Part shown: positions 1 to 64,000 of the stretch, one piece after another
How positions within the stretch are numbered: position 1 is the first letter of the stretch
How the letters are laid out: every line of letters begins with the position of its first letter
Virus record (IMG/VR): IMGVR_UViG_3300025674_000016
Coordinates: 32,001-96,000 of that record
Reading direction: 5' to 3' (one strand)
DNA from: a virus
DNA length: 64,000 nt
The notes under the pieces: generated by a model
The model's input: the letters and a program-made list of their open reading frames with translations, nothing else
Database searches by the model: none
What the model was told of the DNA's origin: nothing
Made by a program: the position numbers and the translations under genes

Positions 1-1
1 A

Positions 2-271
2 ATCCTAAAGAGAGATCGAACTTTCAGATACCCAGGCACAGACCAGTCTCTAGTGAATTCATATGTTAAGGAGCTGGGTTATGATTATGAGCATCCGTTG
101 GTTGGCTTTGGCTGGAATCATTGCGCTGGCTATACAAAGTTTATTGAAGGCGACATAGCTGTGTCTGCCGGACTCGGATCTGAATATAGAATTAATCTCA
201 ATCATTATTGGCATGAATTTAAACCTTGGAATGTTAATTGTCCAATCTTTAAAAAACATTTAAGGAAATAA
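2..271 (+). CDS. C-terminal part of a probable glycosyltransferase (5' truncated by window)
   Basis: Frame is open from nt 2 (ILKRDRTFRYPGTDQSLVNSYV...WNHCAG...KPW). DQxxxN and H..G..KPW resemble GT8-type C-terminal motifs; sits directly upstream of sugar epimerases. Confidence 0.5.
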   Translation: MLKRDRTFRYPGTDQSLVNSYVKELGYDYEHPLVGFGWNHCAGYTKFIEGDIAVSAGLGSEYRINLNHYWHEFKPWNVNCPIFKKHLRK

Positions 272-272
272 A

Positions 273-1169
273 GTGAAAAAAGCTTTAGTAACTGGTGGCG
301 CTGGATTTATTGGCTCAAATCTAGTTGATAGATTGATAAATATGAATTTCGAAGTCTTGGTTGTTGATAATGAATCTTCTGATTCGCACGAGTCGTTCTA
401 TTGGAACGAAAAAGCTTCGAACTATAAACTAGATATCAGAGAGTACTCCAAAATTAGGCCGCTTTTTGATGGAGTTGATTTTGTTTTTCATTTAGCGGCA
501 GAGTCTAGAATACAGTCTGCCATCGATAATCCTGTTGATGCTGTTTCTACTAATGTGCTTGGTACTTGCAATATTTTACAAGCAGCAAGAGAAGCAAATG
601 TAGAAAGAGTGATATACTCTTCCACCTCTTCTGCCTACGGGCTAAAAAATACCCCCCCAATGCTTGAAGATATGCCTTCTGATTGTCTGAATCCATACTC
701 GGTGTCTAAGGTTTGTGGAGAAGAACTATGTAAGGTTTATACTAATCTATTCGGACTAAAAACAATAATATTTAGATATTTTAATGTTTACGGAGAAAGA
801 CAACCTACAAAAGGTAAATATGCCACAGTTGTTGGCCTTTTTCTCAAGCAGAGAAGAGATGGACAACCAATGACAATAGTTGGAGACGGCCTCCAGACAA
901 GAGACTTTACTTATGTTGGGGATATTGTGGACGCAAATATTAAAGCAATTTGTGCTACTAGTGGATTTGGAGAAAAATACAATATAGGTTGTGGATCTGA
1001 ATATAGCATATTAGAACTTGCAGAAATGATAGGCGGAGATTATGTTTTCACTGAGTCTAGGATAGGTGAGACTAGAAATACTAGAGCGGATATAACTAAG
1101 GCTGAAAAAAAATTAAATTGGAAGCCAAAAACTAAATTAAAAGACTGGATTGACAGAACGAAAACTTAA
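273..1169 (+). CDS. NAD-dependent nucleotide-sugar epimerase/dehydratase (extended SDR, GalE/WbpP-like)
   Basis: TGGAGFIGS Rossmann motif, HLAA, YSSTSSAYG, catalytic YSVSK, RYFNVYG, QTRDFTYV. Confidence 0.93.
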   Translation: MKKALVTGGAGFIGSNLVDRLINMNFEVLVVDNESSDSHESFYWNEKASNYKLDIREYSKIRPLFDGVDFVFHLAAESRIQSAIDNPVDAVSTNVLGTCNILQAAREANVERVIYSSTSSAYGLKNTPPMLEDMPSDCLNPYSVSKVCGEELCKVYTNLFGLKTIIFRYFNVYGERQPTKGKYATVVGLFLKQRRDGQPMTIVGDGLQTRDFTYVGDIVDANIKAICATSGFGEKYNIGCGSEYSILELAEMIGGDYVFTESRIGETRNTRADITKAEKKLNWKPKTKLKDWIDRTKT

Positions 1170-1176
1170 ATACTAT

Positions 1177-1187
1177 TGTGATATAAT
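1177..1187 (+). promoter_or_regulatory. sigma70-type extended -10 promoter (TGTGATATAAT)
   Basis: Perfect TRTGnTATAAT in the intergenic gap, followed by AGGAG RBS and ATG at 1207. Confidence 0.6.
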
Positions 1188-1206
1188 TGCAGAAAGGAGC
1201 TTTAAT

Positions 1207-2259
1207 ATGAAGAAAATATTAGTACTAGGGGCCGGTGGCTTCATTGGTGGAGCAATGGTAAAAAGGTTGAAAAAAGATGGGCATTGGGTTCGAGGTGTAG
1301 ATTTAAAGTATCATGAATTTTTTGATATTACTAAAATTGCAGATGATTTTGTAATTGGAGACTTGAGAGACCCTAGGTTCGTTGCTTCGATTATGATAGC
1401 ACCAAATCAAACTAACAAAAATGATTATCAAAATTCTTTTGATGAGGTTTATCAATTTGCTGCCGATATGGGAGGAGCAGGTTTTGTTTTCACTGGAGAA
1501 AACGATGCAGATATAATGCACAATTCTGCAATTATCAATTTAAATGTTGCAGAACAGTGCGTTAAAAATTCTGTTAAAAAAGTGTTTTATTCATCATCTG
1601 CCTGCATGTATCCAGAACACAACCAAGAAGATCCAGACAATCCAAATTGTAAGGAGGATTCAGCATACCCAGCAAATCCAGATTCAGAGTATGGGTGGGA
1701 AAAGTTGTTTAGTGAGAGATTATGGTTGGCTTTTTCTAGAAATTATAATTTAAACGTCTCGGTAGCTAGATATCATAATATTTTTGGTCCAGAAGGAACT
1801 TGGCAAGGTGGAAGGGAAAAAGCACCAGCGGCTTTTTGTAGGAAAGTCGCCCTAGCATCTAGCGGAGATTCAATTGAAGTTTGGGGACCGGGAACACAAA
1901 CTAGGTCTTTTCTTTATATTGACGAATGTATAGAAGCAACTTTGAGATTGATGAATTCAGAATTTAATGGACCTGTAAATATTGGAAGCGAAGAGATGCT
2001 TTCTATTAATGACTTTGCCGAGATGGCAATTACTATTTCTAGAAAAGATTTATCAATAAATAATATACAAGGAGAAGAATTCTTTAAAAAATATGGTTAC
2101 AAGTGTCCCATTGGGGTCAATGGCAGGAATTCTGACAATGCTCTTTACGAGTGTGAGATTGGTTGGCGAGTATCTCAACCACTTTTGGAAGGTATGAAAA
2201 AAACTTATCAGTGGATCAAGTCCGAGGTTGATAGAACTAGGGTTGTAAATGATGATTGA
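1207..2259 (+). CDS. GDP-mannose 3',5'-epimerase-like SDR
   Basis: GAGGFIG, AADMGGAGF, YSSSACMYP, YGWEK, HNIFGPEGTWQGGREKAPAAFCRK are GME-family signatures; start moved to ATG 1207 because of the RBS. Confidence 0.88.
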   Translation: MKKILVLGAGGFIGGAMVKRLKKDGHWVRGVDLKYHEFFDITKIADDFVIGDLRDPRFVASIMIAPNQTNKNDYQNSFDEVYQFAADMGGAGFVFTGENDADIMHNSAIINLNVAEQCVKNSVKKVFYSSSACMYPEHNQEDPDNPNCKEDSAYPANPDSEYGWEKLFSERLWLAFSRNYNLNVSVARYHNIFGPEGTWQGGREKAPAAFCRKVALASSGDSIEVWGPGTQTRSFLYIDECIEATLRLMNSEFNGPVNIGSEEMLSINDFAEMAITISRKDLSINNIQGEEFFKKYGYKCPIGVNGRNSDNALYECEIGWRVSQPLLEGMKKTYQWIKSEVDRTRVVNDD

Positions 2260-2599
2260 ATATAGACCGTGGGGCAACTACGTCGTATTACATGATGGAG
2301 AAGATTGCAAAGTAAAAAGAATTATCGTAGGACCAGGGCACAGACTGTCCCTACAATCACACGAGTACAGACAAGAGCATTGGATTATTGTTGAAGGCAA
2401 AGGTGTGATGGAAGTCGGCAAAAGCAAACGAAATATCGAAGCAGGCACCGACATCTTTATTCCAAAGCGAACAAAACACAGAATTAAAAACATAGGCGAA
2501 ACAGACCTTGTTTTTATCGAAGTTCAGACAGGCACCTATTTTGGTGAAGACGACATTATTAGATACGAAGACGATTACGGTAGACTGGAGGAAAAATGA
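2249..2599 (+). CDS. Mannose-6-phosphate isomerase type II C-terminal cupin
   Basis: RPWG, LSLQSH..RQEHW, HRIKN, IEVQTGTYFGEDDIIRYEDDYGR. Confidence 0.9.
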   Translation: MMIEYRPWGNYVVLHDGEDCKVKRIIVGPGHRLSLQSHEYRQEHWIIVEGKGVMEVGKSKRNIEAGTDIFIPKRTKHRIKNIGETDLVFIEVQTGTYFGEDDIIRYEDDYGRLEEK

Positions 2600-2781
2600 C
2601 ACTATCAAATCAAGCACTAGGCGCTATTATGATGGCGCTGCAAAAAGCACTAATGGAACAATCAGACATTACAAAAACTTTAAAAGGCTTCGAGTTCGTC
2701 CAAGACGACTCAGGTGAATTAATCGTAACCAACCCACCAATTGTTCAGTTGGGCAAAAAAGAACCACACAATCTAGACTGA
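2596..2781 (+). CDS. hypothetical protein
   Basis: ATGA overlap with upstream gene, GGAGG RBS, abuts next gene. Confidence 0.7.
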   Translation: MTLSNQALGAIMMALQKALMEQSDITKTLKGFEFVQDDSGELIVTNPPIVQLGKKEPHNLD

Positions 2782-3032
2782 TGCCAATTTACACTTACCA
2801 CTGCACAAGTTGCGAAAAGCAGTTTGACAAGTTTCATTCTATGTTGGACACACCAACAACTTGCGATTTGTGCGGAGAACAAGACTGCTTAACAAAACAA
2901 ATTCCAGAACTAAGCAGCATCAAAAAACAAGAAAGTGGGCCTAGAGTGGGAGATATCGTGAAAAAACACATTGAAGAAGCCAAGCGTGATCTCAAAGAGG
3001 ATCGACAACTGGCGATACAGGAGATCGAATAA
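2781..3032 (+). CDS. FmdB-family zinc-ribbon protein
   Basis: MPIYTYHCTSC...CDLCG motif. Confidence 0.8.
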   Translation: MPIYTYHCTSCEKQFDKFHSMLDTPTTCDLCGEQDCLTKQIPELSSIKKQESGPRVGDIVKKHIEEAKRDLKEDRQLAIQEIE

Positions 3033-3370
3033 TGGCTTGGTTGCTTGCGTTTTTTATAATTTTGAGCATTGCCTCGATTGCATTCAATGGGGTGCTCTTG
3101 TGGTATAACCGAGAAGCAGTTAAAAAAATAGTTTTTGTCTCGGACAACTTGGGCGACATGATGGGCTACTTTAAAGAGTTTCAGGTTCATCTTGAAAGCC
3201 TTTATGAAATGGAAGTGTTTTATGGTGACGAAACAATTAAAGGTCTTATTGATCACACAAAGTTCATGGTTGATCAAATAGGAGACTTTGAAGAAATATA
3301 TTCTCTAACAAGAGAAGAGGAAGAACAGGATGACGGAGAACTCGGACCCGAAGCCGAAGAAGAAGCGTAG
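3032..3370 (+). CDS. hypothetical membrane-anchored protein
   Basis: N-terminal hydrophobic helix, acidic tail, translationally coupled. Confidence 0.65.
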   Translation: MAWLLAFFIILSIASIAFNGVLLWYNREAVKKIVFVSDNLGDMMGYFKEFQVHLESLYEMEVFYGDETIKGLIDHTKFMVDQIGDFEEIYSLTREEEEQDDGELGPEAEEEA

Positions 3371-4043
3371 AAAAAGAAAAAAGAATTTATATTTCACCTC
3401 TGTTCACGAAGAGGCTATCATTGAATATTCCAAGACAACCGACAAAAAGCGTCGTGGCGAGCTTTATGTTGAATTTATTCAACCAGCATTCAATGAAATG
3501 GTTGACAAGATAGTCTATACCTATAAGTTTACTTCTCTACCCAACATAGATTACCTGAAAGACGACTGCAAGATCTGGCTTACGATGATCTTGGATAAGT
3601 ACGACAAGGACAAAGGCTACAAAGCTTTTTCTTATTTTAGCATTGTCACAAAAAACTGGTTTATTCAAAAGGTCAAAAAAACAAAAGTCAATTGTCAAAG
3701 GGAAATCTCTTATGAAGATGCCTTTAAGGATGAGGACTCTCAAGCAGTAACCCACCATGAATATGAAAAGATAAGAGAAGAAGAGGAATTCTGGATGAGC
3801 TTTGCAGAAGAAATGCAAAGTTGGGATGAAGAACTTTTAAAAGAGAATGAACAAAAAGTCTTAAAAGCAGTCAAAATACTCTTTGAAAGTTGCGATGATA
3901 TAGAAATTTTTAATAAAAAAGCTATTTACCTATACTTGAGAGAGCTAACTGGTCTCAATACAAAACAAGTTGTAAGTAACCTAAACAAGCTTAGGGAAAA
4001 GTACAGGACTTTTAAAAAGAAATGGCACGACGGAAAGATCTAG
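3330..4043 (+). CDS. phage late sigma factor (T4 gp55-like, sigma70 region 2)
   Basis: LDKYDKDKGYKAFSYFSIVTKNWFIQ resembles the gp55 region-2 motif (FD..K...AFSYFT...N.F). Confidence 0.7.
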   Translation: MTENSDPKPKKKRRKRKKNLYFTSVHEEAIIEYSKTTDKKRRGELYVEFIQPAFNEMVDKIVYTYKFTSLPNIDYLKDDCKIWLTMILDKYDKDKGYKAFSYFSIVTKNWFIQKVKKTKVNCQREISYEDAFKDEDSQAVTHHEYEKIREEEEFWMSFAEEMQSWDEELLKENEQKVLKAVKILFESCDDIEIFNKKAIYLYLRELTGLNTKQVVSNLNKLREKYRTFKKKWHDGKI

Positions 4044-4327
4044 ATTCCTATATTCAAGAAACAACAGACAACATCAGAAAAGATAGAGCTATGACCAATT
4101 TTTTGTTGACCGAGCTTATCCAAGAGATGAAAGCCGGAACACAACAAGAATATGGCCTTATTGCAGCAAAGTACGTTGAAACACTTCAGAGATCCAACGA
4201 ACAACTTGTAAAGCTCGCAGCACTGATTCAGAAAGATTCAAAGGGAGACCAAGGTCTCTCTCAAGAAGATAAACAAGATCTTTTTGATATGATTAATGCT
4301 GATGTAGGTGTAGATAGTGGCAGTTAA
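4022..4327 (+). CDS. hypothetical helical protein
   Basis: 101-aa ORF overlapping both neighbours. Confidence 0.7.
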   Translation: MARRKDLDSYIQETTDNIRKDRAMTNFLLTELIQEMKAGTQQEYGLIAAKYVETLQRSNEQLVKLAALIQKDSKGDQGLSQEDKQDLFDMINADVGVDSGS

Positions 4328-6335
4328 AAAGAACTCAGTAAACTTAACAGGAAAGCCTGGCGACTATACATATGGAATATTAAATTCCATTGAGAGGCCA
4401 ATTATTGGAAAGGCTGTACCTTCGCACGGTTCTGATCCTTGGAGTATGCTTAGTGTTGTTGCTTCTGAGTTTTATAAAGTTGATGCCCTGAAGAACACTG
4501 GTCCCTATAGAGGAATAGTGTTAAGAGTAGAATCTGGACCAGAAAAGAAAGCAAAAACGGCGGAACAAGGCGGAGCTTTGTTTGACGATCCTGATGATGC
4601 AACACACTATATCTATAACAACGAAACAGTTGGCGGAGATCCACCCGAACTAGTAAGAATAAAAGTTAGAGTACCGGAACTCCACGCACACATTAAAGCT
4701 CCTGAAAACTGGGGGGACGTAGATGGAGACCATCAACTTGTTATAGATCTACACCCCACATACGTTGCACAGACGGATCTGGTTCCACAACCAGCTATAG
4801 GAGATATAGTTTGGGTTGATTATACAAATAAAAATGATTTTACAGACCCCATCTATATAAGGCCAGTTACAGAAAAGCAGCACTTTATTGAGCTAATAGA
4901 GGGAATAGTAAGTAAATATGCTTTTTTAAATTGCAACAAGACCACGGCGGCAATAAACATGCCAGGGATAAAAATATCAGATACAGTACCTTCTGTTAAT
5001 TATGCAGCCAACCAAAACTATCCAAAAGGAACTAGAACAGTTCCACCGGGAGAAATAACAGAAATTCTGGAAGCAGGAGAAAGCGAGGGCATTCAAGCAC
5101 CAGAATCAGAAATCTCTCCAATCTTAGCTAAGATTGCAAAAGATGCTGGCATAGTAATTAAAGCTTGGGTTGGGAGGGCGGCTGGCAACGGGTATCGTAA
5201 TGTTATAGTTATGATGCCCAAGACAACAAATTTGGACAATCCTTTCGAATTGATATATCATTTTCATGGACACGCTAGTTGGTTTTCTGGGGGCACACCA
5301 AAGCACATATTAGAAAACATGAAGACGCTATCCGAGCAAAAAAGAAATTTTGTCCTAGTATACCCTCAGATGCCTTGGGGTGGGAATCAAAAATCTCCAA
5401 ATTCTTTTTTATATAGCTCAAAAGTAAATGGAATAAATGATCGTGAACCGGGAGTGTTTCTGGGGCCGCCAGCGGGGACTTCAAAGGGCGGGTCTTTTCA
5501 AGCTTTAAATGATCAAGTGTTAACTGTAATTAAAGAAGTTTTAAAGGGTGCGTCTCAAAGCGACGAAAGCACAATGCAAATTGGATTTCTAACTGTTACT
5601 TGCCATAGTCGAGGTGGTATTGCGCTGGCCATGATAGCCGCTACGGGCGGCTTTATGGAGGTAAAGCCAGATAAGATTACCTTGGGCGACGCAGACTATG
5701 GATATGGAGGCCCACCAGGAGAATATCGTAGAACCGAAAAAACACACTTTAACACGTTTACTAATAAAGACAGAAATCGTTACTATAATTCTGAGTTTCC
5801 ACAAGAACTGCTTGATCCAGATACTCAACCGTATGGGGAATTAACGCCAAGCATAAGGCCAACCGATGTAGTTTGGGAGTACTATGTAAAGGGAGCCAAA
5901 AAATTAGTAGAATATAACTTATTAGTCATTTCTCCTGAAAGGAGAGGAGATAGCCACACAGAAAGCTTGGCAACCTTTCCAAGGGCGGCTGCGCAAGAGT
6001 TAATAAGTCGGAGAATAGGCAAAGCAGTACCATCATCAAATCAAAAAAGGTTTGTGGAGGAATATGAAGATGGGACAACGGCTTCCATTAATTATGTTCC
6101 TTTGAATAAATCTCATAGTAAGATAGGCAGCGAAGATACCATAATATATGCTGGCAGCAGAGAGGATTTGCCAGTAGATAATGACTCTGGCAAAGAAATA
6201 AACCCAGAGGACGAAATTCCTATTGGAGGTGGAGTTGGAGTTGGATATGGGGATGGAGGTGATGAAGGCTTCCTTGATGGAGAAAATGCAAGCTTTGAAG
6301 AAGCCCCACCCCCAGAAGACGAAACTGAAGGATAA
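4317..6335 (+). CDS. baseplate hub gp5-like N-terminal OB-fold fused to an alpha/beta-hydrolase-like domain
   Basis: RIKVRVPELH...PAIGDIVWVDY resembles the gp5/VgrG OB fold; IYHFHGH, VLVYPQ and TCHSRGG (nucleophile elbow) resemble an alpha/beta hydrolase. Confidence 0.55.
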   Translation: MAVKKNSVNLTGKPGDYTYGILNSIERPIIGKAVPSHGSDPWSMLSVVASEFYKVDALKNTGPYRGIVLRVESGPEKKAKTAEQGGALFDDPDDATHYIYNNETVGGDPPELVRIKVRVPELHAHIKAPENWGDVDGDHQLVIDLHPTYVAQTDLVPQPAIGDIVWVDYTNKNDFTDPIYIRPVTEKQHFIELIEGIVSKYAFLNCNKTTAAINMPGIKISDTVPSVNYAANQNYPKGTRTVPPGEITEILEAGESEGIQAPESEISPILAKIAKDAGIVIKAWVGRAAGNGYRNVIVMMPKTTNLDNPFELIYHFHGHASWFSGGTPKHILENMKTLSEQKRNFVLVYPQMPWGGNQKSPNSFLYSSKVNGINDREPGVFLGPPAGTSKGGSFQALNDQVLTVIKEVLKGASQSDESTMQIGFLTVTCHSRGGIALAMIAATGGFMEVKPDKITLGDADYGYGGPPGEYRRTEKTHFNTFTNKDRNRYYNSEFPQELLDPDTQPYGELTPSIRPTDVVWEYYVKGAKKLVEYNLLVISPERRGDSHTESLATFPRAAAQELISRRIGKAVPSSNQKRFVEEYEDGTTASINYVPLNKSHSKIGSEDTIIYAGSREDLPVDNDSGKEINPEDEIPIGGGVGVGYGDGGDEGFLDGENASFEEAPPPEDETEG

Positions 6336-6359
6336 TTTTTTTAATAACGAGGTTTTATA

Positions 6360-8318
6360 GTGGGAGAAACAAAAACAAATCCAGAAAGACCAAAAGTATC
6401 TGGAACTAGAACAGAAGCAAGGCCCCCAAACGAAAAAGAAGGCGGTGGCCCCCTAGGCGACCTTAAGAATCTTGCGGAAGAAACAGCGGAAGAAGCAGTT
6501 GCTCAACTGGGCGCACCAAGCAAAGTAAAGTCACAATACTCCGATCTTGTAGAGGAGCCAGAGAAGTATAAAGAAAGCAGAGTTAGGTTAAAAAATTTTA
6601 CAGGAATACCGGGTGCGCCTAGCTATGGAGGGTTTCCAAATAACCCATATAGTTATGTCAACCCCGACACCCAGATAAAACTTTTAGTCCCAGTTCCATC
6701 TGTGGACCCCAATAAACAACAATACCTTCATGTCTTGGCAGCAAAAAGATTAAAACTGCTAAATGAAAAATGGCAGAAAGACCACCCAACTAAAGAAGAA
6801 CTCAAGCTTTGTAGTGGTTTTAGGCCAAATAGATTTCCTAAAGGTTCTCAAATAAAAAACCCTAAATCTTATCATCTTTTTTGTAAAGGAAAAGGTTATT
6901 GGTTGCCGAATATGTCGCCGTGGGGACCAGGCGCCGCTAGTCCTAGTGCAATGGGCTTGACCGGCTCTCTTGATCAAAGCAAGAGGTGTAATAAGTGGAT
7001 TGCTTACTATTCACCTCACGAAACGGGTCTAGCAATGGATTTTGGAAACCACGGTTTAACGGCTTCATCGCAAGTAAAAGGGCAGAAAGAAACCCCACTA
7101 TTTAAATGGCTCCAGCAAAATGCTCACTTATTTGGCATAACACCGCTCTTGCATGAAGCTTGGCACTGGGAGGTCAATGTACCAGTTGAGGCTTGGCGTA
7201 CTGGAGAAGAATTTGTAGAAGGAGATGATTACGCTGTTAGGGTTAAGGGAGACGGAAAGCGAGGGGACATAATACAGTCGGCAGGCGGAACGGGTGTCGG
7301 AAACCCAAGCCAAACTCCTCCATGCCCACCAACAAGTCTTTTGGGAGGAGAAGAAGAAAAAAAACGAGTATTGCCAGATTTAAGAACATTCTCAGTACAA
7401 GAACCAAAATATGGAGCCGATCCAGGAGTTAAGTTTAAAGGACTGAGGGAGAGATCATTAGACAGTATTGTGAATATTGTTATACATGACACAGCGGGCT
7501 TTTGGAATACAGTTGAGGCACCGCCCGGAGTTGGGAAAAACGGCAAATCAAAAGAAAGATTGTGCATAGCAGTATTAGCAGAAAAAGGAGCAAGCGTTCA
7601 CTTTACCATAGGAAGAGGTGGCGGAGTAAGGCAGCATGCCGATCTTAAAGAAAGGTGTGGTCATATAAGCGGTAGAATAAATCCAATATCTATTGGATTA
7701 GAATTTATCAACCCAATAAGCCTAACAAAAGACAAGGCCAAGAAGTTTGCCAAACAGACATTGGGAAAAAATGCTTTAGAGATGCACCCTATAATAGAAA
7801 AAGGAAATATATGGCCAGGAGGTGGAGCGAAGCCTTATTTTATCGCAAATACTTTCTATGCTTGCAAAGCACTATATGAACTAATAGATAAAATAATAAA
7901 ATCGGAACATTGTAAAAACCTTCGTCATGAATACCCATGTACAGAAGGAGGAGCGCTCTACCATAAAGACGACCGCCATAGGCAACCAGGTATCTTTGCC
8001 CATAGAAGAGAACAGACAAACAGAACAGATGGAATGTTTGGCGAATATTATTGTGCGCGGAAGAAGTTGCATCCTGATGAGAGCTACGCGGAGTGCTGGT
8101 ATCAAACGATGTCTGTGTTTATCGAGAAATCAAAGGGCAGCGATCCTAAAGCAGGTTATCCAGACCCAAAAACATACAAAAAAGACGGGGCAAAAAAGTT
8201 TGTTGAAGACGAACTAAATAGAGTTGCAAAGCTTTTGGTTGGAGAGGATAAGCCAGAGGCAGAAACACCGCCAGCAGAACCGCCACCAGAAACACCAGCA
8301 GAACCGCCTGCGGAGTGA
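6360..8318 (+). CDS. two-domain peptidoglycan hydrolase: M15B-type peptidase + N-acetylmuramoyl-L-alanine amidase (Amidase_2)
   Basis: SGFR...SPHETGLAMDF...EAWHWE (M15B); IVIHDT...SVHFTI...H...NPISIGLE...FAHR (Amidase_2). Confidence 0.8.
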   Translation: MGETKTNPERPKVSGTRTEARPPNEKEGGGPLGDLKNLAEETAEEAVAQLGAPSKVKSQYSDLVEEPEKYKESRVRLKNFTGIPGAPSYGGFPNNPYSYVNPDTQIKLLVPVPSVDPNKQQYLHVLAAKRLKLLNEKWQKDHPTKEELKLCSGFRPNRFPKGSQIKNPKSYHLFCKGKGYWLPNMSPWGPGAASPSAMGLTGSLDQSKRCNKWIAYYSPHETGLAMDFGNHGLTASSQVKGQKETPLFKWLQQNAHLFGITPLLHEAWHWEVNVPVEAWRTGEEFVEGDDYAVRVKGDGKRGDIIQSAGGTGVGNPSQTPPCPPTSLLGGEEEKKRVLPDLRTFSVQEPKYGADPGVKFKGLRERSLDSIVNIVIHDTAGFWNTVEAPPGVGKNGKSKERLCIAVLAEKGASVHFTIGRGGGVRQHADLKERCGHISGRINPISIGLEFINPISLTKDKAKKFAKQTLGKNALEMHPIIEKGNIWPGGGAKPYFIANTFYACKALYELIDKIIKSEHCKNLRHEYPCTEGGALYHKDDRHRQPGIFAHRREQTNRTDGMFGEYYCARKKLHPDESYAECWYQTMSVFIEKSKGSDPKAGYPDPKTYKKDGAKKFVEDELNRVAKLLVGEDKPEAETPPAEPPPETPAEPPAE

Positions 8319-8350
8319 ACAACATAGTTTTAGAGATTTAGGAAATAAAA

Positions 8351-9313
8351 ATGACGGTTATAAGAAGGACAAAAATTCTAGATGGATTGAGCAAAACAAA
8401 AAAGAAAAATCAATCCGCCGTTGCAGGTACTAGTAGAGACTGTATGACTCTGGGCAAGTGCGATACTGGCGACAGCCCTAAGTTAGATAATATTATTGAT
8501 GATAGCGGAACACAGACATGCGAAATAATTTATTCTAATGCGCATAATGCTTCCATAGTGTTAGGCAGGGATAGACCAGGCCACGTCAATTCAGGATATG
8601 GCGGCAGGGGCGACTCTCATTGTGCATCCATTGATATAGTTGCTGGCAGGATGGCAAGCAAGGCAAAAACTGGAGTAGAAAGCAGCAGCGGCCTATACGA
8701 ACAACTATATGTAAACCCAGACTTCAAGACTGATGCGGCTAGAATTTATATTAGTCAAAAAACAGATGTTGATAGAAACTTTAGACTACCACAAGGATCA
8801 ATGCCTTATGCAACAACAAGATCGGCAATAGCCATGAAAGCAGATGGAATTAGAATAATTGCCAGAGAAGGAATAAAATTAGTTTCAGGAGCAGAGGAAA
8901 TAAACTCTCAGGGATCTAAAATATCTACTGCTGTTTACGGTATAGATTTAATTGCAAACAATGATGATTCTGATTTGCAACCTATACCTAAAGGAGATAA
9001 CCTACAAGAAGCACTAGAAACACTAGCCTCAAATTTAGATGACCTTGCAGGTATAGTTAATTCTTTCCTGATATCTCAGATGTACTACAACACAACAGTC
9101 CAACTTCACACACACAATTCTCCCTTTTTTGGAATTCCTGTTACTTTGTCTCCCAGCCTGCAAATCAGCAATCCACAAACCAACATTGATCTTGTAACAA
9201 AGTGTACTGCTGGTCTTTATTTTCATAAAGTTAACATGGCTTTGTGGAGATTGTCAAACTTGTCCCCAATGGGCGATAACTATATAAACAGTCTTTATAA
9301 TAATACTAATTAG
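8351..9313 (+). CDS. baseplate central spike-like protein (gp5 C-terminal/gpV-like)
   Basis: Beta-rich stretches (SAIAMKADGIRIIAREGIKLV), C-terminal HTH (HxH) motif, location upstream of gp25/gp6. Confidence 0.5.
   Translation: MTVIRRTKILDGLSKTKKKNQSAVAGTSRDCMTLGKCDTGDSPKLDNIIDDSGTQTCEIIYSNAHNASIVLGRDRPGHVNSGYGGRGDSHCASIDIVAGRMASKAKTGVESSSGLYEQLYVNPDFKTDAARIYISQKTDVDRNFRLPQGSMPYATTRSAIAMKADGIRIIAREGIKLVSGAEEINSQGSKISTAVYGIDLIANNDDSDLQPIPKGDNLQEALETLASNLDDLAGIVNSFLISQMYYNTTVQLHTHNSPFFGIPVTLSPSLQISNPQTNIDLVTKCTAGLYFHKVNMALWRLSNLSPMGDNYINSLYNNTN
9306..9312 (+). promoter_or_regulatory. putative late promoter element CTAATTA
   Basis: Instance of the recurring CTAnTTA motif, 12 nt upstream of the 9325 start. 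Confidence 0.35.
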
Positions 9314-9324
9314 GAAAATATAAA

Positions 9325-12300
9325 ATGAGCAACTTTGACCTACTAGAAAATGGTGTAGATAGACCCACAGAGAGACCCTCAGAAAGGTACGATAGACCAC
9401 CGAGTGCAGAATCCTATAGAAATACTGAAGCAACCCATTTTGTTCACTTTGTTTGGGATGAAAATTGGGATGAAGAAAATTGGCAATCTTCTTCACATTT
9501 AGTGAGAAGAGATTTATCGGGCACCGATTGGGATATAGTTACAAAAGATTGCGCTATTTTATATAGTGATCTTCCAAACTTGGAAAGCTCTACAGTTGTT
9601 GCTAGACTATCCCACAAATCTTTAGTTAATGTTATTAGAGAAAGGGTTGGTCCGAGCGGACTATATCATTATGTTAGAGTGACGAATACAAACCCATCTG
9701 TAGATGGCCTTGAGGGATATATAAACTATGAGCATTTAACAAAGTTGCCGGGAATTGCCCCTTCTCTACCAGTTACATTTCGATGCATAAAACAACACGA
9801 TAAAAATAGAGATTTTTGCTCGATAACCTCTACAAATTGGCATTCAACAACAGAGCCATATTTAGATACTTTTGATTGTAACTACAAAATAAATGTTGTA
9901 ACTGGCTATTCCGACACTGGAGACGGCTCTCTAAAACAAAGAATGCAAGAGCAGATACCTAGAGGAGTTCAAGAGTTATTAGTTTATTATGATAAAGAAA
10001 GATCACCAGAGCAACTACAAAGACTATTGGGCGCATTTAGATTTGCGGAAGCTACTAGTTGGAACTTAGATCTACAAGATCAAGGTTCAAGATTGAAAGT
10101 TCTTGTAACTGTACCTGCAAGATATTTTGATGCAATACCAGACGCCTCATCAAAACTATCGTCAGTTGGAGATGGGGTTGTGAGATCTGCAACTCTGGAG
10201 TCCTCCAACATAGATAGAAGAATAGAAAGACTAGCTAAGAAAATGAGATCTTGGCATAGATCTTCAAGTTGGGAAAAGTCCAAAAGCCTGTACAGTGGCC
10301 CAGAGCCCTTCTATAAAGAATACAGTTTTTCTGAAGAAGCATCTAGGCTAGAAGCGTTTTTATCTGGCTTGAGAAGGCTATTAGCTCTAAACAGAAAAAG
10401 TATAAGAGCCAGATCAAACGATACAATAGAAATTGGTATGGATGCAGAGTATAAGCTATCTTATGTGTTGGTCAACGATGATAGTGGCACTCATAGAATG
10501 AAAATTGGCATTAACAAGCTAAAACAAATGGAGCCATTCAACCACCAAAGAACAATGGCTTATATTTTTTATCTTTATGAAATTTCTAATGAATTTAAAA
10601 GATCTAACGGTATTAAAGGAGGTTGGCCAGTATTTCTAAAGAAGTACACCTTCCCACCACCCAACCAACAACCAGCCTCTAAGAAGAAAAAATGTAAACC
10701 AACAATTAAAGATCCTTTCAAGTGTATGCCAAAAGAGTTTCAGGACTTTGCAAAAGGGCACCTTAATAATGTTAAGTGTGAAGATCTACCAGCAGAGATG
10801 AGAACCACCCCAATGAACTTGGGCTCCTCTGAAATAAATATGTTTTATGAAGCTCTAGAGAGTGGAGAGTGGAGCAATTACGAAGATAGGTTTGCCAAAG
10901 TTAGAACGCAAGCAGAAAATATAATTTCTAAAAAATCAATAAAAGAATTTAAAGAACAAATAAGAAGAGAAAACCAACAATTTGATGGAAGTTATGATTT
11001 TGTTGGTGATCCCTTTGTTGAAAGCCTAGACAAGCGCCTGCAAAAATATGGATCAGAAGAGTACGCTGAGGAATTTGAAAATAAATTATTTGACAAGTTT
11101 ATGAAAGATGTTGTCGTTAAGGTGGATATAAAAGGCGCCATCTCAACTCTCCATCAATGTCTTTGTGATGAATTGCAAAGACAAGTTGATATTCTAATAA
11201 ATAATTTACAAGACAGAGATCACCCAGCCGTTAGAGCAGCAGAGCTTACTGCAAGTGCTGCTGGGTGTGGCAATCCCTGTCAAGTCTTGCCGATTCTTTG
11301 CAGTTGTCTGCCAATACCTTGGCCCTTGAAGTTTGATTTACCGGCAAAATTCTCCATACCAGATATCATGAGATATCTGACCGCTGCAATTATTGATGCA
11401 ATTATATCAGCAGCGTTTAAGTTTTTGCTTGATTTGATAAAAGCAATTATCTCTGAAACTATTAAATGTGATAGATCTTCTGATGTTTCAAGAGACTTCA
11501 AAAAGCAATTTGAATTAAATTATCCTTTTGCTGAAACAAACTTTTCAAAAGAAGAAATAGAAGACACGCTATCAAAAAATGAAATGCCCAGCGAGCTTGT
11601 GGATATAGATAAAATAAATTCTCTTATAACTGAGACTGTTTTATTGTTGACGCCTCGTGAATTTTGTAACTTGATCTCTGGAGAACCTTCTTTGTCTGCA
11701 ATCGAAGCAGTATCATTTTTAATAAATGAGAGATACCCAGACTTTAAAGAAAATTTCTCAACTCATGAAAAAATAAAAACTCTATATTCTTCTATAGGGG
11801 ACATGATAGACCCAGATATTTGTAGAAACTTAGATCAAATACTGGATTCTGTTCCAATAGAGCCGGGAAACTATATTTGTGATGAAACTAATTTAAGAAG
11901 CGATATTGCCTCTGGCAAAGCTACTCGTGAACAAATTGGAGAAATCATGATAGAGGCTTCAAAATGCTCTAGCGAGAAATTGGAAACAATAACTAATCTA
12001 ACTAGAGATTTGGTAGCTGGCAATAGCATTATGGGTGCCTTAATGCCAGAGCTTATAAAGACACCAGCAAACCCAGGAGGAATAATACCAAGAGATCCTC
12101 CCCCTGTTTTATACATGACCAATCTTGCTAATGACTCAATTTTTAAAGGAGTTGAGAGAAGATTTTACACAGAAATGAATAGTCATGTCCCCACTCTTAT
12201 CACCACAAAGCAGATTCCTAGGGGGACCGGTGAGGGGTTTGTGAAATTTTTTGAAGACAACGGTTTCGCAGGGGAAGGTGACGCAGATCTGCAAAAGAGT

Positions 12301-15300
12301 CTTGGAAAAACAATTGCAGACGGGCTTGGAGAGATATTGACATACGAAGCGGTACGCCGGGAGGATTATGTTGATACATTAAATTTAGCTTCTCTAGACA
12401 TTCCAAGTAGATCAATATATCCAAGTGTAACCTCTGAGCAAAACTTCTCTCTTGGAGATAATCTATATGAATTGTTTCCAATACCCGGATTTAGCAACGG
12501 CTCTATAAATCAAGACCTCAGTCCACCAATAAGACAAGAAAGCTTGAGAGTGGAATACAATATCTGTGGAGAGACCGTTTCATCAGTTAACTTTAGCAGT
12601 ATAAGAGATGCCTATTCCGTTAGGATACAAGATACGCAGGATGCTACAAGAGGGCCATTGGACCTGATGACTTTCGATGGCAAGAAAAAGATAAAAGATA
12701 ATATCTTAGCACTTTACGAAGATTTTATAACTAGTGGAGAATACTCTCCCTCAAGAGAGTTACTATCGGTTATTTTATCTAATAAGTGGGCTTCTTTATC
12801 TGGGGCACCGGATAGCCTAAAAGACAAGCTCAAAGATCCAACATATGGTCTGAATAAGTTTCATGCAAATACCTTGTTTCAATTCGAAACAAATAAAATT
12901 TTATCTAGATTGGCAAAGATTTTCTCCAAATCTAGATTACTAGACTCTAGAAGAGTTGACTTTTTGCCGTTGCTGGGTAATGCAACAACTTTTGATGAAG
13001 CATTTGAAAACCTTAGATCAATAAGATTTAGCCCTGATCTAGATTGTGAAATAAAAGAACCTGGGCTTTTAAATCTTGATGACGTTATGTCTAAAGTCTT
13101 TAACTATTACAATAACGATCTACAGCAAGACCCTTCCATAAGATATGTCAACTCTTCAAACTACGGAGTGATCATGCTAATAGTCAGGGTTATCTGCATA
13201 CATGAAATATTAAATTCTGTATTTACTTTTGCACAATTTAGAGCCGAGAACATTTTAGAATCTGAATTGATGGTTCATTATTTACTTTCTAAATTTAGAA
13301 AAGAAATAGCAACTCAAACTTTTGTAAATCATCCAAATTTTTATGAAGAATTGAGATCTACTATTGGTGTTCTAATTGCACAAAGAAAATTTGTCGAGAA
13401 AGAAGACTTTGCTGATCCCTTTACCAATGAGCCTGTCGATGTAAGACTAGACCCTAGGTATGTTATGGAGCTAGTCCAATCAACTCAGCACGACCCAACA
13501 GGACTAATAGAAACTATTGACCTAGAGGAGCTTGATGGCGGTGAATTAGATTACAATCCTAATGGCTTAGATAGTGTTTTAAATTGCTATATTGCTGGGG
13601 TTGATCAACGGGAAGAGTCCGTTAATGAGTGCGTTCCACAAACAGAATCCGACGCTCTTAATGAAACATCAGACGGGACGCCAGTAAATTCAGGTAACGA
13701 GGAAATCTTAAACGATACAAGTGTCGCACAGCAAGACATGAGAGGCGGTAAAACTCCCGTAGGGTTTATGGAGTTCTTTGTAAAAGAACAACTTAAAGCA
13801 ATTTCTGGTGAGTTGGAAGTTTTATTGGGGACCGAAATAAATGATATTGATCAATATATGATTAATGGAATATCACGAACGACAGACGTGCAGTCTTTTT
13901 ATGCTGGCGATGGCTTCGATCCAAGACCACAAAACAGGCTATTTTTACAAAGTTCTAGAAGGGAAGGATCAATTAGTTTAGCCGCTGTTGCAGAATCAGA
14001 GCTTAGAGAAATATACGAGGTGTATAAGCTTTATCTGGAAACAGGCTCTTATGATACTAATTTTTTCTCTAGATTGTCAAGAATGCATCGTCGAGGTGAA
14101 ATTTCTGATCAGGTATACGAAAGATATATGTCACCTAGAAACATCACTGTAGAAAATAGAAATAGAAATATCATTAGGGACTTTGCGACCGGCGCGGCTG
14201 TCGGTGCTAGAGCGGGCGCGGTGACGGTGGGCGGAGCATTGGTCGGAGCATTCGTTGGGGGGTTTGTAGGTGCTTCAAGAGGAGAGCGGAGGAGAGATAG
14301 GGATAGAAGACAAGAATATTTCCAAGACAGGGACGAAGTGTTCGCCCTTTTGATGGAAGACTTGCAATCTTTATTTGTGCCCACTAGTCAACAAAGGATA
14401 TTGAATAATAAATTTGATTATTTACAAAATGGTGGCTTTATAACCGAAAGGTATGTAAGGGTGCGAGATTTAAGCGAACAAGAGTGGAATGAGTTAATAG
14501 ATAATCCAAACACCCCAGAGACAAAAGAAATAAAACAACTTTTGAAAGAAAAAATACTTGGTAGGCATGGAACTCTAAAAGGGGTTGTTTCTTTGCAGGA
14601 CTGGTATCGATTCAATTCGGACCTTGCAGACTTTCTTGTCAATCAGACAATAAGCCCTTATGACAATATTCGGACAATAAACCCTCGCGTCGCCGCAGTA
14701 ATCCTTAGAAAAGTCAACACTTGGTATAAAAGCGTAAAGTTTGGCAAAAGAATGTGTTATGTCTACCCTCTTCTTGAAGGTCTGAGTGGGGATGGCGATC
14801 AAGTCCAGTATCTACCGCAATTAAAAGAAGCAATAAATACCCTGCAAAGAGATATGCTTAAGCCAGAATTTTTTGACCAAGCAAGAAGAGAAAAAACTTT
14901 TATTTCCTTTGAGAGTGTTCAGACAGATTTTAGCGTGACAAACATCACAGAAACAGGAGACAGTATAGGTAAAGAACTCTCTGTTGCTAGGGATTATATA
15001 ATTTTTACAGTACCAGTTGTTAGTGCCGAGATGGAATTAACACTAGACTCCTTTAGAGGTTCTGGATTTGATTCTTCTGATTATGATTCATTTAACATTT
15101 ATGATCCATTTAACAATATGGACCATAATCCATATGTAAAAATGTATGAAGATCTATTTGAAATCAACTTGACAAATCAAATACTCAACAAAGATGAATA
15201 CAAAGCAATATTTGACTATATATTCCCTCTAGATAGATTTGTTTCTTTATTAACTATTTATACTGCTGAGTATGTTGCTGGTTTGCCAGGCAGAAAAGAA

Positions 15301-15594
15301 CTATTTGATGGAACTAAAGAGTTACTATACAACATGTACGAGGCTTTAAGAAAGTCTCTAAGTGAGGAATGGTGGCACAAAGAAGAGCGTAGATTTAAAA
15401 AATGGGAGAAACCACTAGATTTATCGGTCCCCGGTATTCTATTCATGACTCCTTGGAAAATTCTACAAGCACTCTTAACTCTTGTTCCTCCGTTAGATTG
15501 GTTCTTGGGCAAACTGAAAGACAGAATCCCAGCACTACCGCCTTACAGAAGGGGCAAAGAGGAGCCGTGCCCAGAAGATAGGGCAGAAAGATGA
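9325..15594 (+). CDS. giant (2089 aa) probable virion protein with SH3-like N-terminal domain, hydrophobic helices and a glycine zipper
   Basis: Long ORF between spike and gp25; YHYVRV...LEGYINYEHL is SH3b-like; GAAVGARAGAVTVGGALVGAFVGGFVG. Confidence 0.6.
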   Translation: MSNFDLLENGVDRPTERPSERYDRPPSAESYRNTEATHFVHFVWDENWDEENWQSSSHLVRRDLSGTDWDIVTKDCAILYSDLPNLESSTVVARLSHKSLVNVIRERVGPSGLYHYVRVTNTNPSVDGLEGYINYEHLTKLPGIAPSLPVTFRCIKQHDKNRDFCSITSTNWHSTTEPYLDTFDCNYKINVVTGYSDTGDGSLKQRMQEQIPRGVQELLVYYDKERSPEQLQRLLGAFRFAEATSWNLDLQDQGSRLKVLVTVPARYFDAIPDASSKLSSVGDGVVRSATLESSNIDRRIERLAKKMRSWHRSSSWEKSKSLYSGPEPFYKEYSFSEEASRLEAFLSGLRRLLALNRKSIRARSNDTIEIGMDAEYKLSYVLVNDDSGTHRMKIGINKLKQMEPFNHQRTMAYIFYLYEISNEFKRSNGIKGGWPVFLKKYTFPPPNQQPASKKKKCKPTIKDPFKCMPKEFQDFAKGHLNNVKCEDLPAEMRTTPMNLGSSEINMFYEALESGEWSNYEDRFAKVRTQAENIISKKSIKEFKEQIRRENQQFDGSYDFVGDPFVESLDKRLQKYGSEEYAEEFENKLFDKFMKDVVVKVDIKGAISTLHQCLCDELQRQVDILINNLQDRDHPAVRAAELTASAAGCGNPCQVLPILCSCLPIPWPLKFDLPAKFSIPDIMRYLTAAIIDAIISAAFKFLLDLIKAIISETIKCDRSSDVSRDFKKQFELNYPFAETNFSKEEIEDTLSKNEMPSELVDIDKINSLITETVLLLTPREFCNLISGEPSLSAIEAVSFLINERYPDFKENFSTHEKIKTLYSSIGDMIDPDICRNLDQILDSVPIEPGNYICDETNLRSDIASGKATREQIGEIMIEASKCSSEKLETITNLTRDLVAGNSIMGALMPELIKTPANPGGIIPRDPPPVLYMTNLANDSIFKGVERRFYTEMNSHVPTLITTKQIPRGTGEGFVKFFEDNGFAGEGDADLQKSLGKTIADGLGEILTYEAVRREDYVDTLNLASLDIPSRSIYPSVTSEQNFSLGDNLYELFPIPGFSNGSINQDLSPPIRQESLRVEYNICGETVSSVNFSSIRDAYSVRIQDTQDATRGPLDLMTFDGKKKIKDNILALYEDFITSGEYSPSRELLSVILSNKWASLSGAPDSLKDKLKDPTYGLNKFHANTLFQFETNKILSRLAKIFSKSRLLDSRRVDFLPLLGNATTFDEAFENLRSIRFSPDLDCEIKEPGLLNLDDVMSKVFNYYNNDLQQDPSIRYVNSSNYGVIMLIVRVICIHEILNSVFTFAQFRAENILESELMVHYLLSKFRKEIATQTFVNHPNFYEELRSTIGVLIAQRKFVEKEDFADPFTNEPVDVRLDPRYVMELVQSTQHDPTGLIETIDLEELDGGELDYNPNGLDSVLNCYIAGVDQREESVNECVPQTESDALNETSDGTPVNSGNEEILNDTSVAQQDMRGGKTPVGFMEFFVKEQLKAISGELEVLLGTEINDIDQYMINGISRTTDVQSFYAGDGFDPRPQNRLFLQSSRREGSISLAAVAESELREIYEVYKLYLETGSYDTNFFSRLSRMHRRGEISDQVYERYMSPRNITVENRNRNIIRDFATGAAVGARAGAVTVGGALVGAFVGGFVGASRGERRRDRDRRQEYFQDRDEVFALLMEDLQSLFVPTSQQRILNNKFDYLQNGGFITERYVRVRDLSEQEWNELIDNPNTPETKEIKQLLKEKILGRHGTLKGVVSLQDWYRFNSDLADFLVNQTISPYDNIRTINPRVAAVILRKVNTWYKSVKFGKRMCYVYPLLEGLSGDGDQVQYLPQLKEAINTLQRDMLKPEFFDQARREKTFISFESVQTDFSVTNITETGDSIGKELSVARDYIIFTVPVVSAEMELTLDSFRGSGFDSSDYDSFNIYDPFNNMDHNPYVKMYEDLFEINLTNQILNKDEYKAIFDYIFPLDRFVSLLTIYTAEYVAGLPGRKELFDGTKELLYNMYEALRKSLSEEWWHKEERRFKKWEKPLDLSVPGILFMTPWKILQALLTLVPPLDWFLGKLKDRIPALPPYRRGKEEPCPEDRAER

Positions 15595-15604
15595 GGGAAA
15601 CTAA

Positions 15605-15982
15605 ATGCCAGGTATATCTCCAAAACTACCATTAGTCAAAGATCCAGTTGATGGCTTTCTTCTTACCAAAAGTTATCGTGAGGCAATAAAACAAAATTTT
15701 AAAATGCTAATGTTGACTTCTCCCGGCGAAAGAATGATGGAACCAGATTTTGGAGTTGGGCTGAGAAGGTTCTTATTTGAACCTTTCGATAGTTTTGTTT
15801 TCGACGACATAGAAGAAAAGATTTATGAACAAGTTCAAGAGTATATGCCATTTATAGAAATTGTAAATATTGTTTTTAACGATCCACAAACAGAAGAATA
15901 TGAGAATCTTTTGGGGATTCAAATAGATTATTTCATAACTCCAATCGGAGAAATGGCTACATTAGACTTTTTCCCTAGTTAG
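15605..15982 (+). CDS. gp25: baseplate wedge subunit gp25-like (GPW/gp25)
   Basis: IKQNFKMLMLTSPGERMMEPDFGVGLRRFLFE. Confidence 0.9.
   Translation: MPGISPKLPLVKDPVDGFLLTKSYREAIKQNFKMLMLTSPGERMMEPDFGVGLRRFLFEPFDSFVFDDIEEKIYEQVQEYMPFIEIVNIVFNDPQTEEYENLLGIQIDYFITPIGEMATLDFFPS
15975..15981 (+). promoter_or_regulatory. putative late promoter element CTAGTTA
   Basis: CTAnTTA motif immediately upstream of the gp6 RBS/start. Confidence 0.35.
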
Positions 15983-15994
15983 TGAGGTTTTGAC

Positions 15995-17800
15995 ATGTCA
16001 GATAAACTAGTACCTATAGATTACACAAGTAGAGATTTCGCTTCAATAAAAGGGGATCTAGAAGAGTATGCTAGGAGATATTACCCCGACACCTTCAGAG
16101 ATTTCAGCGAAGCCAGCTTTGGCTCTTTAATGCTGGACACCGTAGCTTATGTCGGAGACATCTTATCTTTTTATTTGGATTTTCAAGTTAATGAATCCTT
16201 CTTACACACTTCAATACAATATGATAACATTGAAAGAATAGGCAGGCAACTTGGCTACAAATACAGGATGGCGCCTACGTCACATGGTATTTTAGCCCTA
16301 TACATAACAGTACCAGCAAATACGAACGGACTTGGACCAGATACTGATTATTTACCAATATTGAGATCGGGTGCTACTTTTTCTTCAACTAACGGCTTGT
16401 CTTATACGCTCATAAGCGAAGTTAATTTTGCAGATAGTAATAACGAAGTTGTTGTTGCCAATGTAGACCGAGAGACAGGCATACCTACTTCATACGCAGT
16501 TAGGGCTTATGGACAGATAATTTCCGGTATTAATAATAGCGTTTCTATTGAAACAGGAGGGTTTTCAAGATTTAAAAGAATACAAATCCCATCCAGAAAC
16601 ATATCAGAAATATTATCTGTCGTAGACTCCGAGGGCCATACATACTATGAGGTAGAGTATTTATCACAAAATACAGTATTCATAGAGACCCTTAATAGAG
16701 GCAGCGACAGAGAAACTGCAAAAACAATTTTAAAGCCAGTTATAGTCCCCAGAAGGTTTACCGTGGAGAGCACGCCTACTGGGGTTTACTTGCAATTTGG
16801 ATACGGATCAGAAGAAAACTTAAGTAGCAACCTTATCACAGATCCAAGTGACGTTCTTATGGATGTTCATGGAAAGAACTATACAGCAGATAGCTCCTTT
16901 GATCCAACGAGATTAACACAAACAGACAAATTTGGAATAGTACCAGTCAACACAACATTGGTTGTGACATTTAGATCTAACCCGTCTGTTATTGTAAATT
17001 CTGGGACAAATACGATCAATACTCCAACCTCATTTAATTTCGTCTTCCCTGCCTTGCAAGAGGGCAAATCACTTAGTGATGCCGAAATCAATTCAGTTAT
17101 TGATTCTCTAGAATGTACTAACCAAGAGCCCGTTGTTGGTGGAACTTCGACACCTTCGTCTACAGAGTTGAAACATAGAATCTTTGCACATCATGCTGCG
17201 CAAAACAGAGCCGTTACAAGGAACGACTATAAAAGCATGATCTATAGCATGCCAAGCGGTCTTGGATCGATCAAGAGAGTTAATATCGTACAAGACACAG
17301 ATAGCTTTAAAAGGAACTTAAATATTTATGTTTTATCGGAAGATTCGGTCGGCAACTTTATAAGATCAAATACGACCATAAAGGCTAACTTAAAAAATTG
17401 GATCAATAGATATAAAATGATTAATGATACGGTTGATATTCTTGATGCGTACATTGTCAATATAGGGATAGAATATACAGCCGTCGCAATGAGAGGTGCA
17501 AATAGATTTGATTTAGTTGAAACTGCAAACGCAATACTTAGAGAAAGAATTGCTAGAAGAAAGATGGATATTGGAGAAAGGTTTTATATTTCCGATGTAT
17601 ATGATATTCTTAAATTTGTCCCCGGCTTGTCTGATGTTGTGGATGTTACAATAACAAGAAATGTTGGAGGAAGATATTCTGATACAACTTTCTTTTTAGA
17701 TGAGTTTATAGACCCAGACGGAAAATACATTGATATTCCAGAGAACGTAATTTTAGAAATTAAATTTCCAAACGCAGATATAAAAGGAACTATAAGATAA
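15995..17800 (+). CDS. gp6: baseplate wedge subunit gp6-like
   Basis: DYTSRDFASIK..., DFSEASFGSLMLD..AYVGDILSFYLD, QNRAVTRNDY. Confidence 0.88.
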   Translation: MSDKLVPIDYTSRDFASIKGDLEEYARRYYPDTFRDFSEASFGSLMLDTVAYVGDILSFYLDFQVNESFLHTSIQYDNIERIGRQLGYKYRMAPTSHGILALYITVPANTNGLGPDTDYLPILRSGATFSSTNGLSYTLISEVNFADSNNEVVVANVDRETGIPTSYAVRAYGQIISGINNSVSIETGGFSRFKRIQIPSRNISEILSVVDSEGHTYYEVEYLSQNTVFIETLNRGSDRETAKTILKPVIVPRRFTVESTPTGVYLQFGYGSEENLSSNLITDPSDVLMDVHGKNYTADSSFDPTRLTQTDKFGIVPVNTTLVVTFRSNPSVIVNSGTNTINTPTSFNFVFPALQEGKSLSDAEINSVIDSLECTNQEPVVGGTSTPSSTELKHRIFAHHAAQNRAVTRNDYKSMIYSMPSGLGSIKRVNIVQDTDSFKRNLNIYVLSEDSVGNFIRSNTTIKANLKNWINRYKMINDTVDILDAYIVNIGIEYTAVAMRGANRFDLVETANAILRERIARRKMDIGERFYISDVYDILKFVPGLSDVVDVTITRNVGGRYSDTTFFLDEFIDPDGKYIDIPENVILEIKFPNADIKGTIR

Positions 17801-19278
17801 TGGCAATCAAGAGATACCTCGCATCTAAAGACAACACTATAACAAATGCATTTAAATCCAGCCTCATACTTAGAGGAACGGGTTCAAATATGGGCCTTTC
17901 TGATGTTTCAGAGGTATTCTCTATTTACGGTCAGCAAAGCACTTCATCAATTGAAAAGTCTAGAATCTTAACAGAATGGGATATTAGCACTATCCAGTCA
18001 GATAGAGATGCGGGAGATATCCCGGCTAGTGGAAGTGTGAATTTCTTTCTAAATTTATATAACGCAAAACACTCTTTTACTTTGCCGAGAGAATTCACTT
18101 TGGTGGTTCACCCAATCTCAAGATCTTGGGATGAGGGAAGAGGTCTTGATATGGATGAGTATTCCGATCTGGGCTATTCAAACTGGATTGTCGCCTCTAG
18201 CTCTTCTTCTGGTCTAGTAAACTGGACTACTGAAGGCGGAGATTTTCACACTTTGCCTTATACGCCCGGTGCAACCTTGCCTTCATTTTCACAACATTTT
18301 GAAAAAGGCACAGAAGATTTGAGCATAGACGTAACTTCTCTAGTGGAAGAGTGGCTGGATGGCACAACCGATGAAGCTAGGAAGAACTATGGAGTTGGCG
18401 TTTTCCTAACAAGCAGTCAAGAGAATGGGTCCGAGAAACAAAGTTTTTATACTAAGAAATTTTTTGCTAGGGGAACTGAGTTTTTTTATAAGAGGCCGAT
18501 CATTGAAGCGAGATGGGATGATTCTAAGAAAGATAATGCAGGCAATTTCTTTTTAAGCAGTTCTCTAGCCGACGCTAGTGATAATTTAAATACTTTATTT
18601 TTATATAATTTTGTAAGAGGTCAATTAAAAGACATCCCAAGTGTCGGTTCTGGAGATATCTTTTTAAGTGTCTATTCAACTCTGGGTGGAGATAAAATAA
18701 CTCTACCAGTTGGATCGGGTGTTGTTTCCAATAACGATGTTAATGTCACAGGAAGCAGAGTCGAGGCTGGAATATATTCCGCTAAGTTTGCCTATACTGG
18801 ATCTGCAACAACAATCTACCCAGTATGGCATGACGGAACAACAGAGTTTTTCACAGGATCAGCGATATCAGTAAATAGCTTGTCTTCACTTAGCTACAAT
18901 CCTAATCCCAAGTATGTTTCAAATATAACTAATTTAAAGGCAATCTATGATACAGACGAGAATGCTCGTTTTAGATTGTACATCAGACAAAAAGATTGGA
19001 GTCCAACTATTTATACAAAGGCAACAGAGAATATTGAGACCGAAATAGTTGAAGACGCTTATTATAAAATATTTAGAATAATTGATGAGTTAGATGTGAT
19101 ACCATATGGCACAGGAAGTTTAAATCACACAAGATTGTCATATGACGTGTCAGGAAGTTATTTCGATCTAGATATGAGTCTCTTGGAGCCTGAGTATGCA
19201 TATGGAATTAAGTTTGTTTACTTTGTAAATGGTGCGTATCACGAGCAAAAAGAGCTATTCAAATTTAGAGTAGAATAA
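17800..19278 (+). CDS. virion structural protein (baseplate-associated)
   Basis: Coupled to gp6; beta-rich, HPISRSWDEG.G, WTTEGGDF, IDVTSLVEEWL. Confidence 0.6.
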   Translation: MAIKRYLASKDNTITNAFKSSLILRGTGSNMGLSDVSEVFSIYGQQSTSSIEKSRILTEWDISTIQSDRDAGDIPASGSVNFFLNLYNAKHSFTLPREFTLVVHPISRSWDEGRGLDMDEYSDLGYSNWIVASSSSSGLVNWTTEGGDFHTLPYTPGATLPSFSQHFEKGTEDLSIDVTSLVEEWLDGTTDEARKNYGVGVFLTSSQENGSEKQSFYTKKFFARGTEFFYKRPIIEARWDDSKKDNAGNFFLSSSLADASDNLNTLFLYNFVRGQLKDIPSVGSGDIFLSVYSTLGGDKITLPVGSGVVSNNDVNVTGSRVEAGIYSAKFAYTGSATTIYPVWHDGTTEFFTGSAISVNSLSSLSYNPNPKYVSNITNLKAIYDTDENARFRLYIRQKDWSPTIYTKATENIETEIVEDAYYKIFRIIDELDVIPYGTGSLNHTRLSYDVSGSYFDLDMSLLEPEYAYGIKFVYFVNGAYHEQKELFKFRVE

Positions 19279-19279
19279 C

Positions 19280-22200
19280 ATGTCAATTAAAGATCTTTTT
19301 CAACCCAAAAGAGCCCTTAAAGTTTTATCCCAAAAAAGTGTGGAAGAAGTGGCATCTGATGTCGAATCAGTCGAGTATCTAAGATTAGCCATTCAAGATA
19401 AGAAAAGATTCTTTCCACAAGTCGATTTTTCAAGACCAGGTACTTTTTCAAAGTTTGGGTCAGCGGAAGAATATTTCGAATCTTCTATCTTCAGAATATA
19501 CGCGCAATATCCATATGACGGCTCCTTAAAAGAAAAGTTACAATGGGAACTAAGCTCTTCGTATTTGGATCTTCATATATTTGAAAACGAGTACCCTAGG
19601 ACTAATGGCTACGCTATTTTCTCACCAAGCGGGTGGGGTACTCTTCAAACAACTGTAGGTGATTATGGAGAGTCAAATAGTGATGAGTATATCACCTTAA
19701 AGGGTGGCCCCAACAAAGATCCCAACACGTCAGAAACAAAAAAGATTTTTCCATCAGACGGTGGCATTGCAAACATTTATGACACCTCCAATAATAGAGA
19801 ATCTAACTTAAAATTTGATCTTAGAAATAACGGCGTTACCATTGAATTCTGGTTTAAGCAGGACTCTTTTAATGTTGCAGATACTAAAAAGCAAGTAATT
19901 TTTGATCTATGGAACGGGCAGCCTTCTTCAAGTGCTGATTACGGAAGGCTAACGCTAGAAATATCAGGCACAGCCGCCTCTGAGTCTCCTTTTTATGTCA
20001 CGGCCCAATCGGGTACAGCGGGCTGTTTTAATGAACAAATTGGCTCTTCTATCGCAGGGACTGGCTCTTTAGAGACTTGGAAGCATTACGCCTTCAATTT
20101 TACAAAAAAGATTACAAGCCCCTTTTCTTCCAATGTTCAAGTGAAGTTTTATGTAAACGGGGATCTCAATTCAACTCAATTATTGGGAACCAAAGGGATT
20201 AACGAAGTAACTGGGGATTTAATAGCAAATATTGGAGCCTTGAGGACTTCTCCATCTGGAAACATATTCCACAACCAAGAAATGGAAGGATGGGGCAAAC
20301 TATCTGGCTCCATAGATGAATTTAGATTTTGGAAAACAAGTAGAAGTTCAAAGCAGATCGGCAGATATTGGTTCTCCCAAGTTGGCGGAGGGACAAATAC
20401 AGACCTTGCAAATACAGATCTGGGCGTTTACTATAAATTTAATGAAGGCATAACAGAGAAATCTTCTATTGATTCTGTTGTTTTGGACTATTCTGGTCGC
20501 ATAACTAATGGAACGTGGACTGGGTATACTACTAGTTCTAGAAACACTGGGTCTGCGATGGTGCTGTCTAATGCAGCCGAAAGAGAATTTAAAGACCCTA
20601 TCATTAGAACAAATCACCCAACTTTAAGTGACTTTATCACTTCCAAGAAATTAGATGGTAAGGCATTCGATAGCTATAATTCTTCACAACTTTATAAATC
20701 TTTGCCTGCTTGGGTGCTAGAGGAGGACGAAGAGCACTCTGCTAATATTAAAAAATTAACACAAATAATGTCAAATTATTTTGACACTTTGCATTTGCAG
20801 ATGGACTTGTTTCCTCACATACAAGATGTAACTTATCCCTCTGGATCGCTTACTGGTATTAGTCGCCCCCTTCCTTTCTCAAAAGATCTTTTAACGAGCA
20901 GGGGACTTATCACGCCGGACATCTTTGCAGATGCAACGGTTTTAGAGTATATTGGTGATAGAGATGAAGATAGGGAATATGAAAACGACCTTGAGACAAT
21001 AAAGAATACAATTTATAAAAATATTTATAATAACTTATCTTTTATTTTTAAGTCCAAAGGAACAGAAAAGTCTTTTAGAAATCTCATTAGATGCTTTGGT
21101 GTAGATGATGAACTAGTGAAAGTAAATATGTATGCCAATGAATATACATATACTTTCGAAAATAACTATAAACATATATCAAGGCGAACAAACTACGCCG
21201 ATTTTAATCACCCAACAAGATTCAACGCAACAGTTCACCAATATCCAGACTCAAACAACGTCAATACTGTATCTTACATAAGCGGGTCTAAAAGTGATTA
21301 CTTAGAGCAGGGACTAGCGATTACTTTTGAGACCGAGGTTCTTTTCCCTAAAACATTTGACAAATCCTCAGTACACTTTTTTGATCCTCCTGGGTTGGTA
21401 TCGAGTTTGTTTGGTGCTCACACGGCAGACACTAGCTTATCAGATACGGACACTACGACCGCCACTCCAGATGTTGCCAATTTTCAAGTATTTTCTGTCA
21501 GAAGAGATGAAACTTCTAAAGATGTTACGTTTAAACTAACAGGCTCTGCTGGCGGATATTTCCCAGAGTTAACAAGTAGTATCTTTGCAGACACTTATGA
21601 TAACGAAAGATGGCTCTTGGCTGTTAGAGTTGCGCCAACAAAGTTTCCGAATGTAGGTCAACTAGACGGCGATGACGATACATATACAATAAATTTTTAT
21701 GGTGTCAACACTACATTCGGAGACGTTAGTGGCGAGTTTGAATTAACGGGAACAATACCTAGCAGCCAAGGACTAGAGATTGTATCAAATCCAAAAAGAT
21801 TTTTTATAGGTGCCCATAGAGAAAATCTGACAGGATCGGTTCTAAACAAAACTGATGTAAAAATAAGCAATTGCAAGGTCTGGTATGATTATATATCTAA
21901 CGAAGATCTAAAAGCACACTCTCTAGATCCAGCGAGCTTTGGTACATCAAACCCTTCCCGTAGGGCTTTCCTGCATGAAGACAACATTGGAAAGAAGTCT
22001 ATTTCGCAGGCAGAGACTTTAGCATTACACTGGACATTTGAAACAGTAACCGGCTCAGATAGCGCAGGAAAGTTTTTAGTACCAGACTTATCTTCAGGCT
22101 CAGTGCTCGATGAAAATAGACATGGCTGGATTAGCAAAATTACAAATAGACAGCACTCTGGGCAGGGTTATGGATTCCAATCAAACTTTACAAGCTCTAT

Positions 22201-25200
22201 TGATAAAGATTTTATATTCTCATACAAACAGCAATTGCCTGAGATTCTTTCTAGTGAGGACACAGTAAACATTGTTAATCAAGATGACCTTGTTTTTACT
22301 AGAGAAAACAGACCTCAAAGCTTTTTCTTTGCAATCGAAAAAAGCATGTATCAGGAAATTTCCTATGAGATCCTAAAGATGTTTTCGACAATGAAAGATT
22401 TTAATAATCTTATAGGAGAGCCTGTTCACCGATATCGACAAAGCTATAAAAGTCTTGAAAAACTAAGACAACTATACTTTGAAAGAGTCAGAAACACACC
22501 AGATTTTGAAAGATTTGTTGATTTTTACAAATGGTTTGATGATTCATTATCTGACTTGATAAGACAACTAGTGCCAGCTTCTGCAATGATGTCAGAAGAA
22601 ATAATGACTGTAGTTGAAAGTCATATTTTAGAAAGAAACAAATATTGGCATAAATTCCCAACTTTAGAATCGCAACAAATAGAACCTGAAGCTGGGGCAC
22701 GAGGAATAAACGAGCTTTCTTATAACTGGAAAATTGGCCATGCACCAGTGTCTAGTAGAGAAAGTGATAATTGTTTTTGGTGGAACCAGAAAGCAGAAAG
22801 AGAAGGGGTCGTATCAAGTGGCGATGCGGGGGCCGATTCTAGTAGAGGGTCTATTTTATCTGCTAGTTTGCAAGTATTCAACAGAAAATTGTCCACCCCA
22901 CACAAATTAGTTGTCGGAGAATCTTCTGTTATAAAGTCTGGCGTGTCAATTCACCACAACAACAAGGCCGATTTTTTCAAATCTGAAATCTCCACGCTTG
23001 GAACGCCAAAGACAATAACTGCATCTTTTGATAATTATTTTAAAGATTGCAACGATGACAGACCAGAGACAGAAAAAACAAAAATATCTCTAAGTGTTGA
23101 GGATTTAAGTGTTTTAGACGGAGAGGCTAAAGGAGAAATGGTGTTGCCCTTCTCCGTATTCAGCTCTTCTGCAAACCCTCTTTTTGCAATTTCAACAGAC
23201 AAAGAGATAACAAATCTTCATAAAGATTATTCCAATAAATCATATGAAACCCCACTTCAAGGTCCGTTCACTCAAGAACATGTCGGTGGCCTACAGCATA
23301 GAAACATAGGTGCAATTGATTTTCTAGCCAATACAGATAACAATACAATCAATAGCAGACCTGAAGGTTTTAGAATTAGAATAAATGGAAGCACTGTATA
23401 TGTTGATGGTGCTAGCAAGGGCACTGACGGGGTTACAAACCTAAACCTGCCAAGAGCAATTTTCTTTAGGGATGAGACCTCCAAAAGACCAGTAAACATA
23501 AAAAACATAAAGTCATCTACTTCAAATGGCATCTTAGGCAACTACACCGAAGATCACGAGATAGTGCAAACATCAAATAGGAGAATAAACAATTCTTGGT
23601 TTACCTATAGTGGCAGCGCAGAAAATCTTGAGACACCAAGTGTCTTGGCTGATTTGGATTCTTTTGTAATAGGGACTGGTTCTTTCTCATCTCTAGAAGC
23701 CACAGAATATACCAAGCCACAAAGAGGCAAGAATAAACATGTTATCGTTGAAAGATTCTCAGCCCCCGGCGGTCCAGAAACAGCGGGTGATGCCAATGGC
23801 GGTATTGGACTAGATGCCTTATCTGCGGAATATTCAATCTATAACATGATGAATTACCGCAACAACATTGTTAGAACATCACTAAACGATAGATCGATTG
23901 AGCATGCAGGTCAATTTGGAACAAGGCAAGGCACATCAATTAGTGAATTGGATTACGATAACACTGCTGCTTTCCACAAAGTAAATCGTAACACCCTTAG
24001 AAGAATAGAGTTGAGTGGTTCTAACGACACTATTGTCACAGGAACAGTGAGAGACAATCTTTTCATTCAGCACCCTATTCCTCAAGGAGATTTAGGGTAT
24101 GCTTGGATTACTGCCTCTGCAATTAGCGCACCACTAGGTTACGCTAGGGATTCAAGACAATACCCAACAGCAGCAGATACAATTACATTTCTGAGTGCTA
24201 GCTCTTTTGGCCTCTATGACGACGGAGGAGACATATATTTTGGAATCGATGAGGTAGAGGCAGGGCTCAGCGGATATCCAATGTTTTATAATTTTGATTT
24301 TGTTGGATTAAACATAGGACTGAGCGAGCCTATAGTTTCATCAACCAACACTATTGGATTAGATTCTAGTGAAGATGTTGCAGAATATATAAACAGAACA
24401 GTTGCAATTAGTTTGGGACCATATGACGACTATCGAGCCCGCGTATTAAACTCTATTAACCTTAACAGAAACGGCCCTTATGGATATCCAACCTTCAAAC
24501 AAATTAGAACTGGTGAGCATAAAGTAGCCAGAGACCAGAGGAAAAATAACAGACTAGACCATATTACACCAGCTAGGAGAACTAGGGTATTAGGTAGAGA
24601 AATCGCAATACCACCTGTTAAATCAACGGTTATAGAACCCCCTCTTTCTTCAAGATTCAAGCCAATGTCTCATACATTACGAATGGAAACTAGAATTGAA
24701 GAAGGCGAGAGCGAAGAAAAAGAATTTATTCTTAAGCATACATATGCAAATAACTTGACTTATTTTGCAAACAAGTTCCTTGATGATAGGTTAACTAAAT
24801 TTGATGGCTCACCGCTACAAAATAATATCAGGCAGATCTATAACGAAATTACAGATCTTTATATCCGAGCAGATATGGACGACATGAGAAATCCAGTAAG
24901 CGATTTCATTTCTCTAAGATATAAAGAGACAATTTATCCGAGAGAAGAAAATACTTTCTTGAATAGAACAAGAAGCAGGGTAAACTACGACGTAGCAGAA
25001 ATATTAAAATGGAGAAGCTCGCGGATTGATCGAGCCTCTGGTTCCTTAACAAATTCGCTTGGAGAGCCGCAAACTGCTAGTTTATGGCCTCTAGATGGCC
25101 GCTTTGATGGAACTGGCTTTACGTCTGCAACAACTCTTAGGGTCGATCAAGTCGTGGCTGGCGCAGCGTCACCTGGGCTAGACAACTCTGGCGAACTGTT

Positions 25201-27853
25201 AAACACCTATACACAGTTCCATAACGGGACACCTGCAAACGTTAAGCCCAGTCCTCTATATGCTCGCAGGGATTTATATTATTCTGGTAGTGGAGAGGTT
25301 TTTGCTTGCGGCGATGCTAACTGGCAAGCAGCAGAACAATCCGGTAAGTATCCTTTTTATGATACATATGATGATTTCTCTGAGGAAATTAAAAGATATG
25401 GAAAAGATTATTCCATCGTACCAGAGTTTAGAATATCAGATCACATGGAATATTTTCTCAATGAAACTGAGCTTCCTGATGATCCTAGGGGTTTTAGGAC
25501 AATAATAGACGACCTCTTTAAGACGGAGGGCGCAAGCATAACTTCTAGTGCAGACCCCTCTTTTATTGAAGGAAAAGGTTTTTATCAAGTCTATTCTACT
25601 TCTGACTTTTTAAAATACTTTGATATTCTTGAGGCAGACCATAGTGCAAACGAACAAATAGGTGGCGCAAATTCAATTAGGCTGACATGCAAGGCCATTA
25701 AGAAGTTTAGGCCAAGAGAAGGCTTCTACCCCGCACAAAGAACTATGCAATTGGCAACTTTGTTTAGCAAGTCTTTTGGAAAATATACAAACCTTGAAGG
25801 TTCTGACGCAAACTTTAGAACAATGATGCAGCCTTTCTTTGCCCCTGGTATTATGTACAACTCAATAAAGTCTGGTGTTGCTGTTGATTATCCCGTTTAT
25901 TTGCAGCCTTATGATAAGTTTGTAATTGATGATTCCCTGTCTGTGGGTACTGCTGCTTGGACTCAACTTGCCCTATATTCCGCTGGCGGATATATCAGTA
26001 CTGGATATCCGCCCTTTTACGGCAGAGCTGCAAATTTGGGAAGATACGGAAGCTTAAATGGCAGTAACAAAAAAGAATATGTTTTAAGCTCAAGCTTCCA
26101 GGCTAGAGTGCCATTTGAGGCAATCTTAGACCCATCAATAATTTCTAATGCCCCAATTCATGATAATGAGCCTCACATTAGTGCGTCTTTAAATTCAACT
26201 GCTAGTTTTTATGGTGGGCCAACTATTAATCTTTATTCGCTCGCGGCCCACAACTTTACGGCAGAAGTGGCTAGTTTCTATTTGAAGGGTGGAGGGTTCA
26301 CCTCAATAACATCTAAATCGTCAAGAACACCTAGCTTTTTAACAGTTGAGAAAGTGGGAAATGAGTATAAAGAATACTCTATGGATGTTATCTTAACAGC
26401 ACAATTAGGGCAACAGACTAGTGTTGAAGTTGGTAGCCTTTTTGGAGGAACAACAGAATATGACATTATAACAAAAACTATAGAGATGTATGATAACCCA
26501 ACGGCTTTTGGTCCAATCTGCAATTCAAACTCAAACTCAGGCTCTTTGGAATACGAAGTTGGTGTGCTGGTTGGTACTCCTCTTCATAGTATTACTGCAT
26601 CATATGTTGATGTTACGCCATTTACTCCACCATATTATAATGGTTTTTCAAGAGTAAGGCTAACATACAAGCCAACATTTGACAGAACAACCTTAAGGGG
26701 CTTATTGACAAACATAACAGCCTCTTTTTATAGAGGTTCGATTATGAACTCTGGTTCTTCCGCAGTTTGTGCAACAGACGCAATGCAAATAACAGCATCA
26801 GTAAATGTATTTGACCCAGCTAAGTGCATGCTTACAGATAAATTAGTAGAGTTTGATGAATTAGGAAATATTATTTCAATAAAAGAAGATCCCGATGCTG
26901 GGGATAGGTGGGTAATCTCTACAAAGTTCGAGACACCAGTATTAGATTTTTCAAACGCGGAAAGAGACATTCCCTCTGATGGTAGCGAAGATCGGGGTGT
27001 TGTTCCAAAAGGCATGTGGCACCAATACGGAGAGATACCAACAGGGGAAGAACAAGGCATCTTTTTGCAAATTAAAAACATACCAGAAAGCGAGAAGGAC
27101 AACATAAATCTTACTGGTTCACTTGCAGATCTTGTTGGTTTCGACAACCAACAAAGAACAAAAAAGATTGGACAATTGCCAGATTCAAAAGAAGTTTATG
27201 AAGCAATTGTTGCGATACCTTTCCTTGAGGGTGAGAATGGAGAGCAGAGATTTTTACCCATTCCAAGGCAAGAAGTGGACGCTTCGCTGCTAAACTTAAC
27301 TAACGTACTTAATGTGCAAGCAAGGCCAGTTCTGAATAGTCCAATCACACCAGAACTCCCATCTGCAAATTCTGTTACAAATATGGTGAGAAAAATGCAA
27401 AAATATGTGTTCCCACCAAGATTTGATTTCTTGACTTACTCTGACATAGATCCTTTTGCTATGTATATTTTTGAATTTAAACATGTATTCTCAAAACAGG
27501 ACTTGGCAGACATGTGGCAGAACCTAAGCCCAGCGTCTGCCACAAGTTTTCAGGTTGCAGAGTCCGCGATTCAGCATGATATTCTTGCTAGGGAACTGAT
27601 TAGCTCGGATGATATAAATGGCATGACGGCTAGCGGTAAATTGAGATGGATGGTGTTTAAGGTAAAACAGAAGGGCTCAAAGAACTATTATGAAAAAACA
27701 CTAGCAAACTCAGATGATGACAGGTTCAATGTTGCGCTACCTGGTAGAGATGATGTTGTTCCTGAATATAGTTACAACTGGCCTTATGATTATTTTTCAC
27801 TAGTGGAGCTAATTAAGCTAGAAGCAGAAGTCGAGTATACCAAGAAGGAGTAG
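19280..27853 (+). CDS. giant (2857 aa) baseplate/tail protein with LamG/concanavalin-like domains
   Basis: TIEFW, WKHYA, FYVNG, GSIDEFRFW, YYKFNEG (LamG-like); IFKSKGTEKSFRNLIRCFG resembles a wedge-protein (gp7/gpI-like) motif. Confidence 0.65.
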   Translation: MSIKDLFQPKRALKVLSQKSVEEVASDVESVEYLRLAIQDKKRFFPQVDFSRPGTFSKFGSAEEYFESSIFRIYAQYPYDGSLKEKLQWELSSSYLDLHIFENEYPRTNGYAIFSPSGWGTLQTTVGDYGESNSDEYITLKGGPNKDPNTSETKKIFPSDGGIANIYDTSNNRESNLKFDLRNNGVTIEFWFKQDSFNVADTKKQVIFDLWNGQPSSSADYGRLTLEISGTAASESPFYVTAQSGTAGCFNEQIGSSIAGTGSLETWKHYAFNFTKKITSPFSSNVQVKFYVNGDLNSTQLLGTKGINEVTGDLIANIGALRTSPSGNIFHNQEMEGWGKLSGSIDEFRFWKTSRSSKQIGRYWFSQVGGGTNTDLANTDLGVYYKFNEGITEKSSIDSVVLDYSGRITNGTWTGYTTSSRNTGSAMVLSNAAEREFKDPIIRTNHPTLSDFITSKKLDGKAFDSYNSSQLYKSLPAWVLEEDEEHSANIKKLTQIMSNYFDTLHLQMDLFPHIQDVTYPSGSLTGISRPLPFSKDLLTSRGLITPDIFADATVLEYIGDRDEDREYENDLETIKNTIYKNIYNNLSFIFKSKGTEKSFRNLIRCFGVDDELVKVNMYANEYTYTFENNYKHISRRTNYADFNHPTRFNATVHQYPDSNNVNTVSYISGSKSDYLEQGLAITFETEVLFPKTFDKSSVHFFDPPGLVSSLFGAHTADTSLSDTDTTTATPDVANFQVFSVRRDETSKDVTFKLTGSAGGYFPELTSSIFADTYDNERWLLAVRVAPTKFPNVGQLDGDDDTYTINFYGVNTTFGDVSGEFELTGTIPSSQGLEIVSNPKRFFIGAHRENLTGSVLNKTDVKISNCKVWYDYISNEDLKAHSLDPASFGTSNPSRRAFLHEDNIGKKSISQAETLALHWTFETVTGSDSAGKFLVPDLSSGSVLDENRHGWISKITNRQHSGQGYGFQSNFTSSIDKDFIFSYKQQLPEILSSEDTVNIVNQDDLVFTRENRPQSFFFAIEKSMYQEISYEILKMFSTMKDFNNLIGEPVHRYRQSYKSLEKLRQLYFERVRNTPDFERFVDFYKWFDDSLSDLIRQLVPASAMMSEEIMTVVESHILERNKYWHKFPTLESQQIEPEAGARGINELSYNWKIGHAPVSSRESDNCFWWNQKAEREGVVSSGDAGADSSRGSILSASLQVFNRKLSTPHKLVVGESSVIKSGVSIHHNNKADFFKSEISTLGTPKTITASFDNYFKDCNDDRPETEKTKISLSVEDLSVLDGEAKGEMVLPFSVFSSSANPLFAISTDKEITNLHKDYSNKSYETPLQGPFTQEHVGGLQHRNIGAIDFLANTDNNTINSRPEGFRIRINGSTVYVDGASKGTDGVTNLNLPRAIFFRDETSKRPVNIKNIKSSTSNGILGNYTEDHEIVQTSNRRINNSWFTYSGSAENLETPSVLADLDSFVIGTGSFSSLEATEYTKPQRGKNKHVIVERFSAPGGPETAGDANGGIGLDALSAEYSIYNMMNYRNNIVRTSLNDRSIEHAGQFGTRQGTSISELDYDNTAAFHKVNRNTLRRIELSGSNDTIVTGTVRDNLFIQHPIPQGDLGYAWITASAISAPLGYARDSRQYPTAADTITFLSASSFGLYDDGGDIYFGIDEVEAGLSGYPMFYNFDFVGLNIGLSEPIVSSTNTIGLDSSEDVAEYINRTVAISLGPYDDYRARVLNSINLNRNGPYGYPTFKQIRTGEHKVARDQRKNNRLDHITPARRTRVLGREIAIPPVKSTVIEPPLSSRFKPMSHTLRMETRIEEGESEEKEFILKHTYANNLTYFANKFLDDRLTKFDGSPLQNNIRQIYNEITDLYIRADMDDMRNPVSDFISLRYKETIYPREENTFLNRTRSRVNYDVAEILKWRSSRIDRASGSLTNSLGEPQTASLWPLDGRFDGTGFTSATTLRVDQVVAGAASPGLDNSGELLNTYTQFHNGTPANVKPSPLYARRDLYYSGSGEVFACGDANWQAAEQSGKYPFYDTYDDFSEEIKRYGKDYSIVPEFRISDHMEYFLNETELPDDPRGFRTIIDDLFKTEGASITSSADPSFIEGKGFYQVYSTSDFLKYFDILEADHSANEQIGGANSIRLTCKAIKKFRPREGFYPAQRTMQLATLFSKSFGKYTNLEGSDANFRTMMQPFFAPGIMYNSIKSGVAVDYPVYLQPYDKFVIDDSLSVGTAAWTQLALYSAGGYISTGYPPFYGRAANLGRYGSLNGSNKKEYVLSSSFQARVPFEAILDPSIISNAPIHDNEPHISASLNSTASFYGGPTINLYSLAAHNFTAEVASFYLKGGGFTSITSKSSRTPSFLTVEKVGNEYKEYSMDVILTAQLGQQTSVEVGSLFGGTTEYDIITKTIEMYDNPTAFGPICNSNSNSGSLEYEVGVLVGTPLHSITASYVDVTPFTPPYYNGFSRVRLTYKPTFDRTTLRGLLTNITASFYRGSIMNSGSSAVCATDAMQITASVNVFDPAKCMLTDKLVEFDELGNIISIKEDPDAGDRWVISTKFETPVLDFSNAERDIPSDGSEDRGVVPKGMWHQYGEIPTGEEQGIFLQIKNIPESEKDNINLTGSLADLVGFDNQQRTKKIGQLPDSKEVYEAIVAIPFLEGENGEQRFLPIPRQEVDASLLNLTNVLNVQARPVLNSPITPELPSANSVTNMVRKMQKYVFPPRFDFLTYSDIDPFAMYIFEFKHVFSKQDLADMWQNLSPASATSFQVAESAIQHDILARELISSDDINGMTASGKLRWMVFKVKQKGSKNYYEKTLANSDDDRFNVALPGRDDVVPEYSYNWPYDYFSLVELIKLEAEVEYTKKE

Positions 27854-27858
27854 TAGCA

Positions 27859-28893
27859 TTGACTTTCTTTAATAGAAAAGAAGAAGTAATAGACATAGAA
27901 CTAACACAGTTTGGCAAACACAAGCTATCTAAAGGCATGTTCAAGCCCGCTTATTATGCTTTTTTTGATGATGATGTAATTTATGATTATAAGTTTGCTG
28001 GTATTACCACAGAGACTCAAAATCAAATAACCGACAGAATCAAAGAAACTCCAAGACTTAGAACTCAGTATGCATATAGTGGAATAGAATCTGAGATAAC
28101 AAAAAATATAGCCGACATAAGAAGAGAAAATACAGTTGGAGATAGATTAGAGTTCTTGATGATCCAGCCAACAGCAGAAAAGCATTTCAACAGTGCATCA
28201 CCAATTGGCAATTCACAACTAGGAACTCAGAAATCTCCAACATGGCAATTAAATTTTCTAAAAGGCACAATAAGTGGATCTGTGTCAATACAAACCAATG
28301 CAGAGCAACCGTCTTTGAGAATACCTCAAGTAGATGTAGAGGTAAAATATGTAACCAATGTGCTTAGAGTTGATCAAGTGCCCGAAGAAAATGAAGCTTG
28401 GAATGATTCTGCTACCGATACAACATTAAATATTGAATTTGAAGATGGAACAGATATACATGTAAAAGAAGATTATGTGGTCCTGCAAGTTGAAGAGCTT
28501 AACAGTTTAAACTTAAATAAAGAATTTGATATAGAGGTCTTTAAAGTAGAGAAAGAAGTTGTAAATGGCGAAACAACTGATAGAGAAATGCTGATCCCGC
28601 TCAAGTTTCAACCTGATTTCCAAAAAAATTATAGAATTACTGATAACAATGTTTATGTTCCAACAAGAACTAGAAGACAAGAGATATATGCTCCTGAAAG
28701 AGATAACGTTGAATATTTTCTAGACATAGATATAGATTCGCAAATTGATTCTCAATTGATGTGTGAATTGAAACCAGCAGACAGGACAAAGGGTCTATAT
28801 TCTAAAAGATTCTACGAGTGTGAAGATGTGGTGCAGGAAGTTGACAATATTTATGAACCAGAGTCTCCTTATGAAGACCCGTGTGAGGACTAA
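27859..28893 (+). CDS. probable baseplate/tail structural protein
   Basis: N-terminus IDIELTQFGKHKLSKG.F...YAFFDDDVIY resembles that of the 35621 protein. Confidence 0.55.
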   Translation: MTFFNRKEEVIDIELTQFGKHKLSKGMFKPAYYAFFDDDVIYDYKFAGITTETQNQITDRIKETPRLRTQYAYSGIESEITKNIADIRRENTVGDRLEFLMIQPTAEKHFNSASPIGNSQLGTQKSPTWQLNFLKGTISGSVSIQTNAEQPSLRIPQVDVEVKYVTNVLRVDQVPEENEAWNDSATDTTLNIEFEDGTDIHVKEDYVVLQVEELNSLNLNKEFDIEVFKVEKEVVNGETTDREMLIPLKFQPDFQKNYRITDNNVYVPTRTRRQEIYAPERDNVEYFLDIDIDSQIDSQLMCELKPADRTKGLYSKRFYECEDVVQEVDNIYEPESPYEDPCED

Positions 28894-31800
28894 TGGCTAA
28901 TTTAAGATTTGATACAAGAAGTATATTGGGGACTTTAGTTCCTAATGCCTATATTGATAAGATTACTCTAGAATCTAGTGGCGATGTTAATGTAGAGAAA
29001 AATCCTCATATTGATGAAGTTGCATCTTTTGGGCAGCGAAATATTAGAACAACAACTGACGAGCTAGGCCAACAGTTTATATTGACTGATGAAGAAGAAA
29101 CAGAGCAATTTGACGAGAACCAAGTCCTTGGCGGCGCAGGGTCTTTTTTAACAGTCAAAGTTGACGTGCTTTTAAAAGATATTATAGAAGACAACGCCAT
29201 CTCTTCTTGGCTGGAACAGCGCGATGTTCTTGCGCAGACCCCAAACCTACTTTCACTTCTTAATGTTGCTGCAATTGTTAGTACAGATAAAGATATAACA
29301 AATGTAATTTTAAGATCTAATAATTCGATTGCAGATATGGTCTTTGGCGGGGCAAGCTTAAAATCCAACATAATAAGCTATATATCCCCAAGAATTGGCA
29401 TAAAATCAGATCAAATATTAAACAACCCAGCATATCAAAGAATCCTAGACACTAGGGCAGAAGGCAACAGGCCGCGCTGCGAAGAGAACATAAGAGCAGA
29501 GTCGATTAGATTCAGAATATCTAATAGTAATATTGGCACTCGTGGAAGGTCAGAAATACAAGAAACATCAGACGGAGTTAGAATTAGAAATTTTAATATA
29601 AGATTTCAATTTACAGATATAAAAAATATAAATCCAAATGATTTAGATATTTTTGTTTTTGCATACATTGATATAAATAATTTTTCAGAACAATTACTTG
29701 GATTAGATACGCAATATAACTATAATAGATCTGCTTTACAATTTGCCACTGGCAATGCCGCACATAGATCTATTATATCCAATGGGTCAATTGTCAGAAA
29801 TGCTACTGCATTTAGAAAGTCAGATGGATCTTTTTGGATAGGGCCAGTTCACCAAATGCCCAACGGTGCATGGATGGCGGGGGCTTCTCATGGGGGAGGA
29901 GGTCCAGAAATATTTTTAGAAAAAGTAGTACTGCCTAACATATCCATCCAAGACTTTAGAAATATTGAGAACATAGAAAAAAATATTCAAAATCTATCCC
30001 TTTTTGAATCCACCGCATATCCAGCCTTTGGCAAGATATTCAAAGAAAGAGTAAAGAAAAATCTAACAATCTCAGATGTATCATCTTATTTCTCAGATCT
30101 TTACCTATCCAGAAGCAAAGACGATAGCGCAACTTTATTCTTTTCTTTTAATTTTGATAAGTTTGCAAAAGAAAACACAACCTATCCAAACTTACTATCC
30201 TCTATGCCAAGCTTATTGGCCGAAAATTTTGAGATTTTAAATTTAAAAATAATAAGAAGAAGAGTTCAGAAGCCAAGCAACTTTAAAAATAGTGAAATAG
30301 GATTCGAAGTTGACAGCAGAGAAATACATATATTCGATAAAGAACAAGTAGAGTCCACAGTAATACAGGCCAAGCAAGTTGGATCTTCAATACCCTCTTT
30401 AGAGGGCGCTATTTTTGGAAATTCAATTAGAGAGCTAAGAGCCACTCAAGAAATTGGAGTAAGATGCTTCTCGGTGAAAGACAGGTCCATAGGATCTTCT
30501 ACTGATGGTTTTTATCAATATGGCGTCGAAATACAAGTAAGAGATTCTTTGGCAGACTTTTTAAATTCCAAACTCGCACAACTTGTTCAAGAAAGAAAAA
30601 ACCTTTATAATTATTTTGTGGATGCATCGCGCCCATTTGGATCTCATAGAGATCCAGAAGAGTTACCAAGAGACCCACACGTTAATGTTCTTAGGCGATC
30701 CATTTCAAGCGAACCAGAAGAAGAAGAAAGAGGAAACTATAATCTATACACGAACCGCTTTACCCAAGGGTTTATTGAAAAAATTGAATCAGATTACGCA
30801 ACAAGAGAAAACCAGAAGCCTTGGATAAGAGCAACTTCTTTGATGACAGAAATACTCTTAATCTTATCTGGTGAATCTATAGGCACAGGGACTGATTTTA
30901 ATTATTTATTTGCAAGAGATATATGGACCCTATGTTCCCCGCAAACTGGTACGCCTGACGGAATTCAAACAGTTATTGGTCTTTTAGATCGGATAATCAG
31001 CAGAATGAGCAATATGTTGGGAGCCAGCCACTCAACAGTAACTGAGGACTCTACTGGTGCGACTAGAAGAAATAGTTTAGATGGCGGGGGATCTAGCTCT
31101 TCTTCTTCCGAGGCAAAGAAGAATATTCATACAATAAAATATTATTTTAATAATGCAATTTTTGATTCAAATATAATGAAGCAAACTGGTTTTCACTTCT
31201 TGCCTAGGGTCGGACAAAATGCAAGTGATTTTATTAGCGAAGGTTTTGCGGGAACAACAACTCTAACCTCTGGGCAGTTTAGAGGTAGACATGTAACAGA
31301 GGTTTTGAAATATTTTAATGATCTGAACCCGCAACTTTCCACAGAAGAGGTGACTGATTTTGAACTTATTCAAATGCTAGTAAATATTAATCCATCTAGC
31401 TTTAGTTACTTATCTACATCTACAGTCATGACAAACGGACAATCTTTCTTCTTGGACGGAGAAAGCTCAGACGATAATATTGCTATTTTGGCTAGCAATA
31501 TTATGAACCTTAAGTCGCCCCCAAACGAACCAAAAAGGATGCTCTCTCCAGTCGGCAGAAGCGCGAACGAATGGAATGAAATAACGACCTTAAAAGATAG
31601 AATTATTAGAGACAATTTGATAGATGTGTTAGCCGATAAAAATTGCACAATAGAGACCCCAGCATCACCAGCACTGTTGGTAGAAGATTTAACAATGTCT
31701 CGTTTTCAAACGAGATTGCAGAGAGATAGCGAATCTGACTTATCCGGGCAGAACGTTAATTTTAGAGATTACTTAGGAGAGTCATCTCAAGCCCCAAATC

Positions 31801-32852
31801 AATTAAGAGAAAATCTAGATAGAATAATAGATATCCACACCAGAAGAGATGGCGATGTATTCAACCCAGGTGTTATATTTCTAAAATTAATGGTAAACTT
31901 TATTGTTGATAACGAATCTTTATTTAGAGATCTGCCAGGAGGTTCTCTAGGGGACTTATCAGAACTGACGAAGATAGATAATTTTAATTTAAGAAGCGAA
32001 CAGAATGTTCTTAAAAACTATAGATTACCGATACTAGGTGGCTTGCGAAGGGACTACGCAGGCTTTGTACCTAGCTTGCCGTTACAAATAAAGTCACTAT
32101 TTCTAAACTCCAGTTTGTCTGGTAGAGGATTAGTAAAACAACTTGTTCATTCAAATCAAACAGACAATTTTTTTACAGATAAAAACTTTTTAAAAGACCC
32201 CGTTAAAATGATATCATTTTATTTAAAATATATGAGCATAATGGAAATTGAAGTCTTGACTGGGTTTGAGCAAACAATACAACAAATTGAGATACCTTCT
32301 ATTCTTGGAATAAGGGCCAACATACAAACGGATGAGGAAAGCACTGCTTCTAGAACTGACTTTCATATGAAAAGCCCAGTATGGAGGCTCCTTACGAAAG
32401 AGCTATTTTCAACATTTGTAAATGAAGGCATAGAAATGTTTTGCAGAGCCAGACCATATGTTGACTCTCAACTAATGATAAAACCACTAAAAGGACTTCA
32501 ACTACCTGTTTATGATCAGCATTTTATTATCAAGCCGTCATCTAACTTGGTTGGGAATATTAATGTTGCAGATTCAATTGTAAACGAAACTACTTCTCAA
32601 GCTCAAGAGAGAGTCGCTAGAAGGGTAGAAAATGAATTAAGAAATATACAGAATGATCTAATTATTCTAGAAAGAAATATTGTTGGAATGAGAACGGAAT
32701 TTCTTACTACAAATGGTGTTGTTGCAGGAAACACATCTCAAGTTAGACAGTCTGGGACGCAAGATGCTATAGAAAGCAATACACCAAATAACAATCAAGC
32801 TAGTAGCAATGTTACGGCACCTAGAGGCCCAAGCGGAGACTCAGGCTACTAA
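28893..32852 (+). CDS. large hypothetical (probable virion) protein, 1319 aa
   Basis: Long ORF coupled to upstream gene within the structural operon. Confidence 0.6.
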   Translation: MANLRFDTRSILGTLVPNAYIDKITLESSGDVNVEKNPHIDEVASFGQRNIRTTTDELGQQFILTDEEETEQFDENQVLGGAGSFLTVKVDVLLKDIIEDNAISSWLEQRDVLAQTPNLLSLLNVAAIVSTDKDITNVILRSNNSIADMVFGGASLKSNIISYISPRIGIKSDQILNNPAYQRILDTRAEGNRPRCEENIRAESIRFRISNSNIGTRGRSEIQETSDGVRIRNFNIRFQFTDIKNINPNDLDIFVFAYIDINNFSEQLLGLDTQYNYNRSALQFATGNAAHRSIISNGSIVRNATAFRKSDGSFWIGPVHQMPNGAWMAGASHGGGGPEIFLEKVVLPNISIQDFRNIENIEKNIQNLSLFESTAYPAFGKIFKERVKKNLTISDVSSYFSDLYLSRSKDDSATLFFSFNFDKFAKENTTYPNLLSSMPSLLAENFEILNLKIIRRRVQKPSNFKNSEIGFEVDSREIHIFDKEQVESTVIQAKQVGSSIPSLEGAIFGNSIRELRATQEIGVRCFSVKDRSIGSSTDGFYQYGVEIQVRDSLADFLNSKLAQLVQERKNLYNYFVDASRPFGSHRDPEELPRDPHVNVLRRSISSEPEEEERGNYNLYTNRFTQGFIEKIESDYATRENQKPWIRATSLMTEILLILSGESIGTGTDFNYLFARDIWTLCSPQTGTPDGIQTVIGLLDRIISRMSNMLGASHSTVTEDSTGATRRNSLDGGGSSSSSSEAKKNIHTIKYYFNNAIFDSNIMKQTGFHFLPRVGQNASDFISEGFAGTTTLTSGQFRGRHVTEVLKYFNDLNPQLSTEEVTDFELIQMLVNINPSSFSYLSTSTVMTNGQSFFLDGESSDDNIAILASNIMNLKSPPNEPKRMLSPVGRSANEWNEITTLKDRIIRDNLIDVLADKNCTIETPASPALLVEDLTMSRFQTRLQRDSESDLSGQNVNFRDYLGESSQAPNQLRENLDRIIDIHTRRDGDVFNPGVIFLKLMVNFIVDNESLFRDLPGGSLGDLSELTKIDNFNLRSEQNVLKNYRLPILGGLRRDYAGFVPSLPLQIKSLFLNSSLSGRGLVKQLVHSNQTDNFFTDKNFLKDPVKMISFYLKYMSIMEIEVLTGFEQTIQQIEIPSILGIRANIQTDEESTASRTDFHMKSPVWRLLTKELFSTFVNEGIEMFCRARPYVDSQLMIKPLKGLQLPVYDQHFIIKPSSNLVGNINVADSIVNETTSQAQERVARRVENELRNIQNDLIILERNIVGMRTEFLTTNGVVAGNTSQVRQSGTQDAIESNTPNNNQASSNVTAPRGPSGDSGY

Positions 32853-32863
32853 AAGGGAACAAA

Positions 32864-35569
32864 ATGTCCACACAAGATTGCCCACCAGTAATACCCCCAA
32901 GCAATATAGGCGGCGTTGAAACACGGCAAATTGCCACTGAAAGCCCTGCGTCTCTTGCGAGACCTAGAACAATAGGCAAAAATAAAACTGTTATTGATAG
33001 TGAAAATTTTCAAGTTTTTCCAGAAAGAATGTATAGACAAGGGCCAACACCATTTACAGAAGAGAGGCGTGCAGGTGAAATAAGCCAAGAGTGGATTGAT
33101 TATGGGAAATCTGGGTATGATGGCACTAAGATAGAAGATAGATTTAGATTTGAGTCTAGGTGCTTTTGGACAACATTTGAATTTGGGTCATCAAGAACTA
33201 GCGAATCCTTGAGATATCCCTTGAGATATATAGACAATAATATTTTTAACGCTACTAGTGCTGGAACTAAAAATAGATTCGCGTTTAACCTCCAAACAGA
33301 TGAGGTCGAGACCGGTATTACTGGTCCGGAGAAGTGGTATCCTAGCGGTGATTATATTCCTGATATTTTAAAAGATTTCTGCACAAAGCAGCAGTTCAAG
33401 ATTATTAGGAGACTTGAGAATTTTAGAAATGTTACCACGCAATTTAAAACTTATGTTGAAGGAGGAGAAATCGAAGGGTTCTATTTTGAGCCCCTCTTTG
33501 ATAAAACTAAAACCTTCTTTGATCATTGTCACATAACAAATGTACCATTTTTCCCAAAAGAATTGGAAAAGGTAAACAATATAAACAACCCAGCGATAGT
33601 CTCAATAGATTCGGAATATAATTTCAGAATATCAAAATATGAGCAATCAATAAGCAGTATAACGAATGGTGTTAGCAACAACGATGTTCTTCTTCCAAAT
33701 ATGTATGTTTTTTTATTCGACAAAAAAAGAGAAAATTTGGGCCTAGATACATCTATATTTAAGAGTCATTTAACTCTGGGTGGTCTTTTACCAAACGAAA
33801 CCATAGATTCTCACGAAGGTCAATATTTTGATAATTGGGGCAGAGCCTTTTCTGCTGGTAGTGATGATTTTAGACCTATAGCTCAATTACTTTCCAAATA
33901 TAGACTACTTTTCTTATCTCCAAATGATATAGAACTATTTAACAACTACAATGATAAGAGATTCTTGTTCCCAATGTATGTTGATTTGCAGTTCTCGACA
34001 GATAGAGAAACTTTCATAGCAGACGCTATAAGAGAATCACAACTTACGATTGCCCTTATGAAAGCCGCCAGTTTGAGCGTTGATTCTTCTCTTTGGGGGG
34101 CCTTCCCCTGGACCAAGCACAAAGCAAGAAATAAAAGATTCACAACAGCTACTGAAATATTGTCAACTGTTGGAGCGCCAAGAAAACAAGTTAGAATAAT
34201 AAGAAACAGACAAAAGAAAATATTAGATATTGCTGCTTGGTGGGAAAGATTTAAAGATCTAGAGTGGTATCAATTAGACAACGAAACAGATGAAAGATCT
34301 GTAATTATGAGCACCTCACTACCAGAAGTCTTTATTTCTGAAAATAGTCAATATAACTTTGCAAGAGCAATAATGTCCTTGGTTTTTTCAGGCAAACTAA
34401 GGCAGATATTAAAAGATAGAATAAGAACATTTGAAGAAATAATGACTGGCAAGCCAGCATATTCTGAGACTTTATTTTATAAAATATCAAAATACCAAGA
34501 AGACGCTAACGGATCAATTAGAGGCAGGCCGATTCAAGAAATATTTGTTCCAAATTCAAGTGAGTTAAATATTTTTAGATATATTGATACACAAGTTGCT
34601 TTTGGAAAACAATATAGATACGTTGTTTATGCTTATGATCTTGTGTTAGGTACTGAATACCAATATAAAGTGCCCGATGGTCAAGATGATTTCATGGATG
34701 GTTTCGCCTCGGCTAGAGTAGAAGTCTTTATGAAGCCTTCGATACAACTAGTCGAAAATCCCTTAGTCAGTACAAGAACCAGCGTTACAGATAGGCCGCC
34801 AATGCCACCAGATGTCGATATCATACCTTATAAAAATGTAAACAATGAAATATTATTCAATTTTAATAGTGTGATTGGAGAGATGACAGCAATGCCCATA
34901 GCATTTACGCCCGAAGATGTTCAAGCTATTGCAAAAATAAGACAAAATAGAGGATTGAGTGCAAACTCCCCAATTGAATTTAAGACAGACGATCTATTAG
35001 ATTATATAGAAATATACAGAACTACGTTTAGGCCAACGAGATATTCTGATTTTGCTAACTTTTTTCACAACTCTGTTGAATCGGACCTAAATGCATCGGC
35101 CAGAGATGACTTTAACCAAGATTCATCAACATTTAAACTATCAGCTACTTCAATTGTTGATGAGTTGAGGCCAAATGTAAAATACTATTATACATTCAGG
35201 GCGGTCGATATAAGAGGAAATAAGTCAAACCCAACTCCTGTCTACTTAGTAGAGATGGTGAGTAGAGATGGCGTTGCTTATCCTAGAGTAAAGATTGTGG
35301 ACATGAAGCCAGTAATGCCAGAAAAATCCACAAAACAGATGAAAAAATATATTAAAATAGCTCCGTCCGTAATTCAGACAGAACCGAATTTTTCAAACAT
35401 GGAAGAATCCTCAACAGCCGCCGATTTGAATTTATCTCTGGGGAACGTGGAAGATTCTTTATTTGCCAAGCATCCACAAAAAAATAAAATAAAAGTTAGA
35501 TTAACCTCAAAAGAGACAGGAAAGAAAATAGATGTTAATTTAAACTTTACTCACAAACATAATAGATAA
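32864..35569 (+). CDS. large hypothetical (probable virion) protein with FN3-like segments
   Basis: YIDTQVAFGKQYRYVVYAY and LRPNVKYYYTFRAVD are FN3-like strands. Confidence 0.55.
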   Translation: MSTQDCPPVIPPSNIGGVETRQIATESPASLARPRTIGKNKTVIDSENFQVFPERMYRQGPTPFTEERRAGEISQEWIDYGKSGYDGTKIEDRFRFESRCFWTTFEFGSSRTSESLRYPLRYIDNNIFNATSAGTKNRFAFNLQTDEVETGITGPEKWYPSGDYIPDILKDFCTKQQFKIIRRLENFRNVTTQFKTYVEGGEIEGFYFEPLFDKTKTFFDHCHITNVPFFPKELEKVNNINNPAIVSIDSEYNFRISKYEQSISSITNGVSNNDVLLPNMYVFLFDKKRENLGLDTSIFKSHLTLGGLLPNETIDSHEGQYFDNWGRAFSAGSDDFRPIAQLLSKYRLLFLSPNDIELFNNYNDKRFLFPMYVDLQFSTDRETFIADAIRESQLTIALMKAASLSVDSSLWGAFPWTKHKARNKRFTTATEILSTVGAPRKQVRIIRNRQKKILDIAAWWERFKDLEWYQLDNETDERSVIMSTSLPEVFISENSQYNFARAIMSLVFSGKLRQILKDRIRTFEEIMTGKPAYSETLFYKISKYQEDANGSIRGRPIQEIFVPNSSELNIFRYIDTQVAFGKQYRYVVYAYDLVLGTEYQYKVPDGQDDFMDGFASARVEVFMKPSIQLVENPLVSTRTSVTDRPPMPPDVDIIPYKNVNNEILFNFNSVIGEMTAMPIAFTPEDVQAIAKIRQNRGLSANSPIEFKTDDLLDYIEIYRTTFRPTRYSDFANFFHNSVESDLNASARDDFNQDSSTFKLSATSIVDELRPNVKYYYTFRAVDIRGNKSNPTPVYLVEMVSRDGVAYPRVKIVDMKPVMPEKSTKQMKKYIKIAPSVIQTEPNFSNMEESSTAADLNLSLGNVEDSLFAKHPQKNKIKVRLTSKETGKKIDVNLNFTHKHNR

Positions 35570-35590
35570 AGAGAAAACAACTAAAAACAA

Positions 35591-35597
35591 CTATTTA
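35591..35597 (+). promoter_or_regulatory. putative late promoter element CTATTTA
   Basis: Intergenic AACTATTTA upstream of AAGGAG RBS and the 35621 start. Confidence 0.55.
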
Positions 35598-35620
35598 ATA
35601 GGTAGTAAGGAGACTAAAAC

Positions 35621-36541
35621 ATGGGTTTTTTAGATAATTCTGGTGATATAATACTAGATGCCGTTCTAACCGATACTGGTAGAATGAGGCTGGCCAAAGG
35701 CGATGGAACTTTTAGAATTGCAAAATTTGCTTTAGGTGATGATGAAATTAATTATGAATCTTATAATAAAAACCATCCAAGCGGCTCAGCATATTTTGAT
35801 CTTGAAGTCCTTCAGACACCTGTTTTTGAAGCTTTCACAAACAACACAAGCAATTTAAAAAGCAAACTAATTTCAATTGCAAGAACAAATCTTCTTTATC
35901 TTCCGGTTCTTAAAATGGATAATCAAACTCAAAACACTAAACCGGAATCTATCAATAGCTTTAATCTCCACTTAGTTGCTGTTGACGAAGAAACAGAAGA
36001 TGCCCTCGGCCTAACTAAAATAGGCTTGTTGGCTGGCGTTACCTTGGCGTCTAGTGATAATTTTATCAGGGTGGATCAAGGACTAGATACAGATGAAATT
36101 TCATATAGTTTTACAATAGATGCGGATTTATATGAATCACAATATATACTAGAAATAGACAATAGATTGGGCCAGATCGTAACCAAACAGGGAGGAATAA
36201 CTCGCGTTTCGTTTATTGATGATGATAACATAGCGAGCTACTATTTCTCACAGGGAACAGATACTGCTTTAATTAGCTCAATAGGCCAATCTAGCGAGCA
36301 AGACTCGCAAGTCATAGATGGGCCAAGAGGATCGCGCATTGAATTTAAAATTAAATCCTCAATAGAACTAACAACTAGTAACTTTTTATTTACACAACTA
36401 GGCGGAAGAGTAGATGTTACTGGTGCTTCCCCCGGCACGGGTTTAACTAATGCTTATTATATTGACAGCACTGTTAGAGTAACTGGTGCAACCACAGGCT
36501 ATAGAATTGATATACCAATCAGATTTATCAAAAAAGCATGA
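35621..36541 (+). CDS. virion structural protein (tail/baseplate)
   Basis: ILDAVLTDTGRMRLAKG...FALGDDEINY; strong RBS. Confidence 0.6.
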   Translation: MGFLDNSGDIILDAVLTDTGRMRLAKGDGTFRIAKFALGDDEINYESYNKNHPSGSAYFDLEVLQTPVFEAFTNNTSNLKSKLISIARTNLLYLPVLKMDNQTQNTKPESINSFNLHLVAVDEETEDALGLTKIGLLAGVTLASSDNFIRVDQGLDTDEISYSFTIDADLYESQYILEIDNRLGQIVTKQGGITRVSFIDDDNIASYYFSQGTDTALISSIGQSSEQDSQVIDGPRGSRIEFKIKSSIELTTSNFLFTQLGGRVDVTGASPGTGLTNAYYIDSTVRVTGATTGYRIDIPIRFIKKA

Positions 36542-36558
36542 TAAAATAGAGGAATAAA

Positions 36559-37641
36559 ATGGCTACCACTTTTAAAACATTGACAAATAATGATGTAACT
36601 AGCACAAGGACTTTGCTACACGAGGCTATTCCAATTACTGGCACAATAGTCTCTGGTACATATGATGAGTCGGCTACCGCTACTTCAAACATTAAAAATT
36701 ATTCTCATGGACTATTCCAGTCTGTATATGATTATCCATATTTAAGTTCTTCTGCAAATCAGATTTTTGATCTTACTGTTGGTTATTCAAGTGATTCTGG
36801 GCTGTCTGGCTCTAGTGCTGGGCACACGCAGAATGCAAAGAAAATTAATCTATATAATCAAATGGCTCAAGTTCTAGTTGGATTTGATGAAAACGGCAAT
36901 ATTCAGAATTTTGATAGAGATGGAGATCTAACGGCGGGAAACAAGATAACAGAAGCCGTTTTTATTAACTTTGCAAGGCTGCTGACAAAAGACGAAATCA
37001 AAAAAGAATCTTTTACTTTAAAAGTTTTAACGGGAAGCACAACAACTGCTCCAACCGACTTGTTGACAATAAGTGACTATGGAGCAGCAACAGCATATAA
37101 AATTAACTCACCTGCTGGTGAATATGGCGTTTTGTATACTTCATCTGCCACACCAAATTCTAATTCTGGTGTTGGACTGATCTATTATCAAGCTGGTGTT
37201 GCTGTATTGACTGCCTCGATATTTTCTGACGATCCTAGCAGCCCAACAACCTTCTGTGACTTCGGCTCACCAGCAGATTTTAAAACCTCTGCTGAGGGTG
37301 GGATCGAAGCAGCACTTACTGGGTCGAGCATAACCGGATCGGCAGACGGATTAAGAAACAGGTTGAATAATTTACAATTCAACAACACAACAGAACTAAA
37401 CAGTACAATCTATTTCTGCCGAGCAAATCATAATGATTTTAATTATAGCTCAAACCCAACTTATTTAAACGGCAGTAAATTAAGAGTTAAAAACAACTCT
37501 ATGGATTCGCCAGTTAGCTATATAACAACAGTTGGGCTTTATTCAGCAGACAACGAGCTTTTAGCAGTTGCAAAGCTATCAGAGCCTATTAAAAAAACCC
37601 CAGAAACAGAATTAACTTTAAGAGTTAGGCTAGATTATTGA
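36559..37641 (+). CDS. virion structural protein
   Basis: Ser/Thr/Gly-rich; C-terminal YITTVGLYSADNELLAVAKLSEP shared with the next gene. Confidence 0.6.
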   Translation: MATTFKTLTNNDVTSTRTLLHEAIPITGTIVSGTYDESATATSNIKNYSHGLFQSVYDYPYLSSSANQIFDLTVGYSSDSGLSGSSAGHTQNAKKINLYNQMAQVLVGFDENGNIQNFDRDGDLTAGNKITEAVFINFARLLTKDEIKKESFTLKVLTGSTTTAPTDLLTISDYGAATAYKINSPAGEYGVLYTSSATPNSNSGVGLIYYQAGVAVLTASIFSDDPSSPTTFCDFGSPADFKTSAEGGIEAALTGSSITGSADGLRNRLNNLQFNNTTELNSTIYFCRANHNDFNYSSNPTYLNGSKLRVKNNSMDSPVSYITTVGLYSADNELLAVAKLSEPIKKTPETELTLRVRLDY

Positions 37642-37662
37642 TCTACCCTCTAGGCTTAGTTT

Positions 37663-38826
37663 ATGTCTTATTACAAATTCAAGAAAAATGACATATTCTA
37701 TAATAGAATAAAAGCTCATCCATCCGTTGACTTTACAATTCATAGTGGAAATATTTATTATAATAATAGAAATATGGAGTCTGGCTCTAATGCAGACCCC
37801 GTCCTCCATGTCCCCAACGGACATATCTCTTTATATGAAATAAATGTTGATAGACCCTCTGGTGGTTTGATCTACCCTTTCGTATCTAAGGGAGGTTCTT
37901 TAACTTCATTTAGAACAGTCAACACTTCTAATTTTAATAGTGATTTTTCATACGGTGACATAATAAGTTCATCTTATCCATTAAGTGCCACGATATCAAG
38001 GGACTATATACCTCAAGCCTCGTCTGATAAAAAGCTAACGGCATTAAGAAACTCAATTAATTACTATAGAAACCTAAGTAGTCATTTCCAATTTTCTGGT
38101 ACTGTTGCTCCTAATCACACCAGAGATCTAGCAGATACAAATGTCAATTTAATAAGTATTCCAAGTATATTTTACGGAGCAAAGATAGACCCAGGATCTA
38201 TCGATCTTAAATTTTATGTTACTGGCACCCTTGTTGGCCATGCTAAAGATGAAAGAAGAAACGGAGAGCTAATACAAGTAGGTCCACAGGGTAGCACCAA
38301 CTCAGGGAGTGTTGTTGGTTTTGCCCTATACAACGAAGGTTTTATGTTGCTGACCGCATCACACGCCCTTAGTAGTCACACAGAGGCGTATCCACCTGTA
38401 GGTATCGCTTCGAATCCTAGTTGGGTTAATTTTGCGACCACTGGCAGTATTAGCTCCCCAGCGTCATCAAGTTTTGATATTGGATTTAATGGAACCACAT
38501 TCATACCAACCGTTACAATGCTTGCACACGCAAAAAAAGCAGACCTTAATTACTCAAGTAATATTACTTTTCTAGATCATGATAGTTTCTCAACAGAAAG
38601 TGAATATTCAGAAGGTTCTTTATATAGAGAACCGGAATATAATATTAAAAATACAGTGAAAAGCCCTTATAATGATCCAACTGCTAGTTTTGAAAGACAA
38701 GTTTATATTTCTAGAATTGGAATATATGATGAAGATAAAAATTTAATTGCAATAGCAAAACTAGCAACACCAGTAAGAAAAAGAGAAGCGGATTCATTAA
38801 CCTTTAAACTAAAACTTGATATATGA
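37663..38826 (+). CDS. virion structural protein, paralogue of 36559
   Basis: C-terminal YISRIGIYDEDKNLIAIAKLATP; NYSSN motif shared with 36559. Confidence 0.6.
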   Translation: MSYYKFKKNDIFYNRIKAHPSVDFTIHSGNIYYNNRNMESGSNADPVLHVPNGHISLYEINVDRPSGGLIYPFVSKGGSLTSFRTVNTSNFNSDFSYGDIISSSYPLSATISRDYIPQASSDKKLTALRNSINYYRNLSSHFQFSGTVAPNHTRDLADTNVNLISIPSIFYGAKIDPGSIDLKFYVTGTLVGHAKDERRNGELIQVGPQGSTNSGSVVGFALYNEGFMLLTASHALSSHTEAYPPVGIASNPSWVNFATTGSISSPASSSFDIGFNGTTFIPTVTMLAHAKKADLNYSSNITFLDHDSFSTESEYSEGSLYREPEYNIKNTVKSPYNDPTASFERQVYISRIGIYDEDKNLIAIAKLATPVRKREADSLTFKLKLDI

Positions 38827-39362
38827 TTTTAGGATTAGATATTTCCTCATCAATTACCGGCGTGTCTATTGTTGACAACACTGGTGCAATAATCTACTGT
38901 GACCATATCGATACAAGAAATAAAAATAAGTTTCCAACCCTCTTGGACAAAGGACGATATTTAAAAGAGCAATTACAAAAAATAAAAGAACTTTATAATA
39001 TAGAAGAAATTTATATTGAAGAAAGCCTCCAAACATTTAGATCTGGCTTCTCTTCAGCAAAAACACTATCGACACTTGCAAAAATAAATGGTATTGTATC
39101 CTACTTGTGCCTTGAGGTCTTTGACCTTCATCCAACGCACATAGGCGCAACATCAGCTAGAAAGCTTTGTGGAATCAAAGTTCCACGAGGCACTAAAGCA
39201 AAACAGTTCGTTATGGACTTCCTGCTTGACAGTGATCCCACGTTCGTGGTAGAGTCTACGAGAAACGGAAACCCCAAACCCGGTTTCTATGACAGAGCAG
39301 ATTCACTGATCATCGCAAGAGCAGGACTAGAACTTTGCAAACAGAAAAAATCAAAATCCTAA
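38823..39362 (+). CDS. RuvC-like Holliday junction resolvase
   Basis: MILGLDISSSITG, IYIEE, DRADS acidic catalytic residues. Confidence 0.8.
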   Translation: MILGLDISSSITGVSIVDNTGAIIYCDHIDTRNKNKFPTLLDKGRYLKEQLQKIKELYNIEEIYIEESLQTFRSGFSSAKTLSTLAKINGIVSYLCLEVFDLHPTHIGATSARKLCGIKVPRGTKAKQFVMDFLLDSDPTFVVESTRNGNPKPGFYDRADSLIIARAGLELCKQKKSKS

Positions 39363-40270
39363 AAAACACACTCGGCGGATACACAAGGCAAGGCAAGGAG
39401 CTTATGTTTCATTGCCCCAAGTGTGATCACCACAAAAACAAGCTTTCGGTCAATCTCGATAAAAACTGCTTTAAGTGTTGGGTCTGCGATTATTCAGGAC
39501 GAAAGATAAGCAGGCTGATTCGAAATCATGGCTCATTCTTTGACTACAAAGAGTGGAGAAAGTACGACGACCAGATCGAGCTTTCAGATTTTGATAAATT
39601 GCTTGAGATCTTTGAAGAGGAAGGCGAGCCAACTCTTGATTTGCCAAAAGAGTTTACTTCTCTAGTGGGTGACAATATTTTATTTAGTTCCCTCAACGCT
39701 AGAAAATATCTCAAAGATCGTGGAGTATCCAAGATGGATATCCAGAAGTATATGATGGGGCACTGCCCAAGCGGTAAATATCAAGATTACGTTGTTATCC
39801 CGTCGTTCAATATGCAAGGTGATGTTAATTTTTATGTTACCAGAAACTATAAAGGCGGGTGGCCTAACTATCTCAATCCAAGAGTTCCAAAGAACAGGAT
39901 CATCTTCAACGAGTTGTTTATTGATTTCCATCAAGAAATCACAGTTGTAGAGGGTGTTTTTGATGCAATTAAGGCTGGCAGCAATAGCGTGCCGCTGTTG
40001 GGGTCGTCTTTCTCTGAGGAATCGAAATTATTCCAAAAAATCGTTCTCTACGATACACCTGTCTATTTGGCACTAGATCGAGATGCGGAGGCAAAATCAA
40101 TCAAGATTATTAAGAAACTTTTAAACTATGGCATCGAAGTGTACAAGGTTGATACTTCGGGCTTTAGAGATGTTGGCGAGATGACAAAAGAACAGTTTAA
40201 GACAAGAAAAGAAAATGCAATGCTTATGGACCAAGAAAACACTTTGCTTTATGAGGTGCTATCGGTATGA
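39335..40270 (+). CDS. DNA primase-like protein (Zn finger + TOPRIM)
   Basis: CPKC...CWVC zinc finger; VVEGVFDAI and LALDRDA TOPRIM motifs. Confidence 0.85.
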   Translation: MQTEKIKILKNTLGGYTRQGKELMFHCPKCDHHKNKLSVNLDKNCFKCWVCDYSGRKISRLIRNHGSFFDYKEWRKYDDQIELSDFDKLLEIFEEEGEPTLDLPKEFTSLVGDNILFSSLNARKYLKDRGVSKMDIQKYMMGHCPSGKYQDYVVIPSFNMQGDVNFYVTRNYKGGWPNYLNPRVPKNRIIFNELFIDFHQEITVVEGVFDAIKAGSNSVPLLGSSFSEESKLFQKIVLYDTPVYLALDRDAEAKSIKIIKKLLNYGIEVYKVDTSGFRDVGEMTKEQFKTRKENAMLMDQENTLLYEVLSV

Positions 40271-43200
40271 GAATCCTACATTGTGGTGATATCCACATTA
40301 GAAATCTTAAAAGACATGATGAATACAGACAAGTATTCAGTCAGTTTTATGAAAAGGTAAAAGAATTAAACGTTGACGCCATCTATGTTGCTGGCGACCT
40401 CGCACATACAAAGACACAACTCAGCCCAGAATACTTTGAGTTGGCTTCTGAGTTCTTGAGCTTTCTTGCAGACATCGCGCCAACGATTGTTATCCCAGGC
40501 AACCACGATGGCAACCTGAGATCAACAAAGCGTCAAGATGCCATTACGCCAATTGTTGATGCTCTTGATCACCCAAATCTGGTTCTCTTAAAGAATTCGC
40601 AAGAGATAAAAGTAAAAAAAGGTCTTGTTTTTAACCACCTTTCTGTGTTCGATCAAGATAATTGGATTGAGCCAACTGATCCCGATGCTATTAATATCGC
40701 TCTCTATCATGGCTCAATCAGCGGTTGTATGACTGATAGCGGTTGGGTTATGAAGGAGGGCGAGAATAATATTACTATTTTTGAAGAGTTTGATATGGCA
40801 ATGCTCGGTGATATTCACTTGTCCAATCAATCTCTTGATAAAGAAGGGCGATATAGATATTGTGGTAGTCTTATCCAACAATCGTTTGGCGAGACCAACG
40901 ATAAAGGTTTTCTTGTTTGGGATATCCAGGGCAAGGACGAGTTTACTGTTGAGCACCACATGCTGGAAAACCCCAGCCCATTTATTACAATTGAATTAAA
41001 TGAAGAAGGCAAGATTCCAGATGAAATAAACATCCCAGACAATGCCAGATTAAGACTAGTGTCGGACATTAATCTGCCCCTTGTAACAAGGAACAGAGCA
41101 ATCGATGTTGCCAAAGCTAGGTTTAACCCTGCTTCTGCCTTCTATTATAACCGTGGTAAAAAGCAAAGAAAAGAATTAGAGCAAGTCAAAACAATAAGCC
41201 AAGAAGATACACGGGACTTGGCGGTTCAAGAAAAGTTGATCAAAGAGTTTTTGCAGGACTACAAGGCTAGCGATGAGACTTTAAATAAAATCTTTGCATT
41301 GAACAAAAAGTACAACTCCGCTGTAGAAGAGAATGAAGACGTTTCTAGAAATATTAATTGGAAGCTTAAGTCTGTTTCGTGGGACAACTTATTCAATTAT
41401 GGAGAGGAGAACTATATTGATTTCGAAAAGCTAAACGGCATTGTTGGTATTTTCGGCAAGAACTACTCAGGAAAGTCTAGTATTATTGACTCTATTCTGT
41501 TTTCTCTATTCAACTCTACGTCCAAGAATGAAAGAAAAAATTTGAATATTATCAACCAGAACAGAGAGTGGGCTCAAGGTAAAATCGACATTGAAGTTGA
41601 TAACAAGACCTACTCTATCTTAAGGCAGTGCGAGAAGTACACAAAGAAACTCAAGGGCAAAATAACAAAGGAAGCCAAAACAGATGTGGAGTTTACTGTA
41701 ACAGATAACGCCACTGGAGATGTTGAAGAGCTTAATGGAACATCGAGAAACGATTCTGATAAAAACATCAGAAGAGTATTCGGAACTCTCGATGATTTTC
41801 TTATTACTTCAATGAGTTCCCAGGGTGGAGCACTTTCGTTCATCAACGAAGGGTCAACAAAAAGAAAGGAGCTGCTTGCAAAGTTTTTGGACTTGGAAAT
41901 CTTTGATAAAAAGTTTAAGATGGCAAAAGAAGACGCATCAGACTTGCGAGGTGCCTTAAAAAGAGTGGAAGGGCAAGAATATGCCAATGATATAAAAGAA
42001 GCAAAAGAAAATCTGTCAATCAACGAAAACAAGATCCTAGCTCAAAAAAATAAGTGCAAAAGCTTAGAAGATAACCTAGCAGCAATGCAATCCGAACTTC
42101 AAGAAGTAGAGGCACAGATTAGTTCAATACCTGCTGAGATTGTTAATGTTGCAGAGTTAAAAAATAAATTATCAAACAATCAGAAAAAGTTGGAAAAGAC
42201 GCAAAGAGAAACAGAAGCCAACAACCTTCAGATCAAAGAGTACTCTGCGAAACTTAAGAAGGCTCGTAATTTTCTAAAGGATTTTGATATCGATTCCTAC
42301 AAGAAAAAGCAGCAACAAGTCGAAGAGGTAAATAAAAAGCTTAAAAAACTATCGGAAGATGAGAGGAGCCTTCTTTCCGAGATAAGAACAAAACAGAGAA
42401 AGATTCAACTTTTGAGCGAGGTTCCATGCGGAGATGAGTTTAGAAATTGTAAATTTATTAAAGATGCATATCGAGCAAAAGACGCGATCATTAGTGACAA
42501 CAAGTCCCTAGCCAAGTTAAACGTTGATAAAGGAGCTTATTTGACCGAGATCGAGAGTTTGAACCCTGACCAAGTTGATGACTATTTGCACAAGCATGAA
42601 ATGCTGGTGCGAAAGTGTGAGGGCTGGGAAAACAGTATTTCAATGTTGGAGCTGGGAATAGAAAAAAACAAAGCAATCTGTGAGTCCCTTTCTAAAGAGA
42701 TCGGAGAACTGCAAACAAAAATCGCAGAGTACGAAAAAAATAAAGAAGCTATTGAGAACATGCAAAGCCTGCTTGAGCAAAAGAGTGGAATCACATCCTC
42801 AGTAAAACTTCAGCAAGTTAACTTGGAACATTGCAAATCTAAGGTTCTTGATCTTTACAAGGAGAATGGATCATTAGAACAAAAAATTCAAAGTCTAGAA
42901 GAAGAAAAATTGCAACTAGAAGCTCTTCGTGATGAGTATTCGAGCTACGAGTTGTTTATGCGATGTATGCACTCAAACGGCATTTCTTATGACATCATTA
43001 AAAGAAAGTTGCCCGTCATCAATGATGAGATTGCAAAGGTATTAACAAACGTTGTTGATTTTGAAGTTTTCTTTGAGGAAGACGGCAAAAAACTAAACAT
43101 CTTGATCAAACACCCAAAGTACGATGCAAGACCACTTGAGATGGGCTCAGGAGCAGAAAAAACAATTGCAGCAATGGCAATTAGATTAGCCTTGCTTTCT

Positions 43201-43422
43201 GTGTCAACTTTGCCTCAGCCGGACCTATTTATTCTAGATGAACCTGGAACTGCTCTTGATGAGACAAATATGGAAGGCTTCATCAGAATATTAGATATGG
43301 TGAAAGGTTATTTCAAAACAGTTCTTCTTATTTCCCACCTTGAGTCCTTAAAGGATTGTGTTGACAAGCAGATCACCATCGAGAGAAAAGATGGATATGC
43401 CTACGTCAACTACACAGCCTGA
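40267..43422 (+). CDS. fused SbcD/Mre11 nuclease - SbcC/Rad50 ATPase (gp47-gp46 fusion)
   Basis: GDIH, GDLAH, GNHD, GDIH (metallophosphoesterase); Walker A GKNYSGKS, coiled coil, GSGAEK signature, Walker B ILDEP, LISH. Confidence 0.92.
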   Translation: MRILHCGDIHIRNLKRHDEYRQVFSQFYEKVKELNVDAIYVAGDLAHTKTQLSPEYFELASEFLSFLADIAPTIVIPGNHDGNLRSTKRQDAITPIVDALDHPNLVLLKNSQEIKVKKGLVFNHLSVFDQDNWIEPTDPDAINIALYHGSISGCMTDSGWVMKEGENNITIFEEFDMAMLGDIHLSNQSLDKEGRYRYCGSLIQQSFGETNDKGFLVWDIQGKDEFTVEHHMLENPSPFITIELNEEGKIPDEINIPDNARLRLVSDINLPLVTRNRAIDVAKARFNPASAFYYNRGKKQRKELEQVKTISQEDTRDLAVQEKLIKEFLQDYKASDETLNKIFALNKKYNSAVEENEDVSRNINWKLKSVSWDNLFNYGEENYIDFEKLNGIVGIFGKNYSGKSSIIDSILFSLFNSTSKNERKNLNIINQNREWAQGKIDIEVDNKTYSILRQCEKYTKKLKGKITKEAKTDVEFTVTDNATGDVEELNGTSRNDSDKNIRRVFGTLDDFLITSMSSQGGALSFINEGSTKRKELLAKFLDLEIFDKKFKMAKEDASDLRGALKRVEGQEYANDIKEAKENLSINENKILAQKNKCKSLEDNLAAMQSELQEVEAQISSIPAEIVNVAELKNKLSNNQKKLEKTQRETEANNLQIKEYSAKLKKARNFLKDFDIDSYKKKQQQVEEVNKKLKKLSEDERSLLSEIRTKQRKIQLLSEVPCGDEFRNCKFIKDAYRAKDAIISDNKSLAKLNVDKGAYLTEIESLNPDQVDDYLHKHEMLVRKCEGWENSISMLELGIEKNKAICESLSKEIGELQTKIAEYEKNKEAIENMQSLLEQKSGITSSVKLQQVNLEHCKSKVLDLYKENGSLEQKIQSLEEEKLQLEALRDEYSSYELFMRCMHSNGISYDIIKRKLPVINDEIAKVLTNVVDFEVFFEEDGKKLNILIKHPKYDARPLEMGSGAEKTIAAMAIRLALLSVSTLPQPDLFILDEPGTALDETNMEGFIRILDMVKGYFKTVLLISHLESLKDCVDKQITIERKDGYAYVNYTA

Positions 43423-43672
43423 CAACCTCATCTACTTCTCTGAAGGTCGCAGAGAAGTTATTATCTATCTTATTACAATCCATAAAAAACTAAGCCCACC
43501 TCAGATCTCTAACCTATGGGAACGCCATAGGTTTCTTTGTATTATCGAGAATAAAATAAGAACAGACAGTATAAACAAGAGAACTTTAAAAAAGATACAA
43601 AAAGAGATAGAATATGCTTATGAAAAATTTGATGATTTGTTTGAAATGATCAAACCTAAACTACTTATATAG
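43391..43672 (+). CDS. hypothetical protein
   Basis: ORF filling the gap after sbcCD; ATG at 43391 is the likelier start. Confidence 0.5.
   Translation: MDMPTSTTQPDNLIYFSEGRREVIIYLITIHKKLSPPQISNLWERHRFLCIIENKIRTDSINKRTLKKIQKEIEYAYEKFDDLFEMIKPKLLI
43661..43667 (+). promoter_or_regulatory. putative late promoter element CTACTTA
   Basis: AACTACTTA upstream of GGAGG RBS and GTG 43692, where structural genes resume. Confidence 0.5.
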
Positions 43673-43691
43673 AAATCGGAGGGTAAATATT

Positions 43692-43850
43692 GTGAAAATT
43701 AAAAAAGGCAGATTGCGACAAATAGTTAAAGAAGAATTAGATAAGTTTGTTGCAAAAGTAAACACTCGTACCCTGAACGAAAGCAAATCAACCCCAGATA
43801 AAATTATAGCTCTTTTGGAAGAACTAGAAAAAGATGGCAATAAAAACTAA
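43692..43850 (+). CDS. 52-aa protein with MKIxKxxLxQIxKEE leader (absent from ORF track)
   Basis: Read manually: MKIKKGRLRQIVKEELDKFVAKVNTRTLNESKSTPDKIIALLEELEKDGNKN; GGAGG RBS. Confidence 0.75.
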   Translation: MKIKKGRLRQIVKEELDKFVAKVNTRTLNESKSTPDKIIALLEELEKDGNKN

Positions 43851-44304
43851 TAATGATGGCGTTATTGTACATATTACCAATGTATTTAGAGAACGCGGCA
43901 CTTCCTTTGGGTTGTCGTCGTTACTCAACAGTCCATTGGCTTTGCGAAGGTTGTTGGAGGAAGTTTTGGGAGTAAATTGGAACGTAACTTGTCTTGAGGG
44001 GTCTGGCTACTCGAACGTATCCGATACCTATAGCATTAAAGAGGCTGATGTAGTCTTGCTTGTGGATACTTCTGCGAATCCAAAACACATAACTCTACCA
44101 AACCCCTCAACTGAAAATGGAAGAATAATTGTTGTTAAAGACTCTGGCGGTCTTACTTGGAAAAATGCGATAACAATCTCAGGCAGCCTGCAAAATAGTG
44201 CAACAGAGATCCAAATCACTTCTGAGTTTGGAGGGGTTGCATTAATTTCTGGGTGTACGGATAACGCTAATTTTCACAAATGGTATCTGATTGGATCAAT
44301 ATGA
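43834..44304 (+). CDS. fibre/decoration-like structural protein
   Basis: VLLVDTSA...ITLP....GRIIVVKD.GG....AITI motif typical of fibre domains. Confidence 0.55.
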   Translation: MAIKTNNDGVIVHITNVFRERGTSFGLSSLLNSPLALRRLLEEVLGVNWNVTCLEGSGYSNVSDTYSIKEADVVLLVDTSANPKHITLPNPSTENGRIIVVKDSGGLTWKNAITISGSLQNSATEIQITSEFGGVALISGCTDNANFHKWYLIGSI

Positions 44305-44313
44305 GGTAGTTAT

Positions 44314-45054
44314 ATGACTCAATATACTTCGCATGTATCGCAAAGTGCAACAACAATTTATGTAAAATCTGCTAGTGGTTTTGATGACGACACTACCTTT
44401 GGATCTTCACCTGCAAATAATCATGAAGTTACAGGAACTGTAAGATTTGCAAATAGGGTGTTTATAGAGAATCAAAATCTATATGTTACGGCAGACGCTG
44501 AAATAAATCAAGACCTGACTGTAGATAGTACAATTTACGGATCTAGAGTTTCGATTGGACCTAACAATTCGACACCACTAGTAAATTTAGAAATACACCA
44601 TACCGGAACAAAAGATCCAACGAATCTTTTTGCTGGCAACGGTGGTGGTGAATTTGTTTATTTTGGCACAGGGTCATTGACATTTGGAAAAATCTATTAC
44701 CTAAACTCGGACGGAGGCTGGGATGCTGTAAATGCCAATGGCACAGGGTCATTGGGCTCTTCAAGTGCTGGCAACCAATCTATTCTCGGTATAGCTCATG
44801 GGTCCAACCCTGCAACCAGTGGATTAATGATAAGAGGCTGGTGGAACCTTAATGGTGCTTCTCCGTATTTTACGGGTTCTTGGGTTACGGGATCGGCTGT
44901 ATATATTTATTCAGGATCAGCAGCAGATGCTGGAAGATTAACTGCAACTGCGCCAACAGGTGCCGGGGCTTATGTGAGGATTGTTGGCTACTGCACAGAT
45001 ACCCCAAATGTAATCTACTTCGATCCAGATAAGACATGGGTTGAAATTTCGTAA
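44314..45054 (+). CDS. tail-fibre-like structural protein
   Basis: Gly/Ser/Thr-rich; GLMIRG...VYI...G.LTATAP...VRIVGY...IYFDPD. Confidence 0.55.
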   Translation: MTQYTSHVSQSATTIYVKSASGFDDDTTFGSSPANNHEVTGTVRFANRVFIENQNLYVTADAEINQDLTVDSTIYGSRVSIGPNNSTPLVNLEIHHTGTKDPTNLFAGNGGGEFVYFGTGSLTFGKIYYLNSDGGWDAVNANGTGSLGSSSAGNQSILGIAHGSNPATSGLMIRGWWNLNGASPYFTGSWVTGSAVYIYSGSAADAGRLTATAPTGAGAYVRIVGYCTDTPNVIYFDPDKTWVEIS

Positions 45055-45065
45055 TAGGTGACAAA

Positions 45066-45254
45066 ATGATGAAACAAATCGCAGACAGATATTTAGATAA
45101 GTTTATGAGCCGCAAGCTGCTTGTTTGGCTTACAACGACAGGATTCCTTATTTCTGGCCATGTTACAAACGAACAGTGGATGGCAATTGCCCTAGCTTAT
45201 GTAGGCGTTCAGGGCTTCGCAGATATTGCGGTAAGGTGGAAGGCAGGAAAGTGA
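45066..45254 (+). CDS. holin-like small membrane protein
   Basis: 62 aa, SRKL followed by two hydrophobic helices and a basic C-terminus. Confidence 0.55.
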   Translation: MMKQIADRYLDKFMSRKLLVWLTTTGFLISGHVTNEQWMAIALAYVGVQGFADIAVRWKAGK

Positions 45255-45661
45255 TTACTTGGTTGGGCACAAAACTTTTTCTCAAGAAAGCCTGGGCTTG
45301 GCTAAAAACTTACTGGTATATTCCACTCTTAGCCTCTTGGTTGATTATCGCTTGGCTTGTTTTTAGGAAGGACAATGCAGAAGATATTCTAGATGTTTTT
45401 TACGAAGCCGAGCAAAGCTATAAAAAGCAGATAGAAGCCATCGAGAAAGCCCACGCAGAAGAAATAAAAAAAAGAGACAAGGCCCTTTCCAAGTATCAAA
45501 GAACAATCGAGCAACTAGAAAAAGAATTGGAAAGGCGTAGAATGCACTTAAAAGATGCAGAGCGCGAACGAATCAGAGAACTCTCAGAAGAATTTAAAAA
45601 TAAACCTGATGAATACACAAAAAGAATTGCAGAGGAGTTTGGATTTGAATTTGTGGAATAG
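45251..45661 (+). CDS. membrane-anchored coiled-coil protein (i-spanin-like)
   Basis: GTG start overlapping the holin stop (GTGA); N-terminal TM (YWYIPLLASWLIIAWLVF) then coiled coil. Confidence 0.5.
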   Translation: MITWLGTKLFLKKAWAWLKTYWYIPLLASWLIIAWLVFRKDNAEDILDVFYEAEQSYKKQIEAIEKAHAEEIKKRDKALSKYQRTIEQLEKELERRRMHLKDAERERIRELSEEFKNKPDEYTKRIAEEFGFEFVE

Positions 45662-46124
45662 TCTTAAAGTTTTAATTTGTGTGTCTTTGGTCTTGCTCAT
45701 TATAGCCTTCCCAATGGAGCTTTTAGCTCAAGACTTGGAAAAGCCGAGACCGCTGATAACAAATTTAAAAAAAGATGAGCCTGCTCCTTTTGATGGTGTT
45801 CTACTTGACTCTTGGGCCATGTCAGAAATCATGGCAGAGATGGAATACGATCAAAAAAGATTTGAATTAGAATTAGACTTTATTAAAAAGAAAAAAGATG
45901 CAGAATGTTCCCTAGAATATGAAACACTCAAAGCAAGCTTTGATAGTTTAAAATTTAAGCACAAGGAAGTGCTCGAAATCAAAGATACCGAAATAGAAAA
46001 CTTAAGAGAGATAACAACTGAAAAAAAAGATTATTCTACATTATGGTATGTGGGAGGTTTTATCTCTGGTGTCGCACTATCCGTTGGGGCAGCATATTTG
46101 GCATCGGGAGCGTTTGGTAAATGA
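45645..46124 (+). CDS. secreted/membrane coiled-coil protein with C-terminal TM (spanin-like)
   Basis: TTG start after GAGGAG; signal-like N-terminus, APFDGVLL, coiled coil, C-terminal WYVGGFISGVALSVGAAYL. Confidence 0.45.
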   Translation: MNLWNSLKVLICVSLVLLIIAFPMELLAQDLEKPRPLITNLKKDEPAPFDGVLLDSWAMSEIMAEMEYDQKRFELELDFIKKKKDAECSLEYETLKASFDSLKFKHKEVLEIKDTEIENLREITTEKKDYSTLWYVGGFISGVALSVGAAYLASGAFGK

Positions 46125-46312
46125 GCGCAATAAATGGAGTTGATATGGCAAATATTGGAAAAATAATGGGCATTGCTGTTTCCACTGGCACTGGCACTAG
46201 TACAGCGACCCAGACAAATCGTGGTGTAGCATTACCATCCACTAGGATTGTTACGCAGTTTAATATTCCGACCGCTGGCGCTTTTAGACCAGGCACATCA
46301 GATGGAACATAA
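46121..46312 (+). CDS. small hypothetical, probably virion-associated
   Basis: ATGA overlap; INGV..ANI.KI.GI pattern. Confidence 0.55.
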   Translation: MSAINGVDMANIGKIMGIAVSTGTGTSTATQTNRGVALPSTRIVTQFNIPTAGAFRPGTSDGT

Positions 46313-46321
46313 GAGGAAAAA

Positions 46322-47320
46322 ATGACATATCCATTACCTATTTTAACTTGGGAAAGAAGCGATATAAGCTCGTTTTCAAGTCCAACTGTTTTTGATATCT
46401 TGACATCCCTTAATAGTATTTTTGTAAGTTCTAGTTATTGGGAAGTAAAATCAACAGATATATCTATTACTGGGTCTTCCGATTATTATCTTGAGGTTGG
46501 GCCTATTACTAGCGCATCTTCTTCCTATGTTAACCAAAGAATTATTTTTGCTGGTGGTGCCAACCCAAATTCCATGTCAGTGGGATATACAGCGAATGCC
46601 AGCAGGCTCATGATTAACTACTGCCCAGACATAACAGGCCGAACAGAATCAGCAGCAAATTGGAAAACGGCAGATCCATTCTCTGGTTCTAGTATACCTG
46701 GTAAGGGCTTTGTCAAGCTAGGAGATACGTTTTCTACTATTACTCGTCTCTATGGCTTGATATGTCAAGAGGGGGTTATTTTAAATCTTAGAAAGGGGCT
46801 AGGGACTAACACTGCCTATCCATTCATGGCCGGTGCCCTTGTTGACCCCGGCCATGGAAACGGAGGGGACGCAAACAATCGACGTTGGATTTTGGCCTCT
46901 CAAGGAAGTTATGGAACATGGAATTCATCAACGCATGCTGCCATACCACAGACATCCGCCAATTTTTTTCTAAAAAACACAAGCACCACAAATGACTATC
47001 CTCACGCTTTTGTATGGAAAGAGTCTGACGACACTTGGGACTATAGTGTGGTGTGTGATACTGCGCACGATATCGAAGCAACATTGAGCAACAATAGAGA
47101 TATTGTTGATGACCAAGGATACATTGTACCACCACCAATGAGGGTTGTGGGGGGTAACGGCTCCCCAAATCGGGCTTACGGCTTTTTAAGGCAGATTTAT
47201 TTTTGTATTATTGGACAAGACGCAGTAGTAAAGCAAGGCTTAACGAGCAATGATTTATATTTTGTGTGGAGCCCGGTGAGTTCTAGTGACGGTGATGCCT
47301 TCATGGTAACTAATTTTTAA
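46322..47320 (+). CDS. hypothetical protein, tandem paralogue A
   Basis: Colinear similarity with 47333-48367. Confidence 0.75.
   Translation: MTYPLPILTWERSDISSFSSPTVFDILTSLNSIFVSSSYWEVKSTDISITGSSDYYLEVGPITSASSSYVNQRIIFAGGANPNSMSVGYTANASRLMINYCPDITGRTESAANWKTADPFSGSSIPGKGFVKLGDTFSTITRLYGLICQEGVILNLRKGLGTNTAYPFMAGALVDPGHGNGGDANNRRWILASQGSYGTWNSSTHAAIPQTSANFFLKNTSTTNDYPHAFVWKESDDTWDYSVVCDTAHDIEATLSNNRDIVDDQGYIVPPPMRVVGGNGSPNRAYGFLRQIYFCIIGQDAVVKQGLTSNDLYFVWSPVSSSDGDAFMVTNF
46912..46991 (+). repeat. 80-bp exact direct repeat (second copy 47941-48020)
   Basis: tggaacatggaattcatca...aagcaccacaa identical in both paralogues. Confidence 0.9.
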
Positions 47321-47332
47321 AAGGAGAAGACA

Positions 47333-48367
47333 ATGACATACCCACTACCTACTTTAACTTGGGAGATGAGTGAACAAGAAACTTTTTCAAGTCCAACTAT
47401 CTTTGATATCTTAACATCTCTTAATAATATTTTTACAAGCGCATCATACTGGGAGGTTAAAAATTCAAGCCTCGCATCGACCGGCTCTTCTGATCATTAT
47501 CTTGAGGTTGGACCTATTACTAGTGCCTCTGCATCTTACGCAGATCAAAGAATTATTTTTGCTGGCGGCGCCAACCCAAATACCATGGCATCATATTACA
47601 CACAGGTTTCCGACCGTTTAATGATTAATTTTTGCCCGGATATAACAAACAGAACACAGACAGCAGCAGATTGGAAAACAGCCGATCCATTTGATGGAGC
47701 AGACATACCAGGAACAGGCTTTGTTCAGCTTGGAACCTCATATAGCAGTATGAGTAGGATTCATGCGATCACTTGCCAAGAGGGGGTTATTTTGAATTTG
47801 CGAAGAGGAATTGGTAATAACACTGCCTATCCATTCATGGCCGGGGCTCTTGTTGACCCCGGCCACAGCAACGGAGGGGACGCAAATAATCGACGTTGGA
47901 TCTTGGCCTCTCAAGGGGGGGGCACGACGTATTCTCCATTTGGAACATGGAATTCATCAACGCATGCTGCCATACCACAGACATCCGCCAATTTTTTTCT
48001 AAAAAACACAAGCACCACAAGTAACTATCCTCACGCTTTTGTCTTAAAAACCTCCACTAATAGTTGGGACAGCAATGTAGTATGCGATACTGCGCACGAT
48101 ATTGAGGCAACCTTAAGTTCATTTAGAGACATCCTTGATGATCAGGGATACTTGGTACTTCCCTCAACTAGAGTAGTTAGCGGCAATCCAAAGTCTTCGC
48201 CAAGCTTAATGTACGGTTTCTTAAGGCAGATTTATTTTTGCATCAATGCTAGGGATAGAGAGTCTGGGCAAAGTTCGGATGGAGAAAACATATTTTTTGT
48301 ATGGGGGCCAGTTCAGGATGAAGCGTCTAGTCCTGCTGATTCTTTTATGGTAACAAACTTTTCATGA
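47333..48367 (+). CDS. hypothetical protein, tandem paralogue B
   Basis: Colinear similarity with 46322-47320. Confidence 0.75.
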   Translation: MTYPLPTLTWEMSEQETFSSPTIFDILTSLNNIFTSASYWEVKNSSLASTGSSDHYLEVGPITSASASYADQRIIFAGGANPNTMASYYTQVSDRLMINFCPDITNRTQTAADWKTADPFDGADIPGTGFVQLGTSYSSMSRIHAITCQEGVILNLRRGIGNNTAYPFMAGALVDPGHSNGGDANNRRWILASQGGGTTYSPFGTWNSSTHAAIPQTSANFFLKNTSTTSNYPHAFVLKTSTNSWDSNVVCDTAHDIEATLSSFRDILDDQGYLVLPSTRVVSGNPKSSPSLMYGFLRQIYFCINARDRESGQSSDGENIFFVWGPVQDEASSPADSFMVTNFS

Positions 48368-48382
48368 CACAGCAAAAACAAT

Positions 48383-48766
48383 ATGAAAGACTACAATCAA
48401 ATAGCAAAATTTGAACAAGCCATCCAACAAAAGTATGGCGAAGAAGCAGTCCAAAATCCAAAAGCAAATTGGTCCGAGGACAAAGAAGAAGAATACTTAA
48501 ACCAAATCAAAAAGCTTCACAATAAACAAAACAAAAACAAAGAGGACAAAGACAAAGTAGAACACAATGGCTTTTTAATATCAAAAAAACTACTTAATAA
48601 AGACTCTGAGCGTCTTTGCCCAACGTGTAATACTTACTCATTTAGCATAAAAGACGATGTTTATATGAGCAAGTTTGAATGCTGTTTTGATTGCTATATC
48701 CAATGGGTCGAAGGCAGAGAAGAAAGATGGCTCTCAGGTTGGAGACCAGAAAAACAAAGTGCTTAA
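48383..48766 (+). CDS. hypothetical Zn-binding protein
   Basis: CPTC...CCFDC motif. Confidence 0.7.
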   Translation: MKDYNQIAKFEQAIQQKYGEEAVQNPKANWSEDKEEEYLNQIKKLHNKQNKNKEDKDKVEHNGFLISKKLLNKDSERLCPTCNTYSFSIKDDVYMSKFECCFDCYIQWVEGREERWLSGWRPEKQSA

Positions 48767-48781
48767 AAATGGGAGAATGTA

Positions 48782-49378
48782 ATGAAATTATTACTTGAAC
48801 GTTGGCGAAAATATTTGAATGAGCAGGATGAGCACGCGCTCTTAAATGAAGCTACAGATTTAGTAAAAAATGGCGAGAACATTATAATGTTTTCAGATTA
48901 TGCTAAGAAGCACATTGAGAGTGGCCACAAGAAACCCGGACTTGGTTCTATCTTTGCCGATTTTGACCTCTCTTTGGTTAGCAAAACTTTAGGCACGATC
49001 CCCCTAGAAGGGAATGGTGGAGTCTATTCAGTGGAAGTTCCGGGCGTTGGATATGATTTGGTGTTGCCAATGGACGAAGCCTTGCAATTACCGGACGCAC
49101 AGAAAACAGTCGTTACAAAAGAAGAACGCCAAGGCCCAGTTGAGGTTATTGGCATCAAAACCTCTAAGCCGCTTTCAGGGTTTTTGCAAAATAAGCTTTC
49201 AGTTGTTGTTAGACAAACAAAAAATATGCAATATGTACCCGATGATGTAAAAGAGCAAGTTGCTGATGCTGTCGCGCAAGGACGCGTCTATTCTGTTTTG
49301 AGCGCTTGGCCCGGACGAGGCGACGTGCCCCCTTCAAGCAAATGGGGAGAGGACTGGGCGGTAATTATACCTTCTTGA
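48782..49378 (+). CDS. hypothetical protein with MKLLLERWRKYLNE leader
   Basis: GGAG RBS; two LNE sites in the first 23 aa. Confidence 0.7.
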   Translation: MKLLLERWRKYLNEQDEHALLNEATDLVKNGENIIMFSDYAKKHIESGHKKPGLGSIFADFDLSLVSKTLGTIPLEGNGGVYSVEVPGVGYDLVLPMDEALQLPDAQKTVVTKEERQGPVEVIGIKTSKPLSGFLQNKLSVVVRQTKNMQYVPDDVKEQVADAVAQGRVYSVLSAWPGRGDVPPSSKWGEDWAVIIPS

Positions 49379-49405
49379 AAGAGAACTTAAATTTAGGAGA
49401 TTAAT

Positions 49406-49852
49406 ATGAAAATTACTAAATCAAAACTAAAACAACTTATAAGAGAAGAAATTTCAAAAGTTATTCCAGAAGTTTACTATCTGGAACCAAAGGGCAAGCC
49501 CAGAGCAGCGTATCAAGATTATGAAAATGAAGATTTTCAATATGAAAATGCCGCCAACATGCAAAATAGTGTTAGCAATATACTAGAGCTTCACAAAGAA
49601 CTATGGGACGACTTCTACGACATTGAAGAAGAAAGGACGGATAAAGTTGATTATGACCCTGACCCCGGTGGAGCAGGGACAGCAGATAAATACTTGGAAC
49701 GGATATATAGAGAAATGGGTGAACCATTTGCGTTTTTGGTTAGTAAATACTTGGAGAAAAACAAAATCCCAGCGGAGCAATTATCTAGTGACGTATTAAA
49801 TCCAGATGAGGATAGTCGAGACTACGAATATTATACTGATTTGCCAAAATAA
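49406..49852 (+). CDS. acidic hypothetical protein with MKITKSKLKQLIREE leader
   Basis: AGGAG RBS; shared leader. Confidence 0.75.
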   Translation: MKITKSKLKQLIREEISKVIPEVYYLEPKGKPRAAYQDYENEDFQYENAANMQNSVSNILELHKELWDDFYDIEEERTDKVDYDPDPGGAGTADKYLERIYREMGEPFAFLVSKYLEKNKIPAEQLSSDVLNPDEDSRDYEYYTDLPK

Positions 49853-49876
49853 ATAAAACTATACGGAGCGCTTTCA

Positions 49877-50383
49877 ATGAAAATTACTAAATCTAGATTG
49901 CAGCAGATTATAAAAGAAGAAATCCAAGCTGAAATGAAAAAAAACATAGCTTATTCTGGTGTTGTTCTTGACGATAAAAGCGTAGAAAAATTAAAGGCAG
50001 CAGCTAAAGCCATAGGTGTGCCTGAAGGTTTTGTTTTTAAAACAAATGCTGGGGCTCCTTTACCCCACCACATGACAATTGTGGCTTTTAAACCAATTGT
50101 TTACTCAAAAGGAAATAAATCGCATGATTTTAGTGAACATTATCCTGTTGGTGGAGAAGTAACGCTAACAGTAACACACATTGGATTTGATAATGAAGCA
50201 ATGGCTGCCAAAGTTGATCCGCCTGGCCCAATATCTACTAAAAGAATTAACTTTCCTCACATCACAATAGCTATCCGCGAAGGGGGGAAGCCTTCTAATT
50301 CGAATGATATACTCGATAAAAATTTCCAAAAAGTCGAAGAGTTTGAAGTTACGGGCACAGTACAAGAGGTTCCACAAGGATAG
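49877..50383 (+). CDS. 2H phosphoesterase-family protein with MKITKSRLQQIIKEE leader
   Basis: Two HxT motifs (HHMTI, PHITI) about 60 aa apart. Confidence 0.7.
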   Translation: MKITKSRLQQIIKEEIQAEMKKNIAYSGVVLDDKSVEKLKAAAKAIGVPEGFVFKTNAGAPLPHHMTIVAFKPIVYSKGNKSHDFSEHYPVGGEVTLTVTHIGFDNEAMAAKVDPPGPISTKRINFPHITIAIREGGKPSNSNDILDKNFQKVEEFEVTGTVQEVPQG

Positions 50384-50412
50384 AAGTAAAAAGGCCAATT
50401 GGAGGAGAAAAA

Positions 50413-50799
50413 ATGAAAATTACTAAATCAAAACTAAAACAACTTATAAAAGAAGAGCTAGAGCAAGTGGTTGAAGAGGGGGAACTGGACGAAGGGTTCC
50501 TTGACCGCTTGATGGGCAGGAGCATGAAGAAAGGCGGAGACATGGTTAAGCCAAAAGTTTATGCTCCCGACAACAGAGGGACAATCAGAGACCTCCAGAT
50601 GGACAAGGACGAAATGGGTGACGCTATCGAAGAGTTCAATTTGTCTCTTAAAGACCTAGACGACAGAATGAAAAGTGAACTGTCCAAAGTGAGGGACATG
50701 GTGCTCGATCTGCAAGATAAAGTTCCTAGCGGCGAAGCTTTTAATAAGATAATTAAGAACTTAGACGACAGAATTAAGGCACTAGAGGGGGGACGATAA
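50413..50799 (+). CDS. coiled-coil hypothetical protein with MKITKSKLKQLIKEE leader
   Basis: GGAGG RBS; shared leader; LDEG site. Confidence 0.75.
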   Translation: MKITKSKLKQLIKEELEQVVEEGELDEGFLDRLMGRSMKKGGDMVKPKVYAPDNRGTIRDLQMDKDEMGDAIEEFNLSLKDLDDRMKSELSKVRDMVLDLQDKVPSGEAFNKIIKNLDDRIKALEGGR

Positions 50800-51366
50800 G
50801 TGTCCACAGTATTAGAAATTATAAATGGTATCGCACAAGCAGCAGCAAACGCATATGATGGTGCTCACGATGAAAACGGCGAACCAATTAAAGTTGGTCT
50901 TAAGCGTGAAGAAGGTCACCCAATTCACGATAAGCGCGTAATGGACGGCTTTTCTGTTAAGTTTCAAGGGCCGTATCTCTGCATCTGCTACCACTCAGAG
51001 ATCAACCTTAAGGACGTTCAGGGCGATAAATTAGAAAAAGAAATCGAGCAGATGATTGCCAAGGTCGCAACCTTTTTAAAAAAAGAATACAAGCGAGTCA
51101 CTGGTAACACCTTGACCTTGACAAAAGATGGAGATGTCCAAGCAAGAATGGAATACATGAACCGTATTCGCTGCTGGGTCACTGCACAATGTGATTACAA
51201 GATCGGCGGCTTAGACTCCGAAGCTAGAAAGCAGCCCTCCGAAGACAGGCTAGAAAAAAACTTCAAAGACTTCTTGGCCTTAAGCGACGACAAAAGGCCG
51301 AAGAACGATAAAAGAAAAAAAGATAGCGACCCCACATTCACTCCTTGGAACATGCTAAAGAAATGA
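50800..51366 (+). CDS. hypothetical protein
   Basis: 188-aa ORF abutting both neighbours. Confidence 0.7.
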   Translation: MSTVLEIINGIAQAAANAYDGAHDENGEPIKVGLKREEGHPIHDKRVMDGFSVKFQGPYLCICYHSEINLKDVQGDKLEKEIEQMIAKVATFLKKEYKRVTGNTLTLTKDGDVQARMEYMNRIRCWVTAQCDYKIGGLDSEARKQPSEDRLEKNFKDFLALSDDKRPKNDKRKKDSDPTFTPWNMLKK

Positions 51367-51752
51367 GTTTATTAGAGCAAATAATCAGAGAACAAATAAA
51401 ACAAAGACTCAACGAGGCAGGCGAAGCAAGGATGAGCGTCCATCCGTTTGCAAACCACTTAGCCAATCAGAGAGATACAACACCTCAAGAAAACCTGTAC
51501 GATGATATCGTCAATGCAACTTTGATTAAAATGGTTTCTGCTCACACAGACGAGCAAGTAAGAGGTATTATTCGTGAACTGGCTGATAGCTATTCAACTG
51601 GACCTGCTGGCGTTGGTGGCAGGTTCTCTGATGCCCAAGTAGAAGAAATCCAAGATCTTGTGTACGATAAGATAGAGCAAAAATTAGATGTAAATTTGCG
51701 CTCCCACCTACCTCAAGACAGAGAACACCCTCTTTTTGTAAGCGAGGAGTAA
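51363..51752 (+). CDS. hypothetical protein with degenerate leader (MSLLEQIIREQIKQRLNEA)
   Basis: ATGA overlap start at 51363. Confidence 0.65.
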   Translation: MSLLEQIIREQIKQRLNEAGEARMSVHPFANHLANQRDTTPQENLYDDIVNATLIKMVSAHTDEQVRGIIRELADSYSTGPAGVGGRFSDAQVEEIQDLVYDKIEQKLDVNLRSHLPQDREHPLFVSEE

Positions 51753-51756
51753 TCCA

Positions 51757-53322
51757 ATGCTAACAAAAAAAGAAATACTTAAAGAATGTATAAAAGCCGG
51801 TAAAGATCCGGCTTATTTTATTAACAACTACGTTAAAATATCTCACCCAATGGAAGGTCTAATCCCCTTCAAAACCTACGATTTTCAGAAGCAACTGCTT
51901 CACGATTTTAAAGATTATAGATTTAACGTTATCCTAAAGGCAAGGCAGTTGGGCATTTCAACAATAACTGCTGCATATGCCGCTTGGCTTCTTCTGTTTT
52001 ATCGAGAAAAAAACATTGTTGTTATGGCAACAAAGTTTGGCACAGCGGGTAACTTAGTTAAAAAAGTTAAATCAATAATCAAGAATCTGCCACCTTGGAT
52101 TAGAGTTGCAGATATAACAATCGATAACAGATCCAGCTTTAAGCTTTCAAACGAATCTGAAATCAAAGCTATTTCTACTTCTGGAGATGCTGGTCGTTCC
52201 GAAGCTCTTTCTTTGTTGATTATTGATGAGGCCGCTCACGTCGATGGAATGCAAGAACTTTGGACTGGCTTGTACCCAACACTATCAACTGGTGGTCGAT
52301 GCATTGCCCTATCTACTCCCAATGGTGTTGGAAACTGGTTTCATAAAACATATATTGATGCTGAATCTGGCGTCAATGATTTCTTTCCAACCAACCTACC
52401 TTGGGATGTTCACCCCGATAGAGACAAAGAATGGTTTGATAAAGAAACAAGAAACATGTCTCGCAGGCAAATTGCTCAAGAGCTTGAATGCAATTTCAAC
52501 ACAAGTGGAGAGACAGTATTCCATTCAGACGATATACAAAGAATAAATGAAACTGTATGCGATCCCAAGTATAGAACTGGTGTTGATAGAAATCTATGGA
52601 TCTGGGAAGAATACAAACCAACCAACACCTATATGATCTCAGCAGATGTTGCAAGGGGTGACGGGGCAGATTTTTCGGCTTTTCTTGTTTTCAAGTTGGA
52701 AACGATGGAAGTTGTGGCTGAGTATCATGGAAAGGTAACATTGGACTTTTTTAGCGACCTACTCAACAATACTGGCAGGGAATACGGCAACTGTCTAATG
52801 GTGGTGGAGAACAACTCAGTAGGCTTCTCAGCACTAGAAAAACTAAAAGAGAAGGGCTACCCAAATATTTACTATTCTATTAAATCAACACACGAGTATA
52901 TCGACTCAACACAGGCCCAGTACAACAGCAATGCTGTTGCTGGCTTCTCAACAACAAACAAAACACGCCCTCTTATAATAGCAAAGCTAGAAGAGTTCGT
53001 AAGAAATAAACTAGTTACTACATACTCTAGAAGAATGATGTCTGAAATGACAACGTTTATCTGGAAGAACGGAAGACCCCAAGCTCAGCGAAGCTATCAT
53101 GACGATTTAATTATGTCAATGGCTATCGGATGTTGGGTGCGGGATACCGCTTTGGTTGTGAATAAACAAGAAATTGAATATTCAAAGGCTAGTTTGTCGT
53201 CTGTTTTCAAAAAGTCAACGACTTTGAACACAAGTATCCCTGGCCAAAGAGGTTTTAAATCTGTCGAAAAAACTGATAGTATAAAGGAACAAAAGCAATT
53301 TCTTTGGCTTTATAAAGGATAA
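51757..53322 (+). CDS. gp17: terminase large subunit (T4 gp17-like)
   Basis: LKARQLGIST, Walker B LLIIDEAA, LSTPNG, QELEC, ADVARG.G.DFS, HDDLIMS. Confidence 0.95.
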   Translation: MLTKKEILKECIKAGKDPAYFINNYVKISHPMEGLIPFKTYDFQKQLLHDFKDYRFNVILKARQLGISTITAAYAAWLLLFYREKNIVVMATKFGTAGNLVKKVKSIIKNLPPWIRVADITIDNRSSFKLSNESEIKAISTSGDAGRSEALSLLIIDEAAHVDGMQELWTGLYPTLSTGGRCIALSTPNGVGNWFHKTYIDAESGVNDFFPTNLPWDVHPDRDKEWFDKETRNMSRRQIAQELECNFNTSGETVFHSDDIQRINETVCDPKYRTGVDRNLWIWEEYKPTNTYMISADVARGDGADFSAFLVFKLETMEVVAEYHGKVTLDFFSDLLNNTGREYGNCLMVVENNSVGFSALEKLKEKGYPNIYYSIKSTHEYIDSTQAQYNSNAVAGFSTTNKTRPLIIAKLEEFVRNKLVTTYSRRMMSEMTTFIWKNGRPQAQRSYHDDLIMSMAIGCWVRDTALVVNKQEIEYSKASLSSVFKKSTTLNTSIPGQRGFKSVEKTDSIKEQKQFLWLYKG

Positions 53323-53324
53323 CA

Positions 53325-55373
53325 ATGGCTAGACGAACTATAAGAGCAAGAAGAAACCAACACAACCCTAGAAACCCCACATCTGAACTTTTTAAAAGAC
53401 TGACAAGGCTGCTATCTGGGCCTATTGTTAGTTATCGCAATCAAGCAGAGCGTCAATTGTCTCGTCGCAAGATGGACAAATATAGGTTTAGATCTGCGAG
53501 TGGGCAACAATTTAAAAAAACAACACACAATCCACTGGATTATTTGCACTCTCACATCCTTGCAAACCAAGGCAGAAGCGAGCGGTACGCAGACTTTAAT
53601 CAGATGGAGTATACGCCTGAGATTGCCTCGGCTCTTGATATTTATGCAGACGAGATGTCAACAAGCTCGGATCTCAGACAACTTTTAAAGATTGAGTGTC
53701 CTAATGAAGAGATCAAAAGTATTCTTCACAGCCTCTATTACAATGTCCTGAATATCGAACACAACATGTTCGGATGGTGCAGGACAATGTGTAAGTTTGG
53801 GGACTTTATTCTTTATCTCGACATTGATGAAAATCACGGTGTCAAGAACGTTATTGGCCTTCCATCGCATGAAGTTGAGAGAATTGAGGGTGAAGATCCC
53901 ACAAACCCAAACTATATTCAATTTCAATGGAACTCAGGAGGTATGACTTTTGAAAATTGGCAGGTTGCACATTTCCGTATTCTTGGAAATGATAAGTTCG
54001 CTCCCTATGGAACTTCTGTCCTTGACCCTGCTCGTCGCATTTGGAGACAGTTGACTCTCCTTGAGGACGCAGTAATGGCTTATCGTATTGTTCGATCTCC
54101 TGAGAGGAGGGTTTTCTATATTGATGTAGGTGCAATTCCCCCCAATGAGATCGAGCAGTATATGCAAAAGATTGTAACTCAAATGAAGCGCAATCAGATT
54201 GTCGATACTGACACTGGTAGAGTTGACTTGAGATATAATCCTCTTTCAATTGAGGAAGACTATTATATTCCAGTTAGAGGCGGCAATTCTTCAAAGATCG
54301 AAACACTTGCAGGCGGCTCTTATACTGGCGATATTGATGATATTAAGTATCTGAGAGATAAATTATTGTCGGCCTTAAAAGTGCCTGGCCCCTATTTGAT
54401 GAACAATACTGAAGCCGCTGATGATAAAACAACCCTAGCACAAAAAGATATTAGATTTGCTAGAACAATCCAAAGGCTACAAAGATCTGTTATCTCTGAA
54501 TTGGAGAAGATCGGAATTATTCATCTTTATGTTATGGGGTACAGAACAAAAGATCTTATCTCTTTTAAGTTAAAGCTCAACAACCCATCACAGTTGGCAG
54601 AGATGCAAGAGCTAGAGCATTGGAAATTAAAGTTTGATATTGCTTCCTCCGCAACCGAAGGATACTTCAGCAGACAGTGGGTCGCAAAGAACATCTTTAA
54701 CTTGAGTGATGAAGAGTTTATTCGCAACCAGAGAGAAATGTATTACGACCGCAAGTTTGATGCTGACCTTGAGTCTGCTGCTTCTGCTGCAACCGAGGTA
54801 ACTCAACGAGAATATCAAGGCATGCAGGACTTTGCAGGCAAAGGCGACCAAGCAGGATTTGGTGAAGATAAAGGAGGTGATCTCGGCCTAGGAGATGAAG
54901 GCGGCGGTCTTGATTTAGGAGGTGATCTCGGCGGCGAAACACCAGCAGGAGAGGAAGGTGACACCAAAACACCAGCAGAAGGCGGAGATGAAGGCGGCTC
55001 TCCTCCGGGCGATGACCTTTTATTAGCCAAACCAAGCAAGCGAGATGATGATGTCAAAGTCAAGACAGACGCCTATGGCAAGGTGATAGCTAGAAAAGCA
55101 AAAAGATCAAAAGGCTGGTACAAGCCGGTTCATTACGATCAGAGAGAAAGTTCAGGCGCGAGATATAAAAATAAAAAATCAAAATATGCTGGCGATATGG
55201 GATTGACTTCCAAGACAATAACACCTGGCAGATACCAATTGGGCAGAATTTCTAAGGGCATAACTGAGGGCCAAGATACTAGTTATAGGGAAGAAGAATT
55301 GCTTTTTGAAGCTAGTAGTGAAATTAGAGATTTGATCTCACAGATGGAGAAGCGCGATGAAACTAAAACATAA
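53325..55373 (+). CDS. gp20: portal protein (T4 gp20-like)
   Basis: PEIASALDIYADE, LLEDAVMAYRIVRSPERRVFYIDVG, EDYYIPVRG. Confidence 0.95.
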   Translation: MARRTIRARRNQHNPRNPTSELFKRLTRLLSGPIVSYRNQAERQLSRRKMDKYRFRSASGQQFKKTTHNPLDYLHSHILANQGRSERYADFNQMEYTPEIASALDIYADEMSTSSDLRQLLKIECPNEEIKSILHSLYYNVLNIEHNMFGWCRTMCKFGDFILYLDIDENHGVKNVIGLPSHEVERIEGEDPTNPNYIQFQWNSGGMTFENWQVAHFRILGNDKFAPYGTSVLDPARRIWRQLTLLEDAVMAYRIVRSPERRVFYIDVGAIPPNEIEQYMQKIVTQMKRNQIVDTDTGRVDLRYNPLSIEEDYYIPVRGGNSSKIETLAGGSYTGDIDDIKYLRDKLLSALKVPGPYLMNNTEAADDKTTLAQKDIRFARTIQRLQRSVISELEKIGIIHLYVMGYRTKDLISFKLKLNNPSQLAEMQELEHWKLKFDIASSATEGYFSRQWVAKNIFNLSDEEFIRNQREMYYDRKFDADLESAASAATEVTQREYQGMQDFAGKGDQAGFGEDKGGDLGLGDEGGGLDLGGDLGGETPAGEEGDTKTPAEGGDEGGSPPGDDLLLAKPSKRDDDVKVKTDAYGKVIARKAKRSKGWYKPVHYDQRESSGARYKNKKSKYAGDMGLTSKTITPGRYQLGRISKGITEGQDTSYREEELLFEASSEIRDLISQMEKRDETKT

Positions 55374-56172
55374 TAAAAAGAGGAATACAGCATTTTTATA
55401 TGAAGTTCTTGTTAGGCACCTAACAAAGAGTGTTATCAACAATGATCAAGAAAAGAAATCTGTTGTAACAAAAATTATAAAAGAACATTTCAATAAAAAC
55501 ACAATGCTCTATAAAGAACTTGAGATCTATCGCGCCATCACAGATCAAAAGAGCTTGGACTATCACCTTGCAGAGAAGTTGATCTTTGAAGCAAAGAGAA
55601 CATACGCCAAGTTAGACAAAGAGTCCATATTTAGAGAGCAAAGTAATTTGATTAAAAATATAAACAAGAATCTCTCTAAAGCTGCATATCAGGTATTTGT
55701 TCCAAACTATAAAGATCTAGCTTCAATCTATCAAATCTTGCAAGACCAATTGCCCCTTAAATCTAAAATGATTTTAGAAGAAGGGTTTGTTAGAAGCATA
55801 GCAACCAACAAGACTGAAAAAGCCGAGGGGATGAAACCGATAACAAATATTGTTTACAAGACTTTTGTAAAAAATTTCAATAAGCAGTATGGAGAGTCCT
55901 TGTTGCAGGAGCAGATCCTATTGCTTAACAAATATATTACGTCCTTTTCAGATGGCGGCGTTGATTTTAAGGTATACATGAATGAAGAAATAGCAAGACT
56001 TGAATCAATGGTTTCGCTTATGCTGGAAAGGCAAGACGTACAGCAAGATGATTCTATAAAGTACAAGATCGAAAGAATCTTAGAAACAATAAGAGGTTTC
56101 AATAATAAAGAAGTTGACAACTTGATGCTGGAGCAAGTGCTCAAAATTCAGAAGTTGGTTAAGGAATTTTAA
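55357..56172 (+). CDS. hypothetical head-module protein
   Basis: MKLKHNKKRNTAFLYE; overlaps the portal 3' end. Confidence 0.7.
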   Translation: MKLKHNKKRNTAFLYEVLVRHLTKSVINNDQEKKSVVTKIIKEHFNKNTMLYKELEIYRAITDQKSLDYHLAEKLIFEAKRTYAKLDKESIFREQSNLIKNINKNLSKAAYQVFVPNYKDLASIYQILQDQLPLKSKMILEEGFVRSIATNKTEKAEGMKPITNIVYKTFVKNFNKQYGESLLQEQILLLNKYITSFSDGGVDFKVYMNEEIARLESMVSLMLERQDVQQDDSIKYKIERILETIRGFNNKEVDNLMLEQVLKIQKLVKEF

Positions 56173-56174
56173 AA

Positions 56175-56825
56175 ATGGCAGTAACTGTAAAAGTTGGAAA
56201 CCAAGAAGAGATCGAGGCTGAAGGAGAAAACAAAGAAGGTGCCATCAAAATTAAAGTTGGCCCATCTGACGAACCGAAAGATATTGTAGTAAAGGTTCTC
56301 GGTGATAAAGAAGAAGGCCACAAGCCAGTATCAATCAAGTTAAATGTTAGAAAAAGCCTAGACGGTAATATCATTATTTCAGATCACCCTGATATCGATA
56401 TCGTCATTATGCCACCTCAATCAAAGATTGTTGCTTTTCCAAAGGAAAAGAGAACAGATAAAGTTTATGATGTGCAAGATAGATTTTTTAATTTTTTAAA
56501 TAAAAAAGGCATTGTAAACAAAAGCAAGATCCAGAGTGGCGCGGCATTTGGTTCAATGGAGGCAATGTACCCTGTTGTAGATCAAGAAAAGTTCAGTGCC
56601 GTGCAGGTGATTCTTTTGACTATTTCTAAGTTTATTGATGAAGAATCAGAATATTTCAATATCGATGATGAATTCGAAAAAGAATTTGAAGACTCGCTTA
56701 CGGACCCCGATGAAGAAGAGTCAACAGAACTGGGCGAAGTACCCCACGCAGACCAAAAAGGATCAATTAGACCAGGCTATATTTATAGCCCTTACGGCAT
56801 CTCTTCAATCTACAGATACGAATAA
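56175..56825 (+). CDS. hypothetical protein
   Basis: 216-aa ORF in the head operon. Confidence 0.7.
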   Translation: MAVTVKVGNQEEIEAEGENKEGAIKIKVGPSDEPKDIVVKVLGDKEEGHKPVSIKLNVRKSLDGNIIISDHPDIDIVIMPPQSKIVAFPKEKRTDKVYDVQDRFFNFLNKKGIVNKSKIQSGAAFGSMEAMYPVVDQEKFSAVQVILLTISKFIDEESEYFNIDDEFEKEFEDSLTDPDEEESTELGEVPHADQKGSIRPGYIYSPYGISSIYRYE

Positions 56826-56836
56826 CGGAGGATAAG

Positions 56837-57142
56837 TTGGATTTAATTTATTTTGTCTTAACGGCATATGGACTAACAAGCATTCTTGTTTACGGAAAGA
56901 TATTTAACTCGATCAGACCACCAAGACAATACTTCAACGGATTTTTTCACTGCCCTCAGTGCGTTGGATTTCATGTTGGGTGGTTTTTGTTTTTAATTAA
57001 CGGTGGAACAGAACTATTTAGCTTTGAATATAACTTAGTTAATTTTTTTGTTTTAGCATGGTTATCGTCTGGGACATCTTATTTGCTGAGTATGTTCGTT
57101 GCAGATTTCGGACTTAGACTAGAGGTAAAGAACAATGAATAA
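56837..57142 (+). CDS. small membrane protein with CxxC (DUF1360-like)
   Basis: Hydrophobic helices, FHCPQCVGFHVG; GGAGG RBS + TTG. Confidence 0.6.
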   Translation: MDLIYFVLTAYGLTSILVYGKIFNSIRPPRQYFNGFFHCPQCVGFHVGWFLFLINGGTELFSFEYNLVNFFVLAWLSSGTSYLLSMFVADFGLRLEVKNNE

Positions 57143-57203
57143 CAGATGGAAGCTACAGCCAGTTCGTCGTTGTCGTAATGGCTGCATAATCGCGCTGGGG
57201 TGA
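57135..57203 (+). CDS. 22-aa Arg/Cys-rich micropeptide (absent from ORF track)
   Basis: MNNRWKLQPVRRCRNGCIIALG; GAGG RBS; overlaps upstream stop. Confidence 0.45.
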   Translation: MNNRWKLQPVRRCRNGCIIALG

Positions 57204-57226
57204 GCCCAGCCAATCGGAGAATTAAA

Positions 57227-57832
57227 ATGTCAGATATAAACAAATATTTAATTCGAGAGTTCTATGAACTTTGCGATGGTGGTAAATGCGAAGACTTTTT
57301 AACGGAGTCTGAAAAAAGAAGAGTCAGGGAGGGAAAGGTTACTATTCTTTCTGGGAAACTTCAAGAGGCGGAGTGTCTTAACGGCAACAAGCGTATTTAC
57401 CCCATGAACATATTAAAGCGAGAAGTTGAAAACTATCGTAAATTTGTCGAACAACGCAGGGCAATGGGCGAGCTAGATCACCCCGATTCAAGCGTTGTCA
57501 ACCTTCAAAATGTTTCACACATTGTTACAGATATCTGGTGGGACGGAAAGAAAGTAATGGGCAAGATTGAAGTCCTGAACACACCAAGCGGCAATATCCT
57601 TAAGAATCTTGTTGAGGCTGGTATCAAGATGGGCATCTCCTCTAGAGCACTCGGCAGCGTTACCCAGAGAAATGGCAAGACATATGTTGAGGATGATCTA
57701 CAACTAATTTGTTTCGATATGGTCAGCGAACCTTCGACACCAGATGCCTTTATGTTAAAAGAACATAGAATGAGAAATTCTAATTACGAACCCACAAACA
57801 TTCACAACTTATTGGACAGCATACTTAAATGA
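57227..57832 (+). CDS. gp21: prohead core protease (T4 gp21-like)
   Basis: NGNKRIYP, GELDHP, GISSRALGS, FDMVSEPSTPDA; start at ATG 57227 after GGAG. Confidence 0.92.
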   Translation: MSDINKYLIREFYELCDGGKCEDFLTESEKRRVREGKVTILSGKLQEAECLNGNKRIYPMNILKREVENYRKFVEQRRAMGELDHPDSSVVNLQNVSHIVTDIWWDGKKVMGKIEVLNTPSGNILKNLVEAGIKMGISSRALGSVTQRNGKTYVEDDLQLICFDMVSEPSTPDAFMLKEHRMRNSNYEPTNIHNLLDSILK

Positions 57833-58245
57833 AACGAAATGAATTAAAAAAAGTTTTAAAACCTCTTATTAAAGAGTGCATTAAAGAGGTTATTTTTGAA
57901 GAGGGAGTTTTATCTGGCTTGATATCAGAAGTTCTAAAAGGAACGTCCAGCGCACAACTGGTTAGTGAAGCCCCGCAAAAGAAAGTTCAAAAACCAAGGG
58001 CAAAGTCAATAGAAAAGCGGCCAGCCAGACAAGATAAGTTAAATGAAATGAGAAGATCACTCACCGAAGCTATCGGCAAAGATGCTTACGGTGGCGTGGA
58101 TATCTTCGAAGGCGTTCAGCCTATTTCAAAAGCAGGTACACCAGGACCAGCGGCACCATCAAGTCCGCTGCAAGCCTACGCACCAAACGATGCGGGTGTT
58201 GATATCAGTGCGATATTCAACCCAAATTGGAAAAATTTAGTATAA
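57829..58245 (+). CDS. hypothetical protein with leader-like N-terminus (LKPLIKECIKEVIFEE)
   Basis: ATGA overlap with the protease gene. Confidence 0.7.
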   Translation: MKRNELKKVLKPLIKECIKEVIFEEGVLSGLISEVLKGTSSAQLVSEAPQKKVQKPRAKSIEKRPARQDKLNEMRRSLTEAIGKDAYGGVDIFEGVQPISKAGTPGPAAPSSPLQAYAPNDAGVDISAIFNPNWKNLV

Positions 58246-58254
58246 GGAAAAGAG

Positions 58255-58518
58255 ATGTCAAGAGTAAACGCCGAGGTAAAGGTAAGAAGAGGAGAATCTG
58301 TCGAGAAAGCAATGCGAAAGCTCAAAAAGATCTTAAAGAAAACAGGTTTTCTTGATGAGCTAAGAGAGCGCCGATATTACGAAAAACCTTCTGTTACAAG
58401 AAGAAAAAATAAAGCAAAGCGCCAGAGGCTTATAGATAAACAAAACAAGCTTAGAAAACTTGAGGAAGAAAGATTATATAAGCCGAAGAAAAGGCGAAAC
58501 AAGAGGAGAGATAAATAA
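58255..58518 (+). CDS. rpsU: 30S ribosomal protein bS21 (phage-encoded)
   Basis: VKVRRGESVEKAMRKLKK...G...ELRERRYYEKPSVTRR. Confidence 0.9.
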   Translation: MSRVNAEVKVRRGESVEKAMRKLKKILKKTGFLDELRERRYYEKPSVTRRKNKAKRQRLIDKQNKLRKLEEERLYKPKKRRNKRRDK

Positions 58519-58937
58519 TGTCAACTTTTAATTATAAAGCGGGGATGTCTAGCGTTGGGCAGTATCAGATGAGTGCAATTCCATATGCTACTGCTTCTGT
58601 TAATGTTCCAGCCCTAGGAAATGACCCAGTGAGAATTGACTTTCCTAGAGTATCAAAATTTGTGACAATCAGGAATGTTATATCAACAGACGATGCTGAT
58701 GCAACTCTTAGAGTTGGCTTCTCCTCTATTGGCACCTCTGGATCTGTCTCAGGCCAAGACAACTATTTTACTCTTGCAAATGGTGAAAGCTATACTGGAG
58801 AGTGGAGAGTGAAAAGTGTTTACCTGCTGAGCGACTCGGCTTCCGAATCGTCTGCTTCAATTATTGCTGGTCTAACAACCGTGTCTACTAGCTCTATTGG
58901 TTTTGACAATTGGTCCGGCTCTCTGGGCGTCGGCTAA
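58518..58937 (+). CDS. probable virion (capsid decoration-like) protein
   Basis: Beta-rich, Ser-rich 139-aa ORF in the head operon. Confidence 0.55.
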   Translation: MSTFNYKAGMSSVGQYQMSAIPYATASVNVPALGNDPVRIDFPRVSKFVTIRNVISTDDADATLRVGFSSIGTSGSVSGQDNYFTLANGESYTGEWRVKSVYLLSDSASESSASIIAGLTTVSTSSIGFDNWSGSLGVG

Positions 58938-58965
58938 TAAAATTCGCTTTTCAGATTTAAAATCA

Positions 58966-58972
58966 CTATTTA
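58966..58972 (+). promoter_or_regulatory. putative late promoter element CTATTTA
   Basis: Intergenic, upstream of the scaffold/major capsid operon. Confidence 0.55.
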
Positions 58973-59006
58973 GTTTGACTATCTTGTTGCAACAGGAGAG
59001 ATACAG

Positions 59007-60011
59007 ATGAGTTCAATGCTAGAACAGGCTATTGTTGATGCTGCCGCACTTAAAGAAGCAGCATTGAAAAATGCCGAACAACAAGTTTTAGAAAGATATT
59101 CCAAAGATATAAAAGAAGCAGTGAATGCTTTATTGGAGCAGGACGAGCTGGAAGACGCGCCGCCCATGATGATGGAGCCAGAGCCCGTTATGGACGAAAT
59201 CCCCCCTGCTCCTGCCGCAGGCGAGAAGCTTTGTCCTTGCCCCGATGACGAAGAAGTTGTTGAATTAGATTTAGATAATCTAATGATGCAGGTCGATGAT
59301 GAAGAGCCAGATCCAGAAGATGCAATGGATCGAGAAGGTGTAGCTCAAGAGTTGGGCGATCAAGATGATCTTCTTGGTGGGGACTTAGGTGGCTTAGAAA
59401 CAGGCGACGAGGAAGAAGAAGGTCTTCAACTTGAAGAGAACATTGATATTGATGAATCAGATTTAATTGATCTTGTTGAGGAGCTTGTTTTCGATCACAT
59501 GTCGCAGCCTAGCGGAAACCCAACGGGCCTGCCTGTTGAGGATCTTCATAGAGAACAAGAGCTTGAGGAGCTAGCAAAGCAGATTCAACAAGCAAATGAA
59601 AAAAAGAAAGATCTTCAAGAATCACTTAAGGATTCAAGATCGGAGAACAATAAACTTAGAAGAACAGTTTTAAAACTAAAAGAAAAACTAGACGAAGCAT
59701 TGGTTTCCAATGCAAGACTAATTTATACAAACCGTGTGCTGGGGAACGACTCCCTGAATGAGCGACAAAAAGATAAAATTGTCGAAAAGATCTCCGAAGC
59801 ACGAACAATTGAAGAAGCCAAAATGATCCATGAGGCACTTCAAAGTGCAGTGGCGGGCACTTCCAAAAAGGAAGGTCCAAAATCACTGAACGAAGCAGTT
59901 TCACGTCAATCAACACAGGTTTTTTCACGTCGTCAACGATCCGAGACCAATCAGGTCAACGATCAATTTTTTAAGAAGATGCAGCGTTTAGCTGGCATCA
60001 AAAAGAATTAA
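59007..60011 (+). CDS. prohead scaffolding/core protein (gp22-like)
   Basis: Acidic plus coiled-coil, many [LI]xE sites, immediately upstream of the capsid gene. Confidence 0.7.
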   Translation: MSSMLEQAIVDAAALKEAALKNAEQQVLERYSKDIKEAVNALLEQDELEDAPPMMMEPEPVMDEIPPAPAAGEKLCPCPDDEEVVELDLDNLMMQVDDEEPDPEDAMDREGVAQELGDQDDLLGGDLGGLETGDEEEEGLQLEENIDIDESDLIDLVEELVFDHMSQPSGNPTGLPVEDLHREQELEELAKQIQQANEKKKDLQESLKDSRSENNKLRRTVLKLKEKLDEALVSNARLIYTNRVLGNDSLNERQKDKIVEKISEARTIEEAKMIHEALQSAVAGTSKKEGPKSLNEAVSRQSTQVFSRRQRSETNQVNDQFFKKMQRLAGIKKN

Positions 60012-60027
60012 GGAGATTAAAAAAACA

Positions 60028-61767
60028 ATGAGCGTTTTACAAAAGTTAACCGAAGGCATTGTTAATCGTAACATCCAGAAAGAGGGCGAAGCTCTTCTCC
60101 AGAAGTGGGAGCAGACTGGTCTTCTTGAGGGTATGGATAACGAAAATGCCCGTTCAAACATGGCTGTTCTCTTGGAGAACCAGGCCAAAGAGCTTCTCCG
60201 AGAGGCTTCTTCTATGGCGGCTGGTGATGTCGAAGGCTTTGCCAGCGTGGCATTCCCCATCGTCCGCCGAGTCTTTGGTGGTCTTATCGCCAACCAATTG
60301 GTCTCAGTCCAACCTATGAGCTTGCCTGCTGGCTTGATTTTCTTCCTTGACTTTACTTATACCGATAGCCGCGCTGGTCAAACTGCCGGTGAGTCGGTAT
60401 ATGGTGGTAATGTTGTTGGTAAGGGTCTTGTCGATGGTGTGGACCTGTCTCCGACTGGAGATACGCAAGCGGGTGGTTTTTATGACCTTAGCACTGGCTA
60501 TAGTTCTCCAACTGGCTCTGTTTCTGTTACCACAGCAGCACCAGACGGCTCTACTGGTGATTTGCCAACTGTGCTAACTGATGTTGCAGTTAGTGCTCTA
60601 TCGGAAGCACAAAAAAAGGCCCTCCAGTACGACCCGGATATCCTAGCAGATGCAAGCTTGAAAGTCACAGTTCACAAGTCGCCTAACGCTGCTACTTCCG
60701 ATTTCCCAAACTTGAATCTAAATGCCCTGACTGCAATTGAGGCATCTGGTATTGATGGTGTTCTAGTGCGAAGGCTAACTAGAATTGATAAAAACGATAG
60801 CAACAAATTAGTTTTTGTAGTTATTAGGGACGCTGCGACACCAGAGGCGCACGGAGCTATCACCTTTAACTATCCGATGACAGACAAGTATGAAGCTAGT
60901 ACCGCCATTGGTTCTGTTGTTGGTAACGTTCCATTTGGCCTTGAGGGTGCAGATGATGTGTCTGGCGGTGATTTTGACGGTTCAACCCGCGATAGAATCC
61001 CAGAGATTGATATCAAGGTCGATTCTGTCAGCGTGACCGCTGTCACCAAGAAGTTGAAGGCCAAGTGGACCCCTGAGTTGTCTCAGGATCTTAATGCTTT
61101 CCACAACATGGACGCAGAAGTAGAGCTTACATCGATCCTTTCCGAGCAGATTGCTCTTGAAATCGATCAGGAAATCTTGAATGATCTTGTTAAGGATGCT
61201 ACTGCTGGCACATACTATTGGAGCCGTCGCCCCGGTCGCTTTGTTGATCGCGGCACTGGCGATGATATCAGCGGCCTTTCTAACGAATCTCTCTTGGGTG
61301 CAGATTTCACTGGCACAGTCAGTGAATGGTACGAGACCCTTATTGAGACAATCAACGATGTCTCTGCGCAGATCCACCGCAAGACTCTGCGCGGCGGAGC
61401 TAACTTCTTGGTCTGTGGTCCTGAGACCGCAAATGTCCTAGAGTTCACCGCTGGTTTCCGCGCTAGCGTTACCCACGATGCAGATACTGGCCAAGCCGGT
61501 ACTGTTAAGATCGGTGCGATCTCCAAGAAGTTCGACGTTTACGTCGATCCTTACTTCCCAAGAAACGTGGTTCTAGTTGGCCGCAAGGGCTCCAGCTTCC
61601 TTGAAAGTGGCTACGTCTACGCACCTTATGTGCCTCTACAGGTCACGCCGACTATCTTCGGTGTTGAGGACTTTGTGCCTCGTAAGGGCGTTATGACGCG
61701 CTACGCCAAGAAGATGGTGAGGCCCGACATGTACGGCTTGGTTGTTATCAAGGACTTCCTTGGCTGA
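60028..61767 (+). CDS. gp23: major capsid protein (T4 gp23-like)
   Basis: KWEQTGLLEG, LLENQ, VQPMSLPAGLIF, KLKAKWTPELSQDLNAFH, EIDQEIL, YAPYVPL, GVMTRYA. Confidence 0.96.
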   Translation: MSVLQKLTEGIVNRNIQKEGEALLQKWEQTGLLEGMDNENARSNMAVLLENQAKELLREASSMAAGDVEGFASVAFPIVRRVFGGLIANQLVSVQPMSLPAGLIFFLDFTYTDSRAGQTAGESVYGGNVVGKGLVDGVDLSPTGDTQAGGFYDLSTGYSSPTGSVSVTTAAPDGSTGDLPTVLTDVAVSALSEAQKKALQYDPDILADASLKVTVHKSPNAATSDFPNLNLNALTAIEASGIDGVLVRRLTRIDKNDSNKLVFVVIRDAATPEAHGAITFNYPMTDKYEASTAIGSVVGNVPFGLEGADDVSGGDFDGSTRDRIPEIDIKVDSVSVTAVTKKLKAKWTPELSQDLNAFHNMDAEVELTSILSEQIALEIDQEILNDLVKDATAGTYYWSRRPGRFVDRGTGDDISGLSNESLLGADFTGTVSEWYETLIETINDVSAQIHRKTLRGGANFLVCGPETANVLEFTAGFRASVTHDADTGQAGTVKIGAISKKFDVYVDPYFPRNVVLVGRKGSSFLESGYVYAPYVPLQVTPTIFGVEDFVPRKGVMTRYAKKMVRPDMYGLVVIKDFLG

Positions 61768-61796
61768 TAACTGATTCCGAACTAGTCTAGGCTAGC

Positions 61797-61838
61797 AAAA
61801 AGCCCCTGCTTCCATGTGAGGTAGGGGCTTTTCCTTTT
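61797..61838 (+). terminator. Rho-independent terminator after the major capsid gene
   Basis: AAGCCCCTGCTTC-catgt-GAGGTAGGGGCTT hairpin (two G-U pairs) followed by a T-rich tail. Confidence 0.85.
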
Positions 61839-61844
61839 GAAAAA

Positions 61845-61851
61845 CTATTTA
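61845..61851 (+). promoter_or_regulatory. putative late promoter element CTATTTA
   Basis: Directly after the terminator and before the GGAGG RBS of the neck gene. Confidence 0.6.
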
Positions 61852-61873
61852 CACTACTAGGAGGGCTTTATGA

Positions 61874-63127
61874 ATGTCTGTACCAACTTTAACACCAGCA
61901 AGCCAGACAAGTGCAATCATATTGCCTGTCACGGGCACCCACAGTAATGTAAATTCTGCAACCAATCCGCTTCCATTTGGAGTATACACAACAGATGATT
62001 TTATCTCTGGTGCTGTTGATCAAGTGGCTTTTACTTATAAAAGTTTGGGTGGTGATGTACTTGATATTGAATTAACAGAATATAATGTTTATGCTGCTTA
62101 TGAATGGGCAGTTTTGGAATATTCTTATATTGTCAACATCCATCAATCAAAAAATATTATATCTGATGTGCTTGGAGCGGCCACTGGCACGTTTGACCAC
62201 GATGGTGAAATTAAGACTGGTCCTTCTGGTGTTGCCCTGAAGTTTCCAAGAATGTCTTTCAACTATACAAAGAAAGTTGGAGAAGGAGTTGGAGCGGAAA
62301 TTGGTGTCGGAGGAACACAAAATATATATTCAGCATCCTTCAACATCACTGCCAGTGTTCAGGACTATGATCTCCAACAGATTGTAAGTTCGTCTGCAAC
62401 TGATTCAAGCATGCCCTTCTTCAACAAGGTTGGAGATAAAAGAGTCGATATAAGAAAAGTTTATTATAAATCTCCTTATGTTATGTGGAGGTTCTTTGGA
62501 TATTATGGCGGGCTATCAGTTGTTGGGAACCTGCATAACTATGGCCAATGGTCTGATGATTCAACTTTTGAATTAATCCCAACATGGCAAAACAAGTTGC
62601 AAGCTATGGCTTTTGAAGATTCAGTCTATACAAGAATCTCTCATTATTCATACGAGATCAGAAATAATAAATTAAGACTATTCCCAACGCCAAGCCTTCA
62701 CGCCTCAGAAAAGATATGGTTTGAGTTCTCGGTTAAAGAAGATCCTTGGGATGAAGATTCTGATAGAGCATCTGGTGTCGATGGTGTAAACAACATGAAC
62801 ACCATTCCTCTTGCAAACATACCCTACGCGAACATTAATAGCATTGGGAAGCATTGGATAAGAAGATTTGCTCTGGCGGTTAGCAAAGGCATGTTAGGCA
62901 AGGTTCGTGGAAAATTTAGCACTGTACCTATACCTGGTGAGTCTGTGACTCTGAATTATTCGGAGCTTTCATCTGAGGCAAAAGAAGAAACAGACAAGCT
63001 TAAAGAAGAATTAAAAACAATTCTAGATGAAATGACTTATGCAAAACTGGCGGAACAAGATGCTGCTAAGCTTGAGAACGCAACAAAAGCACAGCAAAAT
63101 ATTCCAGTTACTATCTTTGTAGGATAA
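61874..63127 (+). CDS. neck/head-tail adaptor protein (gp13-like)
   Basis: LGGDVLDIELT, WIRRFALAVSKGMLGKVRGKF...PGESVTLN. Confidence 0.75.
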   Translation: MSVPTLTPASQTSAIILPVTGTHSNVNSATNPLPFGVYTTDDFISGAVDQVAFTYKSLGGDVLDIELTEYNVYAAYEWAVLEYSYIVNIHQSKNIISDVLGAATGTFDHDGEIKTGPSGVALKFPRMSFNYTKKVGEGVGAEIGVGGTQNIYSASFNITASVQDYDLQQIVSSSATDSSMPFFNKVGDKRVDIRKVYYKSPYVMWRFFGYYGGLSVVGNLHNYGQWSDDSTFELIPTWQNKLQAMAFEDSVYTRISHYSYEIRNNKLRLFPTPSLHASEKIWFEFSVKEDPWDEDSDRASGVDGVNNMNTIPLANIPYANINSIGKHWIRRFALAVSKGMLGKVRGKFSTVPIPGESVTLNYSELSSEAKEETDKLKEELKTILDEMTYAKLAEQDAAKLENATKAQQNIPVTIFVG

Positions 63128-63131
63128 ATAA

Positions 63132-63626
63132 ATGAGCGATGATAATCAATGGTCACAGCCACCCCAGCCCCCGCCACCCCTTTTCTTAGGGGAAAAGGAA
63201 CGAGATCTTGTAAAACAAGTCAACGATGAGCTTATTGAACGAGTTATCGGGCAACAAGTGGTTTATTATCCTATAAGCGTGGAACACACAAACTACCATC
63301 CAATTTATGGAGAGGCAATAGAAAAAACATTCCTACCACCAGTTAGAGTGTATGCACTTGTTGAGTGGAACAGTTTTGAGTCTAGCGCAGACACAAGCTT
63401 TGGTATAGATAGAAAATCAGAGATAACTGTTCACTTTCATAAGCGCAGACTAACAGAAGATCAAGATCTTTTTGTAAGAGAAGGCGATTTTGTTTTATAT
63501 GGCGACATACATTATGAGATAGTTACTCTAAGCGAGCCAAAGCAATTGTTTGGCCAAGTCGATCATAGAATAGAAATTTCAGCCAAGTGCGTAAGAGCAA
63601 GAAAGGGGTTGTTTGATGGCAGATGA
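63132..63626 (+). CDS. neck/head closure protein (gp14-like)
   Basis: ELIERVIGQQVVYY, IYGEA..K.F, EGDFVLYGD..YEI. Confidence 0.65.
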   Translation: MSDDNQWSQPPQPPPPLFLGEKERDLVKQVNDELIERVIGQQVVYYPISVEHTNYHPIYGEAIEKTFLPPVRVYALVEWNSFESSADTSFGIDRKSEITVHFHKRRLTEDQDLFVREGDFVLYGDIHYEIVTLSEPKQLFGQVDHRIEISAKCVRARKGLFDGR

Positions 63627-64000
63627 ATATTTAAAAGAAGAAACTTTTTCACCATCATCAATTGAAACAATTGATGGATCTTTACTTAAATTGTTTAAAG
63701 AAGATTTGAAAATCTTTTGTACAACACCAGATGGCTGGAAGCGAGTGCCTGTAATCTGGACATCTGCCGAAAGAAATTTTCAGATAAAAGAAAATAAAGA
63801 TCTTAGAGATTCAAACGGCACGCTTATAAAGCCAGTAATAACAGTTGAAAGAGCATCGGTAAATAAGGATATTTCAAAAAGAGGTTTTATTCACGGAAAT
63901 ATACCAGACATTAATGATGCAAAAGGCGGAACAATAACTGTTGCAAGAAAAATAAACCAAGATAAAACTGCGAATTTTGCTAATGCTGATTCAAAAAAGA
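63616..64000 (+). CDS. probable tail terminator/completion protein (gp15-like), 3' truncated
   Basis: Read manually: MADEYLKEETFSPSSIETIDGS...VPVIWTSAER...PVITVER; open to window end. Confidence 0.5.
   Translation, partial: MADEYLKEETFSPSSIETIDGSLLKLFKEDLKIFCTTPDGWKRVPVIWTSAERNFQIKENKDLRDSNGTLIKPVITVERASVNKDISKRGFIHGNIPDINDAKGGTITVARKINQDKTANFANADSKK

Follow-up and report, generated by a model that had tools for sequence, protein, structure and literature searches.

The window analysed here, a stretch of 64,000 nucleotides, belongs to the 156-kb record of an uncultured marine T4-like virus whose genome encodes a gp23-type capsid protein, a gp20 portal and an S77 (gp21-type) protease. The features considered are collected in Table 1. 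As had been noted, the main group of genes with a leader-like N-terminus lies just upstream of TerL: the block 48782-51752 directly adjoins the TerL start at 51757.

Table 1. Position, strand, description and evidence for the genes discussed (window coordinates)
Position	Strand	Feature	Evidence
43692..43850	+	52-aa ORF, GTG start, class-A leader, V-K-E at 12-14	HMM 30.5 bits; strong SD upstream
48782..49378	+	class-W leader (residues 1-14) and conserved 175-aa body	N-terminus cluster
49406..49852	+	class-A leader and orphan 126-aa body	HMM 32.0 bits
49877..50383	+	class-A leader and 2H phosphoesterase body	HMM 33.3 bits
50413..50799	+	class-A leader and acidic helical 112-aa body	HMM 32.2 bits
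51363..51752	+	129-aa protein just 5' of TerL, diverged A-like N-terminus	3.9 bits vs leader HMM
57200..57832	+	gp21-type prohead serine protease, Peptidase S77	PF03420 E 1.9e-30; phrog_207 E 2e-54
57829..58245	+	138-aa protein 3' of the protease	7 [LI]-x-E, O/E 4.2
59007..60011	+	acidic scaffold-like protein	16 [LI]-x-E, O/E 2.15; gp22 position ahead of the capsid gene
60028..61767	+	gp23-type major capsid protein	phrog_138 E 5e-70

Leader-bearing genes of the window

Four ORFs (43692, 49406, 49877 and 50413), all on the + strand and each preceded by a Shine-Dalgarno (SD) site, open with a common 16-residue leader, class A, of the pattern M-K-I-[TK]-K-[SG]-[KR]-L-x-Q-[LI]-[IV]-[KR]-E-E-[IL]. 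The start codon is ATG in 49406, 49877 and 50413. It had been claimed that these four proteins share one leader and are otherwise unrelated, and both parts of the claim were borne out. A profile built from the four ORFs was compared with the whole 155.7-kb genome, translated in six frames as 3270 segments; it recovered its own members at 30.5-33.3 bits (E 6e-9 to 5e-8), and past the leader the proteins had no BLAST similarity to one another at E<=1e-3. The same search revealed extra class-A copies beyond the window, at genome positions 2888, 3726, 119929, 6229 and 2168. At genome position 3696 there is a 26-codon mini-ORF that consists of the leader alone and resembles a recombination scar.

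Three further N-termini had been taken for looser variants of the same leader. One of them, 48782, was found by N-terminus clustering to be a full member of a separate class, W (M-K-L-L-[LMF]-E-N-W-R-x-[YF]-L-[NK]-E), with two further W copies in its own genome. The second, 51363, has L-N-E at 16-18 followed by an invariant body; because its orthologues P0093 and P0095 come closer to class A at the same location, each with an A-like core, 51363 was accepted as a diverged A-like relative. A small terminase would likewise be in keeping with its location, and an Atlas search with this protein returned nothing. In the third, 57829, the leader-like stretch stayed below significance in the leader-profile search and is a chance resemblance; the protein itself is probably a degradable component of the prohead core.

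Pfam and PHROG scans were blank for most of the window cargo, including the bodies of 49406 and 50413, and the 49406 body had zero relatives among 1.84 billion representatives. In 49406 the I-R-E at 12-14 is followed by I-P-E at 20-22, and the 43692 body, short as it is, contains three [LI]-x-E. The body of 49877 matched the Pfam family tRNA_lig_CPD (PF08302) with 28.4 bits, the cut-off being 23, and contains two H-x-T motifs, H-M-T and H-I-T, which are kept in the orthologue of the complete relative G068. Two H-x-[TS] motifs together with the profile match are what is looked for in 2H phosphoesterases, and we assign the body to them.

The 48782 protein has L-N-E at 12-14, repeated at 21-23. 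In its AF2 model (pLDDT 87) the leader helix stands apart from the body, the pLDDT drops below 50 at residues 14-21, and both L-N-E sites lie in the low-confidence linker between the leader and an RNase-like fold modelled with pLDDT above 90. Fold comparison by VIA-align gave CdiA-CT and the RelE/ParE toxins as the best matches, all of them weak (Z<=6.3), structure matches in the Atlas had TM values of 0.38-0.46, and Foldseek found no match in the PDB at E<=1e-3. Homologues of this body form 86 clusters with W, A or a third leader, and two histidines are invariant or nearly so in the family. The body is possibly a BECR-fold RNase-like domain.

Three leader classes and their cargo

A profile scan of the genome and its relatives with tabulation of the cargo had been suggested along with the original prediction. 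In addition to the genomic copies given above, it yielded 516 leader ORFs in IMG/VR that belong to three classes, A (16 residues), W (14 residues) and B (10 residues), and whose cargo falls into 344 clusters, 277 of them singletons; as a count of cargo families this number is a lower bound. Class W was present in more than 119 stretches. Among the new findings of this work is that leaders of three interchangeable classes are spread over no fewer than 344 cargo families in IMG/VR. The cargo bodies differ in Pfam domain and fold (2H, NUDIX, HAD, SAM lyase, kinases, GNAT and RNase-like), short, acidic, helical proteins make up many of the class-A cargoes, and about 9-17 genes per genome are tagged.

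One leader is found on hundreds of bodies and one cargo family can have several leader classes, and it is virtually certain that the leader is a portable tag on unrelated cargo, as had been proposed. Two or three leader classes were seen in 18 cargo clusters, with the swap point right after [LI]-x-E. In a HAD family the body begins with K-L-R-V-F-D-F-D-D-T directly after the L-N-E of W or the L-x-E of B, depending on the phage. Leaders of class W, class A and a third type are joined in the 48782 family to bodies that are 41-67% identical, and in 68 of 70 members, whichever the leader, [LIVM]-x-E lies 13-14 residues ahead of the body anchor. The G068 orthologue of 49877 is 46% identical to it from residue 17 onward, but carries a class-W leader.

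It had further been stated that the similarity ends at an [IVL]-x-E motif. For class W this is correct, as conservation falls to noise straight after E14, exactly at L-x-E; for class A it is not, since conservation extends two residues past I-x-E, to an invariant E15 and a position 16 that is always hydrophobic in character. Three of the four class-A copies of the window have I-[KR]-E at 12-14, and in the wider class-A sample I12 and E14 were preset by the search pattern. An unbiased set of class-W leaders from three genomes had strict [LI]-x-E in 13/17 cases, and in 15/17 when V or M was allowed.

A tblastn search with the 23-aa leader against 50,697 phage records gave almost nothing, the query being too short. 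Profile searches of cultured relatives did not find leader A in HTVC008M, Mel-JY01, RM378, S-SSM7, Melnitz or LR756511, but in gene 190 of Flavobacterium phage vB_FspM_immuto they detected a single truncated A-like leader, which ends in I-K-E. Among 185,579 prokaryotic genomes leader A had a single match, in a MAG that has its own S77 gene. A 37-kb record (G034, CheckV 97% complete) was considered as an independent small-genome lineage and rejected, because its gene content, with TerL, portal, protease and sugar genes, marks it as part of a large T4-like genome.

The head protease and avoidance of [LI]-x-E

The presence of a gp21-like protease in the window was confirmed. The 57200-57832 product scored 106.3 bits against the curated S77 cut-off of 27, portal, scaffold-like and gp23-like genes are adjacent to it, and it is the enzyme proposed to cut the leaders. 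In the capsid protein 60028 the N-terminal delta domain (residues 1-59) aligns with, and is homologous to, that of T4 gp23 and contains four L-x-E sites; its maturation cut is predicted after L-R-E59, and L-[RK]-E is found at the expected maturation site in 26/26 capsid proteins of the clade. Along with the enrichment of [LI]-x-E in the scaffold-like proteins (Table 1), this speaks for a cutting specificity that has been kept from T4-type phages.

Among leader-bearing contigs, which are mostly fragments, S77 was present in 27/40 with class A, 13/37 with class W and 11/24 with class B, and among leader-bearing records estimated to be at least 90% complete it was present in nine of ten. For class-A contigs the 27 observed cases exceed the 16 expected from completeness (P 3e-5), whereas class-W contigs showed no linkage (13 observed vs 16 expected), which speaks against the capsid-targeting reading given below. 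The same is true of a 207-kb record rated complete (G088), in which two class-B matches were found and S77, gp20 and gp23 were not detected.

Counts of [LI]-x-E inside the window by itself are too small for a test. Across the de-replicated cargo bodies the motif had an O/E of 0.81 (CI 0.72-0.90), and in 1235 neighbouring ORF clusters it had an O/E of 1.20 (1.16-1.26). Whichever leader class, length stratum or acidity stratum was taken, the depletion was seen (permutation p<=2e-4), and no depletion was found for [LI]-x-D, -K, -Q or -R in the cargo (O/E 1.16-1.32). Cut sites being scarce in the cargo bodies as a group, and not in excess, it is suggested that the cargo survives the protease. In T4 IPII and IPIII the sole [LI]-x-E is the one in the targeting sequence, and replacement of Glu by Asp at the T4 motif blocks processing (PMC9026906); in the marine cargo, correspondingly, [LI]-x-E is avoided and [LI]-x-D is not. 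Avoidance of [LI]-x-E offers a general, sequence-only probe for proteins of gp21 phages that see the prohead interior.

Cleavage of the leaders by the S77 head protease is likely. It is supported by the presence of S77 in nearly all near-complete carriers and by L-[RK]-E at the capsid maturation site, as well as by the [LIVM]-x-E fixed at the junction of leader and cargo and the depletion of [LI]-x-E in the cargo. Some features of the leaders argue against it: in class A the conserved E15 follows the putative cut and would place Glu at P1', the hydrophobic residue at 16 is also kept, and the P3 residue of 43692 is V and not I or L. The four class-W leaders of the unbiased set that have no strict [LI]-x-E point the same way.

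As a whole, the leaders are best read, with reasonable though limited confidence, as capsid-targeting propeptides of the T4 kind. The short amphipathic N-terminal helix (A, W or B) would dock the protein on the scaffold core during prohead assembly, the S77 protease would cut after [LI]-x-E at the end of the leader or just beyond it, and the mature cargo would be retained in the head and enter the host along with the DNA. That the cargo docks to the core, stays in the head and is injected is an extrapolation from T4, and the balance tips only slightly towards the loading of tagged cargo into the capsid. Because tag and body are separate modules, tags would move between bodies by recombination, and therefore the stock of accessory proteins that these phages pre-package would change fast; to this stock the window may contribute the RNase-like domain, the 2H phosphoesterase and the orphans.

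Competing readings and known systems

Some observations fit capsid targeting poorly. In G068, which has terminal repeats, and in a second genome estimated to be complete, the majority of the leader genes are found among small accessory ORFs at a distance of 50-125 kb from the head genes; such a position is as expected for early genes, yet the T4 ip genes are also remote. In addition, NUDIX, HAD, kinase and GNAT cargo could equally be ordinary cytoplasmic early proteins. The leaders might then be docking or regulatory tags unrelated to capsids, with a helix that binds some partner common to them, of phage or host origin (a chaperone, a hub or a membrane), or that marks early proteins for timed destruction, and with the terminal [LI]-x-E as part of a binding surface. 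The location of many leader genes in accessory regions, the resemblance of the cargo enzymes to early host-takeover functions and the conservation of class A past I-x-E are in line with this view. Leader A also weakly matches the HeH motif (PF21488, E 0.026), which would fit this view, but the match covers the first helix alone and lies under the cut-off. We consider such a tag unlikely, as it leaves unexplained why three dissimilar leaders that share just their N-terminal place and a terminal [LI]-x-E are interchanged, why the cargo avoids [LI]-x-E and not [LI]-x-D, and why near-complete carriers have S77.

It is more doubtful still that the leaders are cut by the head protease and the cargo is never delivered, the tagged proteins being prohead-core or scaffold parts, or decoys, that are degraded and expelled like T4 gp22, gp67 and gp68. 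The scaffold-like proteins 57829 and 59007 and the 52-aa ORF 43692 are rich in [LI]-x-E, and the short, acidic and helical character of many class-A cargoes would suit such a fate. However, the cargo as a group is depleted of cut sites, and it includes many folded enzymes, among them 2H, NUDIX, SAM lyase and kinase proteins and the modelled RNase-like fold.

The similarity could also be kept at the level of nucleic acid, as a recombination cassette, a translation-initiation site or a regulatory element to which the peptide is incidental. The opening 37 nt are the same in 49406 and 50413, A-rich codons open the leaders, and the mini-ORF at genome position 3696 is a leader without a body. Nevertheless, 166 distinct DNA versions of class A and 126 of class W were compared, and in them the residues are fixed and the codons vary: L8 is written with six codons, S6 with TCN and AGC, R9 with CGN and AGR, and 35-41% of same-residue codon pairs differ synonymously. 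The leader stands on the start codon in 241/249 class-A and 146/147 class-W cases, and the DNA upstream holds an SD site only. Conservation of the leader acts at the protein level, and the nucleic acid is largely refuted as its cause and is a very improbable explanation; recombination at the leaders probably drives swapping. A consistent T4-type late promoter (T-A-T-A-A-A-T-A) was not seen upstream of leader genes, which are tightly packed and probably co-transcribed with their neighbours. Finally, that the tagged proteins are paralogues of one family can be dismissed almost entirely, for their common N-terminus is all that speaks for it, and the window proteins are dissimilar past the leader and the singleton cargo clusters differ in domain and fold.

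Mullaney and Black reportedly described the T4 capsid targeting sequence (CTS) on internal proteins in 1996. The CTS is carried by the internal proteins IPI-III and by Alt (PMC9026906, PMC3012670); at ipII and ipIII, where it has been verified, the first 30 nt are identical. The T4 and marine systems both have a short N-terminal propeptide (10-19 aa) with an [LI]-x-E end, unrelated mature proteins, a phage with a gp21-type S77 protease and a cargo set that differs between relatives. Judged by eye, the marine leaders have nothing in common with the CTS (M-K-T-Y-Q-E-F-I-A-E) beyond M-K at the start and hydrophobic-x-E at the end, and since homology is lacking they are an analogue or a very distant relative and not a member by descent. 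They also fall into three classes where T4 has one, about 9-17 genes per genome are tagged as against a handful in T4, and class A is longer than the CTS and conserved past the putative cut. By this analogy it would be a much larger variant of the T4 system.

Propeptides of ejection or inner-body proteins of phiKZ, 201phi2-1 and SPN3US are cut by gp21-related proteases (PMC5694885). As proposed for the marine phages, they form the N-terminus of head-internal proteins and are removed after x-x-E by a T4-like prohead protease, and two SPN3US paralogues have an identical 15-residue N-terminus that is thought to be CTS-like (PMC5694885). In contrast, giant-phage propeptides are mostly longer than 100 aa, have no shared portable tag and use the motif [AGS]-x-E (PMC5694885), and the evidence for them is proteomic where ours is comparative. 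MuF-fused polymorphic toxins and PBECR nucleases of temperate phages (PF18819, PF18810) likewise join variable toxin-like domains, including BECR-fold RNases of the kind suspected in 48782, to a conserved module proposed to carry them into the capsid; their carrier is a large head-morphogenesis domain fused upstream, whereas the marine one is a putatively cleavable leader of 10-16 residues. Short conserved units at gene borders also accompany the gain, loss and swapping of small accessory genes where PeSL/promoter cassettes are shuffled in the hyperplastic regions of T4-type phages (PMC2839356, PMC4122927), but those units are non-coding DNA motifs, and what is conserved in the marine phages is a peptide whose codons vary freely at synonymous sites. 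In the literature we found no description of the leader motif strings or of CTS-like tags in marine phages.

The evidence is evenly poised as to whether a large, abundant marine T4-like clade loads 10-20 different accessory proteins per virion by means of a cleavable A/W/B 'address code', for which RNase-like toxins, the 2H phosphoesterase, SAM lyases, NUDIX proteins, kinases, GNATs, J-domain and LRR proteins are candidate cargo. If so, the genome of an uncultured phage would reveal which ready-made effectors it packages, and avoidance of the protease motif would shape the evolution of cargo. Hundreds of ocean-virome families, mostly 'hypothetical', would be marked as co-delivered with the DNA should the tags load capsids. 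Proteins delivered in this way would act ahead of any phage gene expression and would be prime candidates for counter-defence or host takeover, and the tags would be short, ready-made packaging signals for the engineering of non-model phages. A mechanism of a few T-even coliphages would then extend to a major group of marine phages, in which the tag itself would have diversified into classes exchanged by recombination.

Leaders and the genes that carry them

The first 16 residues (class A) are common to ORFs 49406, 49877, 50413 and 43692, named after their start in the window, and a profile built from these four was searched against all six-frame segments of the genome. The four scored 30-33 bits against their own profile (E about 1e-8) and, when full-length homology was looked for, proved unrelated past the leader, which bears out the original observation that one leader is found on several dissimilar proteins. 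The scan recovered the four window copies and five outside the window, one internal, one in a mini-ORF and three others. In class A the conserved stretch was found to extend to the second residue after I-x-E, and the Glu at P1' of the predicted cut is invariant, so that the proposed end of similarity at [IVL]xE has to be moved for this class. Of the looser variants that had also been suggested, the leader-like stretch of 57829 was not significant, and 51363 reached only 3.9 bits, although two of its orthologues have a closer A-like core in the same place.

The internal copy, a strong one, lies at residue 243 of a 498-aa protein outside the window (genome 2165-3661), which has a weak A-like start and pentapeptide-like repeats after that copy, and is probably two tagged genes fused. 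The mini-ORF, 26 codons long and 28 kb before the window (genome 3696-3776), contains barely more than a class-A leader and a stop, and looks like a remnant of cargo exchange.

Unbiased clustering of every N-terminus in the genome recovered class A and set apart class W (14 aa), consisting of 48782 and two genes elsewhere in the genome; thus 48782 is not the loose copy of leader A that it was taken for. Some class-W leaders have no [LI]-x-E. Class B (10 aa, M-I-K-L-K-D-L-L-x-E), first noticed in two relatives, is common too. Proteins of 55-77 aa starting with M-[KQ]-V-G-D-L-[VI], 5-12 per genome in two relatives (G068, 125-138 kb; G017, 135-178 kb), are probably paralogues over their whole length and not a fourth class.

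The class-W core is also copied at the C-terminal end of four 48782-family proteins (P0067, P0070, P0073, P0085) and in a relative's contig (L165, near 4459, minus strand), either as [LIV]-E-R-W-x-[KR]-L-A-G or as F-E-N-W-R-G-F-L-K-E-D-stop directly ahead of another W-tagged gene. Such copies might have been left behind by recombination or, like the one in T4 Alt, might be C-terminal propeptides.

Head-module and leader-cluster genes of the window
Position	Product	Remark
48782	Class-W leader + compact body	AF2 model
49406	Class-A leader + orphan body	
49877	Class-A leader + 2H phosphoesterase	
50413	Class-A leader + acidic, helical body	
50800	Without leader	
51757	TerL	Head module
53325	gp20-type portal	Head module
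57200	S77 prohead protease	PF03420, E 1.9e-30
58255-58518	Ribosomal S21 gene	phrog_21469, E 3e-13
59007	Acidic scaffold-like protein	Head module
60028	gp23-type capsid protein	Head module

Modularity of the cargo

In all, the 516 tagged ORFs formed 344 cargo clusters, of which 277 had a single member. Pfam domains were found in few clusters only (LRR, DnaJ, FliG_C and 2H phosphoesterase in class A; SAM lyase, GNAT, NUDIX, zeta/AAA kinases, HAD and protein kinase in class W). In eighteen cargo families the members differ in leader class, with homology starting directly after the leader's [LI]-x-E, and with this diversity of cargo the proposed grafting is upheld. Swapping is shown best by the 48782 family (86 clusters, body identity 41-67%), whose members have a class-W, a class-A or a third type of N-terminus and in which [LIVM]-x-E lies 13-14 residues ahead of the body anchor in 68 of the 70 members with a placeable anchor. 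Likewise, a complete 186-kb relative has an orthologue of 49877 (46% identical) whose leader is class W. The tag begins at the start codon almost always; its codons vary freely while its residues are fixed, and the upstream DNA has a Shine-Dalgarno site alone. Two relatives have an estimated completeness of 100%, and one of them has terminal repeats; in these genomes most of the tagged genes are remote from the head genes, among small accessory ORFs.

In the AF2 model of 48782 (pLDDT 87) the leader is a detached helix and both L-N-E sites lie in a low-confidence linker. The nearest structures to the modelled body are CdiA-CT and RelE-type RNase toxins; since Z is no higher than 6.3, this resemblance is only a lead. 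Directly 5' of the tagged cluster are tandem paralogues with the N-terminus M-T-Y-P-L-P-x-L-T-W-E (46322-47320, 332 aa; 47333-48367, 344 aa), which may be receptor-binding or fibre proteins.

The prohead protease and its motif

The 155.7-kb IMG/VR virus record, which holds the window at bases 32001-96000, has an estimated completeness of 86%, and almost all window genes are on the + strand. The gp21-like protease that had been noted was confirmed by its Peptidase S77 match. Even the nearest cultured relatives (Microcystis phage Mel-JY01, Rhodothermus phage RM378, Flavobacterium phage immuto) are distant, with 38% identity for the Mel-JY01 capsid and 51% for the immuto protease. The S21 gene lies between the protease and scaffold-like genes and is also found in a fragment of a relative (G034), in which one ORF after TerL (19949-24262, 1437 aa, about twice the window portal) and one after the protease (28300-31125, 941 aa, far larger than the window capsid protein) may contain inteins or insertions. 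Window 58518-58937 and genome 129030-129449 encode paralogues of 139 aa each, with similar N-termini and zero [LI]-x-E.

T4 gp23 is cut after L-T-E65 (PMC5694885). The delta domain of the window capsid protein can be aligned with that of gp23 and has L-R-E59 immediately before the mature part. Since L-[RK]-E is retained at this site in 26/26 relatives, and [LI]-x-E is abundant in the delta domain, the scaffold-like protein and 57829, T4-type protease specificity has probably been retained.

Proteins inside a prohead beside such a protease are expected to avoid its motif. In 344 cargo representatives stripped of their leaders, [LI]-x-E had an O/E of 0.81 (CI 0.72-0.90), against 1.20 (CI 1.16-1.26) in 1235 neighbouring ORF clusters, controls that came from a naive ORF caller; for cargo [LI]-x-D, -K, -Q and -R it was 1.16-1.32. 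The depletion was present in every leader class and in all length and acidity strata (permutation p<=2e-4). In T4 IPII and IPIII the sole [LI]-x-E is that of the targeting sequence. Asp replacing the Glu of the motif stops processing in T4 but not targeting (PMC9026906).

S77 was present in 27/40 class-A, 13/37 class-W and 11/24 class-B contigs, the majority being fragments, and in 9 of the 10 leader-bearing contigs rated at least 90% complete; the exception was G088, in which S77, portal and capsid matches were not found. The class-A count exceeds the 16 predicted from contig completeness (P 3e-5), which means that class A is physically linked to the head module. Class W showed no excess (13 against 16 predicted).

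Distribution and relation to the T4 system

Degenerate DNA patterns gave at least 118 class-A and at least 119 class-W stretches in IMG/VR, and one match to pattern A among 185,579 prokaryotic genomes, in the marine MAG "Methylococcaceae bacterium TMED69". On its 306-kb contig NHDW01000006.1 (L420) at least 12 consecutive genes (2734-7910, minus strand) each open with an Arg-rich leader A. Since the MAG also encodes an S77 protease, this contig probably comes from a large phage that was binned wrongly. The leader carriers form a single clade of T4-like phages, as their capsid proteins are 50-72%, mostly 59-72%, identical to that of the window over the first 200 residues.

Of the systems known, the most similar is the T4 capsid targeting sequence on internal proteins, and targeting sequences have already been proposed for packaging varied proteins in T4-like phages (PMC9026906). 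No description of the leader motifs was found in the literature searched. What is new here is the scale of the system, a leader that comes in three exchangeable classes, the evidence of a fixed junction, the signature of motif avoidance and the setting in uncultured marine phages.
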